In this document: positions 1 through 64,000 of the stretch, piece by piece
Layout: the number at the start of each line of letters is the position of its first letter
Numbering within the stretch: the first letter of the stretch is position 1
Virus record (IMG/VR): IMGVR_UViG_3300046816_000078
DNA: 64,000 nt
Origin: a virus
Strand: one strand, 5' to 3'
Notes under the pieces: generated by a model
Told to the model about the DNA's origin: nothing
Database searches by the model: none
The model's input: only the letters and a program-made list of their open reading frames with translations
Program-made: the position numbers and the translations under genes

Positions 1-503
1 TGCACAGTTTCCTCTGCACGCTGCAATACCGGCTTACCGTTGATGATGCAGATAGCGTAAGTACCAACCGAAGACGGCGAGGTATGAATGCCGAAAGGCT
101 CCATCTGTGGCAAGGTAGTCCACTGACCAGAAGGCAGAACCTTATTCTGCTTGTTACCCACTACCTGTTCAGGATTGGAAAGCTGAGCGCTATCCGGTAC
201 CGCATTACCCAGTGAAGTACACACTAGAATCGGGTCCTGAACTCCGAAGTTGAAGAAAAAGCTAGTGGACTGATCGCCCTGCGCCGATGCTACTTCGGCG
301 TCAATAAGGATCTGACGCTCAAGACTCCACTTGAAATAGGGGATGGGCTGCGACTGGGTGTACTGCGTTAGCTGGTTATTCGACTGACGTTGCTCGACAT
401 TGGTACCTACCGTGCTGCTAGAAGTACATGCAGCTAGGCCGAGGCCCATTGCAGTAACAGAGCTAATGACGATAGCAGACTTGATCCTACGACTGATATT
501 CAA
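1..503 (-). CDS. Putative lipoprotein, C-terminus beyond window edge
   Basis: TTG start at 503 with AAGGAAA SD upstream. N-terminus MNISRRIKSAIVISSVTAMGLGLAAC gives a signal peptide plus LAAC lipobox. Frame stays open to nt 1, so it is absent from the track as unterminated. Confidence 0.55.
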   Translation of the reverse strand, partial: MNISRRIKSAIVISSVTAMGLGLAACTSSSTVGTNVEQRQSNNQLTQYTQSQPIPYFKWSLERQILIDAEVASAQGDQSTSFFFNFGVQDPILVCTSLGNAVPDSAQLSNPEQVVGNKQNKVLPSGQWTTLPQMEPFGIHTSPSSVGTYAICIINGKPVLQRAEETV

Positions 504-513
504 TTGATTTCCT

Positions 514-945
514 TTACTGTCCGGGCTGACTGGTTACTGCGTAAACGCTAGTGGCGGAAAGTTCTCCACCGACACAGTTAGTTGTGACCCACGACTGATC
601 AGCCGGGGCGATTTCGGTGAGAGAGTTAAGCTGGGCGGCGTCTCCGCAAACGAGCTGAGCAGCATAAGACCGGCTTTGCTTAATATCGTTCTTCATGTTA
701 GCATAAGCGGGATTGTCAATCTGCAATGTATAGCGCTGAACATCCGCGATCTTCTGCGGAATCTCGCTTACCATTGCGGACTGATTACCTACGCCGTGCT
801 GCCGTAGCGTTGCGTCGCGGTTAGTATTGGCCGTGTGGAAAATCCAGCCCACCTGCCACATACCGACAACGGTCCCAACTACTACCGCGATGCCAAGCAG
901 CACACCGGGCACGGAGCGCCAGAATGAGCTATTGAATAGAAACAT
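514..945 (-). CDS. Membrane-anchored hypothetical protein
   Basis: 143-aa ORF with one N-terminal hydrophobic helix (VPGVLLGIAVVVGTVVGMW). Packed 10 nt from the next gene. Confidence 0.6.
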   Translation of the reverse strand: MFLFNSSFWRSVPGVLLGIAVVVGTVVGMWQVGWIFHTANTNRDATLRQHGVGNQSAMVSEIPQKIADVQRYTLQIDNPAYANMKNDIKQSRSYAAQLVCGDAAQLNSLTEIAPADQSWVTTNCVGGELSATSVYAVTSQPGQ

Positions 946-1036
946 TTAATCCTTTTCCTTTTCGTGAACTACACAGATAGGTCGTTTTCGTTGCCCTCGC
1001 CAGAATTCGGGGCAAGTGCAGAGTGCGTCGAGTAGG

Positions 1037-1153
1037 TTAGCCATTAGTGGACCTTGCCAGATCCGCGATTATCATAATGGTAAGGATCAAACCCAGACCG
1101 CCCGCCAGATAAATGAGCGCTACCGCGATACGGGTTTTCCATTTATCATACAT
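1037..1153 (-). CDS. Small membrane protein (38 aa)
   Basis: Hand-translated MYDKWKTRIAVALIYLAGGLGLILTIMIIADLARSTNG. ATGTATGA overlap with the upstream small ORF. Below the track size cutoff. Confidence 0.4.
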   Translation of the reverse strand: MYDKWKTRIAVALIYLAGGLGLILTIMIIADLARSTNG

Positions 1154-1262
1154 AGAGCCTTTCCACCATCCCCACATACCAACCGAACCACCAGCCCATG
1201 AAGTAAAGCAGTGTCACGGAATTCCTGTGGCCTGTATTAAAGCCATACGTGAATTCGTCCAT
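1146..1262 (-). CDS. Small Trp-rich hydrophobic protein (38 aa)
   Basis: MDEFTYGFNTGHRNSVTLLYFMGWWFGWYVGMVERLYV. TAATG overlap with the upstream ORF. Confidence 0.4.
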   Translation of the reverse strand: MDEFTYGFNTGHRNSVTLLYFMGWWFGWYVGMVERLYV

Positions 1263-1378
1263 TATGAGTCTCCCGGTTCCGCTTCGTGGTCCGTGCTATT
1301 GTTAACATGGTACCATGGATTGCCGTTGCGGGTAATGTCTAGGCGGATTTGCCGTCCGCATTCTTGGCAGAAGGTCAT
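1262..1378 (-). CDS. Small hypothetical protein (38 aa)
   Basis: MTFCQECGRQIRLDITRNGNPWYHVNNSTDHEAEPGDS. AAGGAAA SD lies directly after the polymerase stop codon. Confidence 0.45.
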   Translation of the reverse strand: MTFCQECGRQIRLDITRNGNPWYHVNNSTDHEAEPGDS

Positions 1379-1387
1379 TCAGTTTCC

Positions 1388-3148
1388 TTACTTAGCGCAA
1401 GTTGCGCCCCACGAATTCGCAGGACCGGCGATGTCGCATTCAATAGGAATGATAAGCCCGCTGGGCGAATGCCATTCCCAAGTCATTGCAGCCTTTACGA
1501 CTCGCATAACGTCTTCGACAATATCGATCGGGCAGCAGAACACGATCTCGTCGTGAACTGTCACTCGCACATATGGCCGCACGCTAGCAGGCAATCTAAG
1601 AATGCACTGCTTTAGAATATCAGCGGCGCAGCCCTGACCCATTAGCGCGGGTGCCTGAGTGTAAACGCGATCGGGATCGCATTTCATCAAGCGACCCCAG
1701 CCATTGTTAATCAGCCCGGCTCGCGCCTCTGCACGAATGTTCCGCTGCCAATTCATCAACGTCTGAAACTGCATTTCGCGTTCGCGGAAGTAGTCGTTAA
1801 CTACCTTCGGATCGTGGCCCTGCTTAATCAGCTTATTCTTACCCAGACCGTAGTTAGCACCGTGAGTAATAGGCTTGATCTTATCGCGGAATGCAACGCT
1901 GCCAAAGAACTTCATCGCAATCTCAGAGTGAGGATCGCGGCCATTCTCGAACAACGCCGCATAATTCCTGTCACCACTAAGCCCTGCAATTCCCCGCATG
2001 TCAACCTGGCTAAGGTCACAAGTGAATACTACCCAGCCCGGTTCACCAATGAACACATCGCGTTCGTGGTACCTCAAGCCCTTCTTACCGAATACGGTTA
2101 GCCCCGGCTTAGTAACGCTGGAACGTCCTGATGCCTGGCCCATATTGATATGGGGGAATACTCTATCACCGACTAGGTAATCGTCAACCGTCTGATAAAC
2201 CGTGCGACTGGTTGTAACGATCATCATTAGTTCAAGGACATTGACTAGATCAGGATGCAAGATATCCGTTTCGATCATTTCCCGCAGAGCGTCGGCACCT
2301 GTGGCCAGTTCTTTAGTTTCCGTAACGGGAGGATTGACAACTCCGAATGAATGCCACGCATCGGCAAGCCATTCCTTACCTTCTTGCGTTCGGAAGGGGG
2401 CCTTGAATTCTTCCCATACTTCCTTCTTGTTAGGTTTGCGCCCGGTCCAACCCAAACGGCCCAGTGGCAATCCGTAATCATTGGCCAAGGCGTGCATAGC
2501 CCGCTGCTTACGAGCCTCGGTTTGTTTAATGCGCTTAGCCAGCAATTCCTGATCGACGCGGAAACCATTCAGCGTCATTCGGCCTAGCCAAGACTCAACC
2601 TCGAATTCTCGCTTGGCATACTTCTTGCTAGGTATCCGATCGAATACCCTGTCAAACAAAGCTTGCCCTGCTACCAAATCACCTTCCAGATATGAAAGGT
2701 ACTCGGGATCGTCCAAGGGAATCTGATCTAGGCCGCCATGCTTAGCGGCCAATTCCTTAAGATTGTCGGTCTTGCCCTCGACGCCGTTATTCCGGCAGCT
2801 TTCGGTAAGGTCGTAGCGGTCCTTAGATCCGCCCACATCCCTAGCTTCTGGTGGACGCCTTAGCCTTTCGAGAACCATTGTGTCCAGTGACTTAGCGGCC
2901 AGCTTTTCCCAGTCTACTTGTTCCGGGTAATGATACGCCAGCGCCAAGCCGTCGAAACCAAAGAAGTTGTGAGCGTGAATGTACTCCGCTTTGTCCAGCG
3001 CGGGAATCAATTCGCCCTCAATATCGGCCGTAGTCTTCGGACCATTGTCGGTCATCCAACCACCGACCCTAACGAATTCGCCTACCGGGTCTTTAAATAG
3101 CTGGGAAGCGTCGTTAGTTTCAAGGTCGAATCCTACGAACTTCGGCAT
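1388..3148 (-). CDS. DNA polymerase I-like (family A) with 3'-5' exonuclease domain
   Basis: 586 aa. N-terminal exo motifs FDLETN and HNFFGFD. Polymerase motif B-like KPITHGANYGLG and motif C VTVHDEIVF. GGAGG SD. Confidence 0.9.
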   Translation of the reverse strand: MPKFVGFDLETNDASQLFKDPVGEFVRVGGWMTDNGPKTTADIEGELIPALDKAEYIHAHNFFGFDGLALAYHYPEQVDWEKLAAKSLDTMVLERLRRPPEARDVGGSKDRYDLTESCRNNGVEGKTDNLKELAAKHGGLDQIPLDDPEYLSYLEGDLVAGQALFDRVFDRIPSKKYAKREFEVESWLGRMTLNGFRVDQELLAKRIKQTEARKQRAMHALANDYGLPLGRLGWTGRKPNKKEVWEEFKAPFRTQEGKEWLADAWHSFGVVNPPVTETKELATGADALREMIETDILHPDLVNVLELMMIVTTSRTVYQTVDDYLVGDRVFPHINMGQASGRSSVTKPGLTVFGKKGLRYHERDVFIGEPGWVVFTCDLSQVDMRGIAGLSGDRNYAALFENGRDPHSEIAMKFFGSVAFRDKIKPITHGANYGLGKNKLIKQGHDPKVVNDYFREREMQFQTLMNWQRNIRAEARAGLINNGWGRLMKCDPDRVYTQAPALMGQGCAADILKQCILRLPASVRPYVRVTVHDEIVFCCPIDIVEDVMRVVKAAMTWEWHSPSGLIIPIECDIAGPANSWGATCAK

Positions 3149-3285
3149 TCCTCCGACCCCTTTTCCAGTAGTGCTGCGTAAGCCGCCATCATGCGGCGGT
3201 GTCTGCGTGACGAAATCAAGTTGAGAGTTGCGCAGATGAAATTGACCACTGCACCAATCGTAAAGACGATGATCGCGATATGCAT
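3133..3285 (-). CDS. Small membrane protein (50 aa), alternative to the 3' end of 3216-3449
   Basis: MHIAIIVFTIGAVVNFICATLNLISSRRHRRMMAAYAALLEKGSEECRSS: a TM helix plus basic tail. It ends just inside the polymerase start and conflicts with the overlapping ORF. Confidence 0.3.
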   Translation of the reverse strand: MHIAIIVFTIGAVVNFICATLNLISSRRHRRMMAAYAALLEKGSEECRSS

Positions 3286-3449
3286 AAGCTCCCCAGAGTC
3301 ACGTGACCGTCGAAGTTCCCATTGTAACGATCGATGGTACTAGTCGATCCGTCATTCTCAACTACTACAATTGTGTTAGAGAACAGGAATACTGCCGCTA
3401 CCTCATTCATGGTGGTGACCAGAAAATTCTCTTTATCACGTTCAGCCAT
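3216..3449 (-). CDS. Hypothetical protein (77 aa, internal Met of track ORF 3216-3653)
   Basis: ATG at 3449 overlaps the MazG stop (ATGGCTGA). The longer track start would lie inside the MazG gene. Confidence 0.35.
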   Translation of the reverse strand: MAERDKENFLVTTMNEVAAVFLFSNTIVVVENDGSTSTIDRYNGNFDGHVTLGSLCISRSSSLRLVQWSISSAQLST

Positions 3450-3720
3450 TTTGTGCAAGCCTCCTAGCACGCTTCGTATTCCAGCGGATTTCCTTTTCGT
3501 TGGACCTGTCAGCGATCCGGCCCCAATTGATATCGGGGTTATGATCGATGAAGAATCGCAGCGCGGCGTAAACGTCGCCCATTTCTTCCTCAAGGTGCGC
3601 GAGCTGATCGGGGCTATCACAGCCACCGATAATCTTCGCAGCGGACTGCGCAACCTCAGAGCATTCTTCCGCCAGCTTAGCTAGGCCCGGCAAGTCCTGA
3701 CTCGTAATCCGGTAAGACAC
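3442..3720 (-). CDS. MazG-like nucleotide pyrophosphohydrolase
   Basis: 92 aa with LAEECSEVAQ...HLEEEMGDV, the paired EExxE/ExxD helices typical of all-alpha NTP-PPase. Paralog of 42475-42768. GTG start overlaps the upstream stop. Confidence 0.7.
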   Translation of the reverse strand: MSYRITSQDLPGLAKLAEECSEVAQSAAKIIGGCDSPDQLAHLEEEMGDVYAALRFFIDHNPDINWGRIADRSNEKEIRWNTKRARRLAQNG

Positions 3721-3947
3721 TATACCCTCGCATACTCTCGAACGTCGCCGCTTTCCGTGACAATAACAACCTTCGTATTGAACACGATTACGGTGTTGCC
3801 GTTCTGCTCTGACGTGTATTCGTGTTCGGTTGCGGGAAGACCAAAGGCTTCCTCATAAAGCCGCGTGGTTTCAGACACGTCGTGATCCAGATAGGCTTTC
3901 ATGTGATCTAGCGGCGAATAACCACGCCGATAAAATTCGTCACCCAT
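3720..3947 (-). CDS. Hypothetical protein
   Basis: 75-aa ORF, coupled to neighbours by overlapping start and stop codons. Confidence 0.55.
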   Translation of the reverse strand: MGDEFYRRGYSPLDHMKAYLDHDVSETTRLYEEAFGLPATEHEYTSEQNGNTVIVFNTKVVIVTESGDVREYARV

Positions 3948-4152
3948 TTACAAAACCTCCACTGCGTGAGCGATCGAACGCCCGGATCTCTGACATTTCA
4001 TCAGGGCCGATTTGCTCGATAGCTTCCTTGAACTTTACCTTGTCAGTGCTGTTCGGTGCTGCAACTTCCGCGCCGGGACCAGAGTCAGCCCAGAGAGCGT
4101 CGAAGTCTTTACCGCGCCGAATGGTAGTTCGCGCTTCGTAGTAACTTTCCAC
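3940..4152 (-). CDS. Hypothetical protein
   Basis: 70-aa ORF with GTG start and AAAGGG SD. Overlaps the upstream gene by 44 nt. Confidence 0.45.
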   Translation of the reverse strand: MESYYEARTTIRRGKDFDALWADSGPGAEVAAPNSTDKVKFKEAIEQIGPDEMSEIRAFDRSRSGGFVNG

Positions 4153-4342
4153 TGTCGCCAGCCCTTTCCTTGAGTAGCGCGGAAATGCGCCACAACGTGT
4201 TAGCTACGCCGTGGCCGTCAAGACCGATTTCTTCCAGGCAAAGACCCGAAGCACGGTTACCCGCGTCATCGAAGAACGCCGCGTTAATGCGGTTAATGCC
4301 TTGTGCAACAGTTTCTTCGTTGTCATGGTTCTCAATTGTCAT
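4109..4342 (-). CDS. Hypothetical protein (77 aa)
   Basis: Internal Met MTIENHD chosen because its ATG overlaps the upstream stop as ATGA. Confidence 0.5.
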   Translation of the reverse strand: MTIENHDNEETVAQGINRINAAFFDDAGNRASGLCLEEIGLDGHGVANTLWRISALLKERAGDSGKLLRSANYHSAR

Positions 4343-4557
4343 CGGGTCTTCCCTTCCTTTTCCTTGGCGCACTTCTTGCAAGTCAAGATGACAGCCTTAC
4401 GACGGCGGTTCTTGCGATAACGGTGCATACAGAAAAACTGCTCCCATGCAGAAGCATTCTTAACTTTCTTGTTACCGCACTTCTTGCAAGTCTTGCGCTT
4501 CTTACCGGCGATAAGCTTGGACCACTTACCGTAATCGTGGAAGCAGAAAAACGGCAT
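4339..4557 (-). CDS. Small basic Cys-rich (zinc-finger-like) protein
   Basis: 72 aa, very Lys/Arg rich, with two CKKC pairs plus additional Cys/His. Confidence 0.55.
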   Translation of the reverse strand: MPFFCFHDYGKWSKLIAGKKRKTCKKCGNKKVKNASAWEQFFCMHRYRKNRRRKAVILTCKKCAKEKEGKTR

Positions 4558-4563
4558 GGGATG

Positions 4564-4815
4564 CTACCTGCTGACCTTCCTAGGATTCATGGAACCAGGG
4601 CGATTGTAGCCCTTCATAAGCCTAGCCTCACAGTCGCTAGCACGAGGCTCGAAATGCGCTGCCCTGATAGCTGCCCTGCGAGCAATGCCAGCAGGGGAAT
4701 GCACACGGGGCCGACCATTGCGAACGTGCTTCTTACCAGTAGACTTACGACCACTGGCCATAGTATTCCTGGTAAGAGCACCATTCGTCTTAACGCCTGT
4801 TTCGGTGTCAGACAT
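4564..4815 (-). CDS. Hypothetical basic protein
   Basis: 83-aa ORF in the same-strand gene train. Confidence 0.5.
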   Translation of the reverse strand: MSDTETGVKTNGALTRNTMASGRKSTGKKHVRNGRPRVHSPAGIARRAAIRAAHFEPRASDCEARLMKGYNRPGSMNPRKVSR

Positions 4816-5044
4816 CTTCCGCGATCTTCTCGGCTGCGGCCAGCTTCACCTTAGCAAGATAGACGATACCGGCAAAGGCCAGGTCGAGAACGTCGGACGG
4901 TGGCGTGATAGCCAGCGCCAGAGAAAGAGCCGCGAAAGTATCCGTATGGTCGTCTTCCTCCCGCATGAATCGCGCCACATTCTCGGCCTTGAAATCCAGC
5001 TCGGCGGTTACGGCTTCGAGAATGGCTTCGAGTTCTGCATTCAT
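4808..5044 (-). CDS. Hypothetical acidic protein
   Basis: 78-aa ORF with an 8-nt overlap with the downstream gene. Confidence 0.5.
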   Translation of the reverse strand: MNAELEAILEAVTAELDFKAENVARFMREEDDHTDTFAALSLALAITPPSDVLDLAFAGIVYLAKVKLAAAEKIAEDV

Positions 5045-5071
5045 TAATCTATTTCCTTTTCGTTTGGTTAC

Positions 5072-5242
5072 TTACAGGTTAGTGAATCCGGGGACCTGGC
5101 TGCCGCGCTGATCGGCGGGAGTAATTCGCCAGCCCTTCTTGGACTCGCCATTCCGCAGCTTGCGCATAACGAAGTCCTTCGTAGCAGCCGGGAGCGAATC
5201 GAAGTATCCGCCTACGGTGATGATTACCCTAGCGTCGTTCAT
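5072..5242 (-). CDS. Hypothetical protein (56 aa)
   Basis: Hand-translated MNDARVIITVGGYFDSLPAATKDFVMRKLRNGESKKGWRITPADQRGSQVPGFTNL. Fills an otherwise empty 200-nt gap. Confidence 0.45.
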   Translation of the reverse strand: MNDARVIITVGGYFDSLPAATKDFVMRKLRNGESKKGWRITPADQRGSQVPGFTNL

Positions 5243-5250
5243 TAAAACTC

Positions 5251-5496
5251 CTACTCGTTTACGGTTACGTTGACAGCGGCAAGGTTAGTGCCCTTACCAA
5301 TTCGCGGAAACCCCACGATTGTCACGTTCTGGCCTTGGTGCAATTCAGGTGCGAATAGCTGCTGGTATTTCAGCGTGCTAACCCAGCCTGTTGCAGTCTC
5401 TACGCGGACGGTATGGAACTGAAAGCCGCGCTGATCTGATCGATGTCGAAATGATTGGACAATGCCGGTTACGGTAATCGGCGTCGGCTGCTTCAC
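5251..5496 (-). CDS. Hypothetical protein
   Basis: 81-aa ORF with an ATGA-type overlap with the upstream HNH gene. Confidence 0.55.
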   Translation of the reverse strand: MKQPTPITVTGIVQSFRHRSDQRGFQFHTVRVETATGWVSTLKYQQLFAPELHQGQNVTIVGFPRIGKGTNLAAVNVTVNE

Positions 5497-5969
5497 TGTC
5501 CTAGTCTTTCTAGCAGGTATTCCATACCGCGATCATTCTTAACGGCGTTGCAGGACTGACAAAGCCATTGCACGTTACCTGGTACGTAACCCAGCTCAGG
5601 AACTATCCTGTCGATCGAGGGAGAATTAGGCTGAATCCGTCCTTCACCTCGCTGCATGGTTACACTACAGGCAGGACAGTTGGCGGGACATTCACCAACC
5701 GAATCCATAAACGACTCGTCAAAAGAAACGCCCGATTGTGATGCCCTGCGCTCAGCCATACGAATCATAATCGCTCGCAGATATTGCTCAGGGTTATCCT
5801 TCTTCCATTGCTCAGTAGCCTGTTTGTGTTCATCGTACTTATCAGGTTCAATTACGTACCTGACCGTACTGTGATCACAACCGATAATCCTAGCAATGGC
5901 TCGATAGCTAAGTTCTTCCTCTTGCCGGTAGTAGCGAATTCGCGCCCTGTCGCCGTCAGTGAGCTTCAT
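5493..5969 (-). CDS. HNH / endonuclease VII-type nuclease with N-terminal HTH
   Basis: HTH-like SYRAIARIIGCDHSTVRY. C-terminal CPACS...SIDRIVPELGYVPGNVQWLCQSCNAVK is a typical HNH/EndoVII zinc core. Confidence 0.75.
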   Translation of the reverse strand: MKLTDGDRARIRYYRQEEELSYRAIARIIGCDHSTVRYVIEPDKYDEHKQATEQWKKDNPEQYLRAIMIRMAERRASQSGVSFDESFMDSVGECPANCPACSVTMQRGEGRIQPNSPSIDRIVPELGYVPGNVQWLCQSCNAVKNDRGMEYLLERLGQ

Positions 5970-6130
5970 TACTGAATCAAATCCTTACCTTCGCGCCAAT
6001 CGAGAAAGGTCTGATCGCTCAGTATCTCCATTGGGTCACGCGGGTCATCGAGGTAACTATGCTCTGTTACTCCGGGCACATACTCGGGATCGTCATCTCT
6101 CCATTCAAAATTTACGTCACACATTTGCAT
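5969..6130 (-). CDS. Hypothetical acidic protein (53 aa)
   Basis: MQMCDVNFEWRDDDPEYVPGV... with TAATG overlaps at both ends. Confidence 0.45.
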   Translation of the reverse strand: MQMCDVNFEWRDDDPEYVPGVTEHSYLDDPRDPMEILSDQTFLDWREGKDLIQ

Positions 6131-7035
6131 TACCTCCCAACCGCGAATAGGTTCGTCTTAGCTTCTACTAGGTCTTCTAGGTCTTCGTCGCCCTCTACAC
6201 AAAGCAGGTCAACTCGCCCGTTGTCAGTGATCTTTTCGCATACCTCAAGAACAAGATAATCGTAAAGACCGCTGTTACGAATCTTGGTCAGCTCGACTCG
6301 GGTCAAGGTCTTGAGCCAGTCACCGAATAGCGAGTCTTCATAATCCCATACTGGGGTCAGCAACTCACGCTCTTGAGCGAGCCGGTACATTACCGTTCGC
6401 CTAGATACCTTAGCTGCCTTTCGGATCTCATCCACGGTAAGCTCACCGATAGCCTGCATCGCCAGGAATGGGAATTCCTTTACGAATCGGCGCAGGTAAC
6501 GAGATCCAGGATCAGCCAACGAAGCCATGATTTCATCGTAGTTTACGCTTGGCTCATCGGGAGGTGATATCGTGTTAAAGGTTTCACCTGGACCACACTG
6601 CGGCTCAGCACTCCATTCCTCTTGGATACGATCCAATGAGTCATGCATCGACTTGTCACCGTTACGATGAATCATCCTGCTAACGTTCTTAGCTAGGTTG
6701 ATCCGTAGATTGTAAGCAAGGATAGACTTAACCCTACTCTCATCCTTAGCTACCTCAAATTCCCACCTAACGAGTTGACCGGAGTAAGCTACATTAACGT
6801 CTAGCAAGCTTGCATAAGTGATTACCAGTATGTCAGCTTCTTGCTTAACGTCATCACGAAAATGCTGTTCGAGATCAAAGCTCTGCATAACCGAATCAGT
6901 CACCCAACGAATCTGTGGGGCGAAACGGTCGAGAACGCTGATAGCATCGATGTCCTTGGTCACTGTCTTCCCTTCTGTAAGTAGCTGGTAACAGTGCGGA
7001 TCTCTCAAGTTTTGATCGACGCGGTGAATCTTCAA
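6130..7035 (-). CDS. Putative DNA-binding / sigma-like regulator with C-terminal HTH
   Basis: 301 aa. LTVDEIRKAAKVSRRTVMYRLAQ resembles a sigma-70 region 4 type HTH. First gene behind its own promoter. TTG start without a clear SD, so the start is uncertain. Confidence 0.5.
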   Translation of the reverse strand: MKIHRVDQNLRDPHCYQLLTEGKTVTKDIDAISVLDRFAPQIRWVTDSVMQSFDLEQHFRDDVKQEADILVITYASLLDVNVAYSGQLVRWEFEVAKDESRVKSILAYNLRINLAKNVSRMIHRNGDKSMHDSLDRIQEEWSAEPQCGPGETFNTISPPDEPSVNYDEIMASLADPGSRYLRRFVKEFPFLAMQAIGELTVDEIRKAAKVSRRTVMYRLAQERELLTPVWDYEDSLFGDWLKTLTRVELTKIRNSGLYDYLVLEVCEKITDNGRVDLLCVEGDEDLEDLVEAKTNLFAVGR

Positions 7036-7132
7036 TATTTAGGACGGGCAGACGACGCGGCGCTAGTGCAAAACACCAGGTCAGCAGCTTTCAAGATCCA
7101 CTGCACTGTCACGATTTTCAGTTGTTAAGTCA

Positions 7133-7161
7133 ACTTTACCATACTTCCCCGCGAACGTCAA
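7133..7161 (-). promoter_or_regulatory. Sigma70-like promoter for the 7035-to-1 operon
   Basis: On the minus strand: TTGACG, 17-nt spacer, TAAAGT. Located between the upstream terminator and the 7035 start. Confidence 0.5.
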
Positions 7162-7180
7162 ACGCTCCCTAGTCCCAGAT

Positions 7181-7220
7181 ACACAAAAAGACCCCAGCCC
7201 GCCGAAGCAGACTAGGGTCT
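7181..7220 (-). terminator. Intrinsic terminator after the lysis cassette
   Basis: Minus strand reads AGACCCTAG-loop-CTGGGGTCT followed by TTTTTGTGT, 34 nt downstream of the endolysin stop. Confidence 0.75.
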
Positions 7221-7253
7221 TCCTGATGAGTTACTAGTAGTTTAAGATAGAAG

Positions 7254-8231
7254 TTAGGCGGTAACTATCGTCTCAGCATGTGGGGGAGCAGTAGCGCCAC
7301 CGTTAGCCCAGACATAGAATTTATACTGCCATCCTGGTACAAGCAGATCAAACCTGGCCGACGTTCCGGTAACAATCTGATCGGCTGCGCCCCGAACACC
7401 GTTCATCTGGTAGCACTGCACTGTGTAGCCGGTTGGCAGGTTTCCGTTAACCTTCGCGGTAACTGCATTCCAGCGAATACTTACAGATGTACGCTTACCC
7501 GACATGGACAGATTAGTCGGAGCAGGGTAAGCAGTAGTGCTCGGCGGCGTAATGATTTCTACGGGAGGCTTAACAATTCCTGCCCGCCAACCCATCGCCG
7601 CAAGCTCAGACACGGAGTGATGCGCAATCGAAGTGTCACACCTTCCCGCGCCTGCCCAGTTAGTGATGTTAGCACCGACTACTCCATTGGTACTCTGCCA
7701 CAGAGTATGAGGCAGAAGCCCAGTTTCAGTAGCCTTGTAAGAAGCTACCCACGTATGACGTGCGGAGTTAAAGATAGGCGTTAGCCCCTGAGTCTGCGCG
7801 AAACTATTTCCGCTGTAAAGCCACGACCGCATATTAAGCGGCAGCTTGTCCAGCCCGTAGAAATGATCCACGTAACCCAGCCACGCATTAGCCCGGCTCG
7901 ACTGATTACCCGAACCTTCTTCCAGGTCCAGCATAAAAACTGTACCGGGGAAGACGGCCGATGCGGGACCAATCCACGCGCAGAATGCCTTAGCCTGCGA
8001 CACTGCATCTTGGCCTGCTACCAGGTAATGATAAAGACCGATGAACGGGAAATTGTTAGCCTTTAGGGAAGTGTAGTTAGATACGAACATATGGTCAAGG
8101 TGAGCATTGCCATATCCAACGCGGATAATTCCAGCACCACCATTCTGCTTTTTAATTCCAGCCCAGTTAGGAGCGCTGCCACTTGATACAGTCTGGAACT
8201 CGCTAACGTCGGGCATCTTAGTATCGGTCAT
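7254..8231 (-). CDS. Endolysin, GH25 muramidase domain plus C-terminal Ig/FN3-like domain
   Basis: N-terminal PDVSEFQ...GIIRVGYG...LDLEEG pattern typical of glycoside hydrolase family 25. C-terminal beta-rich about 90 aa. Confidence 0.75.
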   Translation of the reverse strand: MTDTKMPDVSEFQTVSSGSAPNWAGIKKQNGGAGIIRVGYGNAHLDHMFVSNYTSLKANNFPFIGLYHYLVAGQDAVSQAKAFCAWIGPASAVFPGTVFMLDLEEGSGNQSSRANAWLGYVDHFYGLDKLPLNMRSWLYSGNSFAQTQGLTPIFNSARHTWVASYKATETGLLPHTLWQSTNGVVGANITNWAGAGRCDTSIAHHSVSELAAMGWRAGIVKPPVEIITPPSTTAYPAPTNLSMSGKRTSVSIRWNAVTAKVNGNLPTGYTVQCYQMNGVRGAADQIVTGTSARFDLLVPGWQYKFYVWANGGATAPPHAETIVTA

Positions 8232-8259
8232 GTTAAACCTTTCGGTCGTTTTACTTTAA

Positions 8260-9186
8260 TTAGCTGTAGCCCTTATCCTTTTCCCACGCGGCCAGTGCAT
8301 CAGTAAGATACTTCTTAGGTCGCGAAGAATCGCCGTACCTTGCCGCTGCCCTGATTAGAGCAAGCTCCGCAGCATCCGGTCCATTAGCAGGGGGCGGAGG
8401 CGGTGGAGGCGGTGGAGTGACAGTGGGGAATGGATTCGGAAGGTTAGTGAGAGCTGCGAACTGGGCACCGAAATCGTACTTGTTCACACCCTCTGGGTCC
8501 TTACCAGAAGCCGCGTTAATCCAGTCTTCCGAGATAAGCGCCCACGCTTCTACGAAGTACTTCTTGAAGAACGCATAGGTTACCTTCTGGATTCCGCCCC
8601 ATGTTGCCACATACAGATAAGCGTCAGAGTAACCGACGAGCAGGACGCAATGCCCGCCCTCGATCTGGGTATTCGTGGAAGAAACATCCCAAGGCTTGCC
8701 CTGATTAAACTGATCCATAGCGAACGCGGGGAAATTCAGAGCCAGATCAACAGCGCCAAACTCCGCAACAGCGTTCTTGATATCGTTCATATTATTGATA
8801 TCGAGCTGCGCGAATGCCGCGATCTTATGGCCACCGAATCCGTACTTCATCTGGTAGCCCAGACCGTTCTGTAGCGTGTCGCCCTGGTCAGTGTTCGGGT
8901 CGGACGGGTCGAAGCCTGTCATCTGCGAATAAGCCCCAAGTGCTTGCTGTTCACTGACAACGTAAGCTGCACCCTGACCAAAGAATGTCTGCTGTACGGT
9001 AATGTGCCCGTCCGCTGCGTAAACGCAATCTCCGTAGTTGTCGTTGCCTAGCATGTCATTCGGAATGAAGGCCGTATAGTCAACGGTAGACGGTGGAATT
9101 ACACCAGCCTTTGCGAACATGCGGTAATAGAGTCGGGGCTTACTCGGATCATTGGGCTTTACACCGGGAGTAAACTGAATAGTCAT
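8260..9186 (-). CDS. Endolysin, papain-like cysteine peptidase with poly-Pro linker and C-terminal domain
   Basis: Candidate catalytic Cys (NYGDCVYAADGH) and His (EGGHCVLLVGY). PPPPPPPPP linker. Adjacent to the GH25 lysin. Confidence 0.65.
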   Translation of the reverse strand: MTIQFTPGVKPNDPSKPRLYYRMFAKAGVIPPSTVDYTAFIPNDMLGNDNYGDCVYAADGHITVQQTFFGQGAAYVVSEQQALGAYSQMTGFDPSDPNTDQGDTLQNGLGYQMKYGFGGHKIAAFAQLDINNMNDIKNAVAEFGAVDLALNFPAFAMDQFNQGKPWDVSSTNTQIEGGHCVLLVGYSDAYLYVATWGGIQKVTYAFFKKYFVEAWALISEDWINAASGKDPEGVNKYDFGAQFAALTNLPNPFPTVTPPPPPPPPPANGPDAAELALIRAAARYGDSSRPKKYLTDALAAWEKDKGYS

Positions 9187-9191
9187 TTAAG

Positions 9192-9536
9192 TTACCCTTC
9201 ATTCGGGATTTGTTCAACGGTTCCTGCGGCCACACACGCATCAAATCCTTGGGTGGCCAATGTCAATTGTGTTTGTCGCGGAGGATGATCCAGCAAATTC
9301 TGCTGATCGGCAGTTAGCGTACCGCCAAGATGCAGCGCTCGCATATACCACATCATCCGATGGATTGTGTAATGGCAGCTATCGCAAAGGCTCGCAAGGT
9401 TTTCCTGAACGGTTGGCCCGCCTGCCTCGTGCGGCTGTATGTGATGCAAAACAAATCGCACCACATAAGGGACGTGGTAAGTAGTTACCTGACAGGACGT
9501 TGGCTTAGGAAACGCTGCCAGTAGTTGATCATCCAT
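9192..9536 (-). CDS. HNH endonuclease
   Basis: HHIQPHEAGGP...NLASLCDSCHYTIH motif. Sits between the holin and the endolysins. Confidence 0.75.
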   Translation of the reverse strand: MDDQLLAAFPKPTSCQVTTYHVPYVVRFVLHHIQPHEAGGPTVQENLASLCDSCHYTIHRMMWYMRALHLGGTLTADQQNLLDHPPRQTQLTLATQGFDACVAAGTVEQIPNEG

Positions 9537-9898
9537 TACTTAGGCGATCCGAAAGGATTACGTGTCGTAGGCGGAAGCGGATCAGCCGGTTTGGCGTTAA
9601 CCATCTTGGCATCACTCTGCCCTGCCATAGGCGTATCTAGCACAGAAGCCTTACCCTTGATAGTAGGCACAAGTCCCGCCTTAACGTTATCGACCTTGGT
9701 AACAGGGATAACGCCTGCGTGAACCAGGATGCCGAAGATACCTGCGACAATTGCTGCCGTCGCTGCAAGCTGATCGACGCTGAAATGCAGACCGAACGAA
9801 GCGGCCAGCACTACTACGATATTTCCGATAGCCGCTGCTGCGGCCGGGTACTTGGCAATCAGCGTCCAGATTCCAACTACCGCATTGAGTATTTTCAT
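9536..9898 (-). CDS. Holin-like membrane protein
   Basis: 120 aa with 2-3 predicted TM helices followed by a charged C-terminal tail. Position is immediately upstream of the lysins. Confidence 0.55.
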   Translation of the reverse strand: MKILNAVVGIWTLIAKYPAAAAAIGNIVVVLAASFGLHFSVDQLAATAAIVAGIFGILVHAGVIPVTKVDNVKAGLVPTIKGKASVLDTPMAGQSDAKMVNAKPADPLPPTTRNPFGSPK

Positions 9899-9899
9899 G

Positions 9900-10259
9900 T
9901 TAACTTCCTTCTAGGTCATCATTGTATTTGCGCAGCCGGTCAACTTCACTAGCGAGCGAGCGATTGCTAATTGTGAGGTGGGCAAGCTGTCCGTCGAGAG
10001 CGTAATTTGCATCCGTCAAAGACTGTACCTTGGATTCCAGCAAATTAACACGCACTCGCAATCCTTCCACCTGCTGTTCCGAAACCCGTAGGGCACTTTC
10101 GTAAATCAACTGAGCACGTTCGTAAGCCTTCTGGTCAATCGCATCTCTTGCCGTTACTTCACTGGAGCGATTAGCTCGCGCAGCACCAAGGTAGGCACCG
10201 ACTCCAATCATTACTGCTAGTACACCTAGCAGAACTTCAACGATTAGTGACTGATTCAT
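9900..10259 (-). CDS. Membrane-anchored coiled-coil protein (lysis accessory?)
   Basis: N-terminal TM (LIVEVLLGVLAVMIGVGAYLG) followed by heptad-like helical sequence. Confidence 0.5.
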   Translation of the reverse strand: MNQSLIVEVLLGVLAVMIGVGAYLGAARANRSSEVTARDAIDQKAYERAQLIYESALRVSEQQVEGLRVRVNLLESKVQSLTDANYALDGQLAHLTISNRSLASEVDRLRKYNDDLEGS

Positions 10260-10714
10260 TCCCTATCACCCGCTCCATTAATTAGTTCGGAAGGCGGCGG
10301 GGGCAATTTACGAAAGCGAACGCGGGACCTTTCGGGCCACGTGCTAACCATAAATACCGTCAGCGCAAATGAGATCCAGATAAGCCCTTGAAGCGCCGCA
10401 TAAGGTACGACGGAACTGTGGAAGATGCCCAAGTTGAACCACTCAAAAGCAAAGCCTACCTTAACAGCACAGGCTGCGCCGTAAGCATATTTGTCACCTC
10501 GCTTAAGGAACGCTCCGACAAATGTAATGATGGCAACAGCAAACCAGATGTACGCCCAGTCGTGAATGGGCAGAAACAAATCAAACCCAATCTTGGGGCT
10601 ATGGAGAAAAGTCCACCCGTAAGTGATATCGATCACAGTGAGGAATAGCAAGAATGCGCCGCGATGACCAATCCTGTGTACTAGATTATCTAGGTATTTC
10701 ATCGGGCCTATCAT
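10256..10714 (-). CDS. Integral membrane protein (about 4 TM)
   Basis: 152-aa hydrophobic ORF with an ATGA overlap with the downstream gene. Confidence 0.55.
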   Translation of the reverse strand: MIGPMKYLDNLVHRIGHRGAFLLFLTVIDITYGWTFLHSPKIGFDLFLPIHDWAYIWFAVAIITFVGAFLKRGDKYAYGAACAVKVGFAFEWFNLGIFHSSVVPYAALQGLIWISFALTVFMVSTWPERSRVRFRKLPPPPSELINGAGDRE

Positions 10715-11222
10715 CCTCGCTGTCTTTGTCTTCGTCGTCAGTAACTAGCTCGGAACTAGTAATGATGTATAGCGTCTGTTTGTACGTCTTAACTACGCTT
10801 GGCGTTACTTCTGTCACAGGTTCCGGCCAGATGGTGCAAACCAATTGAACGAAGCCAAGCCCCAGCCACGACATAGACGCAACCCAGCCAAAGGGAGCAG
10901 CCCAGAACCCTGTCAGGATAAATGCCCAGAAGAAGGATACTGACGCTGCTATGGCAGGCGGAAACCTGCCCCATTTAAGCAAAGCGCCCAACGTTAGAAG
11001 TGTGCCATCTATGATAAACATCAGCCCGAAACCGAAATTCGGAATTCCAAGAGCCGAAGTAAAGGTAGGCTGATATCCGGCAACTAGGCCGAATCCATAA
11101 CCCAGTGTGGTAAAAGCGAACGCAAGAAGCAATATGCCCCTTTGGCCAAGACTTTGGGGCAGCTTGCGCAACATCTGCACAATAGCCATAACCCTGTTAT
11201 TCATGTTATACCTTCTCATCAT
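10686..11222 (-). CDS. Integral membrane protein (about 5 TM)
   Basis: Start moved to MMRRYNMNN (11222) because the track start overlaps the upstream tail gene. Highly hydrophobic with an acidic C-terminal tail. Confidence 0.5.
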   Translation of the reverse strand: MMRRYNMNNRVMAIVQMLRKLPQSLGQRGILLLAFAFTTLGYGFGLVAGYQPTFTSALGIPNFGFGLMFIIDGTLLTLGALLKWGRFPPAIAASVSFFWAFILTGFWAAPFGWVASMSWLGLGFVQLVCTIWPEPVTEVTPSVVKTYKQTLYIITSSELVTDDEDKDSEDDRPDEIPR

Positions 11223-11250
11223 AACGGGCTGTTCCCCAACGCCCCGTACA

Positions 11251-11796
11251 TTAGTTCGGACCAAGCCAGAGAATGCTAATCCTCGGGCAGTTATTAAGAG
11301 CGCTGAGAGTGAGAGCATCCACACCTGATCCGTTCCAAGAGTTGAGCTGAATGTAATCGCCAACGCCCAGTGCTACGGTACCATTCAGAGAATGGCCAAA
11401 GTCAACAGTCGCGCCAAATCCACCATCGCGCTTTTGCTGGCGGTAAAGGAGAAAGGCGCTATTGCCGTTTAGCCACAATCCAAGGCCATACGTGTTAGCG
11501 GCACCGGGGTTACGATAATCCACATTCGCCCAAACATGATAAATGCCGGGGCGCTGTGCATAGAAGTTAGTAGTAGGCAAAGTTTCCTGAACCATACCAT
11601 CGTCATCATTATCGATTGTGTTAAAAGTTACCGCGTGCCAGCTATTAATTGCGCTTGTTTGGTCAACGGAGGAATGAGCTGTCAGCAAAGGTCGCCGCAA
11701 CAGTACGATATTCTGATCTCTAATTCGAGCATTAAGCGTAGCCGCGTCTAGTTTGTCGCCCACCTTCCACGAGTCAGGATATTTCCACCCATCCAT
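11251..11796 (-). CDS. Minor tail protein (paralog 3)
   Basis: Start at MDGWKYPDSWKVGDKLDAATLNARIRDQN. Shares the N-terminal W-x-G-x-x-I/L-x-A-x-x-LN-x-x-IRD motif with the two upstream genes. Confidence 0.6.
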   Translation of the reverse strand: MDGWKYPDSWKVGDKLDAATLNARIRDQNIVLLRRPLLTAHSSVDQTSAINSWHAVTFNTIDNDDDGMVQETLPTTNFYAQRPGIYHVWANVDYRNPGAANTYGLGLWLNGNSAFLLYRQQKRDGGFGATVDFGHSLNGTVALGVGDYIQLNSWNGSGVDALTLSALNNCPRISILWLGPN

Positions 11797-11804
11797 AATG
11801 ATCC

Positions 11805-12944
11805 TTACTTGTAGTAGGTGAAGTGCAATGAGGCTGGCGCACCAGCAGCACCGTACATGAATCCGTAGTACGTTAGGCTTGTACTCGGACCTGGACCAAA
11901 AGCCATTCCTGTAATCGTACCATTCTGGAATGCCCAGCAATGCCAGGGAGTTAGGTTCACGCTATAGGTACGACCAGCTACGCAAGAGCCGCGCCGAATC
12001 TGATTCGTAAATACGTGATTCGACGCCCATGTAGCAGGCTTCGATGCATAGTTATGAGAACCGATAACGGCGGTAAGTCCTGCATTGTAGTAACTGTGCT
12101 GAACCTTAAACGTAAAGTAACCCGTGATATTGGTCGCTCCTGCCAGGGTGCTTTCGATAGATGCGAAGTTGAACCCAACGAGAGATTTCGTGTTACCTCG
12201 GTTACTATCATAACGACCTTGGTAACAATAACTGGAATCATCCCAGGTAGTAGTATTATCCCCATCGTAAGTACGACTATACGTAGCACCGAATGCAGCC
12301 GTATGCTGAGTTGGCGTATGCGCTGTTGGAGGCGTACTCTTAGGCGGCGTTGGCGAAGATCCTGTGCTAGTTCCAGTAGTCGGATCAAAGGTCAAATTCA
12401 ATGCTGCGGTAGAAATCAGCCTAATAGCAAGCCTGGTTTCCGCGACGACATTTAGCGCAGCGCCCGACACTTGAAGAACATTGGTAGTAATTACATCGCC
12501 AGCGTTCATCGCGAGAACAACGGAACAGCCCTGATTCGTAACACTCGTCGTAGACGCCTGACCGCCAGTTGCCGCAACCTCGGTACCATTAACAGCAATA
12601 TGGGTAGCTCGCAAGTCTGTAGCATTAGCAGCAAATGACGCAGTATGCTGAATGGAGTAAATGCCGGGGCGCTGAATTGTTACATTAGCAGACGGCGCGG
12701 TAAACATATTGTCCGTGTCAATAATCTCGGTATCGTAAATGACGTTTACGGAGGTGTTATTCGCAATCGACTGGTTAGCCGTTCTGGTAACAATAGTGGT
12801 AGGCGCATAAGCTAGGAATTTCTGCACGTCTCGAATATTCCTGTTGAGCGCATCGGCAGTAATGGGCTGACCAGCAACCCAAGTATCGGGCACCGGATAT
12901 CCATAGATATCGCTTACGTCCTGGCTATCGCTGGTACCTGTCAC
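11805..12944 (-). CDS. Minor tail protein / tail fibre (paralog 2)
   Basis: 379 aa with the same N-terminal motif (TWVAGQPITADALNRNIRDV), a Thr/Pro-rich linker and a beta-rich C-terminal domain. Confidence 0.6.
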   Translation of the reverse strand: MTGTSDSQDVSDIYGYPVPDTWVAGQPITADALNRNIRDVQKFLAYAPTTIVTRTANQSIANNTSVNVIYDTEIIDTDNMFTAPSANVTIQRPGIYSIQHTASFAANATDLRATHIAVNGTEVAATGGQASTTSVTNQGCSVVLAMNAGDVITTNVLQVSGAALNVVAETRLAIRLISTAALNLTFDPTTGTSTGSSPTPPKSTPPTAHTPTQHTAAFGATYSRTYDGDNTTTWDDSSYCYQGRYDSNRGNTKSLVGFNFASIESTLAGATNITGYFTFKVQHSYYNAGLTAVIGSHNYASKPATWASNHVFTNQIRRGSCVAGRTYSVNLTPWHCWAFQNGTITGMAFGPGPSTSLTYYGFMYGAAGAPASLHFTYYK

Positions 12945-13489
12945 GCTCCACGCCTCCTAGTAACTGAGAACAACGGAGTAAGCCCCGTCGCTGTAATTGT
13001 CTGACTCGCGCCCGCATTCTGCCATAGCATAAATTCAACATAGTCGGAGGTAGCTAGCTTAATCAAAACGGATACGGTGGCGTTAAGCGTCACTACCGGC
13101 GATCCGCAATTTTGCGATCCGCCGAAATAGAAAACAGAACCATTAACGCGCATTGCCGCTGTTAGAATCACGGCAGCCGTAGGAGTTGTGCATCTGGCCG
13201 TACCAATACATTCGTACCATCCGGGGGACTGAGCAGTTACCTTAGTGTTTGCACCCGAACTCCATTGCGGACTAGTGTCAGTACTCAAGGTATCGTACAA
13301 TAGCGTATCGAATCCTACCGCCGTCCAAGTGATATTCGTCAACGTAAGGTTAGTTGTCCGCTGCAAGCCTACGGCGGGAGGATTGAGCAGCAGAAGATAG
13401 GCATCACGAACCTCAGCATTAAGGTTCGCGTCCGTCAAATCTGCTGACCCATCCGCCCAAGTCATCGGCGTAATGTCCGTAACCGGCAT
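12941..13489 (-). CDS. Minor tail protein (paralog 1)
   Basis: 182 aa with N-terminal TWADGSADLTDANLNAEVRDA motif. Confidence 0.6.
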   Translation of the reverse strand: MPVTDITPMTWADGSADLTDANLNAEVRDAYLLLLNPPAVGLQRTTNLTLTNITWTAVGFDTLLYDTLSTDTSPQWSSGANTKVTAQSPGWYECIGTARCTTPTAAVILTAAMRVNGSVFYFGGSQNCGSPVVTLNATVSVLIKLATSDYVEFMLWQNAGASQTITATGLTPLFSVTRRRGA

Positions 13490-13500
13490 TTAATCCTCCA

Positions 13501-16500
13501 TTACCAGGCAACTACGACGGTTCCAGTCGTATCCCTGCTCGTATTGTTCAAAATCCCAAACGGAATAGCGGCCGAAGTATCGTAAGTGACGTTCCATTCG
13601 TCATCAGTAATCTCATAGGACCAGCCCTCAATGTAAAGATCCAGCGTTGTAACTTGCTCGATCGACGGCAGCCCGGTAATGTGAATGATATTCCACATTT
13701 GCTGCGTAAACAACGTCGTCCAGTTCTGCAAGAAATGAGCCCGGATCAGAACTGAATCACAGCGCTGTACGGGATCGGCATAAAAGGCCGTCAGGTATTC
13801 ACCATTGTATCTTGCGTCATCCACGTTGAGTTGAATGGTATCGACATCCTTATTGTAAACTCCATGAAGAAGCTGCGAATTCAGATCATTAGACACCTGC
13901 GTAGAATTAGCACCTAGCCGTTTAATGTTAGCCTGGTTGATAAGCAACTGATCGTCTGTTATCTCGGTCATGCCAACGTCAACCTGCCCGGCTGTAACCG
14001 TGAGCCATGCGGTCGCCGTATCTTCCTTATTGATTCTGGATTTGAATGTAACCGATCCATCATCATCGATAAATAGGGTACCGCCATCAGTCCTGCTAGC
14101 TTGCTGAACAGCATTAAGCGCGGTCTGATTATCAGGCAAATGCCTATCACAGATCGTATCGCTCGGGTCCAAGTTAACGTCTGCGATACCAGCCCACTGA
14201 CAAATACGTGCAATCCGTTCATCCACCTTATCGCCAGAGAAAGCAGTACTACCCGCTTCGTAAATGTTAGCAATGGTATCTGCGTCAACCGCGTAATCGA
14301 ACAGCGCGACATGGCTGAAAGTACCAGACATGATGTGCTTTGTCGGGGATGCGTTAGCAATGCTGAGTGTCGTAATGTCGGGGAAAATCGTGGCCGTGGT
14401 TGCAACCGCGTTAGTCGCAACTTGTACGCCGTCAACATACAACGTAGAAGTAAGATTACCTCCGTCGATCTCGATTGTCGCAACTGCGAAGTGAGTCTTA
14501 CCGTTAAAGTAATTAGCCGCGCTCGTTGCGGTAGCAGTAGAATTCAATATTTCCGACTTCACCGCACCGTTAGCTTGCAGGTTGGTTCCCGAAGTGCCCC
14601 GGATTTCAGCATAAGCATATTCCATTGAACCGGCATTAGTGGGGGAAGCCTTAACCAGCGTAAGCGTGCTGCTTGTGTCAGTATCGGTCGAAGTAAACCA
14701 CGTCATAATCGTAATCGCATCAGCGTTAGTAACAGGGTTAGTCAAGGTAGTTTGCAGTACAGCGCCGTTATTGATATCGCTCTTGGTTACTACTACTGCG
14801 GGCAACCCGTCAACTGGCGGGCCTACGCCTGATCCCCATCCCAGCGTACCGCCTGCACCAAGCTGCAATAGCTTAATGCCAGCCTGCGGAGTAAGCGAGG
14901 AATTAGCACCTTCGGTAGTACTCGGATCACCGGATTCACCCAGCATATAGTAAGCTACTGGAAGTGCAGCCTTGATAGATTCCATAACAGCCGGGCCGAC
15001 GTTATTAGCGGCTAGCTGCTTAGACCTGTCTGTGGCCGCAACCTGCATAAGCGACATTTCGCCTGCCCAAGTCTTAGTCCACGAGTCTGTCAGACCTGTG
15101 AATAGATCCTTCCAATGTCCGCCGCTGACCCATGCTGACGCACTTGCAGCCTGTTCAAACTGCCATGCGCCCGCATGTACCATTACAGAACCGGGACCTG
15201 TACCAGTAGCGGGAGCAATTGCTACCCTGGCCATACTGGCGAACTGAGACTTCACATTAGAAGTGAATGCCGCTCCCACGTAAGTACCGATAGCAACTGC
15301 CGCGTTATTGTCGGTCATAACACCTGTAGCTGCATTACCGCTAGTGCAAAACGCATTAGTTCGCAGCGTAACGCTACCAGGGATAGTCCATACCGACGTG
15401 GTAGAGCTGGTGTCGAATACCACACTTTGAATCCAGCAGTTAGCTGACGTGGTTGTAATGCTAGGGGGCGTGTGCGCGAACTGGAATACTGTTTCAGTAG
15501 TCTTCGTATGCGCGTTAATCGGAGTAGCCTGGTTAGCACCTGAATAGGTCGTCATCATAGCAAGCCAGTGTTTGCCCGTCTGGTTAATGGTCCATTCGGT
15601 AACTAGGCCAATATCGTCCTGCTTAAGAATCTTCCAATATCCGGCAGCCTCGCCGCGCAAGTCAGTGATAGTCTCGAAGTTTGTCCAAGTTCCATCGGGA
15701 GCTGTAAACGTGGGCTGAGAGCCAGCATAAAGCCAAACAATCGCCAAGTCTCCGACGTTAGTTTCCTTCTGAATTGTCAGGTGGGTTTTAGTGCCGCCCC
15801 TGTTAACTCGATCGGAAGTAAAACCAGTTACCGCAATAGCTGCCGTAGCAGGACCGACCAGAGTATCATTAGCGATTGCTAGCCTAGCTGTATATGCCGT
15901 AGCAGGCGAGGTAGCCGTAACCGAGACTGTGGCGTAAGAAGTGGTGAGAGTAGTAGATGTTCCGGTACTCTCGGAAATAAACTGCCCCTTATTGTCATAC
16001 CAGAGAATACGCCCGCTAACCTTAAAGGTAATGCCAGTACCGGCTGCATCGCATTTGACCTTGACACTTCCAGTGTACTGCGTGCTAGGGCTGACATACA
16101 TGGGAATATCATCATCAGCCGACCGCGCTGAGAAATCTCCGATAATGATCCGGTTATTCACAGTGGCCAGAACACCCGTGTTCCAAATCAGAGACGAATC
16201 CTGGCCTGCTGGAAAGTCCACAAGATCCAGATCGGTTGTGCCCTGCTCAACGGCAAAGAAGTCCGCGCCATTTGTGGCAGACTGGTCATCGCTAAGCATG
16301 TTGATTGTGTCGGTAGGAACGCGAGGGTATCGCGCCCTGAATCGCACGGGTACGTCAATATTGATCAAGCCGAAATAAGGCAGGTCCGACCTGTCATTGT
16401 TAAAAGTTCCTAGAGTGTTATCAAGAGACAGTTGCATTGACCCCGAAGATACGTCATCGAAGATAACCGATCGACGCCTGGAAATTTGGATACCCTGGTT

Positions 16501-16599
16501 CGCCTCGACGTAACTGGAAAGATCCGTCCACGCTGAGCCGTCATCGGTGTTGAAAAAGCTTGCCTCGAATATCGTGTCAGGTCGCACCATAAGGGCCAT
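13501..16599 (-). CDS. Large minor tail protein (distal-tail N-terminus, lectin/LamG-like insertions)
   Basis: 1032 aa directly after the tape measure. N-terminus resembles siphophage distal tail proteins. Internal LTSTLYVDGVQVATN resembles the ConA/LamG fold signature. Confidence 0.65.
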   Translation of the reverse strand: MALMVRPDTIFEASFFNTDDGSAWTDLSSYVEANQGIQISRRRSVIFDDVSSGSMQLSLDNTLGTFNNDRSDLPYFGLINIDVPVRFRARYPRVPTDTINMLSDDQSATNGADFFAVEQGTTDLDLVDFPAGQDSSLIWNTGVLATVNNRIIIGDFSARSADDDIPMYVSPSTQYTGSVKVKCDAAGTGITFKVSGRILWYDNKGQFISESTGTSTTLTTSYATVSVTATSPATAYTARLAIANDTLVGPATAAIAVTGFTSDRVNRGGTKTHLTIQKETNVGDLAIVWLYAGSQPTFTAPDGTWTNFETITDLRGEAAGYWKILKQDDIGLVTEWTINQTGKHWLAMMTTYSGANQATPINAHTKTTETVFQFAHTPPSITTTSANCWIQSVVFDTSSTTSVWTIPGSVTLRTNAFCTSGNAATGVMTDNNAAVAIGTYVGAAFTSNVKSQFASMARVAIAPATGTGPGSVMVHAGAWQFEQAASASAWVSGGHWKDLFTGLTDSWTKTWAGEMSLMQVAATDRSKQLAANNVGPAVMESIKAALPVAYYMLGESGDPSTTEGANSSLTPQAGIKLLQLGAGGTLGWGSGVGPPVDGLPAVVVTKSDINNGAVLQTTLTNPVTNADAITIMTWFTSTDTDTSSTLTLVKASPTNAGSMEYAYAEIRGTSGTNLQANGAVKSEILNSTATATSAANYFNGKTHFAVATIEIDGGNLTSTLYVDGVQVATNAVATTATIFPDITTLSIANASPTKHIMSGTFSHVALFDYAVDADTIANIYEAGSTAFSGDKVDERIARICQWAGIADVNLDPSDTICDRHLPDNQTALNAVQQASRTDGGTLFIDDDGSVTFKSRINKEDTATAWLTVTAGQVDVGMTEITDDQLLINQANIKRLGANSTQVSNDLNSQLLHGVYNKDVDTIQLNVDDARYNGEYLTAFYADPVQRCDSVLIRAHFLQNWTTLFTQQMWNIIHITGLPSIEQVTTLDLYIEGWSYEITDDEWNVTYDTSAAIPFGILNNTSRDTTGTVVVAW

Positions 16600-16725
16600 T
16601 TAATTCTCCAAATTCTGCCTCACATACAGAAGCGGCGGTGATCCACCAAGGGCTAGTGTCCTTAGCGAGAACCACCGCCGCGTCCATTCGTATTAGCGCC
16701 AACGGCGCACGTGCGACTTTAGTCG

Positions 16726-19700
16726 CTATTTCCAGGGCACACTACCGCCGTGCCGTTCGAGATTCGCTAGGCCATCAGAGACAGCCTTAGAGATTTCCCT
16801 ATCGGTGCTGAGTGCGCCGCGTACATTGACATTCACAATCGTAGTACCTCCACCAGAACGCCCGCCAAGACTTCCGCCAGGAACGATAGATTCCCCGCCC
16901 CGAAGGTTAATCAGTTCAGGTCCGTTCTCTCCAACGACCGCCCAACCGGACGGTGCGTGAGAGGTTCCACCAGCGAAATGAGGAACCTTAGATTTAGGCA
17001 CCCTGAAAGCAGTAACCGCTTCGTGAGCAAGACTCTTTCCCAGTCGGCGCATAAGTGCGTGAAGTGATGCTTCCTGTGACTTAAGCCCCTTAGCAATGTT
17101 AACACCGTAAACGGTAAACGCTGCCGTATTTCCTAGACTTGTGGCCGCAGTATTAATCGCGGAAGTCGTCCTATTAACGGACGAAATAGTACCAGCCGTT
17201 GCACCTACGAGCGCAGCCGCATATGCGTAACCTGTATCAGGTCCCATATCGATAATCTGCTGGATAACACCCGCACTTACACCACGCTTCTTAAGCTGGG
17301 TAATCATAGACGCGAAAGCCTTAAGCTTGCTCAGCTTATTACTAAGACCGCCTGCAATACCCAGCCCGGAATTCAGGTCTACGTTAGAAAGAGCGCCAAA
17401 TCCAATAGCATTAGATTTGACGGTGCCTGCGTAAGACTGTGCCGCTGCAAAGTTCTTTTGAAGCGACGTTAGCTGGTTGGCTGCCGCGATCATTGCCTGA
17501 GTCTGCTTATTGACAGAATCGTCAAGATGCCTAGCGGTAGAGCCGCTGTAATACTTGGAGATATCCTTCAAGAATGTAATCTGCGAACTATGCAGTTTTG
17601 CAACTGTCAGTAGATCGCCATGAATGTACTTGAGGTACAGGGAGATACCGGCATTAATTTCTGCCGATGGCGTTCCCTTGGCATATCCGGTCATGCCACC
17701 ATTAGGCACAACTGTTTCGCCGCCGTTGAACAGAACCATTTCAGGTCCGCGTTCACCGACCATAGCCCATCCGGCCGCAGCGCCGCCTGTTCCCATAGCA
17801 TATCCGTGACCAGAACCAAGGCCACCTCCACCACTCATAAGTGAGGGACCGTAAGTATGCTTTGCATAATTGATAGCGGCAGCTACGTTAGCGAGCGGGT
17901 CATAAATGTTGTTACTAGTTCCCGCCACATGGTAAGCCGCAAAAGTTGCACCGATGGTCTGCAACAGGCCACGCGAAGGATCTCCGTGCTGAGCATTAAT
18001 GTCGGTAAGGTTAATGGCATTTGGATTTCCACCAGATTCCGTAGAAATCTGCCGCAATACCTGATTCGCAAGGGATGCAGGCAATCCGTTCAATGCGAGC
18101 GCTTGCAATACTACGCCCATCCACTGACCTACGCCACCGCCTCCACCGCCACCGAATAGCTTAGCAAAGAAACCGCCAATCTTACTACCCAAACTACCCA
18201 AAGCCTTCATAGCCTTAGCGGGCAGATGGGATAGAGCAACCAAACCCTTACCTACAATTGAACCGAGAGCTTCCGGCAATCCGCCAAAGATCTTCCCGAT
18301 AAACTTAGTAGGATCGGCATTAAGAATTCCTCGGAACAGACCGCCGATAAGGTGGCCACCAATTCCCGCCATAACTGTTGACGGAGAATGGATTCCAAAG
18401 AAGCCCTTAACAGCATTGACAATAGGGTCAACCAGATTAGATTTAATCCAGCCACCTACATTCGCCAATGCCTGCTTGATACCATTAAACAGACCGCCGA
18501 TAACATTCCTGCCGACGTTTAGCAGCAAAGTACTAAGGCTGCCAATGGCGTTCAGGATTTTACCGGGTATTGTACGGAAGAAAGCAATGACAGTATTCCA
18601 AACGGACACAATTGTATTCCACATTCGGGTCATTGTGCCCTGCAAGAAGGACCGCATTGCATTCCAGATCTGGATAAACATATTTCGGATGCTATCCCAC
18701 GCTGCGCCCCAACGTCCGGTCAGGAGATTTAGAGCCGTGGTCCATATACCGACAATAATGTCCCATCCGATTTTCACGCTGGTACGGATTATCGCCCATG
18801 CCTGCTCGAAAACCAGCTTAATTACTGCCCAAGCTGTTTGCCAGATCGCTAGTACTACCGATGCGCCAATCTGGAATACTGTTTTGATAATCACCCAACC
18901 GGCTTGTAGTACAGTGGTGATAACTGTCCAAGCAGCCTGGAAGATAGCCTTTACAAGTGGCCAGATTGCGCCCCAGACTCCGAGAATGATAGTCTTTCCA
19001 GTCTGAAATATAATTGCAAGAGCGCCAATGAATCCTTGTGCGGCAAGTACAATACCATTCCAAATGGTTGTGGCAATTTCCTTTATCTTTATCCAGACGC
19101 CACTCCAAACGGCAATAACTGCTTCGCCGTTCTTTGCCCACCAGGCATCGAAATTGGTAGTGATGAAGCTCTTGATACCGTTGAAGATACCAATAACGAA
19201 ATTATAACCGGCCCTGAAAGGCCCGGTAATTGTCGTCCAGAATGCGCTGAGAAATCCAGCTCCGGTTGAAGTAGCGCTCTTTAGCGTGTTCCAAACACTG
19301 TCCCAAATCGTTTCGATCTGGTGTCCAACGTCAATGAAGAATCCGCGAGCGGCGTCAAGACCGATAGATACCGCATGAGGTAGACCACCGATAAGCCAGG
19401 CAGTAACGCGAGTTAGAGAGCCCATCGCGCCCGCCACAAAGCCAGGGATTTTAAGCAGGAAAGCGAGAACGCTGCCCATGCCCTTAATCAAACCAGGGTG
19501 ATCCGTAAAGGCCGAGGCCATACCGTTAATCCCGTTAGCAATTGCGTTAACAATGCCGGGAATCTGCGGGGCGAATCCCTTGAGGAATTCACCAAACGAT
19601 GTAGCCAGCCCCTTAACTGCCGTTACTACAGCAGGCGACGCCATCGAAGTTGCGAGGATTGTACCGACCTGCTGGAATGGTCCAGAGATAGTCTTTTCCG

Positions 19701-20751
19701 CAGTAGCGAATACGGGAGTGAGAGCACTAAGAGTTGTGTTAGCTGTCTTAAAAATGGTGGACATCACGGGAGCGAAAGAAGCACCGATAGTTTGGAGACT
19801 TTTCTTAGCGTTAGTGGCCAGGTTCTTAAATGCTGCCTGAGCCGCTATAGTCTGCTTGCTCATAGGCGGGCCAAGATCAGCGACCTTGCCCTGAGCGGCA
19901 GTCTGCGCCGCACGGGCACTTGCCAACGCGGCCTGAGCCGACGCTAGCTGTGAAGTGGTGGCCTTTCCGCTTGTTTGCAATGCGTTAAGCTTTGCCTGAT
20001 CGGCAATAACCCTGAGCGATGCCGCGTGCAGTAGGTTATTTGCCGCCGCTGCATCCCTTGGATTACTCTGACCAGCACCTAGCCCACCTGCAATTCCCAG
20101 ACCTGCTAGACCTGTACCGAGAGCACCCAGCGCACCGCCAGCGATACCTGTACCGATGAACGGAGCGGCAACAGCCGCAGCGCCAGCGCCTACCGGGCTA
20201 GTCAAAGCCTCAATAGCACCAGCACTAGCACCAGAACCTACACCCGCGATACCCTGGAATGGGCCAGAGAATGCACCGCCACCACCGGAACCGCCACCAC
20301 CGCCACCACGTAGAGCACGCGAAATAAAGTTACTGCTTTGATCAGTCCTAACCTTGACAGTAGCGGTAGCAGTTTTCCCGTTAACCTTATCCAGTGCTGC
20401 GTTAATGCGATAAATACCCAGCAGCGTGCTATCGAGTCCCTGTAGTTCAACGCCGGGACGAGCCATATATTTGTTAAGCTTGTCGAGACGAATGTCGATA
20501 GCCAGAAGCTTCGCCTTAGCCGCATTGTCGTTCGCGTCAACAGCGAATTCGGCACGCCTTTTGTTAAGCGCATCGACTTCGGCCTTGACCTTATCCATCG
20601 TGATATTGGCGGGCTTATCATCGGCATCAATGGGGATAGTAACAGGCTTAGATAGATCCTTCTTCTTAAGAGAGAGCTTATCCATAATGCCCGAGACGGA
20701 CTTATCTCCCTGCATAAAGAAGCGGAGAACTACGTTTGCTTGTGTAGTCAT
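16726..20751 (-). CDS. Tape measure protein with lytic transglycosylase motif
   Basis: 1341 aa with Gly-rich and helical repeats. ISTESGGNPNAIN...GLLQTIGATF is an SLT-like motif. Duplicated GWAxVGExGPE motifs. Lies downstream of the chaperone frameshift. Confidence 0.9.
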   Translation of the reverse strand: MTTQANVVLRFFMQGDKSVSGIMDKLSLKKKDLSKPVTIPIDADDKPANITMDKVKAEVDALNKRRAEFAVDANDNAAKAKLLAIDIRLDKLNKYMARPGVELQGLDSTLLGIYRINAALDKVNGKTATATVKVRTDQSSNFISRALRGGGGGGSGGGGAFSGPFQGIAGVGSGASAGAIEALTSPVGAGAAAVAAPFIGTGIAGGALGALGTGLAGLGIAGGLGAGQSNPRDAAAANNLLHAASLRVIADQAKLNALQTSGKATTSQLASAQAALASARAAQTAAQGKVADLGPPMSKQTIAAQAAFKNLATNAKKSLQTIGASFAPVMSTIFKTANTTLSALTPVFATAEKTISGPFQQVGTILATSMASPAVVTAVKGLATSFGEFLKGFAPQIPGIVNAIANGINGMASAFTDHPGLIKGMGSVLAFLLKIPGFVAGAMGSLTRVTAWLIGGLPHAVSIGLDAARGFFIDVGHQIETIWDSVWNTLKSATSTGAGFLSAFWTTITGPFRAGYNFVIGIFNGIKSFITTNFDAWWAKNGEAVIAVWSGVWIKIKEIATTIWNGIVLAAQGFIGALAIIFQTGKTIILGVWGAIWPLVKAIFQAAWTVITTVLQAGWVIIKTVFQIGASVVLAIWQTAWAVIKLVFEQAWAIIRTSVKIGWDIIVGIWTTALNLLTGRWGAAWDSIRNMFIQIWNAMRSFLQGTMTRMWNTIVSVWNTVIAFFRTIPGKILNAIGSLSTLLLNVGRNVIGGLFNGIKQALANVGGWIKSNLVDPIVNAVKGFFGIHSPSTVMAGIGGHLIGGLFRGILNADPTKFIGKIFGGLPEALGSIVGKGLVALSHLPAKAMKALGSLGSKIGGFFAKLFGGGGGGGVGQWMGVVLQALALNGLPASLANQVLRQISTESGGNPNAINLTDINAQHGDPSRGLLQTIGATFAAYHVAGTSNNIYDPLANVAAAINYAKHTYGPSLMSGGGGLGSGHGYAMGTGGAAAGWAMVGERGPEMVLFNGGETVVPNGGMTGYAKGTPSAEINAGISLYLKYIHGDLLTVAKLHSSQITFLKDISKYYSGSTARHLDDSVNKQTQAMIAAANQLTSLQKNFAAAQSYAGTVKSNAIGFGALSNVDLNSGLGIAGGLSNKLSKLKAFASMITQLKKRGVSAGVIQQIIDMGPDTGYAYAAALVGATAGTISSVNRTTSAINTAATSLGNTAAFTVYGVNIAKGLKSQEASLHALMRRLGKSLAHEAVTAFRVPKSKVPHFAGGTSHAPSGWAVVGENGPELINLRGGESIVPGGSLGGRSGGGTTIVNVNVRGALSTDREISKAVSDGLANLERHGGSVPWK

Positions 20752-20769
20752 GTTACTTCCCTGCTTCCC

Positions 20770-21120
20770 TTATCCCAGTTTATCTTTTGCCAGATCTTCG
20801 ATCCATGCCGCCATCTGCTGTTCCATGTCAGACTGCGTATCGCGCCAAGCCCACGTCATATAAGGCCGCTTAGGCGTAGGTGCCCAGTGCCTTTCACCAC
20901 CAGCCGTCTGACTCGGGTAGTTAAGCGGGTGACGAATGCCGCCCTGAAATGCGCGGGACTGCGGAGCAATAGCACTTTCCGTCTGCACGGATACCCTAGT
21001 GCCCTCGACCACTACGTGAGTAGCGCGGGGCATTCGGGTTGACCATACGCCAGAATAGCGGCGAGCAGCCCTAGCGGTAATCTCCGCACCGGCCTTAACA
21101 TATTCTACTAGGGTTTTCAT
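20770..21120 (-). CDS. Hypothetical protein between chaperone and tape measure
   Basis: 116-aa ORF. Its ATG overlaps the stop of the frameshift-extended chaperone (ATGA). Confidence 0.55.
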   Translation of the reverse strand: MKTLVEYVKAGAEITARAARRYSGVWSTRMPRATHVVVEGTRVSVQTESAIAPQSRAFQGGIRHPLNYPSQTAGGERHWAPTPKRPYMTWAWRDTQSDMEQQMAAWIEDLAKDKLG

Positions 21121-21616
21121 TTCTGCTTTTTAGCCTCTCGTCGCTGTGCGTCAACCTGATATGTCATCCCGAAGAAGACGTTAGCGGGCAGCTCCCAGAT
21201 ATCCAGAACATTAATTCCGAATAGGGACCAGATGTCGGCCGCGTAACTGAGAACCTGGGCCTCTAGCCCACCCTTTTTTAGAGGCCATTCACGATCTCTA
21301 CTTTTGGGTCCTCATCCGCGTCTTCTTCTACGGCTGCCAGTTCCTTAAGCTCCTGCTCGGTAGCTTCCATTGTGAACTTAGTAAAGTCCAGATCTACATC
21401 GTCAAAGGGAATGCTAATCTTATCCCGCTTGTGCAGTACGTAGATCAAAGCCGCAAGAGCCTCGGGATCGCCCTCATCGCCAGCTTCGGCAAAGGCTTTC
21501 TGACCCATGCCGGTAAGCTTCTTAATCACTCTCAGCTCTTTAAGAGTCATAGACTCGAAAAGCCACTGATGATCAATGTCGCAATTCAGGCAATCCCTGA
21601 TTGTTACTAGAGGCAT
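21117..21616 (-). CDS. Tail assembly chaperone, -1 frameshift-extended (G-T-like) form
   Basis: The -1 frame opens just upstream of the CCCAAAA site and stays open about 62 codons (..WPLKKGGLEAQVLSYAADIWSLFGINVLDIWELPANVFFGMTYQVDAQRREAKKQK) to TGA at 21117. Confidence 0.65.
21278..21616 (-). CDS. Tail assembly chaperone (short, G-like form)
   Basis: 112-aa acidic protein immediately downstream of the major tail protein. Carries a slippery heptamer near its 3' end. Confidence 0.75.
   Translation of the reverse strand: MPLVTIRDCLNCDIDHQWLFESMTLKELRVIKKLTGMGQKAFAEAGDEGDPEALAALIYVLHKRDKISIPFDDVDLDFTKFTMEATEQELKELAAVEEDADEDPKVEIVNGL
21302..21308 (-). other. Programmed -1 ribosomal frameshift slippery heptamer C CCA AAA
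   Basis: Minus strand GA C CCA AAA GTA in the zero frame, an X XXY YYZ pattern. Canonical position is 8 codons before the G-form stop. Confidence 0.65.
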
Positions 21617-21637
21617 AACCTCGTAGTCCTTTCTGGT

Positions 21638-22681
21638 TTACAGTGTCGTATCAGTGCTGACAATATGAATCTGAATGGGCGGGTTAGTGCCGTCGTCAGG
21701 ATCATAAACCATGAATTCTCCCGAGACAGATACCAGGCCGGGACCTGAAACAACAGCAGGTGCCTTAGTAATCTTCACGGTCGGTAGATGGATTTCCAGC
21801 GTATAGGGAGTAGTGCCCTCAATAAAGGTGGGGCTAGTTGACTTAATGTGCATTCCGGTAGTAGTACCCGCCCGGAAAGCCGACTGGAATTCAGATTCGT
21901 TATACTCCGCGTCAAACGTTCCGGTAATACCCGTAAAGTCTACCTGGAATTGTTCCTTCTTAGTTCCCGCATTTCCCAATCCGAACCGATCGGTTGACAG
22001 CGTATTCTTACCCGCAAGGGAAAGCTTACTGACTACCGACGTTACCGCAGTAGCGCTCGCTACCGTGGTTTTACCCGCAGCAGTACTAAAGGTTCCGCCC
22101 AGTTCAAACAGAGATACGTGACCAAAGTTGAACAGCGGGTTATTCGTAAGATACGAAGCCGCCGAAAGAGCAGGAGTGGTTGCTTCATTCCATGCGTCAA
22201 CCGACATAGAAAGCAGGGTGTTAGCATTATCCGCAAAGGTAATATCCCAGTCGGTAACCTTACAGCCATTGTAGTTAAACGGCTGGACAGTTCCCGAAAT
22301 AGGTTCTGGCTTACCAAGCTGGACTGAGAAGGATTTACCGCGAAGACCACCGGGAGTGAAATATCCCTCAAAGGCAAGAGTGCCGGTAGGGACAACCGCG
22401 AGAGTCTGAGTAGAACCCAGAACATGCTGCATCCACCAAGACATACCCTTGAACATGAATGGCAGTTCCATCTTACCCGTTGCGGACCTTCGGGAAATAG
22501 CGACCTGGTTAACAGACTTGAAAGTCTTAGTCGCCCGGATTCCGGTACCTTCCAGATAGGTCGGTTCAAAAGCCAGTTCTGCGGTATCGAACGTGAAGAA
22601 GTGGTCGGGTGCAACAACTGTACCAACTGTAGTTTCAGTCTTAGTACCTAGCTGGGCATCAAGCCCTGATCCGGTCGCCAT
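21638..22681 (-). CDS. Major tail protein
   Basis: 347 aa, beta-rich, directly upstream of the chaperone pair. Confidence 0.7.
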   Translation of the reverse strand: MATGSGLDAQLGTKTETTVGTVVAPDHFFTFDTAELAFEPTYLEGTGIRATKTFKSVNQVAISRRSATGKMELPFMFKGMSWWMQHVLGSTQTLAVVPTGTLAFEGYFTPGGLRGKSFSVQLGKPEPISGTVQPFNYNGCKVTDWDITFADNANTLLSMSVDAWNEATTPALSAASYLTNNPLFNFGHVSLFELGGTFSTAAGKTTVASATAVTSVVSKLSLAGKNTLSTDRFGLGNAGTKKEQFQVDFTGITGTFDAEYNESEFQSAFRAGTTTGMHIKSTSPTFIEGTTPYTLEIHLPTVKITKAPAVVSGPGLVSVSGEFMVYDPDDGTNPPIQIHIVSTDTTL

Positions 22682-22905
22682 TATTCACCACTCTTTTCGT
22701 CATTCTTATTGGTACTTGTGTCGGCAGTGCTGGCCTTGGACTGAGCCTTAGCAGCACCATCAGCCCAGTTTTCTTCGGGCCATGAAAGGGAGTTAGCCAG
22801 GTCGTCGGGAACCGCGATTGAATCGCCAGTTTCGACGTAACCAAAATCTTCGCCGCCGAGAATGACCGAAACCGGACTCTGGTGGCCGATGTAACGCTTA
22901 AGCAT
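22681..22905 (-). CDS. Hypothetical protein (head-tail region)
   Basis: 74-aa ORF with a TAATG overlap with the major tail gene. Confidence 0.5.
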   Translation of the reverse strand: MLKRYIGHQSPVSVILGGEDFGYVETGDSIAVPDDLANSLSWPEENWADGAAKAQSKASTADTSTNKNDEKSGE

Positions 22906-22917
22906 TATGTAAATCCT

Positions 22918-23394
22918 TTACGATAGATTGGCGCGAACAGTAATAACAAATTGCATCTGTACCACCGCACCACCAGGTACATTCAATGATCGTGTATCGA
23001 CAACATCCGAAACTAGGGCGTTCCAGGTATCGAGCGTGCCGGGATGAAAACCAATATTTGTAGCTACGTTATTAATAACGCTAACTGCCAAACCTCGCGC
23101 TGCTGCAATTGTGGTACTCTTTCCAACTGCCACACAATTGATGTTCATATCTTCTTCGCGAATTCTTCCGCCCAGACCCTTGTAAACCTGACTCATGTTT
23201 GCGGCATTAACCGGAGGGGCTTCCTCGCCAGTTTCCAAGGGCGATTCTGCCCCGATGGCTACAAACTGGAATTGATCCCTGTCAGGCATACTCGTCGGCG
23301 GCCCGTCAAATACCGGATAGCTTAGTGCTGCCGTAAGAGTCGCAACAATCCAGACAATTACATCATCGATAGCCGTAGAATGCGTTGAGGGCAT
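22918..23394 (-). CDS. Putative tail terminator / neck protein
   Basis: 158-aa ORF. Call is based on its position between the connector and the major tail protein only. Confidence 0.45.
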   Translation of the reverse strand: MPSTHSTAIDDVIVWIVATLTAALSYPVFDGPPTSMPDRDQFQFVAIGAESPLETGEEAPPVNAANMSQVYKGLGGRIREEDMNINCVAVGKSTTIAAARGLAVSVINNVATNIGFHPGTLDTWNALVSDVVDTRSLNVPGGAVVQMQFVITVRANLS

Positions 23395-24233
23395 TAGCGG
23401 AACCCCGGCCTTTCCTCACCCGACAACATCGCCATAGCGTGCGGCGGGATCTTATATGTATTAACCAGGATTTCCCAGTTAGCAGTAGCGTTTGGTCCGG
23501 GCTCAAGCTGGTCCGCACCATAAGGCCGCTGAGTCGCCCACATATCGTAGCAAATCTCAAGCGCGGCAAGCTGAATCTTCTGTGAAATCACCGCTCGCCC
23601 TGCCGTGAATGTAGCTTTCCACGGTCCGTAATAGAACGGCTGATAGGAAGCTAGCTCGACGGTGGCACTATCGGGGTAAACGACGAAATCGTTATTAGCC
23701 TGAGTCCACGTAGGCCCGTTCAATCGAACAGAACTAATCGAAGTAATAGACGTTTCACTAAGCAGCGGACCGTGAGGCAGCTTCAATACCATCGAAGTAT
23801 ATCCACCGGGAACCCTTTCGTTAGTAAAGGTTCTGATGACACAAACTCCCACCACTTCTTCAACCAGTTCCGTTACTGCCATCATCACCTGACGAAGCAG
23901 AGATTCCTTTTCGTTAGATGTACTAGAGCCGTAATTGATGAACGTCTTAACGTCATCGATACTTACGATAGACCTGAATGCTACAACGGGAACGTAGTCG
24001 GTCTTGGAGGTAGATGGTCCTGTCGAAACCCACTGAAATTTATACAGCCCTTCCAGCGCCAATGTGTAATCGACGTGGTAGTGACCTAGGCTGTCATGCG
24101 TAACGCTTGGCGTTGCAGTAGTTTGATTGGGCAAGGTAACGGTGAGCACAACCGTAGCATCGATATAGTTCCCGTTTACGTCCGTTAGAACAAATGTGGA
24201 AGTATAGGATTCTCCCATTTCGATCGCTGCCAT
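23394..24233 (-). CDS. Putative head-tail connector/adaptor with N-terminal Ig-like domain
   Basis: 279 aa. The central SIDDVKTFINYGSS...LLRQVMMAVTELVE resembles gp6-like head-tail connector sequences. Assigned by synteny. Confidence 0.5.
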   Translation of the reverse strand: MAAIEMGESYTSTFVLTDVNGNYIDATVVLTVTLPNQTTATPSVTHDSLGHYHVDYTLALEGLYKFQWVSTGPSTSKTDYVPVVAFRSIVSIDDVKTFINYGSSTSNEKESLLRQVMMAVTELVEEVVGVCVIRTFTNERVPGGYTSMVLKLPHGPLLSETSITSISSVRLNGPTWTQANNDFVVYPDSATVELASYQPFYYGPWKATFTAGRAVISQKIQLAALEICYDMWATQRPYGADQLEPGPNATANWEILVNTYKIPPHAMAMLSGEERPGFR

Positions 24234-27200
24234 TATGTCTCACCCGCTACCTTACTCGATGTCTTAGATTTACCGGACACAGCGCCCCTTGCCTTATCTG
24301 TTTCGGTCACGGTCGTATGGGATTTAGCACCGTGGGTTACAGTCGCGCCCTTTTCACCGCTGCCTGCAACAATGGCGTGGTAAGGGTGAATAACTCCTAG
24401 CGTGCCAGTTCCGAACGCTAGTGAAATCGCGGAGATTTGAGGCTTCTTAGCCCTCGAACTACCAGAGCCCAAGAATTGCTGAGATCCCGTAGCAAGCAAC
24501 GTAGCCTTTTTGACGATAACGCCGCCAGCACCAGACCAGGATTCGCTACCCGTACCGTTAGGCGCAGGCTTCTTAGCTGTTACCGAACCAGTTCCGGCCA
24601 GCCCACCCGCGTTGCCTGTTCCGTTAGCAGCAGGCTTCTTAGCCCTGCTACTTCCAGTTGCAGTAAACTGCTCGACGCCTGTACCATTAGCGGCTGGCTT
24701 CTTAACAGAGGTAGAACCGCTACCAATAGCTCCCGCCAAACCTGTACCGCTTGCGCTAGGCTTTTTAACCGTCGCGCTGCCAGTAGCAGAGTTGCCCGGA
24801 ATCGAGCCAGTGCCCGAAATCGCAGGCTTCTTCGCGTTAACGGCTGCGGTAGCCGTGTAGACTTCGACGCCAGCACCAGAAACACTAGTCTTTTTACAAG
24901 TAATCTGGCCGGTACCCGTCAATCCTGCGGGAGTGTTAGTCCCGGTACCGCTCGCAGCAGTTTTCTTGATAGAACTACTACCGTTTGCGGTGAAGGTTTC
25001 GACGCCGGTACCAGATGCAGCGGGCTTTTTGAGAGCCGAACTGCCAGAACCATAGAAGTTTGTACCTGTTCCAGAAGCGCTAGGCTTCTTAACGTTAGAC
25101 GAACCTGTCGCCGTAAACGTTTCGACGCCAGTTCCAGATGCGGCAGGCTTCTTAACAGAAGAACTGCCAGTAGCCGAAATGCCTGGAATTGAACCAGTAC
25201 CATTAGCCGCAGGCTTCTTAACGCTAGAACTTCCCGAACCGTTAAAGTTCGTTCCCGTTCCATTGGCCGCAGGCTTCTTGACGTTACTCGAACCAGTAGC
25301 AGTAAATGTCTCTGTACCAGATCCGCTAGCCGCAGGCTTCTTAACAGCACTACTGCCAGTAGCCCAGAAGTTAGTCCCAGTACCAGAAGCGCTAGGCTTC
25401 TTAGCACGCGGAGCACCCGTAGCTGTGAATACTTCTACGCCTGTTCCATTAGCCGCAGGCTTCTTAACGCTAGAACTACCAGAGCCCCAGAAGTTTGTTC
25501 CAGTTCCGGCTGCTGCTGGCTTCTTAACGTTCGATGAACCTGTTGCAGTAAATGTCTCGGTACCGCTACCAGATGCGGCAGGCTTCTTAAGTGAAGAACT
25601 TCCAGTAGCCCAGAAGTTTGTACCTGTTCCATTAGCTGCTGGCTTCTTAGCGCGAGGTGCGCCAGTAGCCAGGAATTGCTCAGTGCCGGTACCCGATGCA
25701 ACCATTTTCTTAACAGTGCTGCTGCCCGAACCGTTAAAGTTCGTGCCTATTCCTGCCGCTGCTGGTTTCTTAGCGAGTGATGAACCTGTCGCTAGGAATT
25801 GCTCGGTACCACTACCAGAAGCGCTAGGCTTCTTGGCAGATGGTGCGCCCGTAGCGGAGAATTGCTCTGTACCAGAGCCATTAGCGCTAGGCTTCTTACA
25901 CTGTACTGAACCAGATCCAGAAGCTCCTGATGCGGGCAGCGTTACAGTCGTATCCAGCTTTATCGGATAGGGACTTGACGTTGTATCCGTATACAAAATA
26001 GGCAATGCATCAGCGAGTCTATCTTGCGTCTGAGATATTGCGGGCACATGAGGCCACCTAGGATTAGATGAACCGCCACCCGCAACTAGAGTTGTGCTGC
26101 CACTCGCTGACGTAAACGGAGATACAAGCGTGGCATACTTAAGGTTGCCCGATGCAACAGCATCGGTCCAAAGTACCCAAACCTTGTTAGACACATCTAC
26201 CGCAAGTGCGATATCTACGGGAGCTGTTGATGATCCGGCAGAATCTACGATAACGCGAGTTGCAAAACTCATCGTAGGCGGGGAACCAGCCGACCAGGTA
26301 CCGTGCCAGTAAGTTACGCCGAACCAGGTAGGACCGCCCGAATTCTGGCAGGCCCTCGATACGTGAACATCGCCGGTATTCTCATTGATTACAATTTGAG
26401 GACCACCGAAGCCACCGGCATCCGAAAACTGATCGAAGACAGTCCTTCCGCCCCAGTTAGCCAGGGCCGGTGTGGACGAATCAGAAAGTGCGGCATAGTG
26501 CAACTGAGAATTAGCGCCGTAAACGACAACAGTTCCGCCCAGTGCAGTACTATGACGTGCAGCCACCTGGACAATAGTTGACCAAGTAGCCGATTCAGAG
26601 AACGTTGCTGTCGTAGCCCATCCGGTAGTAGCAGTCTTATCGGTAGTGTAAGAATAGGATATCCGGTCTGTGCCCGAAATCCCATCCCACCAGAACACGA
26701 TAACATACGTACCATTATAGACGATAGTGCTCTGAATGGTGGCCGCGTTAGTGGTACCGGCAATTAGCGTTGCGGTATCCCATGTAAAAGTAGACCCGTT
26801 ATACGTACCATGCCGTACATGCAAGGCAGGTCCCGCGCCACCGGATGCATCATCATAAGAACTGGAAATCCAGATATCAGATGAGGTTCCCGACGAGTTA
26901 TCCGTCCAGATACTAATAGCGTCTTCGGCGGTCGTGATAAGGTTGGTAGTGACAGGTGCAGTTAGCGGATTAGTAACCTGCGCTATCTGCCCCGTCGTGC
27001 CATTCCAGTAACCGATAATCGCAGAACCATCGAATAGGTACGCGATCTTATCCGCAGAGGGACGCTGCAAAGCCTTAGCCGACGTACTTGTAGCCAGCGG
27101 ACCGGGAATAGATCCCGAACCAGAAGCGCTAGGCTTCTTAACAGTCGCGCTGCCAGTGCCCGTAATAGGAACAACAACTAGTGTATTAGAATAACCAGCA

Positions 27201-27943
27201 GGTTGCTGGAATGGGGCACCAGGACCAAGCTTGCGCATCAATGGCGCGAATCGTACTGGCGGGAAACGGAGTGCCTGCCCCGGAGTCAACATAATGGCTT
27301 CGGTAACATCGACACCGAAGTCGTTTTGGTCCAGCGCTAGTACAGCCGTAGCCGTGCCGGGAGCCGTGACATTGACGCCCCAGCCTATGCCAAATGACCC
27401 GCCGTTTCCCCAGGTTTGCCCTGCGGACGTTGCAGTATTACTCAACGTTCCTGGCATGGTGATAGCTGTAGAGACGCCACCGTTACCGGATGGCTGTCCA
27501 CCATAACCCCAGATAGTAGCATCCCCGGAACCGGCGACAGTCAGCGCGGGAGCGGTAAGAACCGTATTGCGGGTAGCATTGGTGAACTCAGCGCTGTTCG
27601 CTACCGACCCGACACCCAGAGAGCTGCGAATGACATAAACGAATCCGCCAGCCCAGGTTGTTGTACCAAAGGTAACTGTCCACTGGGATGGGTCGGTGGT
27701 AGCTGAGCCGGGAGTGCCCGCCGCGATCCGGTAACTCAGCAGGAAGTTGTCATTAGCCGACGCGGCACCGCTTGTATTCCGCAGCGTGGTGAAACTAGCC
27801 TGCGTGATGGTGCTGGCGAAAGCGGAAACGACCAGGATTATCAGGTCGCCGCCCTGCACCCCAGCCGGAAGGGCGGGTGTGTTACCAGTTAGGGCACTGT
27901 TGGCGATCTGCCCCGAATTAGATCCGACAAACGACCAGCTCAT
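24233..27943 (-). CDS. Giant repeat-containing virion-associated protein (N-terminal domain, propeller-like core, about 24 x 20-aa KKPAASGTG repeats)
   Basis: 1236-aa ORF. The C-terminal roughly 490 aa are tandem repeats of consensus KKPAA[SN]GTG[TV]E.FTATGSS.V alternating with KKPAA.GTGTNF.GSGSS.V. Confidence 0.8.
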   Translation of the reverse strand: MSWSFVGSNSGQIANSALTGNTPALPAGVQGGDLIILVVSAFASTITQASFTTLRNTSGAASANDNFLLSYRIAAGTPGSATTDPSQWTVTFGTTTWAGGFVYVIRSSLGVGSVANSAEFTNATRNTVLTAPALTVAGSGDATIWGYGGQPSGNGGVSTAITMPGTLSNTATSAGQTWGNGGSFGIGWGVNVTAPGTATAVLALDQNDFGVDVTEAIMLTPGQALRFPPVRFAPLMRKLGPGAPFQQPAGYSNTLVVVPITGTGSATVKKPSASGSGSIPGPLATSTSAKALQRPSADKIAYLFDGSAIIGYWNGTTGQIAQVTNPLTAPVTTNLITTAEDAISIWTDNSSGTSSDIWISSSYDDASGGAGPALHVRHGTYNGSTFTWDTATLIAGTTNAATIQSTIVYNGTYVIVFWWDGISGTDRISYSYTTDKTATTGWATTATFSESATWSTIVQVAARHSTALGGTVVVYGANSQLHYAALSDSSTPALANWGGRTVFDQFSDAGGFGGPQIVINENTGDVHVSRACQNSGGPTWFGVTYWHGTWSAGSPPTMSFATRVIVDSAGSSTAPVDIALAVDVSNKVWVLWTDAVASGNLKYATLVSPFTSASGSTTLVAGGGSSNPRWPHVPAISQTQDRLADALPILYTDTTSSPYPIKLDTTVTLPASGASGSGSVQCKKPSANGSGTEQFSATGAPSAKKPSASGSGTEQFLATGSSLAKKPAAAGIGTNFNGSGSSTVKKMVASGTGTEQFLATGAPRAKKPAANGTGTNFWATGSSSLKKPAASGSGTETFTATGSSNVKKPAAAGTGTNFWGSGSSSVKKPAANGTGVEVFTATGAPRAKKPSASGTGTNFWATGSSAVKKPAASGSGTETFTATGSSNVKKPAANGTGTNFNGSGSSSVKKPAANGTGSIPGISATGSSSVKKPAASGTGVETFTATGSSNVKKPSASGTGTNFYGSGSSALKKPAASGTGVETFTANGSSSIKKTAASGTGTNTPAGLTGTGQITCKKTSVSGAGVEVYTATAAVNAKKPAISGTGSIPGNSATGSATVKKPSASGTGLAGAIGSGSTSVKKPAANGTGVEQFTATGSSRAKKPAANGTGNAGGLAGTGSVTAKKPAPNGTGSESWSGAGGVIVKKATLLATGSQQFLGSGSSRAKKPQISAISLAFGTGTLGVIHPYHAIVAGSGEKGATVTHGAKSHTTVTETDKARGAVSGKSKTSSKVAGET
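24445..25910. repeat. Tandem array of about 60-nt coding repeats (about 24 copies)
   Basis: Recurrent GGCTTCTTAAC/GGCTTCTTAGC every 57-66 nt on the plus strand. It generates many spurious alternative-frame ORFs in the track. Confidence 0.85.
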
Positions 27944-27972
27944 AGCTCACCGCCTTTCCAGTAAACGGCGGT

Positions 27973-28548
27973 TTATGCTGTCAATTCAACCCACACATCG
28001 GAAATGGTGACAGAGGGAGTACCCGTGACGCTGCTTAGCGTAACGCCAACATCAATCTGTTGCGGCTGCTGCGTCGGGAATGTACTTACCGTGCGCCCGG
28101 CAGCCGTAATGCCCAGCGGGTAAACAACTCCCGTAGCCGTCAAGCCCGTGTTCATAAACGAGAACACTTCGCCTGAGCCATGGATAATACCATTAGCCGA
28201 AACGCCTGTTGCCAGTGCTCGGAACGTGCCATTGTAAACAGCAGTAAAAGCCCAGGCGGTTGCAGATGCAGACACGGCCATACCTGTAGTAGCGCCAAGC
28301 AAAGTTTCAGAACCAATTGCGGCACCAAGTGCGCCGAAGTAAAAACCGATAGCACATGTAGGGGTTGCCGAAGTCGAGGTAATTTCTCCGTGACACCGGA
28401 TACTAAGCCTAGCCCCTGGCTGATAAACAGAAGCAGGGATAACGGGGAAGTTACTTCCGATAAGCCCCGAAGTCAGGGCAGCGGCAGTTACCGCTGTACC
28501 AGCATTATATGCTTGCGGCTGAGCGGGAAACCTGTAAAGTACAGCCAT
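27973..28548 (-). CDS. Hypothetical structural protein
   Basis: 191-aa Ala/Thr/Gly/Ser-rich beta-type ORF in the head module. Confidence 0.55.
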   Translation of the reverse strand: MAVLYRFPAQPQAYNAGTAVTAAALTSGLIGSNFPVIPASVYQPGARLSIRCHGEITSTSATPTCAIGFYFGALGAAIGSETLLGATTGMAVSASATAWAFTAVYNGTFRALATGVSANGIIHGSGEVFSFMNTGLTATGVVYPLGITAAGRTVSTFPTQQPQQIDVGVTLSSVTGTPSVTISDVWVELTA

Positions 28549-28567
28549 GCCGTTCCTTTCTTAAAAA

Positions 28568-29011
28568 TTATTCAGGCATTACAAGCGTGAAGCTGGAAAG
28601 CGTGATGTTAGCACCAGAGCTGAATGCAACGGAGTTGAAGTTAATGTCTGCGCCAGAGGTTCCGACCGAACCGGCCGCGAGTAGCACCGCACCAGAACTG
28701 ACAAGGCCAAATGTGGCAGCAGTTCCCGACGCTAGCGCCGTAACGGTCGAGGCTGAAAAGCTTGCGGTAACCGTCCAGATCTTAGAAGGAAAAGATCCCG
28801 TCAGTGAGCCAGTACCCGCCGAACCAAAGGCGGTAGCGCTGAATGTAAACTCCGCTAGCTTAGTTCCTGAGAATGCTACATCTGGGTCCTTACCACTCGA
28901 CACCTGGGCATCCGTCCAAATCTGTAGCTTGCCAGCATTGAACATTGCCTTTAGCGCATCGTTCTGTGTAATCACCGCACCAGCAGCAGCGGTATTAAAG
29001 TATGTCGTCAT
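28568..29011 (-). CDS. Hypothetical structural protein
   Basis: 147-aa ORF of similar composition to the downstream neighbour. Confidence 0.55.
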   Translation of the reverse strand: MTTYFNTAAAGAVITQNDALKAMFNAGKLQIWTDAQVSSGKDPDVAFSGTKLAEFTFSATAFGSAGTGSLTGSFPSKIWTVTASFSASTVTALASGTAATFGLVSSGAVLLAAGSVGTSGADINFNSVAFSSGANITLSSFTLVMPE

Positions 29012-29016
29012 TTAAA

Positions 29017-29190
29017 TTATTCCTTTTCTGCCATAGTTGCGGAAACAGACGGAAGTGTAATGCTGCCAGAACCGACGATATCCATAATAGGCTGTTCCTT
29101 GTATTCATGCGGCAGCGGGCGCTTACGTGCCTTTCGCTGATCTTCGCGCTTAGGCGTAGGCTTACCCTTCGGCGGTGTCGTTGCTGCCAT
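29017..29190 (-). CDS. Hypothetical protein (57 aa)
   Basis: MAATTPPKGKPTPKREDQRKARKRPLPHEYKEQPIMDIVGSGSITLPSVSATMAEKE. TAATG overlap with the upstream gene. Confidence 0.45.
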   Translation of the reverse strand: MAATTPPKGKPTPKREDQRKARKRPLPHEYKEQPIMDIVGSGSITLPSVSATMAEKE

Positions 29191-29471
29191 TACTTGTCCG
29201 CGCTCTTAGCGGCTGGCTTAGCGGCTGGCTTAGGAGCGGCCTTGCTAGCTGCGGGCCTAGCAGGACGCTTAGCCGGTTCGTCGGGCTTAGATTCGGTAGT
29301 CTGCTGCTTGGGTACTGAGCGCCCCTTGGGAGCCGCTGTAGCTTCGTCTGCGGCGTCAGGATCGAATCCTAGACTACGGAGCACCACGGCAAGTTCTGCC
29401 CTCTTAGCGGGCTCCTGAGTGGCTGCGAGCTTGCGCCGTAGCGGCGCGATACGTGGGTCTTCGTTTGCCAT
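29190..29471 (-). CDS. Hypothetical protein with Ala/Lys/Pro-rich tail
   Basis: 93 aa. The C-terminus AKRPARPAASKAAPKPAAKPAAKSADK is histone H1-like low complexity. Confidence 0.55.
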   Translation of the reverse strand: MANEDPRIAPLRRKLAATQEPAKRAELAVVLRSLGFDPDAADEATAAPKGRSVPKQQTTESKPDEPAKRPARPAASKAAPKPAAKPAAKSADK

Positions 29472-29475
29472 GTTC

Positions 29476-29979
29476 TTATCCTAGCTTGAGTAGATCGGCT
29501 GTATTAGTAACGTTCGTGTTCAGGGAGTAAGTGACCTTGATGTATCGGTAACGCTGACCGACAGGAATCACCTTAACTGCCGTAGTTGCAGTAGTGATTA
29601 CAAACGGAGCCGCTGTAACGGTGCCCAGTGATCCGATATCCGCATAGTTAAGCGGGGCGAAAGACGAGTTATCTACCGAACCGTTAATGGTATAGGTACA
29701 AGTTGGAGTAGCACCGATTGTTGTCGTAACTCGCACAAGAACAGGCAGGCTCTTTACTTCCGCGACGCCAGAATCCCAAGTATTGGTCGTGTCTGCGTTA
29801 GTTGCCTGACCAGTTCCCAGTACAAATGCAGTAGGGAACCCAGTAAGCGTCGGAGTAATGGCGTTCAAATTAAGGAACTGCACAATCTCGGTAAACTTGC
29901 CGGGATTGTTCACAAGTGGAGTGCCGTAAAGTGACATTTCCAGCCACTTTTCGTAAAGGTTGTCAGTGTAAGCGGTCAT
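29476..29979 (-). CDS. Hypothetical virion protein
   Basis: 167-aa ORF in the head module. Confidence 0.55.
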   Translation of the reverse strand: MTAYTDNLYEKWLEMSLYGTPLVNNPGKFTEIVQFLNLNAITPTLTGFPTAFVLGTGQATNADTTNTWDSGVAEVKSLPVLVRVTTTIGATPTCTYTINGSVDNSSFAPLNYADIGSLGTVTAAPFVITTATTAVKVIPVGQRYRYIKVTYSLNTNVTNTADLLKLG

Positions 29980-29990
29980 CTAGTGTCCTT

Positions 29991-30617
29991 TCAAGATATC
30001 ATTTCTTTGTTAATTTCATCAATACCAGGGAATCGAGGATACGCCCTAGCATGAATTTCCCTGAGCCGGGCGTCGGTATCTTGAAGGAAATCCCAGTCTT
30101 TCCGCCATTCCTGCCACCATGCAAGATCGTAAGTATGGTGGTGCTTAATAACCCCGTGAGTGTGGGGAAAGTCTACGCCGTGCGCTTCAAAGGCTCGTAC
30201 CATTCGCACGTCTAGCTGATTCCAGCAGCCCTTATTGGCACAGTGACGACAAGGTTGCCACGGTACATCTTCGCAGATGAATTCCTTGGGCTTAACCACC
30301 TGCTGCAACTTCACGGAAAACTTTGCGCACGAAAGACCGTGATAAACTAGCTTCCGGTAAGGCGACGGCAAAGTCTTACAACCGAAAGTACACCACGGTT
30401 CGTCACAATCGAGAAACGAAGGAATCACCTCTGCGGTAATTTCCTTATCGCCCTCGATATTTACGAGAGTTTCTTCGCCGGTCCAGTGCGCGGTGATAAC
30501 TTCACCGTAACCATACAATCCTTTTGTTTCGATGAATTCACAATCGGGTGCGAACTTATCGATTGCTTCCACAGTCTTCGGGTGAGGTTCGCTGGAATAG
30601 CAGCAAATAATTTTCAT
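29991..30617 (-). CDS. Cys/His-rich hypothetical protein
   Basis: Start at MKIICCYSS, 4 nt after the GH5 stop. Clusters CDEPWCTFGC, CRHCANKGC and HTHGVIKHHH suggest metal binding. Confidence 0.55.
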   Translation of the reverse strand: MKIICCYSSEPHPKTVEAIDKFAPDCEFIETKGLYGYGEVITAHWTGEETLVNIEGDKEITAEVIPSFLDCDEPWCTFGCKTLPSPYRKLVYHGLSCAKFSVKLQQVVKPKEFICEDVPWQPCRHCANKGCWNQLDVRMVRAFEAHGVDFPHTHGVIKHHHTYDLAWWQEWRKDWDFLQDTDARLREIHARAYPRFPGIDEINKEMIS

Positions 30618-30621
30618 TGAA

Positions 30622-31716
30622 TTATCCCTGGTTTTGAAGTGCCCTGAGTTGACACATAACATCTAGGTTGGTCGGATTAGTCCAGTCAGCTTTAAGCAAG
30701 CCGAATCCTTCTCTGGCCCCTTCTGCTTCTTTAAGGACGTTAGTTGTTGGCTGATGCCCGACATGAGCTGTTCCGTCAAGAAGCCACCAGCACACGTCTA
30801 GGTCACGCTCGCGGGCATATGTAAAGAAGTGCCCCACCCACGTATCACCCAGACCCAGAGGATTAACGATATCAATGCCGAACTCACCAATCCATACCGG
30901 AGCGATATTATCCCTAACGAGATATCCGCCGTTAGCATCCATTGCGGCCTTGTAATCGTCGTAGGTCATGCCGCCAGTATGAAACCAGGCGTAGTCATGC
31001 ATCGAGTAAACTGTCTTGTTCGCTGACATAACAGGCTGAGACGCCGCGTTTTTAAGATTCGTAGCATAACTCAGACCTTCGCAGAAAAGAAGTGAGGTTG
31101 GGTCAACACTATGGATCATTAGGCCAGCTTTTTCGTAGGCTAGGCGGAAATCAGTTTTAGAATTCTGGTCACCCCACGTTGGCTCATATGTCACACCGGC
31201 CGTAGTTGTATTGCGAGGCTCATTCTTTAGATCGTATCCAATGACCAGCGGATTACCCTTAAAGGTCATTGCCATTTTAACCCAGCCATTGTAAAACTTT
31301 GACGCGGGCCAGTTGCTATTCCACCACAAACCGTTACCGTCAATATCAGCGCAACATACGCCGGGAAAGAGCAGACTACAATTGGGGATAACCATGATGC
31401 CATGATTCGTCAGAGACTTAACACAAGCCTGATATACCTGGAAAGGATTAGCACCGCTAAGATCAGGATTAGCCTTAATAAATGTATCGTCTACTGGAGT
31501 AGACACGTCGAACATCTTAAGGGCGAAAGTAAGACGGATAGAGTTAAGCCCATATGATGCAATTGTATCGGCTAGCTGGTCACGGTGCCGAAGGTGAAGA
31601 CCGCCCGGAACCATTACATCATTATGAGCATTCCAGTTCGCGCCAATAAGCTTTACGCGCTGACCAGCAGAATCAACAATGTACCGGCCACTGACAGAAA
31701 GCGGGGTCTTAACCAT
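30622..31716 (-). CDS. Glycoside hydrolase family 5-like (cellulase/mannanase superfamily)
   Basis: GYDLKNEPRN (acid/base NEP) and VWIGEFG (nucleophile) motifs at GH5-like spacing. Start at MVKTPLS with GGAGG SD. Confidence 0.7.
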   Translation of the reverse strand: MVKTPLSVSGRYIVDSAGQRVKLIGANWNAHNDVMVPGGLHLRHRDQLADTIASYGLNSIRLTFALKMFDVSTPVDDTFIKANPDLSGANPFQVYQACVKSLTNHGIMVIPNCSLLFPGVCCADIDGNGLWWNSNWPASKFYNGWVKMAMTFKGNPLVIGYDLKNEPRNTTTAGVTYEPTWGDQNSKTDFRLAYEKAGLMIHSVDPTSLLFCEGLSYATNLKNAASQPVMSANKTVYSMHDYAWFHTGGMTYDDYKAAMDANGGYLVRDNIAPVWIGEFGIDIVNPLGLGDTWVGHFFTYARERDLDVCWWLLDGTAHVGHQPTTNVLKEAEGAREGFGLLKADWTNPTNLDVMCQLRALQNQG

Positions 31717-31805
31717 AATCCTCCAATTATCATTTCTTTGAGCCACACGGAAATGCTGGGATTTCTCCCAGCACAACCGAATGATTCCAAGAACCAAAAT
31801 ACAAC

Positions 31806-33260
31806 TTAGAATCCCGCAGGCGCAGCAAGTGCAGCACCGTTGATCTTCTGAATTGCCAGGCCGTAGCGCTGGTAGGTATATGCAAAGTAGCCATAAACCA
31901 CAAGCAACACGCCAAGGGACGCTGCTGCGGGCTGTTCGGCCCTAATGTAAACGGGGTTACCGGCATCTTCCCAAAGGTGACATTCCTGCTGCGGAACCAC
32001 GAAAATGTGGTCCTGGGTACCACCCGTAGGGGCACCAGCCAGTCCAACAGTAGTCACGTTAGCGTCGGTTACAACCTGCATACCGTTAGGCATAACACCG
32101 CTAGAGCCCTGATTGTACGGGGCCGCGGAGTTAGCACCAGCAGCCTTAGCGTCGGGGGCGACGCCCGGCTGAGTAAACGCAGGCCAGGTGCTAGTCAGAA
32201 GCGACTGGAGCCAGAACCACCGGCGAGGGTGCATAATGACGTGAGTCGGATGGGCCAGCCCACGGGTCGCAGTATCACTCTGCGATGCCGCACCCATAAT
32301 CGCGGGATACAGCGTAGGCAGGTCAGCAGTGGTAATCGCTGTAGTAGCGTTACCTACTGCGTCAAGACCCGTAGTAGCCTGGTTCAGCAGAGTGCTGTCA
32401 AGGCTAGTTGCGTACTGACGGAAAAGGTCCTGCATTACAACGTCTTCGATACCAGTTCCACGCTCAATTGCCTGACGTGAAATAGTCTGCTGGCCAGCAG
32501 CAGTCTGCACGTTAAAGGTCAGCAGAGTGTCGTCCATAGGCGTTGCCTGGACGGCGTTAGATTCTGATGCCTGTAGTGCGGTACCCGAAGCGGTCGTAAT
32601 ACGCGAGATATTCAGCGACATACCCGAAGCAGGCAGAGGGTGCTGATTACACATGTCCGCGAATGGACGCAGGTTGGCTACTGCCGGTGCAACCATATCG
32701 ATAAGGTACTGGGGAACAACCAGACCGGAGAAAGCCGAAGTTCCGACTTCACCGACACGCAGTTCCATACCCGCACTGGCGCGGTTAATCTGTTCCTCGC
32801 GCATGTGCTGCTGTAGACGACCAGCGGCGCGAACGTCGTTAGTCGTGTACTGGCGTACAACGTCGTTCAGGAACATCTTACCAGTCGGGTCATTGCCCTT
32901 GTGATAAGTGGTTTCCTCATGGCCGACGCTAACGCTAGCACGCTGGGTAGTAGCGTCACGCTGCGGGAGTCCCGCTGGCGTAGTAGCCTTAAGCAGGTCA
33001 TCATCGGTACGAGACTCATCGGCCTGTACCTGACGTGCCTTAGCCAGCTTACGCCCAATGGACGCCTGGTCAACGCGAGAATTCTGCACAGTATCCTTGA
33101 GCGAGTCAAAGCGTGCATCTTCCTCGGGAGACAGGTCGGTGCGCATTTCCTGCTGAGTGGTAGCTAGAATAAGCTCCATCTCCTTGCGGGCGCGCATTTC
33201 CCGCTGCTGAGCCGCTTCCAGCTCAATTTCCATGGAAGCGACAAGTTCCTTAATATTCAT
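31806..33260 (-). CDS. Major capsid protein, HK97 fold with N-terminal coiled-coil delta domain
   Basis: 484 aa. N-terminal about 100 aa helical and charged, scaffold-like. Follows the protease and portal. Confidence 0.85.
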   Translation of the reverse strand: MNIKELVASMEIELEAAQQREMRARKEMELILATTQQEMRTDLSPEEDARFDSLKDTVQNSRVDQASIGRKLAKARQVQADESRTDDDLLKATTPAGLPQRDATTQRASVSVGHEETTYHKGNDPTGKMFLNDVVRQYTTNDVRAAGRLQQHMREEQINRASAGMELRVGEVGTSAFSGLVVPQYLIDMVAPAVANLRPFADMCNQHPLPASGMSLNISRITTASGTALQASESNAVQATPMDDTLLTFNVQTAAGQQTISRQAIERGTGIEDVVMQDLFRQYATSLDSTLLNQATTGLDAVGNATTAITTADLPTLYPAIMGAASQSDTATRGLAHPTHVIMHPRRWFWLQSLLTSTWPAFTQPGVAPDAKAAGANSAAPYNQGSSGVMPNGMQVVTDANVTTVGLAGAPTGGTQDHIFVVPQQECHLWEDAGNPVYIRAEQPAAASLGVLLVVYGYFAYTYQRYGLAIQKINGAALAAPAGF

Positions 33261-33437
33261 AAGAGCGAATACCTTTCATGGTTAGACATTAAACCTAAAT
33301 AAGCAGGTTGCTTATTAAGGGATTGAACGCGCATTCGCTCTGATTTGCGTGTATGTCGTCCAGAATGCCGGTATGATCTGTACCGGCCAACGGTCTGAGT
33401 GCCGTTTAAAACAAGCGGTCTGATTGCCACTTCAAAA

Positions 33438-34652
33438 TTAGTCAATCTCGGCGGATCGGTCAAGCTGGTCGAGCTGCCTGCGGTAATCTTTGTTAATCGA
33501 CTTAAGCTCGCGCATAGCTGCGGCTGCCGAACGGGTGTGAGTAGGCTCGGGAGCCGACGCCAGTTCTTCTTCTGCATCGTCAAGAACGCGCTGGGCATCT
33601 GAATGTGCCTGAGCTACGTTTGCGTACAGTTCTGCATTGCGCCTGATCACTGTTTCGGCCGCATCCCTAATCTCGGGGACTAGCGTCACGGAATCTCCGC
33701 GCCTATGCAGTCGGTTAAAAGCCTCACGCACGACAACTTCGGGCATGTGCTCAAGATCCTCAAGCCAGTCAGCAGCGCGAGCTGCAATGCTGGTAAACGG
33801 ATTAGCCCCGAAGTTAACTGCCGAGACATCGCCGCGATTAATGTTAAGTTGCTTAAGGGTAAGCTGCGTGTAATCGTCATCCCAGACGTGATCCTCAATG
33901 CGGAATGCAAACGACATTTCATCGACAATCCCGTCATCAATGGCGGATGCCAGATCCTTAACGTCCTGCCTCTCGGCATTCAGCCAGCTTTGGATATGCA
34001 TACCTGTAGTATCGCTGCGAAGGACCAGAGTCGGATTACCATTACGGGACCTCGACCGCGCCATTGCGACGCCCAGGTGATTCACCAAGAATGCTACATC
34101 GGGAGTCTGTGCGAGAGAACGGTCTAGGGAATGCTGGTCAACCACTTCCATATACGGACCGGCCATATCCCACATTTCGTAACCGCGATTGTAAATGGTG
34201 GCGTATCCTTCAACCTCATAAACCGATCGGCCATCCTGCTTAGTGTACTTGCCTCGAAGCTCAGACGGGAATCCCCTGCGGCGCATTTCTCCACCGGGAA
34301 CATCCCGGTAATGCTCTAGCCGGAAGTTACGCATTTCGTCAAGAGTTGACATGCGATTCTTTTCCGCAGCCTGCACCTTTGTCAGAAGACCGTCCAGCTT
34401 TGTCTGAGCGTCAGCCTTGTTTGTGAGTCCGTCAGTCTGAGAAAGCCTAGACAGCGCGGCCTTTACGCCAGCGGCATTAGGTGGGCTCGACGGGGAGTAG
34501 CGGTAAGGCAAAGCATGGGCTGCCTGAGTCTTCGGGTCGCCCGCTTTCTTGCCCGCGCAAATACCGTCGTAAAATGCTGCGGGATCGTCTGAGCTTGCGC
34601 CTGCCGCCCACGCCTTATTAGCGTCCCACGTACTGAAATCAATAGTAGCCAT
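33438..34652 (-). CDS. Capsid maturation (prohead) protease, HK97 family, with C-terminal helical extension
   Basis: VEGYATIYNRGYEMWD...VAFLVNHLG core resembles the S78 prohead protease. Lies between the portal and the capsid gene. Confidence 0.75.
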   Translation of the reverse strand: MATIDFSTWDANKAWAAGASSDDPAAFYDGICAGKKAGDPKTQAAHALPYRYSPSSPPNAAGVKAALSRLSQTDGLTNKADAQTKLDGLLTKVQAAEKNRMSTLDEMRNFRLEHYRDVPGGEMRRRGFPSELRGKYTKQDGRSVYEVEGYATIYNRGYEMWDMAGPYMEVVDQHSLDRSLAQTPDVAFLVNHLGVAMARSRSRNGNPTLVLRSDTTGMHIQSWLNAERQDVKDLASAIDDGIVDEMSFAFRIEDHVWDDDYTQLTLKQLNINRGDVSAVNFGANPFTSIAARAADWLEDLEHMPEVVVREAFNRLHRRGDSVTLVPEIRDAAETVIRRNAELYANVAQAHSDAQRVLDDAEEELASAPEPTHTRSAAAAMRELKSINKDYRRQLDQLDRSAEID

Positions 34653-34679
34653 TTAGAATTTTCCTTTCACCGTGGCTCA

Positions 34680-35984
34680 TTATGGAGTGGAGCCGCTAGG
34701 CGGTGGGTTATTAGCTCCACCTTCGATTTGAGTGTCGATTGCAGGGTTGACGTTGGGGTCGCCGGGATCTCCGGGCAATATGGCCGAAGCCTTACCGTGG
34801 ACAAGTCCTGCCTTAAAGTATTCTTCGTAGTCGTCATCACTTGCCGGATCGCGGCCGAATACGGCGCGTGCCTCGGTAACTGTGATTGCACGACAATCGA
34901 TCTGGGTCTTAACCCATTCAGCCCTAGTAACCGGGTCCATTCGCATAAGATAGTCAGTGTCAAACTCAAAGAACCTCGGGCGCGGAAGAATGTCAGTTAG
35001 CTTTGCTTCACGCCGGGTAATTGTCGGTCCCAGGTGCATGACCAGGAATTGCAGGTTACGCTGAATGATGTTGGAATAGGTGATGTGCGAACCGCCCGAG
35101 ATAATAGCGTCGATCATATCCGCAGGTACGTTAAAGAACCTGGCAACGTCAACGCTGTTAAGCTTTGCGCCCTCGATCCAGTCATTAGATGCACCTTGCG
35201 CAGACAGCAACGTGTATTCCCAGTCATTGCCGTGAATGAAAGGTTCATCCATAGCCTGCGATGCACGCCACGATTCTGCGACGATTGCCGCTTCCTTGTC
35301 GTTGATCTTTTTCTGGGTATTCTGCAAGCTGGCGCGGGGTCCTTGACCAGACGTAAAGAACTCAGTCGCAAATTCCTGAATGGAATTGTACTGCCCTAGT
35401 GTGTAAGCCGCGTATGTAACGGGGCTCAAGCCCACGGGCAGGCCCGCGACGGTGTACTGCTTTTCATGCCAGATAAACTTAGGGTCGAACTCAGTGCCGT
35501 TAATCCGGTAACTGGTGATATTCATACCCTTAGCACTAATGACTACCGACGAACTTGGCACTAGCTCAATAACGGCCGGTGTCCTAGTTCGCTCGTCCCA
35601 CTGGTTAATGATGCCGATAGCGTTACCTGTTCGGTCCAGCTCCACCTGGCTCGAATAAAGGAAATGGATAAAATCAATTCCGCTCATCATCGGAGTAGGT
35701 GCAGCATCGATCTTGTAAGGAACCTTAGTATCAGGCAAATTCAGCTCGCTGTAAACTCGCCAAGGCAACGTCGAAATCAGGTCGGCCCTGATTCGGATCG
35801 CAGCCCATACTGCGGAGTTACGCATTGCGGTATCGAGATTAACGGGGGCGCTACCGCTAGCGCCGTTATTGTAAACCCTGCGAGGAATTAGATCTGACGA
35901 CTGAGAAATTCCCCACAGCGGGGTATTACTTACACCAGTTCCAAGCGAACCCCGTTCTTCTTTACTTCGGAAAACTAGTCCCAT
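34680..35984 (-). CDS. Portal protein
   Basis: 434 aa downstream of the large terminase. NSAVWAAIRIRADLISTLPW is typical of HK97-type portals. Confidence 0.85.
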   Translation of the reverse strand: MGLVFRSKEERGSLGTGVSNTPLWGISQSSDLIPRRVYNNGASGSAPVNLDTAMRNSAVWAAIRIRADLISTLPWRVYSELNLPDTKVPYKIDAAPTPMMSGIDFIHFLYSSQVELDRTGNAIGIINQWDERTRTPAVIELVPSSSVVISAKGMNITSYRINGTEFDPKFIWHEKQYTVAGLPVGLSPVTYAAYTLGQYNSIQEFATEFFTSGQGPRASLQNTQKKINDKEAAIVAESWRASQAMDEPFIHGNDWEYTLLSAQGASNDWIEGAKLNSVDVARFFNVPADMIDAIISGGSHITYSNIIQRNLQFLVMHLGPTITRREAKLTDILPRPRFFEFDTDYLMRMDPVTRAEWVKTQIDCRAITVTEARAVFGRDPASDDDYEEYFKAGLVHGKASAILPGDPGDPNVNPAIDTQIEGGANNPPPSGSTP

Positions 35985-35985
35985 T

Positions 35986-36282
35986 TCATCGCCTCATATC
36001 AATAGCAGCCAGAATGATAAACAGTCCCCACAAGATACCGCCAGCGGGACGGTAAATAGCTGCTACACTCAGGGAGACAATTGCAGCGCCAACGGTTACC
36101 AGTACTGCGGCACCGTTAAACCTACGGGCGAAAAACACCTTAACGGCACCACCGCCTCTTGCGCCTACGGCGCGAACGTTTCTACTGATGAGAACACTTG
36201 CACGGGTAAGAAACCTCTGAGTGTTCTTTCGGGCTTTAGATAGTGATGCCCTTTTCGGCCAAGGCTTCCAGGTCATCTGCAT
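35986..36282 (-). CDS. Small membrane protein, start uncertain
   Basis: The track ORF overlaps the terminase by 47 nt. An internal GTG start (MFFARRFNGAAVLVTVGAAIV...) would give a 2-TM 50-aa product. Confidence 0.3.
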   Translation of the reverse strand: MQMTWKPWPKRASLSKARKNTQRFLTRASVLISRNVRAVGARGGGAVKVFFARRFNGAAVLVTVGAAIVSLSVAAIYRPAGGILWGLFIILAAIDMRR

Positions 36283-37882
36283 CTATAATCCCTCTTTCGT
36301 AAAGACGGCGGATATCTTCCAGACCGTAATGTCCTGATCGGTACATTTGAACGACCCGCTTAAGGTCGAAGTAAACTGAATCAGCGGCGTCGTAGTCGCC
36401 TTCATCACCAAATTCCATAAAGCCCCAATACGCGAACGCTGCGGCCATCAGCGGAGCTTGTTCCGAACCGGCGTTAACACGATCGAACGCCCTCGACTCG
36501 CTAAGCTTCCGCCAGTCCGCACCCGCGATAGCGGTGCGCCAGCTAGCCTGACCATAATGCCTCAAGGTATCATCCCTGAATGCATCATACAGCAGCCCGG
36601 AAGCGTGCGCGACTTGTGAAGCCTGCAACGTTTCTACGGGAATCCCGGCCTTTTCCATATCGGTGATTAGCGAACCTGCTGCGGCCCTCTTATCGATGAT
36701 CCACTTGATAGGCTTCCACCTTTCGTGGATCTCCTTAATTCGAGCAAGCAGCCAACCCGTACCCGACCTGAATTCGATGATCTGAATTCCAGTTCGATTA
36801 TCAGAACCTCGGAATCCCGCGACAGAAATAGCGGCACAACTGCGGTCAAGCGCAATGTCAACGGCGAACACGGGGCGCTGTACGCGCTCTGGTTCGGCCC
36901 TCTTATCCTTTGTGAGCTTCCACCATTTCTCAGGGATAACTGCCCAGCCCTCGGAATCAGCAGGCCACTGTCCGACGCCTAGACGTTCGCGCCACCATTC
37001 AGGTTCATCGCCCTCGAACGCATCGCGTTCCTTTTCGATAAAGCGCTTAGTGATGCGAATGCCGTAACCTGGGTTGGCTCGGGCTACTGCTTCCTCACTG
37101 TCAGGATCATCATGCTTATCGCAATCAAATTCACAGTATTCGTCGCATATGTCAGCGGAATACTCAATATACAGCAGGCTATCGCTGGTGCCTGCAAGCC
37201 CTCGACGCCTGACCTTAGCGGCCTGCGTAGAAGTTTTAAGACCGGCTGAGCCAGCGTAAAATACTTGGGGGTTTGGTCGTGCTGAAAGGGAAGGGAGCGA
37301 AGCTCCGATTTTCCCCGCATCAAGAATCATGTCTTCGTCGTAGGCGATAAAGTCTCCGGTGAATCCTCGACCGGAACCGGCGCTACGTGCAATAAAGATG
37401 AGTCGCTTTCGTGCATCTTCTAGGACATGCTTGCCACCGGAACCAATGATAATGGTGGGCTTTGGTTTTGTTTCGATGAACTCGCGCCCATAGGCTGACG
37501 AGTGACGACCGATCTGCATATACAAATCGTGGTTGTTTTCGATCAAGCGCCACACTCGCTGATAGTGTTCGCTAGCAGTTTTGTGTTCGTGCGCGGTATG
37601 AATGAGCAGGCGGTCGGACTTAATGCAGAATAGGCCGAACAATTCCCTAGCTTCGTAGATCGAGCCTTTACCATTCTGCCTTGGTACGGTAAGCTTAACT
37701 TCAAACGCAGACCACAGCCCATCGGCATCCCTGGCCAGCGCATGTTTCAGTGAATATCGCTGCCAGTCATCGAGATCTAGGCCGTGCTGCTTTGCATAAT
37801 CAACAGCGTCGTTGCCTGCATCCAAATTGTGGTGCTTCGGGATATGGTAAAGGCGGGGGCGCTGGTCGCCAATTAGCGCCAT
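36236..37882 (-). CDS. Terminase large subunit
   Basis: 548 aa with a Walker A-like PRQNGKGS, an ATPase N-domain and a nuclease C-domain. Flanked by the HNH and portal genes. Confidence 0.9.
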   Translation of the reverse strand: MALIGDQRPRLYHIPKHHNLDAGNDAVDYAKQHGLDLDDWQRYSLKHALARDADGLWSAFEVKLTVPRQNGKGSIYEARELFGLFCIKSDRLLIHTAHEHKTASEHYQRVWRLIENNHDLYMQIGRHSSAYGREFIETKPKPTIIIGSGGKHVLEDARKRLIFIARSAGSGRGFTGDFIAYDEDMILDAGKIGASLPSLSARPNPQVFYAGSAGLKTSTQAAKVRRRGLAGTSDSLLYIEYSADICDEYCEFDCDKHDDPDSEEAVARANPGYGIRITKRFIEKERDAFEGDEPEWWRERLGVGQWPADSEGWAVIPEKWWKLTKDKRAEPERVQRPVFAVDIALDRSCAAISVAGFRGSDNRTGIQIIEFRSGTGWLLARIKEIHERWKPIKWIIDKRAAAGSLITDMEKAGIPVETLQASQVAHASGLLYDAFRDDTLRHYGQASWRTAIAGADWRKLSESRAFDRVNAGSEQAPLMAAAFAYWGFMEFGDEGDYDAADSVYFDLKRVVQMYRSGHYGLEDIRRLYERGIIDADDLEALAEKGITI

Positions 37883-37890
37883 AGTTTTCC

Positions 37891-38124
37891 CTACTTAAGA
37901 TCGTACTCCCTGGTTGAATTACACAGGTCGTGGGCTGGTTTAAGATTATCGTAAGCATGAGTGCCGCCTAGGAATATCGGTATAACGTGGTCGGCGGTGA
38001 TATCGCCCTTGTATCGGAAAGGTTTCAGGCAGAGCCAGCAAGGGAGCTGGTGACGCCAAGCGTGATAAACCATCTTCTTCTTGTTACGCTGATATTCCGG
38101 GCTCTTATAGTGCCCGTTCGGCAT
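37891..38124 (-). CDS. HNH endonuclease (terminase-associated)
   Basis: CWLC...DHVIPIFLGGTHAYDNLKPAHDLCN. Classic position next to the terminase in cos-type phages. Confidence 0.85.
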   Translation of the reverse strand: MPNGHYKSPEYQRNKKKMVYHAWRHQLPCWLCLKPFRYKGDITADHVIPIFLGGTHAYDNLKPAHDLCNSTREYDLK

Positions 38125-38125
38125 A

Positions 38126-38407
38126 TCAATATTTGTTCTCTAGCGACTCTTTATCGGTTGCCTTAGCTCGTGGCATTGCCTCGACCTTTTCTAGTGTTAG
38201 GCGAAGCTCGCGGTTGACGCTCGCTACTGCCACTTTGTCATCCTTGCCGTACTTAGCGTCACCGCTCATCTTGAAAGTAGCATTAGTTCCGTCGAGAACC
38301 TGCGCCAGATTGATCGCCATGACTTCCCATGCGCCGGTAGGTTCGAGAATGCCCCACTCGGTCAGCGTAGTCCTGACAGCTTGTTCGACTTGTCCGGGGT
38401 CCATCAC
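38126..38407 (-). CDS. Hypothetical protein, positional candidate for small terminase subunit
   Basis: 93 aa upstream of the HNH and large terminase genes. Start is either GTG 38407 or ATG 38404, overlapping the Pup stop. No motif evidence. Confidence 0.35.
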   Translation of the reverse strand: MMDPGQVEQAVRTTLTEWGILEPTGAWEVMAINLAQVLDGTNATFKMSGDAKYGKDDKVAVASVNRELRLTLEKVEAMPRAKATDKESLENKY

Positions 38408-38580
38408 TGCCCGCCCTTCTGCACATAGCCGCGAACGAATTCTTCTGCGTTTTCTTCGAGCACTCCGTCAATCTCGTCAAGCAGCGCGTCAATAGCATCG
38501 AATTCCTTGGGAGCTGGAATCGAAGTATCCTCGGTATCCTCGGTATTCTTGGGAGTTGGCTTATTCTTTTGCTCTTTCAT
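38404..38580 (-). CDS. pup: Prokaryotic ubiquitin-like protein (Pup) homolog
   Basis: 58 aa: MKEQKNKPTPKNTEDTEDTSIPAPKEFDAIDALLDEIDGVLEENAEEFVRGYVQKGGQ. The C-terminal 28 aa nearly match mycobacterial Pup as recalled (DDLLDEIDDVLEENAEDFVRAYVQKGGQ), including the terminal GGQ. ATGA overlap with the upstream gene. Confidence 0.8.
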   Translation of the reverse strand: MKEQKNKPTPKNTEDTEDTSIPAPKEFDAIDALLDEIDGVLEENAEEFVRGYVQKGGQ

Positions 38581-38885
38581 TTGGCAGCTACTTTCTCCTG
38601 AATGTCGTGGATCGGATAACCCCTGTCGAGGAAGTTTGTCGAGTACTCTCGGAAGTGGTGAGCGCAGAAATACAGGTCGCCGCCCGGAACCTCGATCTGG
38701 TACTTTGCGTGAGAGATAGGCTTGCCATCTACCTGCGAATATCCGCACTTGTCACAAGCTCGCCAAACCCTTTTTACGACCACGGATACGACTTCTTTGA
38801 CCTTCTTTGTCGCAGGTGTCATAATGCCCATAGACTGATGAGGCTGTGGGCGGGGGCGGTCATCATCGCTGCTGAGTCTGCCCAT
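38577..38885 (-). CDS. Zinc-ribbon-like hypothetical protein
   Basis: Start at MGRLSS (AGGAGG SD 9 nt upstream). CDKCGYSQ...LYFCAHHFREY is a pattern common in small actinobacterial and phage proteins. Confidence 0.6.
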   Translation of the reverse strand: MGRLSSDDDRPRPQPHQSMGIMTPATKKVKEVVSVVVKRVWRACDKCGYSQVDGKPISHAKYQIEVPGGDLYFCAHHFREYSTNFLDRGYPIHDIQEKVAAK

Positions 38886-39054
38886 GCCGATCAGCCTCCT
38901 AATGAGTTTGTACGGGTTCCAGATCATTGTTACGACATCTCTGCGTGTAATTCCACGCCATTATTTAATGGCTTAATTGGGTCCAATCATGTGATGGGAA
39001 AAGGCTCTAATCACTTCGGGTTTGTTCGAGTAGATGATAGGGTTCGCAGCGCTC

Positions 39055-39115
39055 TGACCTGCGGTTTTGTGTGTGTGAGGGGGTCTGGTGTTCGACTTAA
39101 GCCTGTGACCTGCGG
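39055..39115 (+). repeat. Two copies of the TGACCTGCGG motif
   Basis: tgacctgcgg at 39055-39064 and 39106-39115. The same 10-mer recurs at 41091, 41146 and 41173, and in reverse upstream of three promoters. Confidence 0.7.
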
Positions 39116-39178
39116 AAACTCGAGAAATTCAAGGTCTATAGAAAATGAAATGGGGACCAAGAGGGTCGGCAAGAATCG

Positions 39179-39209
39179 AATAAAAAATGGGCAAGGTAGT
39201 TAGCCTTGC
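39179..39209 (-). terminator. Intrinsic terminator downstream of the HNH gene
   Basis: Minus strand GCAAGG-CTAACTA-CCTTGC followed by CCATTTTTTATT. Confidence 0.55.
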
Positions 39210-39362
39210 TAATGGTGTGTGATTGCGCAATTATAGGCAGATGATTAGGGCAGATGATTAGGATTCCCCCAATTGCCAGGCATTAGGCGAGCTATTACCC
39301 TCCCATTGCATCGCTTTATCAGTCGCTATTCCAGCGCATATGTAGGACCCATACCCTCCGCT

Positions 39363-39815
39363 TTACCACTTAGGCAAGCGGGTATTAGTAGGCGAGCTAT
39401 CACGCTTTACCCGGCCATCCCTACCATATCCCCCACCATCCTGGGCAGGCATTCCTTGATAGCCCCTATCACTACTAGGCTTACTACCCATAGCACTAGG
39501 CATAGGCACACCACTACTAGACATAGCACCATTGGTCCTATCACCTAGGCTAGGCATACCCTTACCACGCTTACGCCTTATAGCCTTAAGCCTATTACCC
39601 AACCGCGCACCCGCACTCTCATTGCACGTACCATGTTCAATGCGGGTAGGCCCATTGCTGCCACCCATGGCGACGCTTATCACATGGCCTAGCTGTAGTC
39701 GCTGCCATTTGTACATAGGGCGATTACAACGTGGGCAGGGTGAGCCATTAACCATTGCGTCAATAGCCCTAGTCCTGTCCTTTCTATGCTCATATCCATA
39801 TTGCGGCTTACCCAT
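39363..39815 (-). CDS. HNH endonuclease
   Basis: CPRCNRPMYKWQRLQLGHVISVAMGGSNGPTRIEHGTCN motif. Start set at MGKPQYG (GGAG SD). The longer track start runs into the repeat array. Confidence 0.7.
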   Translation of the reverse strand: MGKPQYGYEHRKDRTRAIDAMVNGSPCPRCNRPMYKWQRLQLGHVISVAMGGSNGPTRIEHGTCNESAGARLGNRLKAIRRKRGKGMPSLGDRTNGAMSSSGVPMPSAMGSKPSSDRGYQGMPAQDGGGYGRDGRVKRDSSPTNTRLPKW

Positions 39816-39836
39816 GGGTACACACTCCATATCAGA

Positions 39837-39899
39837 TAGGCAGGCTGAGAGGCTAGGCAGGCTAGCTCCATAGGCAGGCTGAGAGGCTAGGCAGGCTAG
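39837..39899 (+). repeat. Two 29-nt direct repeats TAGGCAGGCTGAGAGGCTAGGCAGGCTAG
   Basis: Copies at 39837-39865 and 39871-39899. Member of the GCTGAGAGGCT motif family. Confidence 0.85.
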
Positions 39900-40134
39900 G
39901 CACATAGGTATCGTTACCTAACCGTGACATACTGGGTATGTAACGAGTGAACACCGTTAACTTTTGAAAAGATTTAGTCAGTCAGGATTCCAGACTTACC
40001 GCTGTATGGGCCTGAGAGCAACGCTGGCACTCTGAGAGTAAGCGTGTGCAATGCTAGCTACACGGTGCTGCCGCACCGGGCGCACAGACCGTCTGAGAGC
40101 CGCGCACCCGCTGAAAAGAAGTTTCCGAGATCCC

Positions 40135-40163
40135 TTGACAAACCCCAAAATCCTGACTAAGAT
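40135..40163 (+). promoter_or_regulatory. Sigma70-like promoter
   Basis: TTGACA (40135-40140), 17-nt spacer, TAAGAT (40158-40163), 40 nt upstream of the 40203 start, which has a GGGAGG SD. Confidence 0.6.
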
Positions 40164-40202
40164 GGTGCGTAGCACCACTTAGACAGCCGGGAGGCACACA
40201 GA

Positions 40203-40748
40203 ATGACTCGCATCGAAACTCTAGCCCAGAACATCCGCGATGCATGGAACGCCGCGAATGATGACCAGAAAGCACGCGGAGCGGTTTGGTACACGGTCGC
40301 AAACCAGCTAGCGGAGCAAGTGGGGAATGGCGACGTTCGCAAGGGTGCCGGAATCATAAGCGCACTCTCACCGCGTATGCGCTGGGAGCGCAACGTGCAA
40401 CTCGCAATCGACGCAATGAATGGCAAAGAGGTTCGCGGCCTAGGTGCCAGCATCCGTAAGGTCGAAGCCATTCTGAATGGTGCCGACCCGGAATACGTTC
40501 TGCCAATGGGTTCCAAGACGGGCCATTTCTACCGCAACATGGTTGACCCCACGGACACGGATGCCGTTACCGTCGATTGCTGGGCATACCGCGTGGCAAC
40601 TCGCGAATGGAATGCCGCTGGCCCCAAATCAGCCAAGGATTACTCAGAGGTTGCTACGGCTTACCGTATCGTCGCGAGTGAGCTAGACATGATCACAAAC
40701 CACGTGCAAGCGGGCACATGGAATTGGGCACGCGAGAATTCGCACTAG
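40203..40748 (+). CDS. Hypothetical protein
   Basis: 181-aa ORF with a strong SD, its own promoter and its own terminator (monocistronic unit). Confidence 0.75.
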   Translation: MTRIETLAQNIRDAWNAANDDQKARGAVWYTVANQLAEQVGNGDVRKGAGIISALSPRMRWERNVQLAIDAMNGKEVRGLGASIRKVEAILNGADPEYVLPMGSKTGHFYRNMVDPTDTDAVTVDCWAYRVATREWNAAGPKSAKDYSEVATAYRIVASELDMITNHVQAGTWNWARENSH

Positions 40749-40765
40749 TCCAAAACGTCACAAGG

Positions 40766-40798
40766 TGCCCCGGTAGCGATACCGGGGCATTTTGCGTT
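40766..40798 (+). terminator. Intrinsic terminator
   Basis: TGCCCCGGTA-GCGA-TACCGGGGCA followed by TTTTGCGTTTC. Confidence 0.75.
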
Positions 40799-40803
40799 TC
40801 TGG

Positions 40804-41060
40804 GCTGAGAGGCACCTAGGCAGGCTGGCAGGCTGAGAGGCTAGCTGAGAGGCACCTAGGCAGGCTGGCAGGCTGAGAGGCTAGCTGAGAGGCACCTAGG
40901 CAACGCTGTGAGGCTGAGAGGCTGGCACGACGTACCCTCTAGAACGCGCTGAGAGCGACGCTAACGGCATAGAACCTAGGTCTAGGCACATTGTCTAGGG
41001 TCGCACGTTTCAAGCGCTTAGAACGCTGTGAGGCTGGCAGGCTGAGAGGCTAGGCAGAGT
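40804..41060 (+). repeat. Array of GCTGAGAGGC / GGCAGGCT motifs including 2.5 tandem 40-nt units
   Basis: gctgagaggcacctaggcaggctggcaggctgagaggcta at 40804-40843 and 40844-40883 plus a partial third copy. More copies run to 41060. Confidence 0.85.
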
Positions 41061-41081
41061 GACCGATGCAACCAGGTACGA

Positions 41082-41188
41082 AACGCTGTGACCTGCGGTT
41101 ATGTAAATCCCCAGAGTATTTTCAAGATTCTTTTTAACGCTGTGACCTGCGGTTATGTGGTGGATAACGCTGTGACCTGCGATTATAT
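41082..41188 (+). repeat. Three 23-nt iterons AACGCTGTGACCTGCGGTTATGT
   Basis: Copies at 41082-41104 and 41136-41158, plus 41166-41188 (the last with 2-3 changes). Immediately upstream of promoter P0. Confidence 0.8.
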
Positions 41189-41202
41189 ACCCGATAAAGG
41201 AT

Positions 41203-41231
41203 TTGACCGATCCCTTGCCAGGGCTTACATT
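41203..41231 (+). promoter_or_regulatory. Promoter P0 (member of the conserved promoter/leader family)
   Basis: TTGACC, 17-nt spacer, TACATT, followed by TATGAATGTAAGGCA, matching the GTGAATGTAAGGCA box downstream of P1-P3. An ATTTTCAAGATTCTTTTT box lies upstream as at P3. Confidence 0.5.
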
Positions 41232-41434
41232 TATGAATGTAAGGCAGTGAGGCGCCGGGCAGGTTGCAAGAGCCGGAGCTAGAACCGAAAGGCCAGCAAT
41301 GGCGCGTCGGATGCTCCCAGACTTTGACCTTAGATGGGTGGCCAGTATCCAATCGCTAACCTTATGGGGTAAGTACAAAGAGGTTGTCTGGTTTACTAAA
41401 CCTGAATGCAGTCTTAGGACGTAAGTTACAAACG

Positions 41435-41495
41435 GGTAAGGGATGCTAGCAATAGCGCATTAATGACCGGGCTGGTTCGATTCCAGCGCTTACCG
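41435..41495 (+). ncRNA. tRNA-like module (T-arm plus acceptor-like stem, no canonical cloverleaf)
   Basis: GCTGG-TTCGATT-CCAGC T-arm followed by GCTTACC, which pairs with GGTAAGg 5' strand. The 28-nt interior cannot form D and anticodon arms. Confidence 0.4.
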
Positions 41496-41618
41496 CTAGG
41501 CGGAATATCCGCACCTAAGTCCCAAACCTAGTTATCTGTCGGATGTAATTCTAGGGGCGTAAAACGGGTTCCGATATTCCGCTGAAAGTGTCCGCACTCA
41601 AGTAAAGGAATTCGCGTA

Positions 41619-41801
41619 ATGCGTAGTGCTCACCTCCATCCGCGAGGTTTGAACAGTACCCACTACATGACTAAGGTTATGGAATTGGTCGAAGATTCCC
41701 GGCCATGCATCCATATCTTCGTCAACAATTTCCCGCTGGCAGTTCTCATAAGCATCATGGTTATGGGAACACTCGGAATCTTCATTCCTGCTAAGCACTA
41801 A
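41619..41801 (+). CDS. Possible small hydrophobic protein
   Basis: 60-aa ORF with AAAGGA SD. An antisense ORF of similar size exists and the region may instead be non-coding RNA. Confidence 0.25.
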   Translation: MRSAHLHPRGLNSTHYMTKVMELVEDSRPCIHIFVNNFPLAVLISIMVMGTLGIFIPAKH

Positions 41802-41880
41802 GGATTGGCAGCGCGTGGTTACGTAGGCTGTAAGCGTTGCGACGCTTACGACATTCTAGCGTCTGCCAAGTAAGCATTAC

Positions 41881-41934
41881 CGGGCTAACGGTTCCTCGCA
41901 ATTTGAGGATTGGGTTCGATTCCCAATAGCTCAC
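41881..41934 (+). ncRNA. tRNA-like module within a larger hairpin-rich region (about 41806-41934)
   Basis: TTGGG-TTCGATT-CCCAA T-arm. TAGCTCA pairs with cGGGCTA. One 5-bp/7-nt hairpin (TCCTC-GCAATTT-GAGGA) lies between and there is no D-arm. Confidence 0.35.
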
Positions 41935-41964
41935 TATCCCAATCCACCTAACTAAGGAAACACA

Positions 41965-42081
41965 ATGTCCGCTAGCGAATGGAATGCCAAAATGCAGCGC
42001 GATGAAATGCGCCGTGTTTTCTCTGCCAAGTTCGTTATGGCCAATGGCCGTTACCCGACCAATGACGAGTACCCGGTCTAA
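41965..42081 (+). CDS. Hypothetical protein (38 aa)
   Basis: MSASEWNAKMQRDEMRRVFSAKFVMANGRYPTNDEYPV with AAGGAAA SD. Confidence 0.5.
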   Translation: MSASEWNAKMQRDEMRRVFSAKFVMANGRYPTNDEYPV

Positions 42082-42254
42082 TGGGTGCCAGCGTCGTAAA
42101 CTACGTCAAGTCGCATAGCGACGTTATCGACTGGGCAGAGGTTAATCTGTCCAGTACGCCCAGCGAAATTCTCTGGCAGGCATTCAATTGCACGCCTACC
42201 GGGGATGCCAAGATCGCTATTCGCAAAGAGCTTTCAAATCGAAAGGAATTCTGA
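42081..42254 (+). CDS. Hypothetical protein (57 aa)
   Basis: MGASVVNYVKSHSDVIDWAEV... with a TAATG overlap with the upstream ORF. Confidence 0.5.
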   Translation: MGASVVNYVKSHSDVIDWAEVNLSSTPSEILWQAFNCTPTGDAKIAIRKELSNRKEF

Positions 42255-42257
42255 CAG

Positions 42258-42362
42258 ATGGAGTACGTCGAATTCTGGGCTACCGGGCGTAATGCTCTGG
42301 TCCTGGTTATTCCGGTAGTGCTGACGGCAGTGCTAGTCATTCTGGCATTGGTGATCCTGTAA
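42258..42362 (+). CDS. Small membrane protein (34 aa)
   Basis: MEYVEFWATGRNALVLVIPVVLTAVLVILALVIL. Confidence 0.45.
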   Translation: MEYVEFWATGRNALVLVIPVVLTAVLVILALVIL

Positions 42363-42469
42363 TGTCCACCGCTATTGTCGGCGCGATATCCGGCCTAGTT
42401 ATGCTCATAGGCTGGATATCGATTATCATCACACTCCGTAAGCCTGCCAATTCAACAGAAGAGGGTTAG
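42362..42469 (+). CDS. Small membrane protein (35 aa)
   Basis: MSTAIVGAISGLVMLIGWISIIITLRKPANSTEEG with a TAATG overlap. Confidence 0.45.
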   Translation: MSTAIVGAISGLVMLIGWISIIITLRKPANSTEEG

Positions 42470-42474
42470 TCAAA

Positions 42475-42768
42475 ATGTCGAATTCATTCCGTGTCCAGAG
42501 TGACGTTCTTCCCGGCGCGGCTAAGCTGGCCGAGGAATGCAACGAAACTGCGCAAGTGCTTATGAAGATCGTAGGTGGCGACAATTCCGTCAAAACGTGG
42601 GCGCACCTAGAGGAAGAAATCGCGGACACCCTCGCCGCCATCGCGTTCTTTCAGCAGCACAATGCGACCGACGTTAAGGGAATTTCCCGGCGCGTCGAAA
42701 TGAAGCTGACGCGCTGGAATGCGCGTCGCACGGTACGGCGTTCCCGTAAGCAGCGCGTTAGCGCGTGA
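42475..42768 (+). CDS. MazG-like nucleotide pyrophosphohydrolase (second copy)
   Basis: 97 aa. LAEECNETAQ...HLEEEIADT aligns with the 3442-3720 product. Confidence 0.7.
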   Translation: MSNSFRVQSDVLPGAAKLAEECNETAQVLMKIVGGDNSVKTWAHLEEEIADTLAAIAFFQQHNATDVKGISRRVEMKLTRWNARRTVRRSRKQRVSA

Positions 42769-42820
42769 GAATTGGCCCATATCCGGGTAATCCGGGTATG
42801 GGTCATTTTTTATGCCCTCG

Positions 42821-42857
42821 GTGTCAACCAAAGTTGACAGTCAACCTACGTTGACAC
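42821..42857. promoter_or_regulatory. Four GTTGAC half-sites in nested dyad symmetry
   Basis: GTGTCAAC-caaa-GTTGACaGTCAAC-ctac-GTTGACAC, downstream of the MazG stop. Operator-like, or a terminator hairpin. Confidence 0.45.
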
Positions 42858-42859
42858 GG

Positions 42860-43125
42860 CAACGCTGGGCAGGCTGGCACGCTGGCAGGCTGTAAGCCTC
42901 TCAGATCGATTCTAAGCCTCTCAGAGATCCGACCCTAGCAACCACACCAGGAAGGCTCCGAACGCCCGTTAGCGTTGCTCTCAGAGCGTTCTAGAGGGTA
43001 CGTCGTGCCATGCGACCCTAGCGGGTAGCGCTGTGAGGCTGTCAGAGCGACGCTGGCAGGCTGGCACGCTGTGAGCTAGGCAGGCTGAGAGGCTAGGCAG
43101 GCTGGCACGCTGTGAGGCTGGCAGC
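42860..43125. repeat. Second array of GGCAGGCT / GCTGAGAGGCT / AAGCCTCTCAGA motifs
   Basis: Contains aagcctctcaga twice (42895, 42913) and ggcaggctgagaggctaggcaggct (about 43080). Mirrors the 40804-41060 array. Confidence 0.85.
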
Positions 43126-43127
43126 GA

Positions 43128-43541
43128 TTACGTAATGCCCCGATGCAATAGAGTTAGCGAATTACCAAACTGTCCCAATGCATCTTCGATAGTTGGCGGA
43201 ATGACATTCTGTCCGCTGAATTCTCTGCGGATATTCGCGGCAGTCAGGAAAAAGAGTTTTCCTGTACCTGACGCAACGACAAATGCCGGTTGGGTTACTC
43301 CCGGCACAATCCAAGTATCATTTTCAAGCGGTGGCCAATTAGGCGGCGCAACTTGAGTAATGGTTGTGTTTGCGTTAGTGGTCGGCAACCACGTTTTAAT
43401 TAGAACGTGGTTACCGTCACCGTCAATTGTTACGCCGTCCCATGGGAGCGATACGAGTACATAACTACCATCAGTGCTTAGCTGTTCAATTAGAACATTG
43501 TGCATTGCTACGTCTGCATGATTACCAACCGCTAGTGCCAT
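43128..43541 (-). CDS. Hypothetical protein
   Basis: 137-aa ORF with AAGAAAGG SD. Confidence 0.6.
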   Translation of the reverse strand: MALAVGNHADVAMHNVLIEQLSTDGSYVLVSLPWDGVTIDGDGNHVLIKTWLPTTNANTTITQVAPPNWPPLENDTWIVPGVTQPAFVVASGTGKLFFLTAANIRREFSGQNVIPPTIEDALGQFGNSLTLLHRGIT

Positions 43542-43559
43542 AGCAATACGACCTTTCTT

Positions 43560-44114
43560 TTATCTACGTTTACTGGCAAGCAAATTGTGAAGACTTCCCG
43601 GCATTACGTATCCCGGCCAACGTTCATCATTAAACAAATGATATTCAGCATCGTTGTAAGTCTGGTCCACTAGTTGAGAACAGATCATGTGTTTTGTACT
43701 AGCTACATAATCCTTGAGACTATTAGTTGCTGGCAATAGGTTAAGCTTCTTAGCCGCAATAGCCGCATAATCTGGCCACGAATAGGGCGTACCTACATAA
43801 CCATATGCCGCATTGACAATGCGAATACGTTGCGCAGCGGTGGGATTGATGATTCCACTCGACCATTCAACGTCTTCATTGTCATAATGCCAATCGGTTA
43901 GAACCGTGCCACCATTGGAAGCCTCGATTACCTTACCGTCACCAACATAAATTCCCGCGTGTTCATATTGACTGAAACCCTCACCCGCTGCCAATTGTGC
44001 TAGGCGGATAGCACCGCCATGCTTAAGCCACTTGCCAGTATTGCGGATGTTGGGATTCTTACCGTCGAAACTGACTAGAAAGAAATCACCGGGTTTGGCG
44101 TTGGGTGGAATCAT
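43560..44114 (-). CDS. Permuted papain-like amidase (YiiX/C92, NlpC/P60 superfamily)
   Basis: His-first order: YEHAGIYVGDGKVIEASNGG, then ...YSWPDY...MICSQLVDQTY, which is the permuted NlpC/P60 signature. Confidence 0.55.
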   Translation of the reverse strand: MIPPNAKPGDFFLVSFDGKNPNIRNTGKWLKHGGAIRLAQLAAGEGFSQYEHAGIYVGDGKVIEASNGGTVLTDWHYDNEDVEWSSGIINPTAAQRIRIVNAAYGYVGTPYSWPDYAAIAAKKLNLLPATNSLKDYVASTKHMICSQLVDQTYNDAEYHLFNDERWPGYVMPGSLHNLLASKRR

Positions 44115-44346
44115 TAGCGGTCCTTTGTGTATTAGTGGCCGGGCGAATTTGGGGAACGGTTACCACGCGGGTATTTAGATCCGGCGTTGCTTTCATTCCC
44201 GGTTCATTTGCGTATAGCGCGGCTAGCTGTTTATTGGCCGCTGATTTACTTGGATGGCAACCCATTTTCGATCCGTCAGAATCTTTAATCACGCCCCACG
44301 GTTTACCCGCTGGACATTGTTTAGTCTTGGCTACGTGATACGGCAT
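44086..44346 (-). CDS. Hypothetical protein
   Basis: 86-aa ORF with GAGGTG SD. Its C-terminus overlaps the next gene by 29 nt. Confidence 0.5.
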   Translation of the reverse strand: MPYHVAKTKQCPAGKPWGVIKDSDGSKMGCHPSKSAANKQLAALYANEPGMKATPDLNTRVVTVPQIRPATNTQRTANDSTQRQTR

Positions 44347-44485
44347 TACAGATCACCTCTCAATTGGATCACTACGCCTGGAATGTGCAGCCATGCGGAA
44401 TGTCCTTTAACGTAGAACAGACCTATCCTTAGATCGTGCGAGTCAATTACGACGCGCCGATTAAGTGAATGCCATCGAATATGTT

Positions 44486-46558
44486 TCATCGTTTGATTTC
44501 ACAAACATCTGTTGAGCAATACAACTCACCTTCGGCCGCAGGCATTCCCGCGCTAGGTGAATACAGCAAATTCCAGTCAATAGGCTTTACGTTAGCTCGC
44601 ATAGATTCCCATACTTCCCGCGATACGCGCTGATATGGTGCCTGCGCATAAACGCCATCCGCCATAGGCATAACGGACAGACTTTTAAGCTGTCCATCGA
44701 ATGTCGCTAGCAATGCTGGAATCTGTGATTTCTCAGCTTCGCTAAACGTTACCGTTACCGACACAGAATTATCGGACCAATAGCGTTGGCACAGTTGCGC
44801 CAGATGCGTTTTTTCCCATATGGATACGTCGCGTTCCGATCGCATTTCCGGTCCTTCTACGGGAAGTGAAATAACGACGGTCGTGTCTGGATTCATTTGT
44901 GACGGTTCTACAGGATATCCGGCATCGCGCATAATCTGCACAATCGGGTTAGTAACATTTTCCCTAACGGTCCTAACGTAGTAGCCGGATTCACGCGGCC
45001 AATGACAGCCGGGAGTTACGCCAAACAATAGGCTAACGGTTCCGCTAGGCTTTACGGTAGTTACCTTAATGGATTCCCTAACACCCAACCATTCAGAGTA
45101 TGTTTTGTCCCAATCGCGGATAGCCTGGTATCCGGCATTCTGCCACATTCGCAATTCAGACCAACCGCGAGACTCTACGAATTGTGCGAGTCCAGTCATG
45201 CTAGTTCCGATACGCGCATTGCGCCGCATTACCGCATTGGTTTCTGGCCATTGCGTCATTAGCAGAGTTACGCTCTTGCCATAGAGGTAAGCGAATTTGA
45301 GTGTACGTAGGTAATCGTCCATTGAATCATGGTGCGTTGGGTACGTTTCGACCAATGTGCAAAGTTCATTGTTTTCTAGCGGTTGCTCACCGCACGGATT
45401 GACGCCCATTGCGCGCTGATCACGATTATTAGGTTCGTCTGCCAGCCTGCCATACTTGCGTACAACGTCCAACCAGATAATTCCCGGTTCGCCATTAGAC
45501 GCCATGCGTTCGGCAAGGTGTGAATAATCCTGCCCAGACTCCGCGATAACGGAATTGTTAGATGTGTATCCCCATCCGTCAGGTCCCATTCGCTCGGGGT
45601 TAATTTCCCAATCCTTTAGATCCAAGAATGCGATATCGTTAGCGTCACCCAAAGCGATTTCTGCGGATGATCGAACATTGGCGGCGACAACGCATTTACC
45701 AATCATGTTCATAACGTCCACGATATCGACAGATGACAATAGTTCGCCAGCCCGGTTATCGAGCATATCGCGAATTCGAGTGTGCAATTTGATTAGCGGT
45801 TCCGGCCCTGCCGACGTTCCGCCAAATCCAATGATAGGTTCACCCTCTGCGCGGATAGCGGAGTAATCAAATACCGGCCTGCGTTTTCCGCTTGTGAAAT
45901 AGGAATCAAGCAATACGTCAAGAGACTTACACCATCCCTCGCGACTATCCTCAATTGTGCGAGTAAAGCCGCTAGGTGAATCCGGGTGATTCAATGTAAT
46001 TTGGTTTGCGCCTCTTGTGTCGAATCCTACGCCTACGCCCAGCATTGACATATTCATCAAACGGCTAAACGGACTCGATAGCTCGTTATGCAAATCGTAG
46101 GTAGAAATGAATCCGCAATTCTGCAAAGCGCTGGAATCATTACGACCGTTAACGAATTCGGTGCCCATCATCCATAGACCGCGCCCCGGAGGTGACCACT
46201 TGCCATCGAATACGCGCTGATATGCTTCCTGTGCGCTTATCTGTGCCTGTTCTTCATTCCATGGGAGTCGCAAACGTCGCGTATGGTCTTTTTGAATGCT
46301 ATACATTCCTTCGATAACGCGGCGCAATCCTTCGTAGAATCGTTCCTTAGCTCCATTGGCCTTGAGTCGAGAATACTTAGTAACCCAGGAATGTTCGCCC
46401 AATGTATTACCCGCACCCATAGGGAATCCCCAAGATGGTGTCTTATTCGCATAGGGCTTTACGAATTCGTCATGCAGTCGAAAACTTAGATATGGAAATT
46501 CATTGTCGCGTTCCCTGGATTCGCAATCCTTTGTGCGCTGCTTTGACCAATCCTTCAA
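44486..46558 (-). CDS. nrdJ: Ribonucleotide reductase, class II (B12-dependent) type
   Basis: 690 aa with the NPCGEQPLENNELCTLVE active-site region and overall length typical of monomeric class II RNR found in actinophages. Confidence 0.8.
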   Translation of the reverse strand: MKDWSKQRTKDCESRERDNEFPYLSFRLHDEFVKPYANKTPSWGFPMGAGNTLGEHSWVTKYSRLKANGAKERFYEGLRRVIEGMYSIQKDHTRRLRLPWNEEQAQISAQEAYQRVFDGKWSPPGRGLWMMGTEFVNGRNDSSALQNCGFISTYDLHNELSSPFSRLMNMSMLGVGVGFDTRGANQITLNHPDSPSGFTRTIEDSREGWCKSLDVLLDSYFTSGKRRPVFDYSAIRAEGEPIIGFGGTSAGPEPLIKLHTRIRDMLDNRAGELLSSVDIVDVMNMIGKCVVAANVRSSAEIALGDANDIAFLDLKDWEINPERMGPDGWGYTSNNSVIAESGQDYSHLAERMASNGEPGIIWLDVVRKYGRLADEPNNRDQRAMGVNPCGEQPLENNELCTLVETYPTHHDSMDDYLRTLKFAYLYGKSVTLLMTQWPETNAVMRRNARIGTSMTGLAQFVESRGWSELRMWQNAGYQAIRDWDKTYSEWLGVRESIKVTTVKPSGTVSLLFGVTPGCHWPRESGYYVRTVRENVTNPIVQIMRDAGYPVEPSQMNPDTTVVISLPVEGPEMRSERDVSIWEKTHLAQLCQRYWSDNSVSVTVTFSEAEKSQIPALLATFDGQLKSLSVMPMADGVYAQAPYQRVSREVWESMRANVKPIDWNLLYSPSAGMPAAEGELYCSTDVCEIKR

Positions 46559-46594
46559 TGCGACTCCCGATCTTCTTTAGTTGTGTATTGCATG

Positions 46595-47473
46595 TTATTC
46601 GTAGAAACTCTCCGGCGTCTCAATTGGCGGAACTATCTTATGACTCTCAACGAGATCTTGCATAATCCCGGCATCACCCATAGCGCGATGATAACGCGAT
46701 GCGAGATTGCTATTAGAGCCGGGCTTTTCCTGTCCAACCCATTTGCGATCCTTGGCACTACTGCCAATACTCGGATGCCACAAATGAATTACGCCACTGG
46801 GCACAGTTTTATGCGGAACGTATAGCGTGTCTAGCGCGTGCATAAATGCTACATCCTCGCCACCCCAACCGTAGAAACGAATATCCATTTTTCCGGCAAT
46901 GGTGAAAGCTTCTTTGGGCATGATCTGAATAAGTGCGCCGAACCAGTGACCGATATCGGTTGCGGTGGATTGCTCCAATTGATATTTGGAAGGCTGCGCC
47001 GCAAAGAATCGCGGAGGGTCGGCCGGGTTAGAATTCAGAATTTCAAGTGACGCTGTTTCTGTCAATCGGTAGAAATGACGGTAAGGCATAAACCACAAAC
47101 GATTACCGCGCTTGATTTCTTTTCTGATTTCCTTAGCACAGTACTCGATTACATCACCGGCCAAATAGCAATCGGCATCGAGAATTACAATTACGTCGCC
47201 TTTAGCTTTTTCCGCTGCTTTGTTTACTGCGGCAGTTTTGCAGAAAGGAATGTGATCATCGGAGCTGACGATAATTTCCGCGCCGGGTAGTTCATTCTCC
47301 CAATAGCACCTAAGCCAATTCCAGGTTTCTGCGCGGCGTGCATTATCGGCTCGGAATGGGACTAGCAAAGAAATTCCGTGGCCAGGCTTGCGCCGCCTAT
47401 TGACAAAGACGTATGCCAGGATTATCAGGGTAATGATCATCCCGATGATTCCCGCTAGCTGTTCCCATGTCAT
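46595..47473 (-). CDS. GT-A fold glycosyltransferase (GT2 / galactosyltransferase-like) with N-terminal TM
   Basis: N-terminal TM helix. VIVILDADCY is a DxD motif. YGWGGEDVAF matches the Glyco_transf_7C-type signature. Confidence 0.7.
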   Translation of the reverse strand: MTWEQLAGIIGMIITLIILAYVFVNRRRKPGHGISLLVPFRADNARRAETWNWLRCYWENELPGAEIIVSSDDHIPFCKTAAVNKAAEKAKGDVIVILDADCYLAGDVIEYCAKEIRKEIKRGNRLWFMPYRHFYRLTETASLEILNSNPADPPRFFAAQPSKYQLEQSTATDIGHWFGALIQIMPKEAFTIAGKMDIRFYGWGGEDVAFMHALDTLYVPHKTVPSGVIHLWHPSIGSSAKDRKWVGQEKPGSNSNLASRYHRAMGDAGIMQDLVESHKIVPPIETPESFYE

Positions 47474-48222
47474 AAGCTGCCAATCAATTTATCTAGTGTG
47501 CGGTAAGCGTCCCAAAGCTCATGTTTGCGATTCCCCACGTTTCTGTTATTCGCGTGGTAAGTCTCACCGACAACGAGTTTCGCGCCGATCGCTGCGGAGT
47601 AATCCTCGAATTTGAATAGGCCACCCTCTTTGTCGAATCGCGGCGTGTATTCAAATCTGCGAGGTATCCCGAATGAGTCAGCAACGATAATCCCGTGTAG
47701 TGAGCTTGAAACGATCTTCTTACATCTGCCTATAAGTTTGATCACAGTTAGCGGATCATCCTCGGGACGTATCACCTTGGTAGTCCAACGTGAGTTGTAC
47801 CAAGTTTTATTGATTGAAAGACTAGAATCTGACCAGTGAGGCACTATCCCTAGATCGATGTCTCGACGTTGCGGACCAACTAGCTCATTCGCGAGCAAAC
47901 CAGGATCACCCAAAGCTACATCATGCGGCCACGCCTTAGCGCTTAGCGGACCGCGTAGGGCTAGAACGCGCTGAGATCCACCGTAAAGCCTTAGAACGCT
48001 GTCCGGGTACAACCTGCCCGCCCCTAGGATGAAACCGTCGTACAGAGGCGGCAAGTGCTCTAGCACGCTACCGACAGAAACCACGTCAGACTTACCAATG
48101 CGTTCCCATTGCGCGGTATGTGATGTGAAGTGATTTATCAAGAGAGGCACCATTGCATCCCCGAAATTTTCACGTCCTGTCCACCAATACGCTTTCACAA
48201 TTGACGGAGCTTTGCGGCGCAT
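47470..48222 (-). CDS. Polysaccharide pyruvyl transferase-like protein
   Basis: N-terminal WWTGRENFGDAMV and C-terminal VSSSLHGIIVADSFGIP resemble PS_pyruv_trans signatures. Start moved to MRRKAPS (AAAGGA SD). Confidence 0.55.
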   Translation of the reverse strand: MRRKAPSIVKAYWWTGRENFGDAMVPLLINHFTSHTAQWERIGKSDVVSVGSVLEHLPPLYDGFILGAGRLYPDSVLRLYGGSQRVLALRGPLSAKAWPHDVALGDPGLLANELVGPQRRDIDLGIVPHWSDSSLSINKTWYNSRWTTKVIRPEDDPLTVIKLIGRCKKIVSSSLHGIIVADSFGIPRRFEYTPRFDKEGGLFKFEDYSAAIGAKLVVGETYHANNRNVGNRKHELWDAYRTLDKLIGSL

Positions 48223-48371
48223 AGTGATATCCTTTATGTAGAGACGCCAAAACGCACTAATGCGGTGAGGCATTAGCGCGATTGGGTTGTTCAATTGTCA
48301 TGTTTTGAAGAGAACTCTTCAAATTGCGGAGATTACCGCGAACGCGAATGCGTTTTATGAATTTTTATGAG

Positions 48372-48444
48372 CTGACTAGATTGGACTCGAACCAATAACC
48401 CTCGCCTTAACAGGGCGGTACTTTGCCGATTAAGCTACTAGCCA
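48372..48444 (-). tRNA. tRNA-Asn (GTT)
   Basis: Acceptor TGGCTAG/CTAGTCA, anticodon loop CTGTTAA, T-arm ATTGG-TTCGAGT-CCAAT. Confidence 0.8.
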
Positions 48445-48456
48445 ATGTAAAACTAG

Positions 48457-48530
48457 TACCCCTTATTGGATTTGAACCAATAACCTCTAGGATCTAAGCC
48501 TAGCGCCTCTGCCAATTGGGCTAAAGGGGC
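48457..48530 (-). tRNA. tRNA with Leu anticodon TAG but short (5-nt) variable loop
   Basis: Acceptor GCCCCTT/AAGGGGT (G1-U72), A73, Leu-type D-loop AATTGGCAGA. Anticodon stem CTAGG/CCTAG with loop CTTAGAT. T-arm ATTGG-TTCAAAT-CCAAT. Confidence 0.65.
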
Positions 48531-48627
48531 ATTAAAGATTGTAGCCTTTCCGCCGTACTGTAGGCGCGGAATTAAGAATACGTCTATTCATAGGTAGTGG
48601 TCTGCACACCGCATTCGTACAATCTAG

Positions 48628-48701
48628 CGCATCTAATCGGACTCGAACCGATAATTCAGGTTTCGTAGACCTGTGTGTTATCCGATTACTACTATAGATG
48701 C
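48628..48701 (-). tRNA. tRNA-Arg (ACG)
   Basis: Acceptor GCATCTA/TAGATGC, anticodon stem CAGGT/ACCTG with loop CTACGAA, T-loop TTCGAGT. The D-stem is weak. Confidence 0.75.
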
Positions 48702-48795
48702 ATTGTAAAACTGTGCCAATGCCTCACCGTCAATGTCTGCGACATTCCCCGTAGGGCACACTAGCTTGAGCTTAGGTTATCGGCACTGGCACTAG

Positions 48796-48870
48796 TAGGC
48801 GTAAAAGGATTTGAACCTCTGATCTTTTCCTTATCAGGGAACTGCTTTTACCGGACTAAGCTATACGCCT
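48796..48870 (-). tRNA. tRNA-Ile (GAT)
   Basis: Acceptor AGGCGTA/TACGCCT, anticodon loop CTGATAA, T-loop TTCAAAT. Confidence 0.8.
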
Positions 48871-48874
48871 AAAG

Positions 48875-48949
48875 CGGGACTAACGGGATTTGAACCCGTG
48901 GCTTCTACCGTGACAAGGTAGCACTCTAACCTAACTGAGTTATAGCCCC
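48875..48949 (-). tRNA. tRNA-Asp (GTC)
   Basis: Acceptor GGGGCTA/TAGTCCC, anticodon stem CTACC/GGTAG with loop TTGTCAC, T-arm ACGGG-TTCAAAT-CCCGT. Confidence 0.85.
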
Positions 48950-48970
48950 ATTGTATTAAATTGTAAGTGG

Positions 48971-49042
48971 AGGCGGAAACGGGATTTGCACCCGTCTGGA
49001 AAGGTGTTGCAAGCCTTCGCCTAACTGCTCAGCCATTCCGCC
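48971..49042 (-). tRNA. tRNA-Cys (GCA), CCA encoded (48968-48970)
   Basis: Acceptor GGCGGAA/TTCCGCC, U73 discriminator, anticodon loop TTGCAAC, T-loop TGCAAAT. Confidence 0.75.
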
Positions 49043-49046
49043 ATAG

Positions 49047-49120
49047 TGGGACCGAAAGGAATTGAACCTATGGCCTATTGGATTTCACCCAATCGCTCTA
49101 CCTAGCTGAGCTACAGCCCC
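49047..49120 (-). tRNA. tRNA-Phe (GAA)
   Basis: Acceptor GGGGCTG/CGGTCCC, D-arm TAGCTCAGCTAGGTAGAGC, anticodon stem ATTGG/CCAAT with loop GTGAAAT. Confidence 0.85.
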
Positions 49121-49146
49121 ATGTAATTCGTATTTAATTGTATTAG

Positions 49147-49218
49147 TCGGGATGGAAAGAATCGAACTTTCTATCTCCTGGTTCCAGGCCAGGCACGCTA
49201 CCATTACACCACATCCCG
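49147..49218 (-). tRNA. tRNA-Pro (TGG), apparent C33
   Basis: C1-G72 and A73 (Pro-like). Anticodon stem CCTGG/CCAGG with loop CCTGGAA. T-arm GAAAG-TTCGATT-CTTTC. Confidence 0.65.
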
Positions 49219-49259
49219 TTATATCGCTCAATGGCGATATCGATCAATTGTAATACTAG

Positions 49260-49330
49260 AGCGGGTAGCCGGTATCGAACCGGCAAAATCTGCTTGGAAG
49301 GCAGATGGTTTACCGTTAGCCTATACCCGC
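49260..49330 (-). tRNA. tRNA-Gly (TCC)
   Basis: Acceptor GCGGGTA/TACCCGC, U73, anticodon stem TCTGC/GCAGA with loop CTTCCAA. Confidence 0.85.
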
Positions 49331-49417
49331 GTGACTTAAACGGTCAGCAGTCGCGTAGCGTGCTGCTGTCCTATTCAGTTGTTTATTTAATTGTATCATA
49401 CGGTACTGACATTCTAG

Positions 49418-49491
49418 AGCCCAGTATCGGAATTGAACCGATGACCTGCCGATTACAAAACGGCTGCTCTCCGCATCTGAGCTAACCGGGC
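49418..49491 (-). tRNA. tRNA-Thr (TGT)
   Basis: Acceptor GCCCGGT/ACTGGGC, D-arm TAGCTCAGATGCGGAGAGC, anticodon loop TTTGTAA, T-arm ATCGG-TTCAATT-CCGAT. Confidence 0.8.
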
Positions 49492-49698
49492 ATGTGCGGT
49501 TTTACCTATACAACCGCCAAGGTGACAAACTAATCCAGGTAGTGAAGTAACCCGCTACCCTTTAGATATCGGATCACCGCCTAGGTAATCAAACCCCAAT
49601 ACGACCAAACTCTTGAATAAGATTGCATATCGTTCACATAATCCCCATTCTGTAGTCTAGCTATTGGATAGATTCCTAGGTTGTTAAATTGGTAATGG

Positions 49699-49770
49699 CT
49701 CCCGCGTCTAGAGTCGAACTAGAATTGGCAGGTTCAGGGCCTGCTGTCCTTCCATTTGAACGAAACGGGA
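49699..49770 (-). tRNA. tRNA-Gln (CTG), apparent C33, CCA encoded (49696-49698)
   Basis: U1-A72 and G73 (Gln-like). Anticodon stem GCAGG/CCTGC with loop CCCTGAA. T-arm TCTAG-TTCGACT-CTAGA. Confidence 0.65.
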
Positions 49771-49785
49771 TTAGGCGTTAAAGAA

Positions 49786-49917
49786 TTAACGCCGCGTTAC
49801 AGCAGAAACTACGATTACAACCAGCAGAATAATAGCAACCCACCATAGGACGTGAAGCGCAAATCCTGCGCCTGCAAATAGCAGCAGCAATAGCAGCAGT
49901 AGAATTAGAAGTAGCAT
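49786..49917 (-). CDS. Small Leu-rich membrane protein (43 aa)
   Basis: MLLLILLLLLLLLFAGAGFALHVLWWVAIILLVVIVVSAVTRR with AAAGGGGGG SD. Preferred over the overlapping 70-aa track ORF in another frame. Confidence 0.45.
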   Translation of the reverse strand: MLLLILLLLLLLLFAGAGFALHVLWWVAIILLVVIVVSAVTRR

Positions 49918-49931
49918 ATTTCCCCCCTTTC

Positions 49932-50147
49932 TTAACGCCTAGGTGGCAAAGGACAAACAGCAGGCAGCAACTCGGGTGCAATGAAATCAACTAGATCCGT
50001 CCACTCTGTTCCGCCATCGTCAACATTTCCGTTGATTGGATTTCCGTCCATCTTTCGCCTGTTAGCAAAGAATGCGGCAGACATCATATCATCGGTGTCC
50101 ATATCGTTCTGTTCACAATAGCTCACATAATCTTGTACCGTGGTCAT
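49932..50147 (-). CDS. Hypothetical acidic protein
   Basis: 71-aa ORF with a strong GGGAGG SD, embedded in the tRNA array. Confidence 0.6.
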   Translation of the reverse strand: MTTVQDYVSYCEQNDMDTDDMMSAAFFANRRKMDGNPINGNVDDGGTEWTDLVDFIAPELLPAVCPLPPRR

Positions 50148-50169
50148 GTGATACCTCCCTTATCAATAG

Positions 50170-50240
50170 CTGGAAATGTAGGAATCGAACCCACGTCAAC
50201 GGGTTTGGAAGCCGTTGTGTTACCACTACACCAATCTCCA
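50170..50240 (-). tRNA. tRNA-Trp (CCA)
   Basis: Acceptor TGGAGAT/ATTTCCA, D-stem GTGT/ACAC, anticodon loop TTCCAAA, T-arm GTGGG-TTCGATT-CCTAC. Confidence 0.8.
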
Positions 50241-50362
50241 ATGCGGATTACACTTAGCTCTTTACCGGCCGGATTATCTGCACCGTGTAATCCTTCCCTG
50301 TATGGTCGTGAGAATCATACAGGGATCTTAGACCTAGATCACGAGGAAATAGGTGGTCTAAA

Positions 50363-50512
50363 TTAGTACCGCGAGCGGCGCTTTGCCGGGGTTTCCTTAG
50401 CCTTATCGGCCTTGTAATGCTTAAGGAAATTCAGTTCACCCCAGGTAAGTGTTACCTCATTGCCATCACTAACGAACGTAATGGTCCTATCATCAAAATC
50501 TACAACAGTCAT
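50363..50512 (-). CDS. Hypothetical protein (49 aa)
   Basis: MTVVDFDDRTITFVSDGNEVTLTWGELNFLKHYKADKAKETPAKRRSRY with AGGGAG SD. Confidence 0.45.
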   Translation of the reverse strand: MTVVDFDDRTITFVSDGNEVTLTWGELNFLKHYKADKAKETPAKRRSRY

Positions 50513-50682
50513 TGCGACTCCCTAACGGGCATCCCTTAATTAATGTGCCCTAGGTAGTAAAGGGATTCATACCTACCCAGGATTCTAAAAGTTTATGGGT
50601 CGTTTGCCCTCGACCTAATTGCCGCCTCGCTAGTTTATAGTCTGCCTATCTCAAGACGTTCCGCCCAGACTTATTCAATTAG

Positions 50683-50755
50683 TAGCGGGTACCGGCTTTG
50701 CTCCGGTGGTTTCAGTTTATGAGGCTGACGTGTTACTGAACTACACTAACCCGCG
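50683..50755 (-). tRNA. tRNA-Met-like (CAT), atypical
   Basis: Anticodon loop CTCATAA. C1-U72 mismatch, T-loop AGCAAAG instead of TTCRANY, and a D-loop without GG. Confidence 0.45.
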
Positions 50756-50818
50756 ATGAGGGGATTTCCTATTTAGATTATAGTAGTTTTTGGAGATCCC
50801 TTAAAGTCTAACTACTCG

Positions 50819-50900
50819 GGTGTCCTACGAGATTCGCACTCGCTATTGCATTACGCACGGATTCACAGTCCGATCCCTCAGCTATTTGGGTCAAGACACC
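50819..50900 (-). tRNA. tRNA-His (GTG) with encoded G-1 and enlarged (about 13-nt) variable region
   Basis: 8-bp GGTGTCTT/AGGACACC acceptor (G-1:C73) closely resembling E. coli tRNA-His as recalled. Anticodon loop CTGTGAA, T-loop TGCGAAT. 82 nt long. Confidence 0.6.
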
Positions 50901-50968
50901 ATAGCGTCCAACGGACGCGATAATGATTACCAATCGTAAGATGGTAATCAGCATTACTTAAAGATTAG

Positions 50969-51145
50969 TTAGTCAGAACTGATAAGAACTAGCAACCCAA
51001 AACCAGCCGGGGCTATCTTAATAGATGTTACTGGCATCTCTCCGCGATTCCTGATAATCTCTGATGTAAGGTCAGGAACCTTAAGGAATACGTCTAGGTC
51101 ATCTGGCAGCTTGTGAACTGCTGCTTTGAATTCTGCCATATTCAT
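50969..51145 (-). CDS. Hypothetical protein (58 aa)
   Basis: Start at MNMAEFKAAV (GGAAG SD). The longer track ORF would overlap tRNA-Ala. Confidence 0.4.
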   Translation of the reverse strand: MNMAEFKAAVHKLPDDLDVFLKVPDLTSEIIRNRGEMPVTSIKIAPAGFGLLVLISSD

Positions 51146-51237
51146 ATCTGGACTTCCAATCTGTAATAGGTGATAGTTTCTCTGGGTATCAATCTGATAC
51201 CTCGGACAGTCACTAACAAACATCCTGTTTTTATTCG

Positions 51238-51311
51238 TGGAGCATAACGGATTTGAACCGATGACATTCTGATTGCAAATCAGACGCTCTACCAAGCTGA
51301 GCTAATGCCCC
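51238..51311 (-). tRNA. tRNA-Ala (TGC)
   Basis: Acceptor GGGGCAT/ATGCTCC with the G3-U70 identity pair. Anticodon stem TCTGA/TCAGA with loop TTTGCAA. Confidence 0.85.
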
Positions 51312-51409
51312 ATTGAAAGAACTATTTCACTATCATTCTAGTCCGTTGGCACGGTGGATAGTTTCGTTTGGCTGCCAAACCTCTACGCGATTAATCCATA
51401 GTTCTCAAG

Positions 51410-51491
51410 TGCCGGATACTGGATTTGCACCAATGAAACCAGAGGTAACGGTTTTACAAACCGCGAGCTTTGTCTACTTGCATAATCCGGC
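51410..51491 (-). tRNA. tRNA-Tyr (GTA), class II with long variable arm
   Basis: Acceptor GCCGGAT/ATCCGGC, anticodon loop TTGTAAA, variable arm TACCTCTGGTTTC, T-loop TGCAAAT. Confidence 0.8.
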
Positions 51492-51552
51492 GTGTCGTAC
51501 AACGATCGTAACAGTCGCCACTGTCATTTTCTCGAAGTATCTTCACCTACTA

Positions 51553-51647
51553 GGACGGGCAAGCACATCGAAAAAAGTGCAAAACACCAGGTCACAAGCT
51601 GTCTACCTGCGACGTTGCACCTTACCGCCGCGTCGTGCCCGTCCTAA
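51553..51647. other. About 95-nt nested inverted repeat at the divergence point of the minus and plus blocks
   Basis: AGGACGGGCA...TGCCCGTCCT encloses GTGCAA...TTGCAC and CAGGT...ACCTG. Its arms are related to sequence at 7036-7090. Confidence 0.6.
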
Positions 51648-51683
51648 ATAGTAACGATCGCTTCACCTCCCCAAAACTAGGGC

Positions 51684-51726
51684 TTGACATCTGCCCCAAA
51701 CTCGACTAAGCTGATCTTAGATCAGC
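51684..51726 (+). promoter_or_regulatory. Sigma70-like promoter plus overlapping 8-1-8 palindrome (operator candidate)
   Basis: TTGACA (51684-51689), 17-nt spacer, TAAGCT (51707-51712). GCTGATCT-T-AGATCAGC at 51710-51726. Confidence 0.55.
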
Positions 51727-51750
51727 AAACAACCTAGTCAGGGAGTCAAG

Positions 51751-52074
51751 ATGAGGGCAGGCGGCGAAATCCGGGGGAGCGCAGCGGACCGACGTGCGCG
51801 GCGTATCAAGCTCATCTGCACCTATGGCGACGGCGTAAAGGTTGCCTGCGTACACTGCGCCAAGCTGGTTACGGACACTGGCATGGAGGTTGACAAGATC
51901 ATTCCCGGTAGCCAGGGCGGGCGTTACGTCTGGGCAAACATCCTTCCTAGCTGCTGCGACTGCAACCGTAAGCGCAGCGACAAGACGACAGTTGCGGAAA
52001 TTCGCAAACTGCAAGGAATGCTGATTCTTTCCTCCGCTCGCGAGCGTGCGCAGTTCGCGGAGCTGGCACTATGA
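51751..52074 (+). CDS. HNH endonuclease
   Basis: CVHC...VDKIIPGSQGGRYVWANILPSCCDCNRKR motif with GGGAG SD. Confidence 0.75.
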   Translation: MRAGGEIRGSAADRRARRIKLICTYGDGVKVACVHCAKLVTDTGMEVDKIIPGSQGGRYVWANILPSCCDCNRKRSDKTTVAEIRKLQGMLILSSARERAQFAELAL

Positions 52075-52265
52075 GGCGGCTAGTGGTCACCGCACCTAAG
52101 CGGGCAATGCACATTTACATAATGACATCGGACGGGCGCATTATGGTCCGTAAGGCGAACACAGGATTTAAGCAGCGCGGAATCGTTGCCAATCCAGCGA
52201 TGCGAAACACGCAGACGCTAGTAGACATCGCATGGCGCGATGGTATGCGAAAGGTCGTGAAGTAA
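52071..52265 (+). CDS. Hypothetical protein
   Basis: 64-aa ORF with an ATGA overlap. Shares the M-x-SDGR-x-x-x-R core with the next gene. Confidence 0.55.
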   Translation: MRRLVVTAPKRAMHIYIMTSDGRIMVRKANTGFKQRGIVANPAMRNTQTLVDIAWRDGMRKVVK

Positions 52266-52495
52266 TGGCGAAGATCTCAGCCAACGGTGCGCATGAGATT
52301 GCGCGTATCCGCGTAGCTAGCCCTGCTGGGTATCCTTACCTCTGGGTGATGTGCAGCGATGGCCGTGTTCTTACCCGCGCTACCGGCGAGCTAGGCGACG
52401 GCTACACGGTCGCGTATCGCGGTCTGCGGCGCAATCTGCGTACCCGTGAGGCACTGCTAAGGATCGCTCAGATTCGCGGCTACCGCGTGCTCTGA
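52265..52495 (+). CDS. Hypothetical protein (paralog of previous)
   Basis: Start at MAKISANG via a TAATG overlap. Contains WVMCSDGRVLTRA. Confidence 0.55.
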   Translation: MAKISANGAHEIARIRVASPAGYPYLWVMCSDGRVLTRATGELGDGYTVAYRGLRRNLRTREALLRIAQIRGYRVL

Positions 52496-52701
52496 GCGCT
52501 CTAGGCAGGCAGGACAGCCCGGATAGTGCCGTAGGCACACGTGCGGCTCTGCCGCTTGACACTAGGTCGCCGGGCTGGTATTGTTGTACTTGAGACACCG
52601 GCCACGGGACCGTGAAGGGCCGAAGCAACCCTAAAAATAGGGAGGTGTCCGGGCCTGCCGAAGCACCGAAGCACCCAAAGATTTTTCAAACTTTCTTAAA
52701 C

Positions 52702-52756
52702 CCGCAGGTCAGAGGCACCACCGAAATTTGACAAGCGGGCCGAACTGCCGTAATGT
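52702..52756 (+). promoter_or_regulatory. Promoter P1 with upstream CCGCAGGTCA site
   Basis: CCGCAGGTCA (52702-52711), 16-nt gap, TTGACA (52728-52733), 17-nt spacer, TAATGT (52751-52756), then AGTGAATGTAAGGCA. Confidence 0.7.
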
Positions 52757-52971
52757 AGTGAATGTAAGGCACCGGGGAGCAAGCGGGAACCGGGAGCGCA
52801 CGGATCTTGAAAACTCAAAAGTGGCTGGTGTACCGGCAAGGGGTTGCGGTAGCGATGGTTCTCAGATTCGCGATGAAAGCTCCGAGGGTTGATAAATCCA
52901 GCAAATGATTTTAGCTGAATTCGCGCTAACGCTAGATGCAAGCGCTCCAAAGGCTAAATGAAAGGCTCACA

Positions 52972-53256
52972 ATGTTCGATGCAATGACCGTTCGCGACCA
53001 AATCGGAATGATGAACGTGCTCGCAATATCGGGCGGTCGGTGGTTTTACGACAATTCGGAATGCACGGTAATTCTCCCCGTGCGCTACGGCTATAAGGTC
53101 GTCGTCAAGTACAATGAGGGCAGCGACGATTACACCGTTACCCGTCTGCACGTTCGCGGAACCAAGGTCACCGATAAGGGAACCAAAACCGGCATCTATT
53201 GCGACAATCTGGGCGAGGTTGCCTATCGCGCTAGCTGCTATCGTGACGAATTCTGA
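52972..53256 (+). CDS. Hypothetical protein
   Basis: Start at MFDAMTVRDQ (GAAAGG SD). 94 aa. Confidence 0.6.
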   Translation: MFDAMTVRDQIGMMNVLAISGGRWFYDNSECTVILPVRYGYKVVVKYNEGSDDYTVTRLHVRGTKVTDKGTKTGIYCDNLGEVAYRASCYRDEF

Positions 53257-53265
53257 GAGGGAACA

Positions 53266-53487
53266 ATGGTTATAGGTGTCGCGCTTGTAGAGCGCAACGA
53301 TAGCGGCGGCGTCAAATTCAGCCTCACCGATGATGATAGCCGTATTCGCGCTTACGTCGAAAAGGCTATGGGCATTTACGCGGTGCGCGATTCGCACGAT
53401 GAGCCGGTGCATGTCGGTTCCGCTCTTTACCGCAGCGCACTAGCGGCCACTCGCCGTTATGAGGAATGGGCAAAGGCGCATGGTTAA
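53266..53487 (+). CDS. Hypothetical protein
   Basis: 73-aa ORF with GAGGGA SD. Confidence 0.6.
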   Translation: MVIGVALVERNDSGGVKFSLTDDDSRIRAYVEKAMGIYAVRDSHDEPVHVGSALYRSALAATRRYEEWAKAHG

Positions 53488-53731
53488 AAGGACCGCGTTG
53501 CCATTCGAGGAACAGCGCTCATATAACGGGGCGCTTTTCCTCATTCAGATAAACGTCGAGCAACTAGAAAGGCTCTTTATTGAGGTAATCGGATTTGATG
53601 AAAGGCGTGCTAGGCTAATCCCTTTCATCGTTAACCAGTATGGCCTTTCCGCGCAGCCTGCTAAAGGTGGCCGCGTGGTTGTGCTAATGAATCCCGATCA
53701 TGGATATGACGTAGCACTAGACGTTTTTTAG
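53480..53731 (+). CDS. Hypothetical protein
   Basis: Start at MVKRTALPF, overlapping the upstream stop (ATGGTTAA). Confidence 0.5.
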   Translation: MVKRTALPFEEQRSYNGALFLIQINVEQLERLFIEVIGFDERRARLIPFIVNQYGLSAQPAKGGRVVVLMNPDHGYDVALDVF

Positions 53732-53739
53732 GAGACGCA

Positions 53740-53895
53740 ATGAATAGCCCGGCGACCCGCGACTTTCTGTGCAACCTGGAAAAGGATGAAATCGCACAGG
53801 AATTCTGGGTAATGAATTACCGCCACGCGCTGACCTTGGCCGTGCCATTCGTGGCCGCGCTGCTTATGGTCATTGCCGCCATCGTCGTTAGCTAA
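53740..53895 (+). CDS. Small C-terminally anchored membrane protein (51 aa)
   Basis: MNSPATRDFLCNLEKDEIAQEFWVMNYRHALTLAVPFVAALLMVIAAIVVS with AGGAG SD. Confidence 0.5.
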   Translation: MNSPATRDFLCNLEKDEIAQEFWVMNYRHALTLAVPFVAALLMVIAAIVVS

Positions 53896-53911
53896 GAAAG
53901 GACAAACGCAA

Positions 53912-54130
53912 ATGACCACCTACGTTTATCACGCTTATCTCGGTATTAAGTGGGAGTCCGGTTATGACTTCGGGCTATTCCATAAGAAGGCGGACGCTAA
54001 GAAGGCGTGCCAAGACGAGCAGGGCGATACGGTAATTGTCTGGAACAATTCAGACCGGCACCGTTCATTCGCTCCGTCGTCACTATTCAGCGACGGTACG
54101 TGGACCGTTACGCGCCGTCCTGTTCACTGA
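53912..54130 (+). CDS. Hypothetical protein
   Basis: Start at MTTYVYHAY (AAGAAAGGA SD). 72 aa. Confidence 0.6.
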   Translation: MTTYVYHAYLGIKWESGYDFGLFHKKADAKKACQDEQGDTVIVWNNSDRHRSFAPSSLFSDGTWTVTRRPVH

Positions 54131-54316
54131 CGAATAACCATTCACGTTAAAGATACCGTATTCCGATTGGGGTCCTGGCGGAAAGCAATGCAAGTTGCTG
54201 ACCATATCAGTGCAGACTTTGGCCAGGAAATAAGGATGATCACCGGGAGGGCGAGCGCAATACTTGGCCTTTGTGCCAAGCAAACGGCGATCGGATAATG
54301 CGGGAGTGAATAACAA

Positions 54317-54389
54317 GCGCCGTTAGCTCAGAGGATAGAGCAACGGTTTCCTAAACCGTGTGTCATAGGTTCAAGTCCTATACGGCGCG
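54317..54389 (+). tRNA. tRNA-Arg (CCT)
   Basis: Acceptor GCGCCGT/ACGGCGC, D-arm TAGCTCAGAGGATAGAGC, anticodon stem ACGGT/ACCGT with loop TTCCTAA. Confidence 0.85.
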
Positions 54390-54407
54390 CTCTGAAATTC
54401 AAGCACA

Positions 54408-54500
54408 ATGAAAGGGCATCACATGCTCATCGTCTTTATTCTTATGATCGTGGTTATCGTCGCGGCGTGTGGCGTCGCCATTCTGGAATGCGGGAGGTAA
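54408..54500 (+). CDS. Small membrane protein (30 aa)
   Basis: MKGHHMLIVFILMIVVIVAACGVAILECGR. Its 3' end supplies the GGGAGG SD of the next gene. Confidence 0.35.
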   Translation: MKGHHMLIVFILMIVVIVAACGVAILECGR

Positions 54501-54503
54501 ACA

Positions 54504-54899
54504 ATGATCAGTTGCGCGGTTAAGCAAATCGCTTACAAGAGGGCACAGGGACCGTGGGGTGGCGCGACAATTAGCGCCGATGGTTTCATGGTGCCCGATG
54601 GTGCCGACGCTTACGCGGTCGCAATTAGCGGCACGCTTTCCATTCACGAGAATGCCAGCTTTGCGACATTCGTCGCGGCATTCGATATGATAATGGCTGA
54701 CATGGGCGAGGCGGATTATGTCGGTGTCTTCCATGACGATGTTAAGCTGACCATTGATTTCAACGTGGTTGCCGTGGTCGATTCGACCGATGAGGTTGAC
54801 GCGCTGTACGCCGCTGGCAATCCTGTCACGGGTGGCGCGTATTACTTCGCCACGGGTGACGGGTACTGGCCGCAGGGAACGCCGTCAGAGTACGCCTGA
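54504..54899 (+). CDS. Hypothetical protein
   Basis: 131-aa ORF with GGGAGG SD. Confidence 0.65.
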   Translation: MISCAVKQIAYKRAQGPWGGATISADGFMVPDGADAYAVAISGTLSIHENASFATFVAAFDMIMADMGEADYVGVFHDDVKLTIDFNVVAVVDSTDEVDALYAAGNPVTGGAYYFATGDGYWPQGTPSEYA

Positions 54900-55007
54900 G
54901 ATCGATTCTAAGCCTCTCAGACCGCTAGGGTAGGCGATCATACCGGGTCGCCTGCCAAACGCCGTCAGCGTGGCTGTGAGGGCCGCGCAGACAGACAGGA
55001 TCGCATC

Positions 55008-55202
55008 ATGCAGACACAGACTCTCACCCGCGCAGAGCGTGACGAGCTTACCAAGGTTCACCGCGCTATCGCCCGGATTCACAAGAGGGTTAACAAGATC
55101 ACGACCGCGCAGCACGCACGGAATGAGCTGTCAACCGCACTAGACGCGCAGCTCGCAATCTCTGACGCGCTGGTTGCCGTCAGCAAGGCAATGGAGGTTT
55201 AA
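55008..55202 (+). CDS. Hypothetical protein
   Basis: 64-aa helical ORF. Confidence 0.5.
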   Translation: MQTQTLTRAERDELTKVHRAIARIHKRVNKITTAQHARNELSTALDAQLAISDALVAVSKAMEV

Positions 55203-55207
55203 TCACA

Positions 55208-55558
55208 ATGGTCAGCTACGCGCAGGCTCGCGCAATGGACCCGAATTACAACGCGGATGAAAGCTCCTATGCATGGCGCATTACCCGCGATCACCTCGAA
55301 TCCGAGACTGTTAGCATTCACGGTCCGCACAATGCGACCGATGCGCAGCTCGCAATTCTCGCGCACCCAATCAAGAATGCGGATCAGCTTACGCGATTCC
55401 GCATTTACGATGATGATGACGAGCTGTATTTCTCGGGCGTATTCCTGGGCGATTCCGAAAGTGAGGAAGCGTTCGGCCCGTTGGATGATTTCGGTGCCCC
55501 GGACTCTGGCGCTACTCGGATCGATTACCTGCGAGGCGAGGTGTGGGAGACGCTGTAA
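55208..55558 (+). CDS. Hypothetical acidic protein
   Basis: 116-aa ORF with GGAGG SD. Confidence 0.65.
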   Translation: MVSYAQARAMDPNYNADESSYAWRITRDHLESETVSIHGPHNATDAQLAILAHPIKNADQLTRFRIYDDDDELYFSGVFLGDSESEEAFGPLDDFGAPDSGATRIDYLRGEVWETL

Positions 55559-55600
55559 CAGGCTGGCGAGGCCAGAGTTTTTCTCAAAGTTTTTCGTTTG

Positions 55601-55654
55601 CCCTGGTCAGGGGCTTGCTCACGATTTGACAAGCTCCCGGCCAGCCTGTAATGT
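55601..55654 (+). promoter_or_regulatory. Promoter P2 with degenerate upstream site
   Basis: CCCTGGTCA ends at 55609, 16-nt gap, TTGACA (55626-55631), 17-nt spacer, TAATGT (55649-55654), then AGTGGATGTAGGGCA. Confidence 0.7.
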
Positions 55655-55798
55655 AGTGGATGTAGGGCAGAACGGGCAGGTCGGGACTGAGAACCGAAGG
55701 ATTCCTAAGTCGGAATCGCGTGGTCAGAAGTCCACCTTTGATGGTTCTGCGAATTACCTACCAAGATCGGCCAGCCTCGCATGAAAGGCTGGCAACGC

Positions 55799-55872
55799 AG
55801 GCGATTAGCTCAGTTCGGTAGAGCGCTGCTCCTACAAAGCAGATGCCATCGGTTCAAATCCGATATCGCCTA
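55799..55872 (+). tRNA. tRNA-Val (TAC), apparent C33
   Basis: Acceptor AGGCGAT/ATCGCCT, D-arm TAGCTCAGTTCGGTAGAGC, anticodon stem CTGCT/AGCAG with loop CCTACAA. Confidence 0.7.
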
Positions 55873-55912
55873 CTCAAACAAGACAACGGCATAGACCGAA
55901 AGGCAAAGCAAA

Positions 55913-57064
55913 ATGAGCACTCGCGAAATCGATCTCACTCCTGCTGAATTCGCACTCACCTCCAACAAGATCGCCAAGCTTAACGCCCGCGCCGCTAAGC
56001 GTGGCTGGACTGGAATCCTTACCGTTAGCGGCGAGGCTTTCACCGAAGTTACCGACAATGGCGTTGGCCTCAAGCGTGAGCGTCAGATGGTACACGTTAC
56101 CATTTCCGGCAATCCCCCGAAGTACGACGGCTGGACTTTCCTCGCTCGCGCCGATTGGGCCGATGGCGGAATGGTCCTGTTCACCGCGCCCGGTGTCGAT
56201 GGCATCGATCGCTCGGGAATTACCGAAGGTTCGTGCGATCACTGCGGAATCAACCGCTATCGCAAGAGCACTTACATTGTCCGCAGTGACAATGGTGAGC
56301 AGGTCCAAGTCGGATCTACTTGCCTAAAGGATTTCCTCGGGTGGAACACTAACCCGGTGTGGGTCATGCCGCCGTCCGACAATGACCTGTTTGGCGAGGG
56401 TGGCTTTGGCCATTCGGCCCCGGTCTATTCCGTCGATACCATTCTGGCCGCTGCCTGGGCTTGCATTGAGCAGTTCGGTTATGTTCGCTCCGGTGATGAG
56501 GGCGCGACTAAGGGAACGGTGCTTGCCGTACTCGATCCGCGTACCCCTGCTGAGCGTGAGCTTGCCCAGAAGATTCTGCCGCACGTTGCGGAGTCTGCCA
56601 GTGCGGCCACCATGATTCGCGAATTCATTCTGTCGGATGAATTCTCGGGCTATGGCGAGTACGTCACGAACCTTAAGAACATCGCTCGCAGCGAATTCGT
56701 TGAGCCGCGCTTTGTCGGCTTCCTCGTTTCCGCTCCGCAGGCATGGGCCAAGTCTCGCGAGCGTTCGCTTATCAAGCAGCGCGAGAATAACGAGCTTACC
56801 AATGAATTCCTTGGCGAGATCAAGGATAAGTTGGAGCTTCCCGTGACGCTCAAGTCCATTCGCTTTATCGAAGGACAGTTCGGCGTTACCTCGCTCTATT
56901 CCTTCGTGACCGATGATGGCCACCTGGTTAAGTGGTTCTCAAGTCGCGCCGTGTTCCGCGATGGTGACGTTGACCGCAGCTTCACTCTCAAGGGTACCGT
57001 GCGTAAGCATGACGAGTACAACGGGACCAAGAGTACCGTTCTTACCCGTTGCTCGGAAGTCTGA
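55913..57064 (+). CDS. Hypothetical protein with central Cys cluster
   Basis: 383-aa ORF with GAAAGG SD. CDHCG...STC suggests a zinc site. The two antisense track ORFs were rejected. Confidence 0.7.
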   Translation: MSTREIDLTPAEFALTSNKIAKLNARAAKRGWTGILTVSGEAFTEVTDNGVGLKRERQMVHVTISGNPPKYDGWTFLARADWADGGMVLFTAPGVDGIDRSGITEGSCDHCGINRYRKSTYIVRSDNGEQVQVGSTCLKDFLGWNTNPVWVMPPSDNDLFGEGGFGHSAPVYSVDTILAAAWACIEQFGYVRSGDEGATKGTVLAVLDPRTPAERELAQKILPHVAESASAATMIREFILSDEFSGYGEYVTNLKNIARSEFVEPRFVGFLVSAPQAWAKSRERSLIKQRENNELTNEFLGEIKDKLELPVTLKSIRFIEGQFGVTSLYSFVTDDGHLVKWFSSRAVFRDGDVDRSFTLKGTVRKHDEYNGTKSTVLTRCSEV

Positions 57065-57116
57065 CACGTCTTGCGTCCGTAGGACGCTGAGAGCAACGCT
57101 AAGCCGTCCGAACGGG

Positions 57117-57143
57117 CCGACCCTAGCAACCATGTAGGGTCGG
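57117..57143 (+). terminator. Stem-loop without U-tract (possible I-shaped terminator)
   Basis: CCGACCCTA-gcaaccatg-TAGGGTCGG, 53 nt after the 57064 stop. A second hairpin GCGTCC-gta-GGACGC lies at 57073-57087. Confidence 0.35.
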
Positions 57144-57229
57144 CCCTGATATCCGCTCAGAATCTATCTGAGAGCTGTCTAGCGCCATAGGTGCGCGACG
57201 CAGCCACGTAAACCAGAGGGAGACAGATC

Positions 57230-57415
57230 ATGCAGCCCACCGTTCCTAGCCCTGCCACCGTCCGCGCCAGCCTCACCATGGCCCGTATCAAGCGGGACAA
57301 TGATCGCCGTAGCGCTCTGCGCCGTGCTGGCGTCTCGGGTGCGCTCACCCGCGCAGAGCTGGCCGCGCTGCCCATCCTTCGGGACAATGCGCCCCACGCT
57401 AGGCGCGTGCGGTAA
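57230..57415 (+). CDS. Hypothetical basic protein
   Basis: 61-aa ORF with GGGAG SD. Confidence 0.5.
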   Translation: MQPTVPSPATVRASLTMARIKRDNDRRSALRRAGVSGALTRAELAALPILRDNAPHARRVR

Positions 57416-57627
57416 TGCCCACGTTCACAGCGGGTGATACCGTCGAGTTTGAACACGTCAAGTGGGCGGCTGACGGTAACGGCGAGCTTACGATCTTCGT
57501 TTCATGGATCGTTGAGCCTGCCACGATCACGCGGGTATGGACCCGTGGCCCTAACGTCACTCTCCGTACTCTCAGCGGGAAGATCTTCGTTCGGAGGGTA
57601 GATTCCAAGTCGATCCGATGGAAGTAA
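57415..57627 (+). CDS. Hypothetical protein
   Basis: 70-aa ORF with a TAATG overlap. Confidence 0.55.
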   Translation: MPTFTAGDTVEFEHVKWAADGNGELTIFVSWIVEPATITRVWTRGPNVTLRTLSGKIFVRRVDSKSIRWK

Positions 57628-57646
57628 TTTTCAAGATTTTTCATCG

Positions 57647-57701
57647 TCGCAGGTCAGCGGCCTGGCCAGGATTTGACAACCGGGTCGCCGCCCTGTAATG
57701 T
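57647..57701 (+). promoter_or_regulatory. Promoter P3 with upstream CGCAGGTCA site
   Basis: TCGCAGGTCA (57647-57656), 16-nt gap, TTGACA (57673-57678), 17-nt spacer, TAATGT (57696-57701), then TAGTGATGTAAGGCA. Confidence 0.7.
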
Positions 57702-58649
57702 TAGTGATGTAAGGCAAGACGAACGGGCAGGTCGGGACTGCGGCCGAAGGATCTCTAAGTCGGGATCTCGCGGTGAGAAGTCCACCTTTGATGGTTCGTC
57801 GCAGTAAGCCGAAACGAACGGCTAACCTCGGTAGTGGGGCCAGGGTGCGATTGGGCACCGCCACGGGAAAGGTTAGCAACCATAAACTAAACCACAAGCC
57901 AAAGCGGAACACGTGGCTAAGGGAATTCGCATGGTGGATTCCCGGCCCGGCGAGGTGACTCAATGGGCTTAGCAAGTGCCAGGTCTTGTGGATTGCGGCT
58001 AGTTTCGATTGTCCATAGGGTAATCGTGTTTCGGGACTTAGCCGCGTAAGCCAAACTGAGAAAGTCCTTCTTCTTTATCTAGCTTTAGCGGCCTACGGGC
58101 ATCGCACATAGTAGAGACAGAGACTAGCTCAATGGCCGGTGATAACGGTTGTACGTGGATTGTTAGGGACGCTTAGGCTCGGGCTTCCGCCCGGATAGCA
58201 ACCGAAACAATGACGATTACGCGGGTTCGATTCCCGCATTCACCGCTAGTGCGGGCAGGCAAAGAACCGGGAGCCGTCGCTGAATGCGATAACGGCAGGG
58301 GGTTTGTCCGCACATAAAGTTGGACAATGGGAACCGTCAAGAGCCTTTAGCCATAGATTAACCCTAGGCTGGCAGCTACGGCACATAAGCGCGATAAGCA
58401 GACAGCAACCGAAAGGGCCTGTTTGCTGCCTTGCGTGAGCGGTGTTTATGAACTGTATTCAGTGGGCGAATGGTGAAAGATCCGCGTTAGAGCGGGCGCG
58501 TTTATCGCAAGGGAGCGAAGCGGTTAAAACGGCTGACAATAGCTGACGGTATCCGGGGCGTGCGCACAATCCGGGGAGAATAAATAAGACGATAGGTCGG
58601 CCCATTGTTCTCAACTCTTATCCACCACACAGCAGAAAGGACAGGCTAA
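57702..58649 (+). ncRNA. About 950-nt ORF-poor, hairpin-rich transcribed region downstream of P3
   Basis: No SD-led ORF. Contains a conserved leader (57702-57810), the tRNA-like module at 58138-58245 and long hairpins such as GTGCGG...CCGCAC at 58249-58312. Confidence 0.5.
58138..58245 (+). ncRNA. tRNA-like / tmRNA-TLD-like module
   Basis: 5' GGTGATAACGGTTGTACG resembles a tmRNA 5' end. T-arm GCGGG-TTCGATT-CCCGC followed by ATTCACC-G. Interior hairpin CGGGC-TTCC-GCCCG. No anticodon arm and no G3-U70. Confidence 0.4.
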
Positions 58650-58799
58650 TGATGCAAGAGATAAAGACCACTTACACCACAGTTTGTAAAGACTGCGGCG
58701 AGACTTTCACCGAAACTACTACTACGGGTCCTGTCAATATCTGCCAGCCCTGCGCCAAGGTGCGGAGTGCCGCGATATTCGCGATGCCCAGTGAGTAAA
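58650..58799 (+). CDS. Small zinc-ribbon protein (49 aa)
   Basis: MMQEIKTTYTTVCKDCGETFTETTTTGPVNICQPCAKVRSAAIFAMPSE with two CxxC pairs and GAAAGGA SD. Confidence 0.55.
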
Positions 58800-58807
58800 A
58801 ATTCTGT

Positions 58808-58881
58808 GGGCCGGTATTCCAATAGGCAGAGAAACCGGATTCAAACCCCGGACAGTGAGGGTTCAAATCCCTCCCGGCCTA
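58808..58881 (+). tRNA. tRNA with Leu anticodon CAA but short variable loop
   Basis: Acceptor GGGCCGG/CCGGCCT (G1-U72), A73, Leu-type D-loop AATAGGCAGAG. Anticodon loop TTCAAAC with an A31-C39 mismatch. T-arm GAGGG-TTCAAAT-CCCTC. Confidence 0.6.
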
Positions 58882-58893
58882 CTATAAAAACTT

Positions 58894-59035
58894 GACCGCT
58901 GCCGATCATAGGGTTCGCGCCCGAAGCTGGCGAATGATTGGACTAGGTATCATGGGTTGCAAACCTGGCCTAGTGCGTGTATCGGATGGGTTAACACATT
59001 CGTTACGGGTTGGGGTTCGATTCCCCCAGCGGCCT
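58894..59035 (+). ncRNA. tRNA-like module with long internal irregular hairpin
   Basis: 5' GACCGCTG pairs with 3' CAGCGGCC after the T-arm GGGG-TTCGATT-CCCC. Internal helices CGAATG/CATTCG and ACTAGG/CCTAGT. Too long (142 nt) for a tRNA. Confidence 0.4.
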
Positions 59036-59077
59036 CTAATTCAAATCAAATCCACCACACGAAAGGCCCGATTCCAA

Positions 59078-59212
59078 ATGGACCCGGACTACGTTTTCAA
59101 CCTTTACAAGCTCGCGGTGCGCGATGGTGACAAGGCTCTTGCCGCCGATTACATGGCGAGCCTGCGTCAGTACATGGCGAATGGCGGGTATGCTCCGCTC
59201 GGTTGGAGGTAA
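59078..59212 (+). CDS. Hypothetical protein (44 aa)
   Basis: Start at MDPDYVFNLYK. The longer track ORF would run through the tRNA-like RNA. Confidence 0.5.
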   Translation: MDPDYVFNLYKLAVRDGDKALAADYMASLRQYMANGGYAPLGWR

Positions 59213-59217
59213 TCAGA

Positions 59218-59733
59218 ATGGCCCGGCGCACAATTCATCTACCCGCCGACGTGAACCTAGCGCACCTTAAGCGCATTCACGATGATGCCACCGCGCTGCT
59301 AGACAAGTATGGTCTAGCGGCTAGGGGCTGGACAGCCGTTTACGACAATACGAAAAGGCGGGGCGGGCAGTGCCGTTACGCCGCTAAGGAAGTCGGGTTT
59401 AGCGTTCACCTGTTCGCTATCTGGACTTACAAAGCAGCAATGAATACCGTGCTGCATGAAATAGCCCACGCACTTTGCCCGAACCATGGGCATGACAAAG
59501 TGTGGAAAGCTAAGGCTATCGAGATTGGCTGCACTGGTGCGCGTCAATACGATGGCGCGGCGCAAGGTAGCTACCCTAGCCAAAGGCACGCACGCAACTG
59601 GGTTGGTACCTGCCCGAATGGCCACACTCAGACTCGCGCCCGTCAGCCATTGACAGGTCGTAAGTATAGCTGTGGCAGGTGCTCGCCCGGCGTATTCAGT
59701 TACGCCGCTATTATCACATGGAGGAAAAAGTGA
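59218..59733 (+). CDS. SprT-like zinc metalloprotease domain protein
   Basis: HEIAHAL (HExxH) followed by a C-terminal zinc ribbon CPNGH...CGRC. GGAGG SD. Confidence 0.6.
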   Translation: MARRTIHLPADVNLAHLKRIHDDATALLDKYGLAARGWTAVYDNTKRRGGQCRYAAKEVGFSVHLFAIWTYKAAMNTVLHEIAHALCPNHGHDKVWKAKAIEIGCTGARQYDGAAQGSYPSQRHARNWVGTCPNGHTQTRARQPLTGRKYSCGRCSPGVFSYAAIITWRKK

Positions 59734-59885
59734 GCGCTCTATTCGGAGTCGGCAGTGATCGCGAAAAGGACGATCTTGCCGCGCAGGAATTGGATCAACT
59801 CGAAACTGTCGAAGAACTGCGGCAACTAGCGGCCGAGGATTTGGCCGCTGAATTCGGCACCGACGTTTCAGAATGGCTGGTATGA
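59718..59885 (+). CDS. Hypothetical acidic protein
   Basis: Start at ATG 59718 or GTG 59730. Product about 51-55 aa. Confidence 0.45.
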   Translation: MEEKVSALFGVGSDREKDDLAAQELDQLETVEELRQLAAEDLAAEFGTDVSEWLV

Positions 59886-59888
59886 CCT

Positions 59889-60098
59889 GTGTGCAATCGT
59901 CACGCCCAGCATGAGGTAATGCTACGGTGCGAGCATAAGCGTCAGATCTGGCGCTGCCTTTTCTGCGGCCACCGCACACAGGAAAACGGAAAGCTGCCCA
60001 TCGCTTCACGCTATATGCCTTGGCGATGGTACACAGAACTTCGGAACCGGCAACGTGCCATAGGTTCCTATCTAGTAGTCATAAACCGGGAGGTATAA
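59889..60098 (+). CDS. Possible Cys/His-rich small protein
   Basis: 69-aa ORF with a GTG start and weak SD. Confidence 0.35.
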   Translation: MCNRHAQHEVMLRCEHKRQIWRCLFCGHRTQENGKLPIASRYMPWRWYTELRNRQRAIGSYLVVINREV

Positions 60099-60313
60099 TG
60101 ATTCAGTCCACGCTAGTTAACATTCGCGGAGATTCTTCCCCGATCGCTTTGGACGTTGGGCCGATGCCCGACAATACCTACGCCTACGGATTCACCGATT
60201 CGGATGGGTGGGTCATAAGTGAGGCTCGTTATGCGAATGCGGAGAGCGCTAAGCACGATGCGCGGCGTCCGCAGCAGATGAACCTTAAGGCTAATTTGGA
60301 GCCTCTACCGTGA
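60098..60313 (+). CDS. Hypothetical protein
   Basis: Start at MIQSTLVN with GGGAGG SD. Confidence 0.6.
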   Translation: MIQSTLVNIRGDSSPIALDVGPMPDNTYAYGFTDSDGWVISEARYANAESAKHDARRPQQMNLKANLEPLP

Positions 60314-60519
60314 CACCGGATGAATCCGAATATGCCTGGGCTCATTTCGATCTAGGCTACGGCGCGGATGGTCAGTGGCGCTACGCGATAGGTGATCACC
60401 TTAGCAAGAATGCTTTTGCTAACAAGGTCGATGCCTACCGCTACGCCACTAGGCCGCAGCGTCTAACTGATGATGGTCAGCTAATCCCCGATATTAGGTG
60501 GTCGCCGGAACTCAACTAA
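60310..60519 (+). CDS. Hypothetical protein
   Basis: GTGA overlap start. 69 aa. Loosely similar to the previous product (...A.A..YA.RP). Confidence 0.5.
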   Translation: MTPDESEYAWAHFDLGYGADGQWRYAIGDHLSKNAFANKVDAYRYATRPQRLTDDGQLIPDIRWSPELN

Positions 60520-60593
60520 GACAGCCGTCCGATCGAAACTACTAGTAAACAAACCATAAAACGCAGCACAACATCCTATGGAGGATAACTACC

Positions 60594-60824
60594 ATGGCTC
60601 AGGCTAAGACTCTTACTCAGGTCGGCTCTAACGTTGCTTACAGCGTGGCCGGTTCCAAGCTTACGATCGTGGTTGACCTTGACCAGGTTGCCGACGCTCC
60701 CGCGCCCGGTAAGAAGATGAGGCAGGTCGCCAACTCGGGTGGCTTTAGCGAGCTTCCCGACGTACAGGTCGATGGGCTGAACGTGCGGCTGAATCTGTAC
60801 GCTGGCGTCTACCCGGCGCGGTAA
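60594..60824 (+). CDS. Hypothetical protein
   Basis: 76-aa ORF with GGAGGA SD. Confidence 0.65.
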   Translation: MAQAKTLTQVGSNVAYSVAGSKLTIVVDLDQVADAPAPGKKMRQVANSGGFSELPDVQVDGLNVRLNLYAGVYPAR

Positions 60825-60992
60825 GCTCTCAGATCGATTCTAAGAGCCTCACAACCTAGACCCACCCAACCCTACCAGGGATGTACCAAAGGCCGCTCAG
60901 CGTTGCTCTCAGAGCCGCACACGGCACGACAAGGCAGACGCCCCCGGTAGGGATCGATCACGAGCCATGTATGAGGCGGCTCGTGGTCGGCT

Positions 60993-61066
60993 GGTCCACT
61001 AGCTCAGTCCGGTAGAGCAGCGGGCTCTTAACCCGCGTGTCATAGGTTCAAATCCTATGTGGATCA
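60993..61066 (+). tRNA. tRNA-Lys (CTT)
   Basis: Acceptor GGTCCAC/GTGGATC, D-arm TAGCTCAGTCCGGTAGAGC, anticodon stem GCGGG/CCCGC with loop CTCTTAA. Confidence 0.85.
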
Positions 61067-61071
61067 CTCAA

Positions 61072-61144
61072 GGATCGCTAACTCAATGTGTAGAGTAACC
61101 GACTTTTAATCGGTAAGTTCTGGGTTCGAGCCCCAGGCGATCCA
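61072..61144 (+). tRNA. tRNA-Lys (TTT)
   Basis: Acceptor GGATCGC/GCGATCC, anticodon stem ACCGA/TCGGT with loop CTTTTAA, T-arm CTGGG-TTCGAGC-CCCAG. Confidence 0.85.
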
Positions 61145-61175
61145 CTTTGCTGACGCAAATAAGAAAGGAACACAC

Positions 61176-61373
61176 ATGATCCGTTATCCAGGCGGTAAGC
61201 GAATTACCGTGCATCTATCCGATGGCACCGATCGTAAGATGGTCGTGTCGCTAATCCAGATCGTAAGTGATCCATCCGGTAACGGTATCATCGCTAGGTT
61301 TGGTCGCGACGATGGTAACGGCTGGAATGAATTCCTCGCCGCTCCGCTCACAAGCATTGTCAGTTGGGACTAA
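61176..61373 (+). CDS. Hypothetical protein
   Basis: 65-aa ORF with AAGAAAGGA SD. Confidence 0.6.
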   Translation: MIRYPGGKRITVHLSDGTDRKMVVSLIQIVSDPSGNGIIARFGRDDGNGWNEFLAAPLTSIVSWD

Positions 61374-61531
61374 TGACAAGGCTGACAATCTACGGACGGT
61401 GGGCGGTTTACAACGCCGACATTAAGACAGTCGAAACTCGTCTCGATCAATTCGAGGTTGAACTAATGCCGGATGAAAGCTGGAAAGCACCGGCAGGATT
61501 TAACGTATCCGTGGTTAAGGTGAACACATGA
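61373..61531 (+). CDS. Hypothetical protein (52 aa)
   Basis: MTRLTIYGRWAVYNADIKTVETRLDQFEVELMPDESWKAPAGFNVSVVKVNT. TAATG overlap upstream and ATGA overlap downstream. Confidence 0.5.
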   Translation: MTRLTIYGRWAVYNADIKTVETRLDQFEVELMPDESWKAPAGFNVSVVKVNT

Positions 61532-61737
61532 AAGATCATCGTGTGACAGCGTGGGTTAAATTCCTGGCTAAAGTTTCCGATCGGGAATTGATCCGATACA
61601 TCACCTCATGGGAACAAGCCCTAACGTGGTACGAGATCAAAACCTATTCGCACAATTCCAATGCTCGCGCACTAGCGGGAGCGTATGAAGTGCTGGACAT
61701 TCGTGCCAGAAAGCGGGAGAAAAATGCGCGAACGTAA
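61528..61737 (+). CDS. Hypothetical protein
   Basis: 69-aa ORF coupled to its neighbours. Confidence 0.55.
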   Translation: MKDHRVTAWVKFLAKVSDRELIRYITSWEQALTWYEIKTYSHNSNARALAGAYEVLDIRARKREKNART

Positions 61738-61891
61738 TCCCTGTGAAGTAGACAGGGCCGATATCGATGGTGCTGCATCACAGGCGCTATTCGAGTCAAC
61801 CTTTCCGGCTAAGCATGTGGTTAAGTACACTGCCCCGGTTGAAGAAGTCAAACAGCTAGAGCGTGAATTGTCCGCTCTGGAAAACAAGTAG
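61724..61891 (+). CDS. Hypothetical protein (55 aa)
   Basis: Start at MRERNPCEV with GGGAG SD. Confidence 0.5.
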   Translation: MRERNPCEVDRADIDGAASQALFESTFPAKHVVKYTAPVEEVKQLERELSALENK

Positions 61892-61903
61892 AAGGGTAAG
61901 TAA

Positions 61904-62164
61904 GTGAGTCAGAGCAGGAGTCATTACCAGGAGCGGTCAGGGCTTTTCGGTACGAGCGGAAAGCTCGCCGGTATCGAGGGCCGCACGGGTCTTAGGATCA
62001 GGCAGGAAAGGCGCATTGCCAATAGCTGCACGATCACCGATGAGCATAGCCACGGGGTTTGGCTATTCGACTCCGGTCGGCGCGACCTTTCCAAGTGCAA
62101 CGGTGCCCCGTGGCCTACCGCTGCGAGCCGTAAGGCTGATGCCAGTTCGGAGGTAAGCGTATGA
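61904..62164 (+). CDS. Hypothetical protein
   Basis: 86-aa ORF with a GTG start. Confidence 0.4.
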   Translation: MSQSRSHYQERSGLFGTSGKLAGIEGRTGLRIRQERRIANSCTITDEHSHGVWLFDSGRRDLSKCNGAPWPTAASRKADASSEVSV

Positions 62165-62421
62165 TGGATGACGAATATCGCGGTTACGATCCCGCCCATT
62201 ACGCAGGAGGGGCAGAGCCGTTTGATGCTCCCATTCCCCCATTCAATCCGCCCCCGGTAAACGTGTTCCTTTCAGCGGCTCAGCTTCGCAGGCTTTTCGG
62301 CTTGCTGAATTCGCTGGACATTCACAAGGTGAAATTTACCGGCAACCTGGAATTCGACGGCCATAACTTCATGGTCGGATACGATGTTACGAACGAAGAA
62401 CACTTCGTTTCGTTCAATTAA
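62161..62421 (+). CDS. Hypothetical protein
   Basis: 86-aa ORF with GGAGG SD and an ATGA overlap. Confidence 0.6.
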   Translation: MMDDEYRGYDPAHYAGGAEPFDAPIPPFNPPPVNVFLSAAQLRRLFGLLNSLDIHKVKFTGNLEFDGHNFMVGYDVTNEEHFVSFN

Positions 62422-62439
62422 GAAAGAAAGGAAACACCT

Positions 62440-62655
62440 ATGGCCACCGATGGAAAGGCTTCTGTTCCCGAGGTAAAGGCGTATTTCGCTAGCGATGATG
62501 TTGCCGAGGATGGCACCGTCATTCGTGAAGGAAAGCCGCTCACCGCTCGGGACCTCATCGCCCTTAAGCGTGGCGAATCGGCGGAAGGTTCCGATAACGC
62601 TAACGCTTATGACGACCTGGCTATCGGTATCGGTAACGGTACCCTGACTTACTGA
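62440..62655 (+). CDS. Hypothetical protein
   Basis: 71-aa ORF with AAGGAAA SD. Confidence 0.6.
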   Translation: MATDGKASVPEVKAYFASDDVAEDGTVIREGKPLTARDLIALKRGESAEGSDNANAYDDLAIGIGNGTLTY

Positions 62656-62696
62656 CCTACTCATGGAGGGCTGCGCATTCCTTACCACGCAGACTC

Positions 62697-62849
62697 GGGG
62701 CTGAAAGGCTATCGACGTAATTCCTAATGCGGGTCCGAATCCCGCCGCGCTGATCGAGAATGAAATGGTGCTTGTCGCCTATCAAAGCGCGATCGTTTAA
62801 CAGGCAAGACTGGGAATTGCGGACTACGGTTCAATTCCGTACAGCTCCA
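62697..62849 (+). ncRNA. Miniature tmRNA-like RNA (tRNA-Ala-like domain, P2 helix, short tag-like ORF)
   Basis: 5' GGGGCTGAAAGGCTATCGACG and 3' TACGG-TTCAATT-CCGTA-CAGCTCC-A give a 7-bp acceptor with G3-U70. 9-bp helix CGTAATTCC/GGAATTGCG. Internal frame GCC...TAA (62744-62800) encodes AALIENEMVLVAYQSAIV. Confidence 0.6.
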
Positions 62850-62928
62850 CAGGTCACCCACCGTCATATCGGGACGCTGATATGATCAGGTCCGTAAGTG
62901 GGTTGCGGGTAACGACGGTTACCCTAAA

Positions 62929-63010
62929 GGGACAAGTACGCGGTGTCTCGCATTACTTAAATCCGTACATCGGCCGGTAATGCGGCAGGGTTCGATTCCC
63001 TGTTGTTCCA
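62929..63010 (+). ncRNA. tRNA-like module (acceptor plus T-arm, interior 8-bp hairpin or pseudoknot)
   Basis: GGGACAA/TTGTTCC acceptor (G3-U70), A73, T-arm CAGGG-TTCGATT-CCCTG. The interior CGCATTAC...GTAATGCG helix crosses GTACG...CGTAC. No 5-bp/7-nt anticodon arm could be found. Confidence 0.4.
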
Positions 63011-63082
63011 CTATAAGAATTCTCGGGAGTGACTAACGGGTAACCCTAGTCGGGCTATGTGTGCCTCTCCTGCTCCCGCGAA

Positions 63083-63143
63083 TGTGGCTAGGGGTTGATC
63101 TCCATTAAGCGTGGTGGCTTAGTGATGTTGATCCCCCTAGCCA
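63083..63143 (+). other. Long perfect-stem hairpin in the RNA island
   Basis: GTGGCTAGGGG...CCCCTAGCCAC (11 bp) enclosing ATTAAGC/GCTTAGT. A second long hairpin at 63285-63323 (CTCCCTG...CAGGGAG) abuts tRNA-Glu. Confidence 0.5.
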
Positions 63144-63326
63144 CTCAATTTAAAGACGTTGCAAATGGCAGTTGGGATTACGGTTTATATCCCTATCGGT
63201 AACGAGTGTCGCCCGACAATAACCGTTAAGGGCGATCACTGATGTTTGCACGCGGTGAATACCGATGCGAGATTCGGTAAAACTCCCTGGCTGATTAGCT
63301 TGATCACTAATTGGTCAGGGAGTCAA

Positions 63327-63401
63327 GGCCCTTTCGTCTAGTCAGGATTAGGATACGAGGTTTTCACCCTCGCGACACGGGTTCAAATCCCGTCGGGGTC
63401 A
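63327..63401 (+). tRNA. tRNA-Glu (TTC)
   Basis: GGCCCTTTCGTCTAG... closely parallels bacterial tRNA-Glu. Anticodon stem CGAGG/CCTCG with loop TTTTCAC. T-arm ACGGG-TTCAAAT-CCCGT. Confidence 0.85.
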
Positions 63402-63425
63402 CTATGAATTAGCAGAAAGGAAAAC

Positions 63426-63788
63426 ATGGCCAGCGTAATCTGCACAACCGCCGATAACGACGAACAGCTCTTTACACGCGGTGCGTGTTTCATTCTTGGC
63501 GTTGTTCTTCACGGCCTATCCGGCTATGAGCTTGTCGAGGTTTGCCGCCGTCACGATATCGATTGTCACATCATGGTTAAGCGTGACGATGGAATGTATC
63601 TTGATATCCGTGGCTGGCAGACAGAGGAACAGGTAAGGGAAACGTGGGGACGGAATGTCAATATCATTCCCGCTGATCTTAACGAGCTGCTGACTGAATG
63701 GCATAACCCATTCGACTCCACCGACTGCTATAGTCGAGCGCTGGAAATTGCGCAAGACCTGATAGAGGGAACATATGAAAGTGAATGA
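63426..63788 (+). CDS. Hypothetical protein
   Basis: 120-aa ORF with GAAAGGAAAA SD. Confidence 0.65.
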   Translation: MASVICTTADNDEQLFTRGACFILGVVLHGLSGYELVEVCRRHDIDCHIMVKRDDGMYLDIRGWQTEEQVRETWGRNVNIIPADLNELLTEWHNPFDSTDCYSRALEIAQDLIEGTYESE

Positions 63789-64000
63789 CATACTCCCGGT
63801 GCCCGGTGATCGTGTAGTTTGCGGTCTGCGTTTCGAGCTGCCCAAGAATGAGCGCGGCCACACATGGGCATCGCTGGGAATCGACACGCGGCACAGTGGC
63901 GCATTCGGCGCATTCGTAGACATGGAAGTCTTCGCTTGCCTGGAATGCGGAAGGGATAAGCAGAAGACGATTCACGTTCCTCGGGTCACGGTCGATGAGG
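63775..64000 (+). CDS. Hypothetical protein, 3' end beyond window
   Basis: ATG at 63775. MKVNDILPVPGDRVVCGLRFELPKNERGHTWASLGIDTRHSGAFGAFVDMEVFACLECGRDKQ... stays open to the window edge. Absent from the track. Confidence 0.5.
   Translation, partial: MKVNDILPVPGDRVVCGLRFELPKNERGHTWASLGIDTRHSGAFGAFVDMEVFACLECGRDKQKTIHVPRVTVDE

Follow-up and report, generated by a model that had tools for sequence, protein, structure and literature searches.

The stretch of viral DNA analysed here, which we call the window, is 64,000 nucleotides long (IMG/VR record IMGVR_UViG_3300046816_000078) and carries a short open reading frame for a prokaryotic ubiquitin-like protein (Pup) among phage packaging and head genes. 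The features of this region that are referred to in the text are:

38928 to 39209, minus strand: non-coding stretch of some 300 bp that precedes the operon and contains a terminator-like hairpin (39209-39191, consensus match only)
38577 to 38927, minus strand: zinc-ribbon-like DUF7455 gene, upstream of Pup (Pfam PF24254, 35.6 bits against a cut-off of 27)
38404 to 38580, minus strand: Pup gene, 58 codons and a TGA stop, the product ending in FVRGYVQKGGQ
38126 to 38404, minus strand: gene for a 92-aa three-helix protein downstream of Pup, possibly the small terminase subunit
37891 to 38124, minus strand: HNH endonuclease adjoining the terminase (Pfam HNH, 36.1 bits; PHROG HNH families)
36236 to 37882, minus strand: terminase large subunit, TerL (phrog_9, E = 4.6e-60)
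34680 to 35984, minus strand: portal protein (phrog_12, E = 4.8e-43)
33438 to 34652, minus strand: head maturation protease (phrog_7053 and phrog_80; Peptidase_S78 in relatives)
31806 to 33260, minus strand: major capsid protein (phrog_2263, E = 2.2e-54)
16726 to 20751: tape-measure protein

The gene order at the head of the operon is thus DUF7455, Pup, 92-aa protein, HNH endonuclease, TerL, portal, protease and capsid, all on the minus strand. Read on that strand, the stop codon of the upstream gene overlaps the Pup start (ATGA) in GCCAAATGAAAGAG, and the Pup stop shares one base with the ATG of the downstream gene (TGATG) in GGGCAGTGATGGACC. An earlier reading of this DNA, the original prediction, had described Pup as translationally coupled within the packaging operon, between a zinc-ribbon gene and a putative small terminase gene; both overlaps are present and the packaging and head genes do lie downstream. 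The gap ahead of DUF7455 is likely to be the start of the late/packaging operon, as judged from a consensus match, and with the terminator-like hairpin it makes Pup the second gene of an apparent late operon.

The two immediate neighbours of Pup differ in how well they can be assigned. The upstream protein has the Cys/His pattern of a zinc ribbon, as had been proposed, with the putative zinc ligands CxxC...CxH[H/C] conserved in 17 homologs in addition to the DUF7455 match. These 17 were the only close relatives that a homolog search returned and all belong to the same phage clade. Translation probably begins at the ATG at 38885, which has an AGGAGG ahead of it and gives a 102-aa product beginning MGRLSS. 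The AlphaFold2 model of the protein (pLDDT 54) is too poor for a fold search. The 92-aa downstream protein is only weakly supported as the small terminase that it had been taken for. It sits just upstream of the TerL region, as a small terminase would, and the best Foldseek matches to its AlphaFold2 model (pLDDT 71) are the small terminases of Arthrobacter phage Atraxa and Rhodococcus phage RRH1, with probabilities of 0.92 and 0.60 but E values of 0.5-1.5. On the other side, it has no Pfam or PHROG match, its 23 homologs are all unnamed, a fold search of the PDB returned only generic helical bundles, and an hhalign comparison with the small terminase (a Terminase_4 protein) found beside another viral Pup (L025) gave a probability of 6%, which is not significant. 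Neither Pup nor DUF7455 nor the 92-aa protein has a family in PHROGs; the JGI automatic annotation of the Pup protein is "ubiquitin-like protein Pup".

Translation of 38404-38580 on the minus strand gives MKEQKNKPTPKNTEDTEDTSIPAPKEFDAIDALLDEIDGVLEENAEEFVRGYVQKGGQ followed by a stop, while the plus-strand reading is nonsense and was discarded. The coordinates and translation given in the original prediction were correct, and the strand, which it had left unstated, is minus. The translated product matches the Pup family far above chance, with 69.5 bits (E = 4.7e-19) against Pfam PF05639, where the gathering cut-off is 27, and 68.2 bits against NCBIfam TIGR03687 (pupylate_cterm), where the cut-off is 41.45. 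In a comparison with PDB sequences, 24 of the last 28 residues are identical to Mycobacterium tuberculosis Pup in 3M91 chain B, the final residue of which is an engineered E; the predicted likeness therefore stands, the earlier count of about 23 of 28 being slightly low. The same number, 24 of 28, is identical to the Pup peptide in 7OXY, and the PafA-Pup fusion 4BJR and the Pup bound to Mpa in 3M9D can be aligned with the C-terminal part as well. The residues of the predicted two-helix region that binds PafA and Dop (LLDEID..VLEENAE.FV..Y) are present with all hydrophobic positions retained, and the protein ends in QKGGQ with TGA immediately after, so that it has both the Gly-Gly and the terminal Gln/Glu of a Pup with an intact end. 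On this evidence the open reading frame encodes a genuine and standard member of the Pup family, as predicted, and the novelty lies in who encodes it.

At 58 amino acids the phage protein is among the shorter members of the family, for which about 60-70 is typical. Its sequence is strongly acidic (15 D/E against 7 K/R), and the N-terminal half is charged, as the original prediction had noted, and contains prolines. Pups of this phage clade have 31-34 residues ahead of LLDEID, compared with a median of 39, and share an M[KS]EQK.K N-terminus and a clade-specific VPxPKEF (VP[A/E]PKEF) motif that places prolines 8-9 residues before LLDEID. The short N-terminal region and the prolines near the helix could weaken the Mpa-bound helix, and a non-degradative or inhibitory role would suit that just as well. 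We make no strong claim for altered Mpa binding from the prolines or the helix length, as some cellular Pups are similarly short.

Judged by its relatives, its tRNA genes and the sizes of related contigs, the element is a phage without a close cultured relative. A tblastn search with TerL matched 1712 deposited phage records, nearly all of them actinophages (Mycobacterium 827, Gordonia 230, Propionibacterium 200, Arthrobacter 174 and others), and the best match among deposited phages, Rhodococcus phage Jflix2, was 36.7% identical. The capsid protein gave 61 tblastn matches, exclusively to Mycobacterium phages of about 76-113 kb and at about 30% identity, and a megablast search with 12 kb of the window against deposited phage genomes gave no match. 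The window has a GC content of about 51% and contains 21 tRNA genes. Proteins of the clade were found on independent contigs of 96,423, 96,290, 97,317, 95,682 and 105,913 bp, sizes that are consistent with complete genomes of about 96 kb. An actinobacterial host, as first proposed, is probable since the TerL relatives are nearly all actinophages and the capsid relatives are mycobacteriophages only. We do not name a host from the closest cellular Pups (an Aeromicrobium MAG at 58% and Nitriliruptoraceae at 54% identity), because these are too distant and their GC contents do not agree with that of the phage (0.54-0.68 for the closest cellular Pup loci, 0.51 for the phage).

To look for the enzymes of the pathway we used Mpa, Dop, PrcB, PrcA, PafA, PafB and PafC from a canonical cellular locus (L009) as tblastn queries against the window. 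The sole match of this locus was Pup itself (5.8e-17); Mpa, Dop, PrcA/B, PafA, PafB and PafC were all absent from the window at E > 0.3, in agreement with the earlier statement that no PafA or Dop homolog is visible there. A scan of the rest of the genome had been suggested at the same time, and contigs with 100% identical overlaps extended the survey by 8.6 kb to the left and 2.9 kb to the right. No PafA, Dop, Mpa or proteasome gene was found in the resulting 75.5 kb of the approximately 96.4-kb genome. As no ligase, deamidase or unfoldase gene is seen, the phage Pup could act only through host Dop, PafA and Mpa/ARC.

The gene is conserved within its clade. An identical Pup protein with identical junctions occurs on nine contigs from several samples, and relatives with TerL proteins 86-95% identical retain the order DUF7455, Pup, 92-aa protein, HNH endonuclease, TerL and portal, while their Pups are just 59-79% identical; the survey of related phages that had been suggested thus finds the same gene order. 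At the junctions that were checked (in the window and in two relatives, L001 and L002) start and stop codons overlap by one or four bases. A Nei-Gojobori codon comparison of seven clade members gave omega values of 0.08-0.25 for the whole Pup gene and 0.03-0.11 for the last 30 codons, with dS ranging from 0.8 to saturated. For the N-terminal half the values were 0.16-0.6, apart from one pair at 2.07 that has almost no synonymous change. Such a pattern would be expected where a disordered tail adjoins a constrained binding module.

These data bear on whether the gene has a role outside pupylation, either as an acidic, disordered packaging peptide or DNA mimic, or as a non-functional hitch-hiker or assembly chimera. 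The marked acidity of the protein and the fact that Pup adjoins terminase genes in several viral lineages would suit such a role. However, the same junctions recur on nine contigs from different samples and in diverged relatives, the GC content of the gene is in line with that of the phage, the very motif at the C-terminus that is specific to Pup, terminal GG[Q/E] included, is under purifying selection, and in other phages Pup lies far from the terminase. We therefore consider a role outside pupylation very improbable. The junctions, the conserved gene order and the purifying selection indicate, at the level of sequence, that the Pup gene is functional and is not a chimera.

More distant phages lack it. 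A TerL survey with a single protein as query returned only two near-identical contigs, and a profile query returned 80 distant TerL relatives (24-44% identical), in all of which Pup, DUF7455 and the 92-aa gene were absent nearby. Since none of the 80 has Pup, the gene is, as far as the surveyed sequences indicate, a clade-specific accessory insertion at the head of the late operon and not an ancestral component of the packaging machinery.

To see whether other viruses carry Pup we scanned 2.9 million IMG/VR contigs with a motif-based profile. A Pup gene was present on 46 contigs, which represent about 24 lineages with GC contents of 0.38-0.70. Their neighbours are phage genes, including small and large terminase (L025), TerL (L034, L048 and L036), a prohead protease (L049), a minor head protein (L041) and a UvsY-like mediator with a helicase (L051-L058), and elsewhere exonucleases, Sak4, ribonucleotide reductase, DNA polymerase, primase and endolysin. 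Because Pup lies amid replication genes in other viral lineages, late expression is not general. Genes for Dop, PafA, Mpa and Prc were absent within 6 kb of Pup in all 46, and a motif-based scan of the same 2.9 million contigs with a PafA and Dop alignment gave no match to a PafA/Dop-family gene. Among 50,697 deposited phage genomes, tblastn found no genuine phage with Pup. The sole match, MT835496, was rejected: its high-GC DNA, on a scaffold marked "UNVERIFIED", carries an Mpa/Dop-Pup-PafA locus of the cellular type. We also found no published report of a phage or viral Pup in openly accessible full-text papers, where the matches for "phage pup" proved to be citations of "Phage puppet masters".

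The C-terminus is the most uniform part of the viral proteins. In all 46 the stop codon directly follows a terminal Q or E, and all lineages but two end in GG[Q/E], the exceptions being QQSGQ (L037) and AQGQ (L049). Across the 34 distinct viral sequences the hydrophobic positions of the C-terminal two-helix region are conserved, as is the GG[Q/E]-stop end. Among the relatives of the window's Pup within its clade both GGQ and GGE ends occur. Near-identical phage Pups that differ solely in the last residue, Q in one and E in the other, occur twice (L044 and L047; P0001 and P0005/P0007), and GGE ends are found in 19 of 34 distinct viral and 11 of 35 cellular sequences, where the viral lineages are non-independent and the cellular sample is biased. 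The Q/E pairs and the share of GGE are suggestive of a product meant for ligation.

The wider set of viruses also bears on the idea that Pup works here with a dedicated partner, in which DUF7455 or another phage protein would be an adaptor that steers phage Pup or host PafA to chosen targets, either of the host (for example defence proteins) or of the phage. The DUF7455-Pup pair with its four-base overlap is conserved across the clade, as such a partnership would require. Gene overlaps are, however, commonplace in phage operons, DUF7455 is not found beside Pup in any other viral lineage, and neither homology nor structural evidence ties DUF7455 to Pup, PafA or Mpa, its model being unusable. 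Steering of this kind seems improbable to us.

In the cellular pathway Dop deamidates the GGQ end of Pup to GGE and PafA ligates the terminal Glu to lysines; the central helix of Pup is bound by Mpa/ARC, which threads the N-terminus. The phage protein appears to keep every residue class needed for Dop deamidation and PafA ligation, and the last residues are the most constrained. The reading that we rank first, and to which we give somewhat better than an even chance, is that the phage makes a conjugation-competent Pup which depends on host enzymes and sustains or redirects host pupylation. The gene would then belong to a lytic-type siphophage of about 96 kb infecting a Pup-proficient, probably actinobacterial, host, and translational coupling would have it made together with the late packaging and head proteins, a timing suggested by its place in the operon. 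Host Dop would deamidate the phage Pup from GGQ to GGE and host PafA would presumably ligate it to lysines. The extra or replacement Pup could then maintain or redirect the unfolding and degradation that depend on pupylation while expression of the cell's own genes is being shut down, much as phages replace other host components with fast turnover. That host enzymes conjugate the protein, when it is made and what the phage would gain are all inferred.

The main competitor is that phage Pup is a decoy or inhibitor. Free phage Pup in excess would fill the coiled coils of Mpa/ARC, the grooves of PafA and Dop, or both, blocking pupylation-dependent degradation and protecting either phage proteins or host proteins that the phage needs. 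Mycobacteriophage proteins have been proposed to avoid pupylation by being poor in lysine or by having lysine deserts (PMC10665810), a proposal that fits a phage with an interest in blocking the pathway, and the present phage has a lysine-poor capsid protein (2.1% lysine) that includes a 243-residue lysine-free stretch, and a 191-aa open reading frame with no lysine, compared with an average of 4.2%. Lysine-poor virion proteins would, however, be equally expected if the phage raises pupylation. Also in favour of a decoy, one study describes free Pup-GGQ as itself no substrate of the proteasome (PMC3769308). In the same direction, the VPxPKEF prolines and short N-terminal region could change how Mpa engages the protein, and the viral Pups that end in QQSGQ and AQGQ, without GG, may be unligatable. 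Against this, a Pup with a GGE end that fits the PafA groove is a substrate and not an inhibitor alone, and many viral copies have GGE. Moreover, the last 7-13 residues would be dispensable for a pure Mpa decoy, yet FV..Y.QKGG[Q/E]-stop is the part that is conserved most strongly. It is this constraint on a C-terminus for which a pure Mpa decoy has no need that leads us to rank the conjugation-competent Pup first, and we hold the decoy to be unlikely, although a serious contender. The options listed in the original prediction, namely that phage Pup floods or redirects pupylation, marks host proteins, works as a decoy or tags phage proteins, are hypotheses, and the evidence narrows them just slightly, toward a Pup that still engages PafA and Dop.

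Extended to the other lineages, the conjugation-competent reading would mean that phages which infect Pup-bearing bacteria have repeatedly acquired an orphan pup gene, with which they take over host pupylation through ligation by host PafA. We put this forward tentatively, at a little under an even chance. If it is true, phage Pup would reshape unfolding and degradation in the infected cell, acting for example on defence or stress-response proteins, or on bulk protein for the recycling of amino acids.

To our knowledge pupylation is the only ubiquitin-like degradation tag system of Actinobacteria, and we know of it being studied solely as a cellular housekeeping and stress pathway. It is important for the virulence of M. 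tuberculosis. The recurrence of a conserved and selected Pup, always without its enzymes, in some two dozen lineages of viruses suggests that infecting phages either exploit pupylation or act against it; we found no proposal of this kind in openly accessible full-text papers. The finding also ties in with the published idea that lysine-poor actinophage proteins escape pupylation. The hypothesis is directly testable, as the peptide has only 58 residues and assays with Dop, PafA and the Mpa-proteasome are well established. The viral variants, with GGQ, GGE, RGGE, QAGGE and non-GG ends and short N-termini, could serve as probes of the parts of Pup and may be useful for Pup-based proximity-labelling tools, and a phage Pup could be a marker for phages of Pup-proficient hosts.

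Compared with cellular Pup, as in M. tuberculosis (PF05639, TIGR03687), the phage protein belongs to the same family, is of similar size, has the same acidic and disordered-looking N-terminal half, is identical at 24 of 28 positions across the PafA/Dop-binding region and shares the final GGQ. It differs in having a shorter N-terminal region with the clade-specific VPxPKEF and in heading a packaging and head operon, and even its nearest cellular counterpart among 185,579 reference genomes has just 58% identity. In the canonical pupylation locus pup is accompanied by dop, pafA and mpa/arc, and often by prcBA, and in the best 80 cellular loci from these reference genomes Pup was flanked by pathway enzymes in every case, whereas the phage locus has no linked enzyme gene at all. 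The protein family is therefore already known, and it is the setting that is new: a phage encodes it, no enzymes come with it, it recurs in many lineages of viruses, and its N-terminus is specific to the clade.

Other systems offer partial parallels. Bil and CBASS Cap2/Cap3 are bacterial ubiquitin-like anti-phage systems that are encoded by the host and use beta-grasp modifiers with their own E1/E2-type enzymes. They have in common with the present case the theme of ubiquitin-like conjugation in phage-host conflict, but here the modifier is of the Pup type, is encoded by the phage and is accompanied by no enzyme. Cyanophage psbA is a phage auxiliary gene that replaces a rapidly turned-over host component, and phage Pup may be likened to it as a single host-derived gene which, without the remainder of the pathway, could keep a host process going; the process here would be protein tagging and degradation instead of metabolism, and the benefit is hypothetical. 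Together with such auxiliary genes, the nearest precedent in concept is baculovirus v-ubi, a ubiquitin gene of a eukaryotic virus that depends on host conjugation enzymes, since phage Pup would likewise be a virus-borne copy of a modifier that relies on the conjugation enzymes of the host. Ubiquitin is a beta-grasp protein conjugated by E1, E2 and E3 enzymes, whereas the disordered Pup is joined to its targets by PafA, a glutamine-synthetase-like ligase, and the host here is bacterial. If the proposed function is correct, phage Pup would be the first case of a prokaryotic ubiquitin-like modifier that a virus encodes, and in bacteria a direct counterpart of the ubiquitin genes of eukaryotic viruses.

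The terminal residue, Q or E, separates phage Pups that are closely related or otherwise identical, as in viral locus L044 versus loci L047/L048, and the same Q/E difference at the last residue is found between P0001, a Pup protein encoded on a 96,423-bp contig, and proteins P0005 and P0007. Replacement of Q by E at the Pup end takes a single-base change, after which deamidation by Dop is no longer needed. Several viral Pups deviate from the usual ending, with QQSGQ in locus L037, AQGQ in L049, QAGGE in L036/L038 and RGGE in L028 and L051-L058. Ligation may be impossible for the Pups of L037 and L049, which lack the GG pair, and these two could represent naturally occurring decoys.

A Pup of the same subtype as that of the window was also found in a different genomic context, the viral contig locus L017:

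5983-6174 of L017, Pup with the VPEPKEF motif and a GTG start

This gene lies close to a DNA primase, without the DUF7455, TerL and 92-aa genes of the window, which suggests that pup is mobile between phages or between modules.

One candidate phage Pup was rejected. MT835496.1 (locus L143, 38633-48716) is a GenBank entry from human faeces titled "UNVERIFIED: Bacteriophage sp.", and the locus is high-GC and of cellular type, with the following genes in L143 coordinates:

1802-4867, Mpa/Dop ORF
4896-5087, Pup
5092-6495, PafA

The contig filed here as phage is probably bacterial or prophage-bearing.

Within the window the head of the late operon is flanked on both sides by HNH endonuclease genes, and two HNH-like ORFs likewise separate Pup from TerL in L036. 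The 105.9-kb relative, L002, carries further genes here:

37891-38124 of the window, HNH endonuclease
39363-39905 of the window, HNH endonuclease
6707-8430 of L002, lytic transglycosylase (SLT_3) and glycoside hydrolase family 12 genes

The L002 genes are inserted with the 92-aa/HNH genes on one side and TerL on the other, which identifies the junction as a hot spot where accessory genes settle.

The window contains 21 tRNA genes in two groups of opposite orientation, adjoined by three other genes (44486-48294):

44486-46558, class II (B12-dependent) ribonucleotide reductase
46595-47473, family-2 glycosyltransferase
47470-48294, polysaccharide pyruvyl transferase
48371-51311, minus strand, tRNA group
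54317-63402, plus strand, tRNA group
58154-58246, one of the 21, a tRNA-like call of 93 nt with a two-base, undetermined anticodon
59203-59733, SprT-like metalloprotease-domain protein
14726-15877 of locus L139, immediately outside the left end of the window, RtcB RNA ligase

The RtcB gene is consistent with a phage that invests in tRNA supply and repair. The two predicted transferases are uncommon cargo for a phage and might modify the virion or the host envelope.

Against a mean lysine content of 4.2% over 36 ORFs, the major capsid protein (31806-33260) has 2.1% and includes a lysine-free stretch of 243 residues, half of the protein, and a predicted 191-aa ORF (27973-28548) has no lysine at all. 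These low values agree with the published "lysine desert" idea, in which pupylation is avoided by lysine scarcity (PMC10665810).

Follow-up and report, generated by a model that had tools for sequence, protein, structure and literature searches.

The two short leucine-anticodon tRNA genes of the phage described here are very probably functional type I leucine tRNAs, from a family with chromosomal members in Actinomycetota and with a wide distribution in phages and mobile tRNA arrays, as judged from comparative sequence analysis. Both genes have the structure of a tRNA-Leu with a 5-nt variable loop and belong to this family, the family is linked exclusively to leucine anticodons, and the phage genome uses CUA and UUG with their standard meaning.

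Structure of the two short-arm leucine tRNA genes

Within the window (i.e. the whole 64,000-nt stretch of viral DNA analysed here) ARAGORN identified 21 tRNA genes, two of which carry leucine anticodons (Leu(tag), 48456-48530, minus strand; Leu(caa), 58808-58882, plus strand). Both were also recovered at full length by the Rfam tRNA covariance model (gathering score 29), with scores of 62.6 bits (E 9e-12) for the UAG gene and 50.6 bits (E 2e-8) for the CAA gene; these matches are far beyond chance, although the latter score falls below those of most other tRNAs of the window. The two genes are delimited as follows:

48457-48530, minus strand: tRNA-Leu, anticodon UAG, type I (ARAGORN, Rfam tRNA model and masked type I Leu profile)
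58808-58881, plus strand: tRNA-Leu, anticodon CAA, type I (ARAGORN, Rfam tRNA model and masked type I Leu profile)

Read against the Rfam model alignment, both genes are 74 nt long up to N73 and combine a 7-bp acceptor stem (with G1·U72 and A73), U8 and A14, a 3-bp D stem with a C13·A22 mismatch, a D loop of the form AAU(U/A)GGCAG (giving A15, G18, G19, C20 and A20a), 7-nt anticodon loops (CUUAGAU in the UAG gene, which has A37, and UUCAAAC in the CAA gene) and a UUCAAAU T loop. The variable loop is 5 nt long, ends in U48 and contains no hairpin arm (AGGUU in the UAG gene, ACAGU in the CAA gene); these two loops are, respectively, the commonest and the second-commonest ones among the viral members of the type I family. 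The D arm of the UAG gene (GCCCAAUUGGCAGAGGC) is identical to the consensus of the family, and that of the CAA gene (UUCCAAUAGGCAGAGAA) represents its UUCC...GAGAA variant. The pair 3-70 is C3-G70 in one gene and G3-C70 in the other, CCA is encoded in neither (both read A73-C-U-A), and the CAA gene has one mismatch in its anticodon stem (A31·C39), a variant that is found in 13 of 181 family members. The set of nucleotides used by LeuRS of the E. coli type (A73, A15-U48, G18G19, A20a and U54-A58) is complete in both genes. An earlier note on this DNA had folded the two genes by hand and had read them as tRNAs with the anticodons TAG and CAA, each with A73, a G1·U72 wobble, a Leu-type D loop and a 5-nt variable region within a total of 74 nt. 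The anticodons are borne out by ARAGORN and by the Rfam model, and the remaining features by the Rfam model alignment; the manual folds were right, as neither program returned a long-arm (>10 nt) fold or another anticodon for either gene.

Genomic context and likely host

The window is part of the genome of a tailed phage and encodes a terminase, a portal protein, a protease, a major capsid protein and a tape measure protein (with capsid and tail genes at 13501-33260). It also encodes DNA polymerase I and an RNR (ribonucleotide reductase) of class II. Its terminase, for which an exact look-up gave no record, shares ~33-37% identity with terminases from phages of Rhodococcus, Arthrobacter and Mycobacterium, and a relative possesses a Pup-family gene; on the basis of this similarity and of the Pup-family gene, an actinobacterial host appears likely. 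When the 18-kb region with the tRNAs was compared by megablast with the phage collection, no relative emerged, and a 56-nt match to a tRNA-Lys was the only one obtained. The UAG gene, at a distance of 12 nt from tRNA-Asn, is the second one of a tightly packed minus-strand tRNA array that has two sugar-transferase ORFs and the RNR downstream of it, and the CAA gene is found among scattered plus-strand tRNAs and small ORFs. The array and its long-arm member are the following:

48371-51491, minus strand: tRNA array Tyr-Ala-Met-Trp-Gln-Thr-Gly-Pro-Phe-Cys-Asp-Ile-Arg-Leu(UAG)-Asn (ARAGORN)
51409-51491, minus strand: tRNA-Tyr(GUA), 83 nt, with a long variable region (ARAGORN, only at -ps90)

The tRNA-Tyr, which the earlier note had described as keeping its long arm, does so, albeit as a gene seen only at the relaxed ARAGORN threshold and without a match by the Rfam tRNA model at 51409-51491 (minus strand). 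It is near-identical to a tRNA-Tyr that is detected at the default ARAGORN threshold in a related contig (L248), from which it differs in the anticodon stem. This tRNA-Tyr(GUA) also has an unusual UGCAAAU T loop. Among the long ORFs of the window no aminoacyl-tRNA synthetase gene was detected; the ORF at 55913-57064, suspected of encoding RtcB since a relative has such a gene, had no Pfam match.

A family of type I leucine tRNAs in phages and Actinomycetota

From 50,697 phage records, a blastn search with the UAG gene retrieved annotated tRNA-Leu genes, in alignments that run without gaps across the variable region. Short tRNA-Leu genes are annotated in Gordonia phage Keelan (75 nt), the T5-like Pectobacterium phage DU_PP_V (77 nt), the T4-like Vibrio phage phi-ST2 (74 nt), Lactobacillus phage Semele (73 and 74 nt) and Mycobacterium prophi86-1 (adjoining tag and caa genes of 76 nt each). 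These genes resemble those of the window in A73, the 5-nt variable loop, the anticodons (tag or caa) and, frequently, G1·U72, are 77-91% identical to the UAG gene over the aligned part, and belong to phages of other lineages and hosts, none of which is close to the phage of the window. The D arm GCCCAAYUGGCAGAGGC is common to Keelan, DU_PP_V, phi-ST2 and the tag gene of prophi86-1, and variants of it occur in the genes of Semele and in the caa gene of prophi86-1. Phage T5 was considered as a further carrier and rejected (its tRNA-Leu(UAG) has 85 nt). Literature searches returned papers on Streptomyces and on Mycobacterium, and none that describes the short-arm tRNA-Leu specifically as a phage feature, although such genes have annotations in GenBank.

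A scan with a pattern that prescribed the D arm and a spacing to the T loop as in class I, and that allowed any anticodon, located the type I pattern in at least 119 viral contigs and in at least 120 bacterial genome contigs. The bacterial matches listed stem overwhelmingly from Actinomycetota (Nocardia, Gordonia, Mycobacterium, Rhodococcus, Corynebacterium, Amycolatopsis, Arthrobacter and others), and at 102 of the 120 listed loci the leucine tRNA is the sole tRNA within 8 kb. UAA is the most frequent isoacceptor among the bacterial matches listed, and at the two bacterial loci that were checked the flanks consist of ordinary cellular genes (e.g. ABC transporters). Since the loci mostly stand alone and, where checked, have cellular flanks, the short-arm tRNA-Leu is a normal chromosomal gene in Actinomycetota. 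The assumption that bacterial and known phage tRNA-Leu genes are class II is thus wrong on both counts, and with it falls the premise that a short-arm tRNA-Leu would be novel, such genes being already annotated in unrelated published phages.

The short-arm body is tied to leucine

All of the 131 viral matches listed have leucine anticodons (tag 57, taa 34, caa 26, gag 6, cag 5 and aag 3), and so do all of the 121 bacterial ones. The same holds for the D-arm variant UUCCAAUWGGCAGAGAA, i.e. the type found in the CAA gene of the window, which was recovered with a leucine anticodon in 23 of 23 cases from 23 viral contigs. In total, the anticodon-free searches listed 275 tRNAs, every one of which has a leucine anticodon, with all six of these in use. 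As leucine is the only thing that the CUN and UUR boxes share, this link is hard to explain unless the tRNA body itself specifies leucine.

The features that accompany the short body were summarised for 181 non-redundant members of 74 nt (the genes of the window being left out). A73 is present in all 181 and U48 in 180 of them, neither having been imposed by the search pattern, and the stems are 88-100% paired, most of them with 3-6 pair types; the conservation of the D arm is partly a matter of construction, because the samples were chosen by a D-arm pattern. A profile of these 181 bodies, built with the anticodon masked, assigned 52.2 bits to the UAG gene and 41.2 bits to the CAA gene, as compared to 20.1 bits for the best other tRNA of the window and to a median of 10.4 bits (95th percentile 28.3, maximum 43.0) for 770 non-Leu class I viral tRNAs. 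The top scorers among the latter (a UCA-anticodon tRNA, some tRNA-Thr and tRNA-Arg) show the ordinary D stem of 4 bp and no resemblance to tRNA-Leu. Furthermore, at the same viral loci the tRNA-Ser genes are almost uniformly long (56 long, 1 short), and 25 of the tRNA-Tyr genes are long and 3 short. SerRS needs the long arm, whereas LeuRS does not, and the retention of long arms in tRNA-Ser fits this difference.

CUA and UUG stand at leucine positions

The meaning of the two codons was assessed by aligning the RNR of the window with 98 homologues (60-72% identity) and by determining the share of leucine in the columns that correspond to each codon:

CUA (n=11): 76% Leu in homologues
UUG (n=21, including the start codon): 68% Leu in homologues
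CUG (n=8): 73% Leu in homologues
CUU (n=6): 71% Leu in homologues
CUC (n=6): 68% Leu in homologues

CUA and UUG are therefore placed at leucine columns as often as the other leucine codons, and several of them lie at columns in which all of the 98 homologues have leucine; it follows that the genome is written with CUA and UUG as leucine. The two codons, which had been taken to be rare, are in fact in heavy use: in 19 long ORFs CUA represents 17% and UUG 18% of the 719 leucine codons (35% together), and UUA is used once in 719.

Conservation and exchange of leucine tRNA genes in other phages

A related viral contig (L274), whose RNR is 94% identical to that of the window, has its tRNA genes in the same order (Gly-Pro-Phe-Cys-Asp-Ile-Arg-Leu(tag)-Asn). 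Its Leu(tag) gene differs from that of the window by a compensatory change (U7-A66 to C7-G66), by a U72 to C72 replacement that converts G1·U72 into G1-C72, and by one additional U in the D loop; the flanks have diverged between the two contigs while the gene was kept. A kept gene with a compensatory change between diverged flanks is the pattern of a working tRNA and, as judged from this comparison, the UAG gene is under purifying selection. The G1-C72 pair of the L274 orthologue further implies that G1·U72 is not essential. For the CAA gene, no orthologue was recovered in a close relative, and a strict scan of metagenomes (for its D arm, anticodon loop and T loop combined) gave no matches. 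Two further contigs, L247 and L249 (those of the RNR relatives P0009 and P0002), are without tRNAs, and L248 has a related tRNA array with no Leu gene in the part examined.

Among phages that were picked by their RNR only, we observed a locus with a tRNA-Leu(UAA) whose acceptor stem, anticodon loop and T arm are constant, and which is present as a type I gene (75 nt) in six contigs (L281-L285 and L294) and as a type II gene (83-84 nt) in six others (L288-L293). Between the two versions, D arm and variable region are swapped as a unit. This exchange at a single locus suggests that the two architectures are functionally interchangeable for leucine decoding.

Probable charging by leucyl-tRNA synthetase

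The closest experimental reference is S. coelicolor, in which a type I tRNA-Leu(CAA) exists beside four type II isoacceptors and is essential (its gene could not be deleted), and in which the only LeuRS charges tRNAs of both types with leucine (Fan, Huang, Ji & Wang 2019, NAR 47:6369; PMC6614811). [quoted passage not shown] In view of the failure of E. coli LeuRS, charging depends on the host enzyme and is not to be assumed for every host. Behra et al. (2019; PMC6582537) also noted a short variable loop, in their case for the tRNA-Leu(TAG) in a tRNA cluster of mycobacteria. For E. coli LeuRS, both the arm and the anticodon are dispensable, the determinants being A73, A15-U48, G18G19 and A20a (Giegé & Eriani 2023; PMC9976931).

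Compared by description, the genes of the window resemble the S. coelicolor type I tRNA-Leu(CAA) in the leucine anticodon, the 5-nt variable loop, U8-A14, A73 and the coexistence with class II tRNAs, and differ from it in being phage-borne and in comprising both a UAG and a CAA gene, whereas the S. coelicolor gene is chromosomal and essential. With the canonical class II tRNA-Leu they share A73, A15-U48, G18G19, A20a, the anticodons and a D stem of 3 bp in which positions 13 and 22 are mismatched, and the D loops are similar (AAUUGGYAGA). G1·U72 is likewise found in E. coli tRNA-Leu(UAA). The genes of the window differ from the class II form in that they have a 5-nt loop in place of an arm of >10 nt and C instead of G at position 13. 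Animal mitochondrial type I tRNA-Leu, which also combines a short variable loop and A73 with charging by LeuRS in the absence of the long arm, belongs to another compartment, is structurally degenerate and has no sequence relationship with the genes of the window.

Of the two readings offered by the earlier note, the one by which LeuRS still charges these molecules appears well supported, given that the determinants outside the arm are present, that the family is confined to leucine anticodons and that a type I tRNA-Leu is leucylated in S. coelicolor. We propose that both genes would be transcribed within the phage tRNA clusters, that the transcripts would be trimmed and provided with CCA by host enzymes, and that they would then be charged with leucine by the LeuRS of the (probably actinobacterial) host. 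This enzyme would ignore the anticodon and the long arm and would read the elbow and core (U8-A14, A15-U48, G18G19 and A20a), together with the acceptor end and the length of the 5-nt loop. The UAG tRNA would decode CUA, and probably CUG and other CUN codons by U34 wobble, as leucine, and the CAA tRNA would decode UUG as leucine; the benefit to the phage would presumably lie in the supply of tRNAs for the 35% of its leucine codons that are CUA or UUG.

Alternative explanations

The alternative that survives best, though we consider it unlikely, is that the leucine tRNAs are kept mainly because their short arm evades host nucleases or toxins that attack tRNA-Leu, in which case they would act as anti-defence replacements and not as codon supply. 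That phage tRNAs can serve as a counter-defence is an established idea in the field, and type I leucine tRNAs are frequent in phages and in mobile tRNA arrays. In addition, G1·U72 is commoner in arrays (8 of 16) and in viral copies (47 of 140) than in stand-alone chromosomal ones (12 of 75), and A37 adjoins UAG in 20 of 55 viral copies and in none of the 12 stand-alone chromosomal ones (all of which have G37), which we regard as a weak hint. However, no nuclease that targets tRNA-Leu via its long arm was identified in this analysis, the architecture is not specific to phages (as it belongs to a normal chromosomal gene in Actinomycetota), and the heavy use of CUA and UUG fits a plain supply of codons; the two roles are, moreover, compatible. 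By a wider form of the same thought, the short arm would be favoured in phages and arrays for preserving LeuRS charging while evading host enzymes that recognise class II tRNA-Leu (e.g. defence nucleases or toxins) or modification requirements such as m1G37, and the module would then have spread to phages of Proteobacteria and Firmicutes, a scenario to which we would likewise give little credence. Were it true, its spread into phages of hosts whose LeuRS does not charge type I tRNAs (as reported for that of E. coli in one test) would imply an unrecognised mechanism of charging or adaptation.

Far less probable is that either of the genes, or each of them, is a tRNA pseudogene in decay and not expressed. 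The lower model score and the single stem mismatch of the CAA gene, as well as the odd T loops in some of the neighbouring tRNAs of the phage, would agree with decay, but both genes lie well over the Rfam threshold with all nucleotides of the tertiary interactions intact, the A31·C39 mismatch recurs within the family, the UAG gene has been kept in L274 with a compensatory change while its flanks diverged, and the matching codons are heavily used by the phage.

The weakest alternative, that the tRNAs receive some amino acid different from leucine and that CUA and/or UUG are reassigned during infection, can draw on the missing long arm (the one feature that sets these genes apart from the textbook bacterial tRNA-Leu) and on the CUN precedents of yeast mitochondria (PMC7609411), and is in our view extremely improbable, since CUA and UUG have normal leucine-column rates in the RNR (with several at columns that are leucine in 98 of 98 homologues), the same body occurs with six leucine anticodons and no others (275 of 275 listed), G3·U70 is absent and the anticodon loops have 7 and not 8 nt, most other synthetases read the anticodon and would refuse UAG or CAA, a type I tRNA-Leu has been leucylated experimentally (PMC6614811), and no synthetase gene was detected among the long ORFs of the window. 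The reassignment proposed as the second reading of the earlier note is therefore unsupported. The mitochondrial tRNAs that do reassign this codon box, i.e. the yeast tRNA-Thr(UAG) and the Ashbya gossypii tRNA-Ala(UAG), resemble the UAG gene in bearing that anticodon on a class I body, but they are marked by G3·U70 or by an anticodon loop of 8 nt, and in their genomes the reassignment is visible at conserved positions, whereas the genes of the window have neither feature and CUA aligns with leucine.

Implications for leucine tRNAs of phages and Actinomycetota

The two genes of the window are ordinary members of an already known family of type I leucine tRNAs; they should be annotated as tRNA-Leu(UAG) and tRNA-Leu(CAA), with the standard code used for translating the genome. 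By extension, a short-arm tRNA-Leu is not to be taken as a sign of codon reassignment by annotation pipelines or in screens for alternative genetic codes. The textbook rule is hereby corrected, in that short-arm leucine tRNAs extend beyond mitochondria and beyond one Streptomyces isoacceptor: Actinomycetota commonly have them as chromosomal genes, phages (including those of Proteobacteria and Firmicutes) commonly carry them, and within one phage lineage the type I and type II versions swap at a single locus.

Distribution of type I tRNA-Leu genes in bacteria and phages

Within the bacterial genome contigs (L127-L246), we observed stand-alone chromosomal type I tRNA-Leu genes (i.e. with a short variable loop) in at least 100 species; among the matches listed, the hosts were mainly Actinomycetota (with a small number of Planctomycetota, cyanobacteria, Acidobacteria and Poribacteria), and UAA was the majority isoacceptor (CAA, UAG and CAG being found too). 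This range is far broader than the single biochemically studied case, the CAA isoacceptor of Streptomyces, whose type I tRNA-Leu was reported to remain uncharged by E. coli LeuRS (PMC6614811). Furthermore, type I tRNA-Leu genes were identified in published phages with proteobacterial and Firmicutes hosts (Pectobacterium phage DU_PP_V, L002; Vibrio phage phi-ST2, L004; Lactobacillus phage Semele, L005), with CCA encoded by those of DU_PP_V and phi-ST2. The Leu(UAG) of phage T5 is class II (85 nt).

Exchange between type I and type II at one phage locus

A set of viral contigs from related phages, chosen by their ribonucleotide reductase (RNR), share a tRNA-Leu(UAA) locus located 3.5-4.9 kb upstream from the RNR end. 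Six of them (L281-L285, L294) carry a type I version of 75 nt, and another six (L288-L293) a type II version of 83-84 nt. The acceptor stem, anticodon loop and T arm do not differ between the versions; the D arm and variable region were exchanged as a module. Moreover, the downstream flank is common to some contigs of both types.

Unusual tRNAs and tRNA-like elements

The presence of U55 in the tRNA T loop is near-universal. It is absent from several tRNAs of the window phage group, in which the relatives' Cys, Ile, Tyr, Gln and Asp tRNAs carry G55 or C55, and such genes receive low scores or are missed by standard detectors:

Window, 48968-49042, 50682-50755 and 51409-51491, all minus strand: tRNAs without U55, with T loops UGCAAAU (Cys and Tyr) and AGCAAAG (Met)
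L274 (related viral contig), 515-589 and 685-759: tRNAs without U55
L248 (related viral contig), 5903-5985, 6755-6827 and 7414-7490: tRNAs without U55

A viral tRNA array on contig L062 includes, at 5798-5873 (minus strand), a class I tRNA whose UCA anticodon would read UGA. This tRNA has A73, its gene encodes CCA, and it is possibly an opal suppressor; the D arm is of the ordinary kind and does not resemble that of the Leu tRNAs.

Two further elements were detected in the window:

62697-62852, plus strand: unusually short tmRNA-like gene (156 nt)
58154-58246, plus strand: tRNA-like element (93 nt), ARAGORN 'tRNA-???' with a 2-base anticodon

The tmRNA-like gene, for which ARAGORN gave no call, matches the Rfam tmRNA model with 52.1 bits (gathering score 47) and has a complete tRNA-like domain (GGGGCUGA...GGUUCAAUUCC...CAGCUCCAC), with approximately 83 nt in place of the model's approximately 300. 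The T arm of the tRNA-like element is well formed (GCGGGUUCGAUUCCCGC), and the element matches the tmRNA model weakly, at 20 bits; its fold stability does not exceed that of shuffled sequences (z = -1.0). The element may represent either a tRNA in decay or the second piece of a tmRNA-like RNA.

Protein-coding genes and codon usage

Two window ORFs encode glycan-degrading functions, possibly with a role in cell-envelope or capsule penetration and lysis:

30622-31797, minus strand: GH5 cellulase-family ORF, immediately downstream of the gene for the major capsid protein
7254-8231, minus strand: GH25 lysozyme with a fibronectin type III domain

In L248, whose RNR is 79% identical to that of the window phage, a 60-aa product (18589-18771) matches the family of Pup (prokaryotic ubiquitin-like protein), which belongs to an actinobacterial system. 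The adjoining gene encodes a DUF7455 protein.

Of the 719 Leu codons in 19 long window ORFs (1388 to 57064), a single one is UUA. The genome has approximately 52% G+C and makes free use of other A/U-rich codons: ATT accounts for 52% of the Ile codons, GAT for 58% of the Asp codons and CTA for 17% of the Leu codons. No tRNA-Leu(UAA) is carried by the window phage. The near-absence of UUA suggests that decoding of this codon is scarce or regulated in the host, as exemplified by bldA in Streptomyces.

Follow-up and report, generated by a model that had tools for sequence, protein, structure and literature searches.

Repeated promoter-like cassettes with a fixed-distance operator-like site in a tRNA-rich siphophage

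Findings

In an uncultured soil phage, the region that holds tRNA genes and small genes is headed by three apparently paralogous copies, P1, P2 and P3, of a composite promoter-like cassette of ~105 bp (roughly 100 bases), within the 64-kb stretch of DNA that was analyzed (hereafter the window). With moderate confidence we interpret these as early promoter cassettes for host RNA polymerase that are tied to a site-specific regulator and a temporal programme. The window contains phage genes for terminase, portal, capsid and tape-measure proteins together with 21 tRNAs, and represents a novel tRNA-rich siphophage. Its host is probably an actinobacterium, because one gene of the window resembles Pup and the same promoter type occurs in the Actinoplanes phage phiAsp2. 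The recurrence of cassette and site in related phages shows this to be a real and fairly ordinary kind of phage gene-control system.

Architecture of the cassettes

The pattern TTGACA-N17-TAATGT has exactly three exact matches in the window, at 52728, 55626 and 57673 (Table 1); allowing up to two mismatches there are ten against 3.9 expected, a count reached in none of 100 shuffles. These are the three promoters reported in a first-pass annotation, and the T-rich box that it placed 5' of each is present at all of them. Its description of them as consensus promoters holds for the -35 and the spacing and fails for the -10, TAATGT (TAnnnT) being weak by E. coli standards; P1-P3 were not called by a standard sigma-70 scan because TAATGT fits TATAAT at only 3 of 6 positions. 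Likewise, the downstream box stands as TGTA(A/G)GGCA located 6 nt after the -10 in each cassette, and not as the 15-nt pattern originally described, in which P3 is out of register. A weaker fourth copy, P0 at 41203, was correctly said to share both the downstream box and the TATTTTCAAGATTCTTTTT box.

The cassette can be read as a phased T-tract box followed by an asymmetric operator-like site, the promoter and a start-region box, TGTARGGCA. With its perfect -35, 17-bp spacer and TAnnnT -10 the promoter would be of the primary-sigma (sigma-70 or SigA) type, and host RNA polymerase most likely initiates at the cassettes early in infection. Each transcribed unit would then combine a structured leader RNA with tRNA genes and small ORFs. 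The leaders of P2 and P3 are 84% identical over 63 nt without gaps (88% over 78 nt by BLAST).

Table 1. Coordinates of cassette components and related features in the window
Feature	Position	Strand	Basis or remark
P1 T-rich box (CCCAAAGATTTTTCAAACTTTCTT)	52674..52697	+	sequence, cassette alignment, relatives-only profile
P1 operator-like site CCGCAGGTCAG	52702..52712	+	CCGCAGGTCA ends at 52711, then 16 nt to -35
P1 core promoter TTGACA-N17-TAATGT	52728..52756	+	sequence; -35 52728-52733, -10 52751-52756
P1 start-region box TGTAAGGCA	52763..52771	+	predicted transcription start inside box
P1 leader, 'type II', with CTTGAAAACTCAAAAGTGG	52772..52935	+	upstream of ORF 52936-53256
Terminator-like hairpin and T-run, running into P2 T-rich box	55563..55584	+	
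P2 T-rich box	55572..55596	+	sequence, cassette alignment
P2 degenerate site CCCTGGTCAG	55601..55610	+	sequence
P2 inverted repeat around -35	55603..55644	+	arms 55603-55617 and 55630-55644
P2 core promoter TTGACA-N17-TAATGT	55626..55654	+	sequence; -35 55626-55631, -10 55649-55654
P2 start-region box TGTAGGGCA	55661..55669	+	sequence
P2 leader, 'type III', long hairpin	55670..55798	+	tRNA-Val 55799-55873 immediately 3'
P3 T-rich box	57620..57644	+	sequence, cassette alignment
P3 site tCGCAGGTCAG	57647..57657	+	sequence
P3 inverted repeat around -35	57649..57696	+	arms 57649-57665 and 57680-57696
P3 core promoter TTGACA-N17-TAATGT	57673..57701	+	sequence; -35 57673-57678, -10 57696-57701
P3 start-region box TGTAAGGCA	57708..57716	+	sequence
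P3 leader, 'type III', folding as long hairpin	57717..57810	+	
P0: TTGACC-N17-TACATT-N6-TGTAAGGCA	41203..41246	+	sequence, relatives
Three inverted operator copies	41089-41098, 41143-41152, 41173-41182	-	starts 114, 60, 30 nt before P0 -35
T-rich box among P0 operator copies	41111-41135		within 41089..41182 array
Structural-operon upstream region: T-rich box, operator copies 39106-39115 and 39055-39064	39055..39150	-	

The upstream site and its inferred regulator

Upstream of each of P1-P3 lies (C)GCAGGTCAG or CCTGGTCAG, ending 16 nt short of the -35 (exactly 15-16 nt if (C)GCAGGTCAG is taken as the putative operator). The copies are CCGCAGGTCA at 52702-52711 in P1, tCGCAGGTCA at 57647-57656 in P3 and CCCTGGTCA ending at 55609 in P2, and the fixed 16-nt gap noted at first pass proved exact at all three. 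In 21 cassette copies the direct site starts exactly 25 nt 5' of the -35. Allowing one mismatch, CCGCAGGTCA occurs 13 times in the window against 4.2 expected (13 was reached in 0 of 100 shuffles), and both the promoter pattern and the 10-mer are above shuffle expectation across the window. Its five exact copies lie at 52702 on the plus strand and at 39055, 39106, 41089 and 41143 on the minus strand; one-mismatch copies include 41173 (-) and 57647 (+). Thus four of the five copies previously listed at 39055-41182 are exact and the fifth, 41173, has a mismatch.

The 10-mer is one form of a predicted operator-like motif, GTGACCTGCG, and the P1-P3 site would be one arrangement of this genome-wide motif. 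Elsewhere, three phased inverted copies of the candidate operator lie 5' of P0, and two precede the structural (late) operon; of these two, the proximal one appears to replace the -35: it occupies the expected -35 place, 14 nt before TATCAT (39034-39039). The P0 layout in the contigs L038-L040 is that of the window, with sites beginning 30, 60 and 114 nt before the -35, and in L037 they begin at 29, 59 and 124 nt. Furthermore, the blocks upstream of the structural operon in four phages comprise a T-rich box, a distal site, a proximal site and a -10-like element, and have no -35. Relatives show palindromic versions of the site or versions adjacent to the -35, the motif occurring there as a palindrome that directly abuts the -35.

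Based on these observations we propose that one sequence-specific DNA-binding factor links P1-P3, P0 and the late promoter in a temporal programme, probably activating promoters with a weak or absent -35 and modulating or shutting off the strong early ones. Such a factor fits because the cassette is kept free of indels and the motif geometry is kept at other promoters. Of the dedicated regulon suggested in the first-pass annotation, the promoter family and its fixed-distance site are real and constrained, and no regulator gene was found: comparison of 30 window ORFs with Pfam (~24 from the early region and 6 from the 38-44 kb hub) recovered no DNA-binding domain. The DUF7178 gene, located between the site arrays, was set aside as a candidate regulator, as it instead weakly resembles a DNA glycosylase fold. 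The site is direct at P1-P3 and the late promoter and inverted at P0, and because orientation varies with promoter class a single simple mode of action is not obvious.

The inverted repeat at P2 and P3, and alternative readings of the site

At P2 and P3 the -35 lies inside an inverted repeat, a feature not noted at first pass, and the upstream site doubles as its outer arm. This repeat probably forms a hairpin insulating the unit from upstream transcription. The repeat is present in 14 of 24 cassettes and absent from P1-type copies; its folding z is about -1.9 to -4.6 (-3.3 or lower in 13 of the 14), and pairing in the named register involves 88% of cells versus 27-51% in slid registers. This raises the possibility, in our view an unlikely one, that the 10-mer, rather than being a protein site, merely forms the outer 5' arm of a stem-loop in RNA or single-stranded DNA, or of a terminator lacking a U-tract, that insulates units, with the fixed distance a mere product of stem geometry. 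In copies of the P2 and P3 types the arm starting in CAGGTCAG indeed pairs with the spacer of the promoter, giving 11-17 pairs across the -35 at -21 to -31 kcal/mol; despite their different sequences, the arms of P2 and of P3 are each self-complementary, and several copies fold better on the plus strand through G-T pairs. A precedent is furnished by the promoter-early stem-loops (PeSLs) of T4-type phages (Arbiol et al. 2010, PMC2839356; Comeau et al. 2014, PMC4122927), which act as terminators (PMC2839356). However, the P1-type site keeps the same distance without an inverted repeat, the motif is phased at P0 and the late promoter without hairpins, and the site is not faithfully mirrored in the 3' arm. 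A covariation test on the P3-type hairpin also fell short of significance, with one pair changed on both sides and 81 of 500 shuffles scoring equally high.

Recruitment of a CRP/GlxR-type global regulator of the host (TGTGA-N6-TCACA), which would bind the motif and let the phage sense host physiology, seems rather improbable to us. Palindromes in relatives and unrelated contigs do fit that consensus (TGTGATGCAGGTCACA in L011, TGTGACGCAGGTCACG in L003) and stop right at the -35 like class II sites, but every window copy has only one half-site, the conserved CCTGCG corresponds to the centre, which CRP-type proteins do not read, and the P1-P3 site is centred at about -57, off the usual class I face.

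Conservation and recombination

A profile built only from related metagenomic phages, leaving out the window, was run on the window and gave full-length matches at exactly P1-P3 (E values of 1.1e-23 to 3.7e-26), with partial matches at 39129-39094 on the minus strand, at P0 and at a promoter at 51684. Alignment of 24 non-identical cassettes, drawn from the window and from 12 related contigs, shows no indels from the T-rich box through the start-region box. None departs from a TTGACA set exactly 17 bp before the -10, and this extends to copies retrieved without the start-region box as a search condition. In this alignment the conserved blocks alternate with variable sequence; the likeness of paralogues may partly come from recent duplication or gene conversion and not from block-by-block selection.

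Similarity between the window and its relatives breaks at cassette edges or within cassettes. Chimeric cassettes occur, for example at L002 6834 and L005 5264, and orthologous ORFs at window position 61528 differ by the presence or absence of a promoter-plus-leader cassette. To judge by these mosaics, the cassettes are modular recombination units in which upstream modules, cores and leaders are swapped, a function they would serve in addition to that of promoters. Very improbable, in our estimate, is the extension of this idea in which the blocks are conserved only as a recently duplicated or gene-converted mobile module and the 10-mer has no function of its own. The cassettes are similarity islands amid unrelated DNA, and the chimeras and presence/absence differences speak for it; yet, as selection would predict, conserved blocks alternate with freely varying stretches, both among paralogues and between phages that share only 70-90% protein identity, and the motif shows conserved geometry outside the cassettes too.

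The label of iterons given to the copies at 39055-41182 is doubtful, and operator arrays are favoured over origin repeats because these copies are phased to promoters. That TGACCTGCGG copies at 39-41 kb are replication-origin iterons recognized by an initiator protein, with the promoter-linked ones as secondary sites coupling transcription to replication, would account for clustered direct copies in a largely non-coding hub (38.9-43.1 kb) with other repeat arrays and for the regular 30-bp spacing. We nevertheless give it little credence: the phasing to the P0 -35 is identical in four of five phages (the exception being L037), the copies sit immediately 5' of promoters, the neighbours are genes for an HNH nuclease, DUF7178 and a Pup-like protein with no adjacent replication initiator, and the turn in GC skew lies not at 39-41 kb but near 52 kb, where transcription diverges.

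A polymerase or sigma factor encoded by the phage, as opposed to the host primary sigma, is highly improbable as the reader of TAATGT...TGTAGGGCAG. The layout loosely resembles T7-type promoters (TAAT...TATA-GGG), the start-region box is kept in many otherwise unrelated phage contigs while just 1 of about 185,000 bacterial genomes has the pattern, and a protein weakly resembling sigma-70 region 4 is encoded by the distant relative L010. But every copy has a perfect TTGACA at exactly 17 bp, the window has no RNA polymerase gene (its largest ORFs encode tape-measure and structural proteins), the L010 protein lacks an orthologue in the window or close relatives, and in the annotated half of phiAsp2 (20000-58638) this -35/-10 type occurs without the box and no RNA polymerase is annotated.

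Relationship to known systems

In a PeSL, a sigma-70-type promoter is joined to an AT-rich region upstream and to a stem-loop that lies either between the -35 and -10 or over them; such elements mediate gene shuffling (PMC2839356; PMC4122927). Like them, the present cassettes are repeated composite motifs of ~100 bp with a stem-loop between or over the promoter hexamers, placed amid small ORFs and tRNA genes of a variable region, and, to judge by the mosaics, recombination between copies shuffles genes. Unlike them, they come from a siphophage that is unrelated to the T4-type phages and probably infects actinobacteria; the stem, found in only two of the three window copies (P2, P3), closes around the -35, the T-rich box lies 31-54 nt 5' of the -35 instead of adjoining it, and the cassettes have two further elements, the asymmetric site at its fixed distance and the conserved box at the start region.

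The stoperators and operators of cluster A mycobacteriophages, recognized by the L5 repressor gp71, are likewise short, asymmetric, intergenic and repeated; they occur in many copies, one of them at a promoter, and their orientation matters. In contrast, the window motif has only 7-8 copies in 64 kb, in both orientations relative to transcription and 5' of promoters, not inside transcribed regions, and no repressor or integrase was seen in the window. In some phages the switch from early to late transcription depends on a single regulator, such as phi29 p4 or T4 MotA (box at -30), and comparably the same motif here lies upstream of strong early promoters and in the -35 position at the structural-operon promoter region, which lacks a -35. 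The motif sequence is unrelated, however, and no homologue of p4 or MotA/AsiA was found for the window phage.

Phage phiAsp2 (NC_005885) has at least 12 near-identical intergenic promoters, TTGACAC-N17-(c/g)(t/g)GTAATGT or GTAAGGT, and thus shares with the window repeated early-type promoters in an actinophage; its record has no promoters annotated. In contrast to the window cassettes, these promoters have no T-rich box, no GCAGGTCA site and no TGTARGGCA box, and their whole spacer is identical between copies. Protein similarity to the window was absent from the phiAsp2-like contigs L013-L015 and limited to one weak match in L012. The core promoter type is common to phiAsp2 and unrelated actinophage-like contigs.

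A family of phage promoter cassettes with base-exact geometry

Direct reading and a search of all 64 kb agreed that exact matches to TTGACA-N17-TAATGT occur only at P1, P2 and P3, three plus-strand promoters within a region of small ORFs and tRNAs (see table). Each of them is preceded by a T-rich box and by a 10-nt upstream site whose end lies exactly 16 nt from the -35, so that the three-promoter family, the fixed-distance site and the T-rich box described in the first-pass annotation were all recovered. The 10-mer is also in excess of chance, with 13 copies at no more than one mismatch against 4.2 expected, a number that none of 100 shuffles reached. The weaker copy P0 and the five reverse-strand copies of the site at 39055-41182 are likewise present, but only four of the five are exact, the other carrying one mismatch. 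The term "consensus promoter" suits the -35 (6/6) and the 17-bp spacer, but the -10, TAATGT, has the form TAnnnT and fits TATAAT at three of six positions, and because of this a standard sigma-70 scan or a strict TATAAT scan misses P1-P3. The 15-nt pattern that had been placed downstream of the -10 had to be redrawn, as P3 is out of register with it and the invariant portion is N6-TGTARGGCA (the start-region box). By their -35, spacer and TAnnnT -10 we predict P1-P3 to be strong sigma-70-like promoters.

Promoter cassettes, leaders and other features of the window and its relatives
Feature	Position (strand)	-35, spacer, -10; start-region box	Upstream site	Remarks
P1	52728, -35 (+)	TTGACA, 17 nt, TAATGT; TGTAAGGCA	CCGCAGGTCA	downstream: ORFs 52936-54130, tRNA-Arg, more small ORFs
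P2	55626, -35 (+)	TTGACA, 17 nt, TAATGT; TGTAGGGCA	CCCTGGTCA	downstream: 137-nt leader, tRNA-Val, 383-aa gene
P3	57673, -35 (+)	TTGACA, 17 nt, TAATGT; TGTAAGGCA	tCGCAGGTCA	downstream: about 900 nt, non-coding yet conserved, with tRNA-like element; then tRNA-Leu and more genes
P0	41203			weaker copy
Type I leader (relatives)	L002:6869-6965, L003:6782-6880, L016:326-440 and ten others			no Rfam family match
DUF7178 gene	40203-40748 (+)			between the site arrays
Tape-measure gene	16726-20751 (-)			
Large terminase gene	36236-37882 (-)			
Pup-like and DUF7455 proteins	38404-38748 (-) and 38577-38927 (-)			open the structural operon
Probable extra tRNA	51405-51490 (-)			tRNA-Tyr-like, called by neither tool; acceptor and T-arm, GTA anticodon loop, long variable arm; head of minus-strand tRNA block
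tmRNA-like gene	62697-63017			Rfam RF00023, 52 bits over 62697-62852; T-arm and acceptor-like end at 62988-63017; no ARAGORN call
90-nt intergenic repeat	42898-42987, 54894-54983, 60826-60915			three copies, 66-74% identical, bounded by CTCTCAG

Homologs of the 383-aa protein of the P2 unit, 70-90% identical, are encoded on long metagenomic contigs; these were used for comparison, and a strict DNA pattern added 25 further contigs. The complete cassette occurs in two to four copies per related contig at syntenic positions, and 24 non-identical copies could be aligned over about 105 nt with zero indels. In this alignment conserved blocks alternate with variable stretches, the T-rich box being kept in all 24, and the block consensus reads ccaAAG.TTTTtCAA..TTt.T..T...CgCAGGTCAG.GgC / GATTTGACAAcC / cctGTAATGT / agTggaTGTAgGGCAg. 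When the relatives only were used to make a profile HMM, it matched the window at full length at exactly P1, P2 and P3 (E 1e-23 to 4e-26) and in part at the core of a promoter at 51684, at 39129-39094 (minus strand) and at P0. The gapless alignment and the recovery of P1-P3 by a profile that excludes them argue that the cassette and its fixed geometry are under selection and did not arise by chance. A near-identity search of the 50-60 kb region of the window found no match among GenBank phages and plasmids, nor was any DNA-level similarity of the window to these found; IMG/VR yielded a single distant relative of the 383-aa gene and no exact copy of a leader.

The core pattern TTGACA-N17-TAATGT-N6-TGTARGGCA extends to contigs with little or no protein content in common with the window, and was matched in one of about 185,000 bacterial genomes, which marks the strict motif as a phage feature. 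One of these contigs leads to the Actinoplanes phage phiAsp2, whose near-identical promoters of this kind (TTGACAC-N17-GTAATGT or GTAAGGT), at least 12 in number, lack the start-region box. These (TTGACACTTCACAGTCAAGCCTGTAATGT and variants) lie on both strands of NC_005885 between 32111 and 56866, and none is annotated. In the cassettes the start-region box is independent of the type of leader that follows, and in other phages it precedes short 5' UTRs; on these grounds it probably has a part in choosing the start site or in promoter escape, or else gives the RNAs a shared 5' end. We do not favor its being a leaderless start-stop mini-ORF (NTG-TAA/TAG): the base ahead of TGTA is T in 23 cases, A in 18, G in 6 and never C, and while the avoidance of C fits such a reading, the commonest form is TTG, which speaks against a leaderless start codon. 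Promoters of single-subunit (T7-type) RNA polymerases are conserved over about 23 bp (-17 to +6) and accompany a phage RNA polymerase gene; the part of the genome seen in the window has no such gene, and the -35, conserved at a distance of 17 bp, speaks for a sigma-type promoter.

The T-rich box lies 31-54 nt upstream of the -35 and does not adjoin it. As the U-tract of an upstream terminator it would need a hairpin ahead of it, which was found only at P2, the others having been searched with a strict pattern. An UP element is a stretch of A/T-rich DNA, located around -40 to -60, to which the alpha subunit of RNA polymerase binds; for this the box is misplaced, since relative to the predicted start it spans about -90 to -65. 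Just ahead of P1, 52556-52700 contains a separate promoter with a TG-extended -10 (TTGACA-N17-TATTGT), followed by about 100 nt conserved in four related contigs (L002, L003, L005 and L007) up to the P1 T-rich box; this stretch is a candidate small RNA, with an unremarkable fold (z = -0.8).

An operator-like motif in several promoter architectures

The upstream site is one form of a motif that recurs in other arrangements, with TGACCTGCG and TGACCTGGG distinguished as variants. In 21 cases among the close relatives, the start of its direct form is exactly 25 nt upstream of the -35. P0 has three inverted copies (AACGCTGTGACCTGCG) starting 114, 60 and 30 nt before its -35, a layout identical in the related contigs L038, L039 and L040. 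Upstream of the structural operon on the minus strand there follow in order an HNH gene, a terminator-like hairpin, a T-rich box and two sites, first the distal one and then the proximal (CCGCAGGTCAGAGCGC), with TATCAT after a gap of 14 nt; this region has no -35-like hexamer and its blocks are kept in four phages. In relatives the motif also occurs as a half-site with an inverted copy and as a palindrome, GTGAC-N4-GTCAC, which ends directly at the -35 of a different class of promoter. As the motif is conserved in sequence, used both ways round and phased to promoters, it would be best explained by a sequence-specific DNA-binding factor.

The P0 copies could alternatively be read as replication iterons. 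They are 54 and 30 nt apart and phased to the promoter in four of five phages (29/59/124 in the contig L037); iterons form tandem direct repeats adjoining an initiator gene and an AT-rich unwinding region, and no replication initiator gene was found near the site copies. In the stoperator system of cluster A mycobacteriophages the asymmetric sites are numerous and all face one way with respect to transcription, and there is a cognate repressor gene; the seven to eight window copies are of mixed orientation and no repressor-like protein was found. A CRP/FNR-type site (TGTGA-N6-TCACA) does not fit either, as the window copies carry one half-site only and full palindromes of this type occur only in relatives and unrelated contigs.

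As for the protein that would bind the motif, none of 30 window ORFs (about 24 from the early region and six from the 38-44 kb hub) has a DNA-binding Pfam domain, and a sigma-like protein of the contig L010 has no ortholog in the window or its close relatives. The DUF7178 protein was considered and set aside: its confident model (pLDDT 94) is without a transcription-factor fold and weakly resembles HhH-GPD/8-oxoguanine DNA glycosylases (TM about 0.5, E 0.4-0.7). The defined motif provides a bait for finding the regulator, and AACGCTGTGACCTGCGG is listed for this use besides the P1 site. The earlier claim of a dedicated phage regulon is supported in part: the family of promoters is real and conserved, and so is the operator-like site with its exact geometry, while binding, the direction of control and the timing belong to its inferred part. 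A variant of the motif (TGACCTGG) is also contained in a minus-strand hairpin at 51586-51613 (GTCGCAGGTAGACAGCTTGTGAC and a T-run); this hairpin, situated where the two tRNA blocks diverge, is kept in L005, L009 and L030.

Inverted repeats and modular exchange of the cassettes

In P2- and P3-type copies a stretch starting in CAGGTCAG is complementary to the promoter spacer, and the resulting stem of 11-17 pairs encloses the -35. This inverted repeat is found in 14 of the 24 copies, namely P2, P3 and their orthologs, and is absent from P1-type copies. Folding energies are -21 to -31 kcal/mol (z about -1.9 to -4.6, at or below -3.3 in 13 of 14); several copies fold better on the plus strand and none much better on the minus strand. 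The arms of P2 and P3 differ in sequence and register, each being self-complementary, and ortholog stems include CCTGG/CCGGG, CCTGG/CCAGG and CCTAGG/CCTAGG. Across eight distinct P3-type sequences 88% of the cells are paired, as against 27-51% in slid registers, but covariation is not significant, with one pair changed on both sides and an equally high count in 81 of 500 shuffles; hence the repeat is real, while compensatory evolution is not demonstrated. The upstream site is part of the inverted repeat, seated inside a mobile, modular cassette, and is more than a stem arm since P1-type copies keep it without the repeat. Terminators without U-tracts are common in actinobacteria. By analogy with the promoter-early stem-loop (PeSL) cassettes of T4-type phages, whose stem-loops have been shown to insulate a unit from upstream transcription (PMC2839356), the likeliest role of the stem would be such insulation.

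Comparison of the window with L005, L002 and L003 showed that similarity breaks at the cassette edges 52631/52670 and 54990/55567, and a further breakpoint, 57731/57812, leaves a type III leader in the window where L005 has type II. Directly after this leader swap, 57812-57888 is 98.7% identical to L005 over 77 nt, and is better conserved than the surrounding coding DNA. Against L002 the cassettes alone align at P2 and P3, and the alignment at P1 stops just past the -35 (52742). Hybrids also occur: at 6834 in L002 a class A upstream half is joined to the -10, start region and leader of another promoter class, and in L005 (5264) and L030 the T-rich box and site front the core of the 51684-type promoter, which in the window itself has neither. 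A promoter-plus-leader cassette lies between two orthologous ORFs in L003, L005 and L016 and is absent at the corresponding point in the window (61528).

Such modular behavior has been described for PeSLs (PMC2839356; PMC4122927), and like them the present copies have a promoter predicted to be strong and sigma-70-like, flank variable small genes and mark breakpoints of indels and replacements; the T-rich box is conserved too, though 31-54 nt from the -35. PeSLs have a stem-loop on or near the promoter hexamers; here 14 of 24 copies have one, P1-type copies not among them, and covariation is weak. PeSLs belong to T4-like myovirus genomes; the window has a siphophage-type module with a tape-measure protein, and the cassettes are not related in sequence to the described PeSLs. 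On account of lineage and sequence we keep the cassettes apart from PeSLs proper, which are nevertheless the closest known design. The promoter-terminator cassette idea is thereby extended from T4-type phages to an unrelated, probably actinobacterial, siphophage lineage, in which the evidence points to the cassettes as the joints where early-region genes, tRNAs and leader RNAs are swapped.

Leaders and other RNA elements

The cassettes are followed by three types of leader in varying combinations. Type I, seen only in relatives, is a two-hairpin RNA with compensatory changes in 8 of 15 pairs and none broken; a covariance model of it, built from relatives, found nothing in the window (best E 1.6). 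In the window P1 is followed by type II, and P0, P2 and P3 by type III. Between the leaders of P2 and P3 identity is 84% in an ungapped comparison of 63 nt, or 88% over 78 nt by BLAST, and they fold as a long hairpin closed by GCAGAAC/GTTCTGC (P2) or GACGAAC/GTTCGTC (P3). The type III leaders, five in all, were too small a set for their consensus fold to be informative. Rfam searches of leaders and promoter regions found no family for either, with nothing on the leaders at E up to 1, the only matches being to tRNAs and tmRNA-like sequences.

In the non-coding stretch after P3, 58137-58640 is 86-88% identical to L002 over 113 and 302 nt, above the adjacent coding DNA. Within it lies a tRNA-like element of 93 nt (58154-58246), which has an unusual anticodon loop and matches tmRNA weakly; the stretch may represent one or more novel structured RNAs. 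Downstream of P0 there are tRNA-like ends at 41435-41499 and 41881-41933, which may be processing signals within the P0 transcript. Positions 41471-41499 match the T-arm and acceptor end of 58221-58249 with 83% identity, and 41881-41933 has a weak mascRNA-like match (E 0.1).

A possible control system

To our knowledge, the regulation of uncultured soil phages is almost unknown. Cassette, site and leader could belong together as a single dedicated control system in a lineage of uncultured actinophages, a scheme that we consider improbable. In it, a phage protein would recognize GTGACCTGCG in four arrangements (in direct orientation near -57, as inverted phased triplets, replacing the -35, and as a palindrome abutting the -35), and this reading would set the early/late program. 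Every cassette is followed by a structured leader of one of three interchangeable types, and these would work in cis on the polymerase during transcription, signaling antitermination or processing much like the put RNAs of phage HK022; the polymerase could then pass through the tRNA genes and through hairpins that lie within downstream cassettes. 

Apart from this scheme, the locus gives a clean, comparatively validated candidate regulon, with a cassette of base-exact geometry and a candidate operator motif in several promoter architectures, that at the head of the structural operon included. The cassettes also offer compact, predicted strong and probably portable promoters.

Host affinities and other repeats

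The window derives from a tailed phage, with the large terminase, portal, protease, major capsid and tape-measure genes on the minus strand along with a DNA polymerase and a class II ribonucleotide reductase; it further encodes 21 tRNAs in two divergent blocks and the tmRNA-like gene. The closest counterparts of the terminase are from actinophages, and its identity to the enzymes of Rhodococcus, Arthrobacter and Mycobacterium phages does not exceed about 36%. The protein at the head of the structural operon is Pup-like (Pfam PF05639, E 4e-19, 69.8 bits against a cut-off of 27). Pup tagging being an actinobacterial trait, this gene indicates that the host is probably an actinobacterium; a phage-encoded ubiquitin-like tag may serve in host takeover.

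Dense arrays of 8-nt-periodic repeats (GGCTGAGA, GGCTGGCA and GGCTAGGC) occupy 39816-43120, flanking the DUF7178 gene and the P0 unit, with two perfect 40-nt units at 40804-40883. CTGAGAG is present in 27 copies against 8.3 expected, chiefly in this region. These arrays may be an origin, a packaging site or a further set of operators. Of the three copies of the 90-nt intergenic repeat, two lie just 3' of early-region ORFs.
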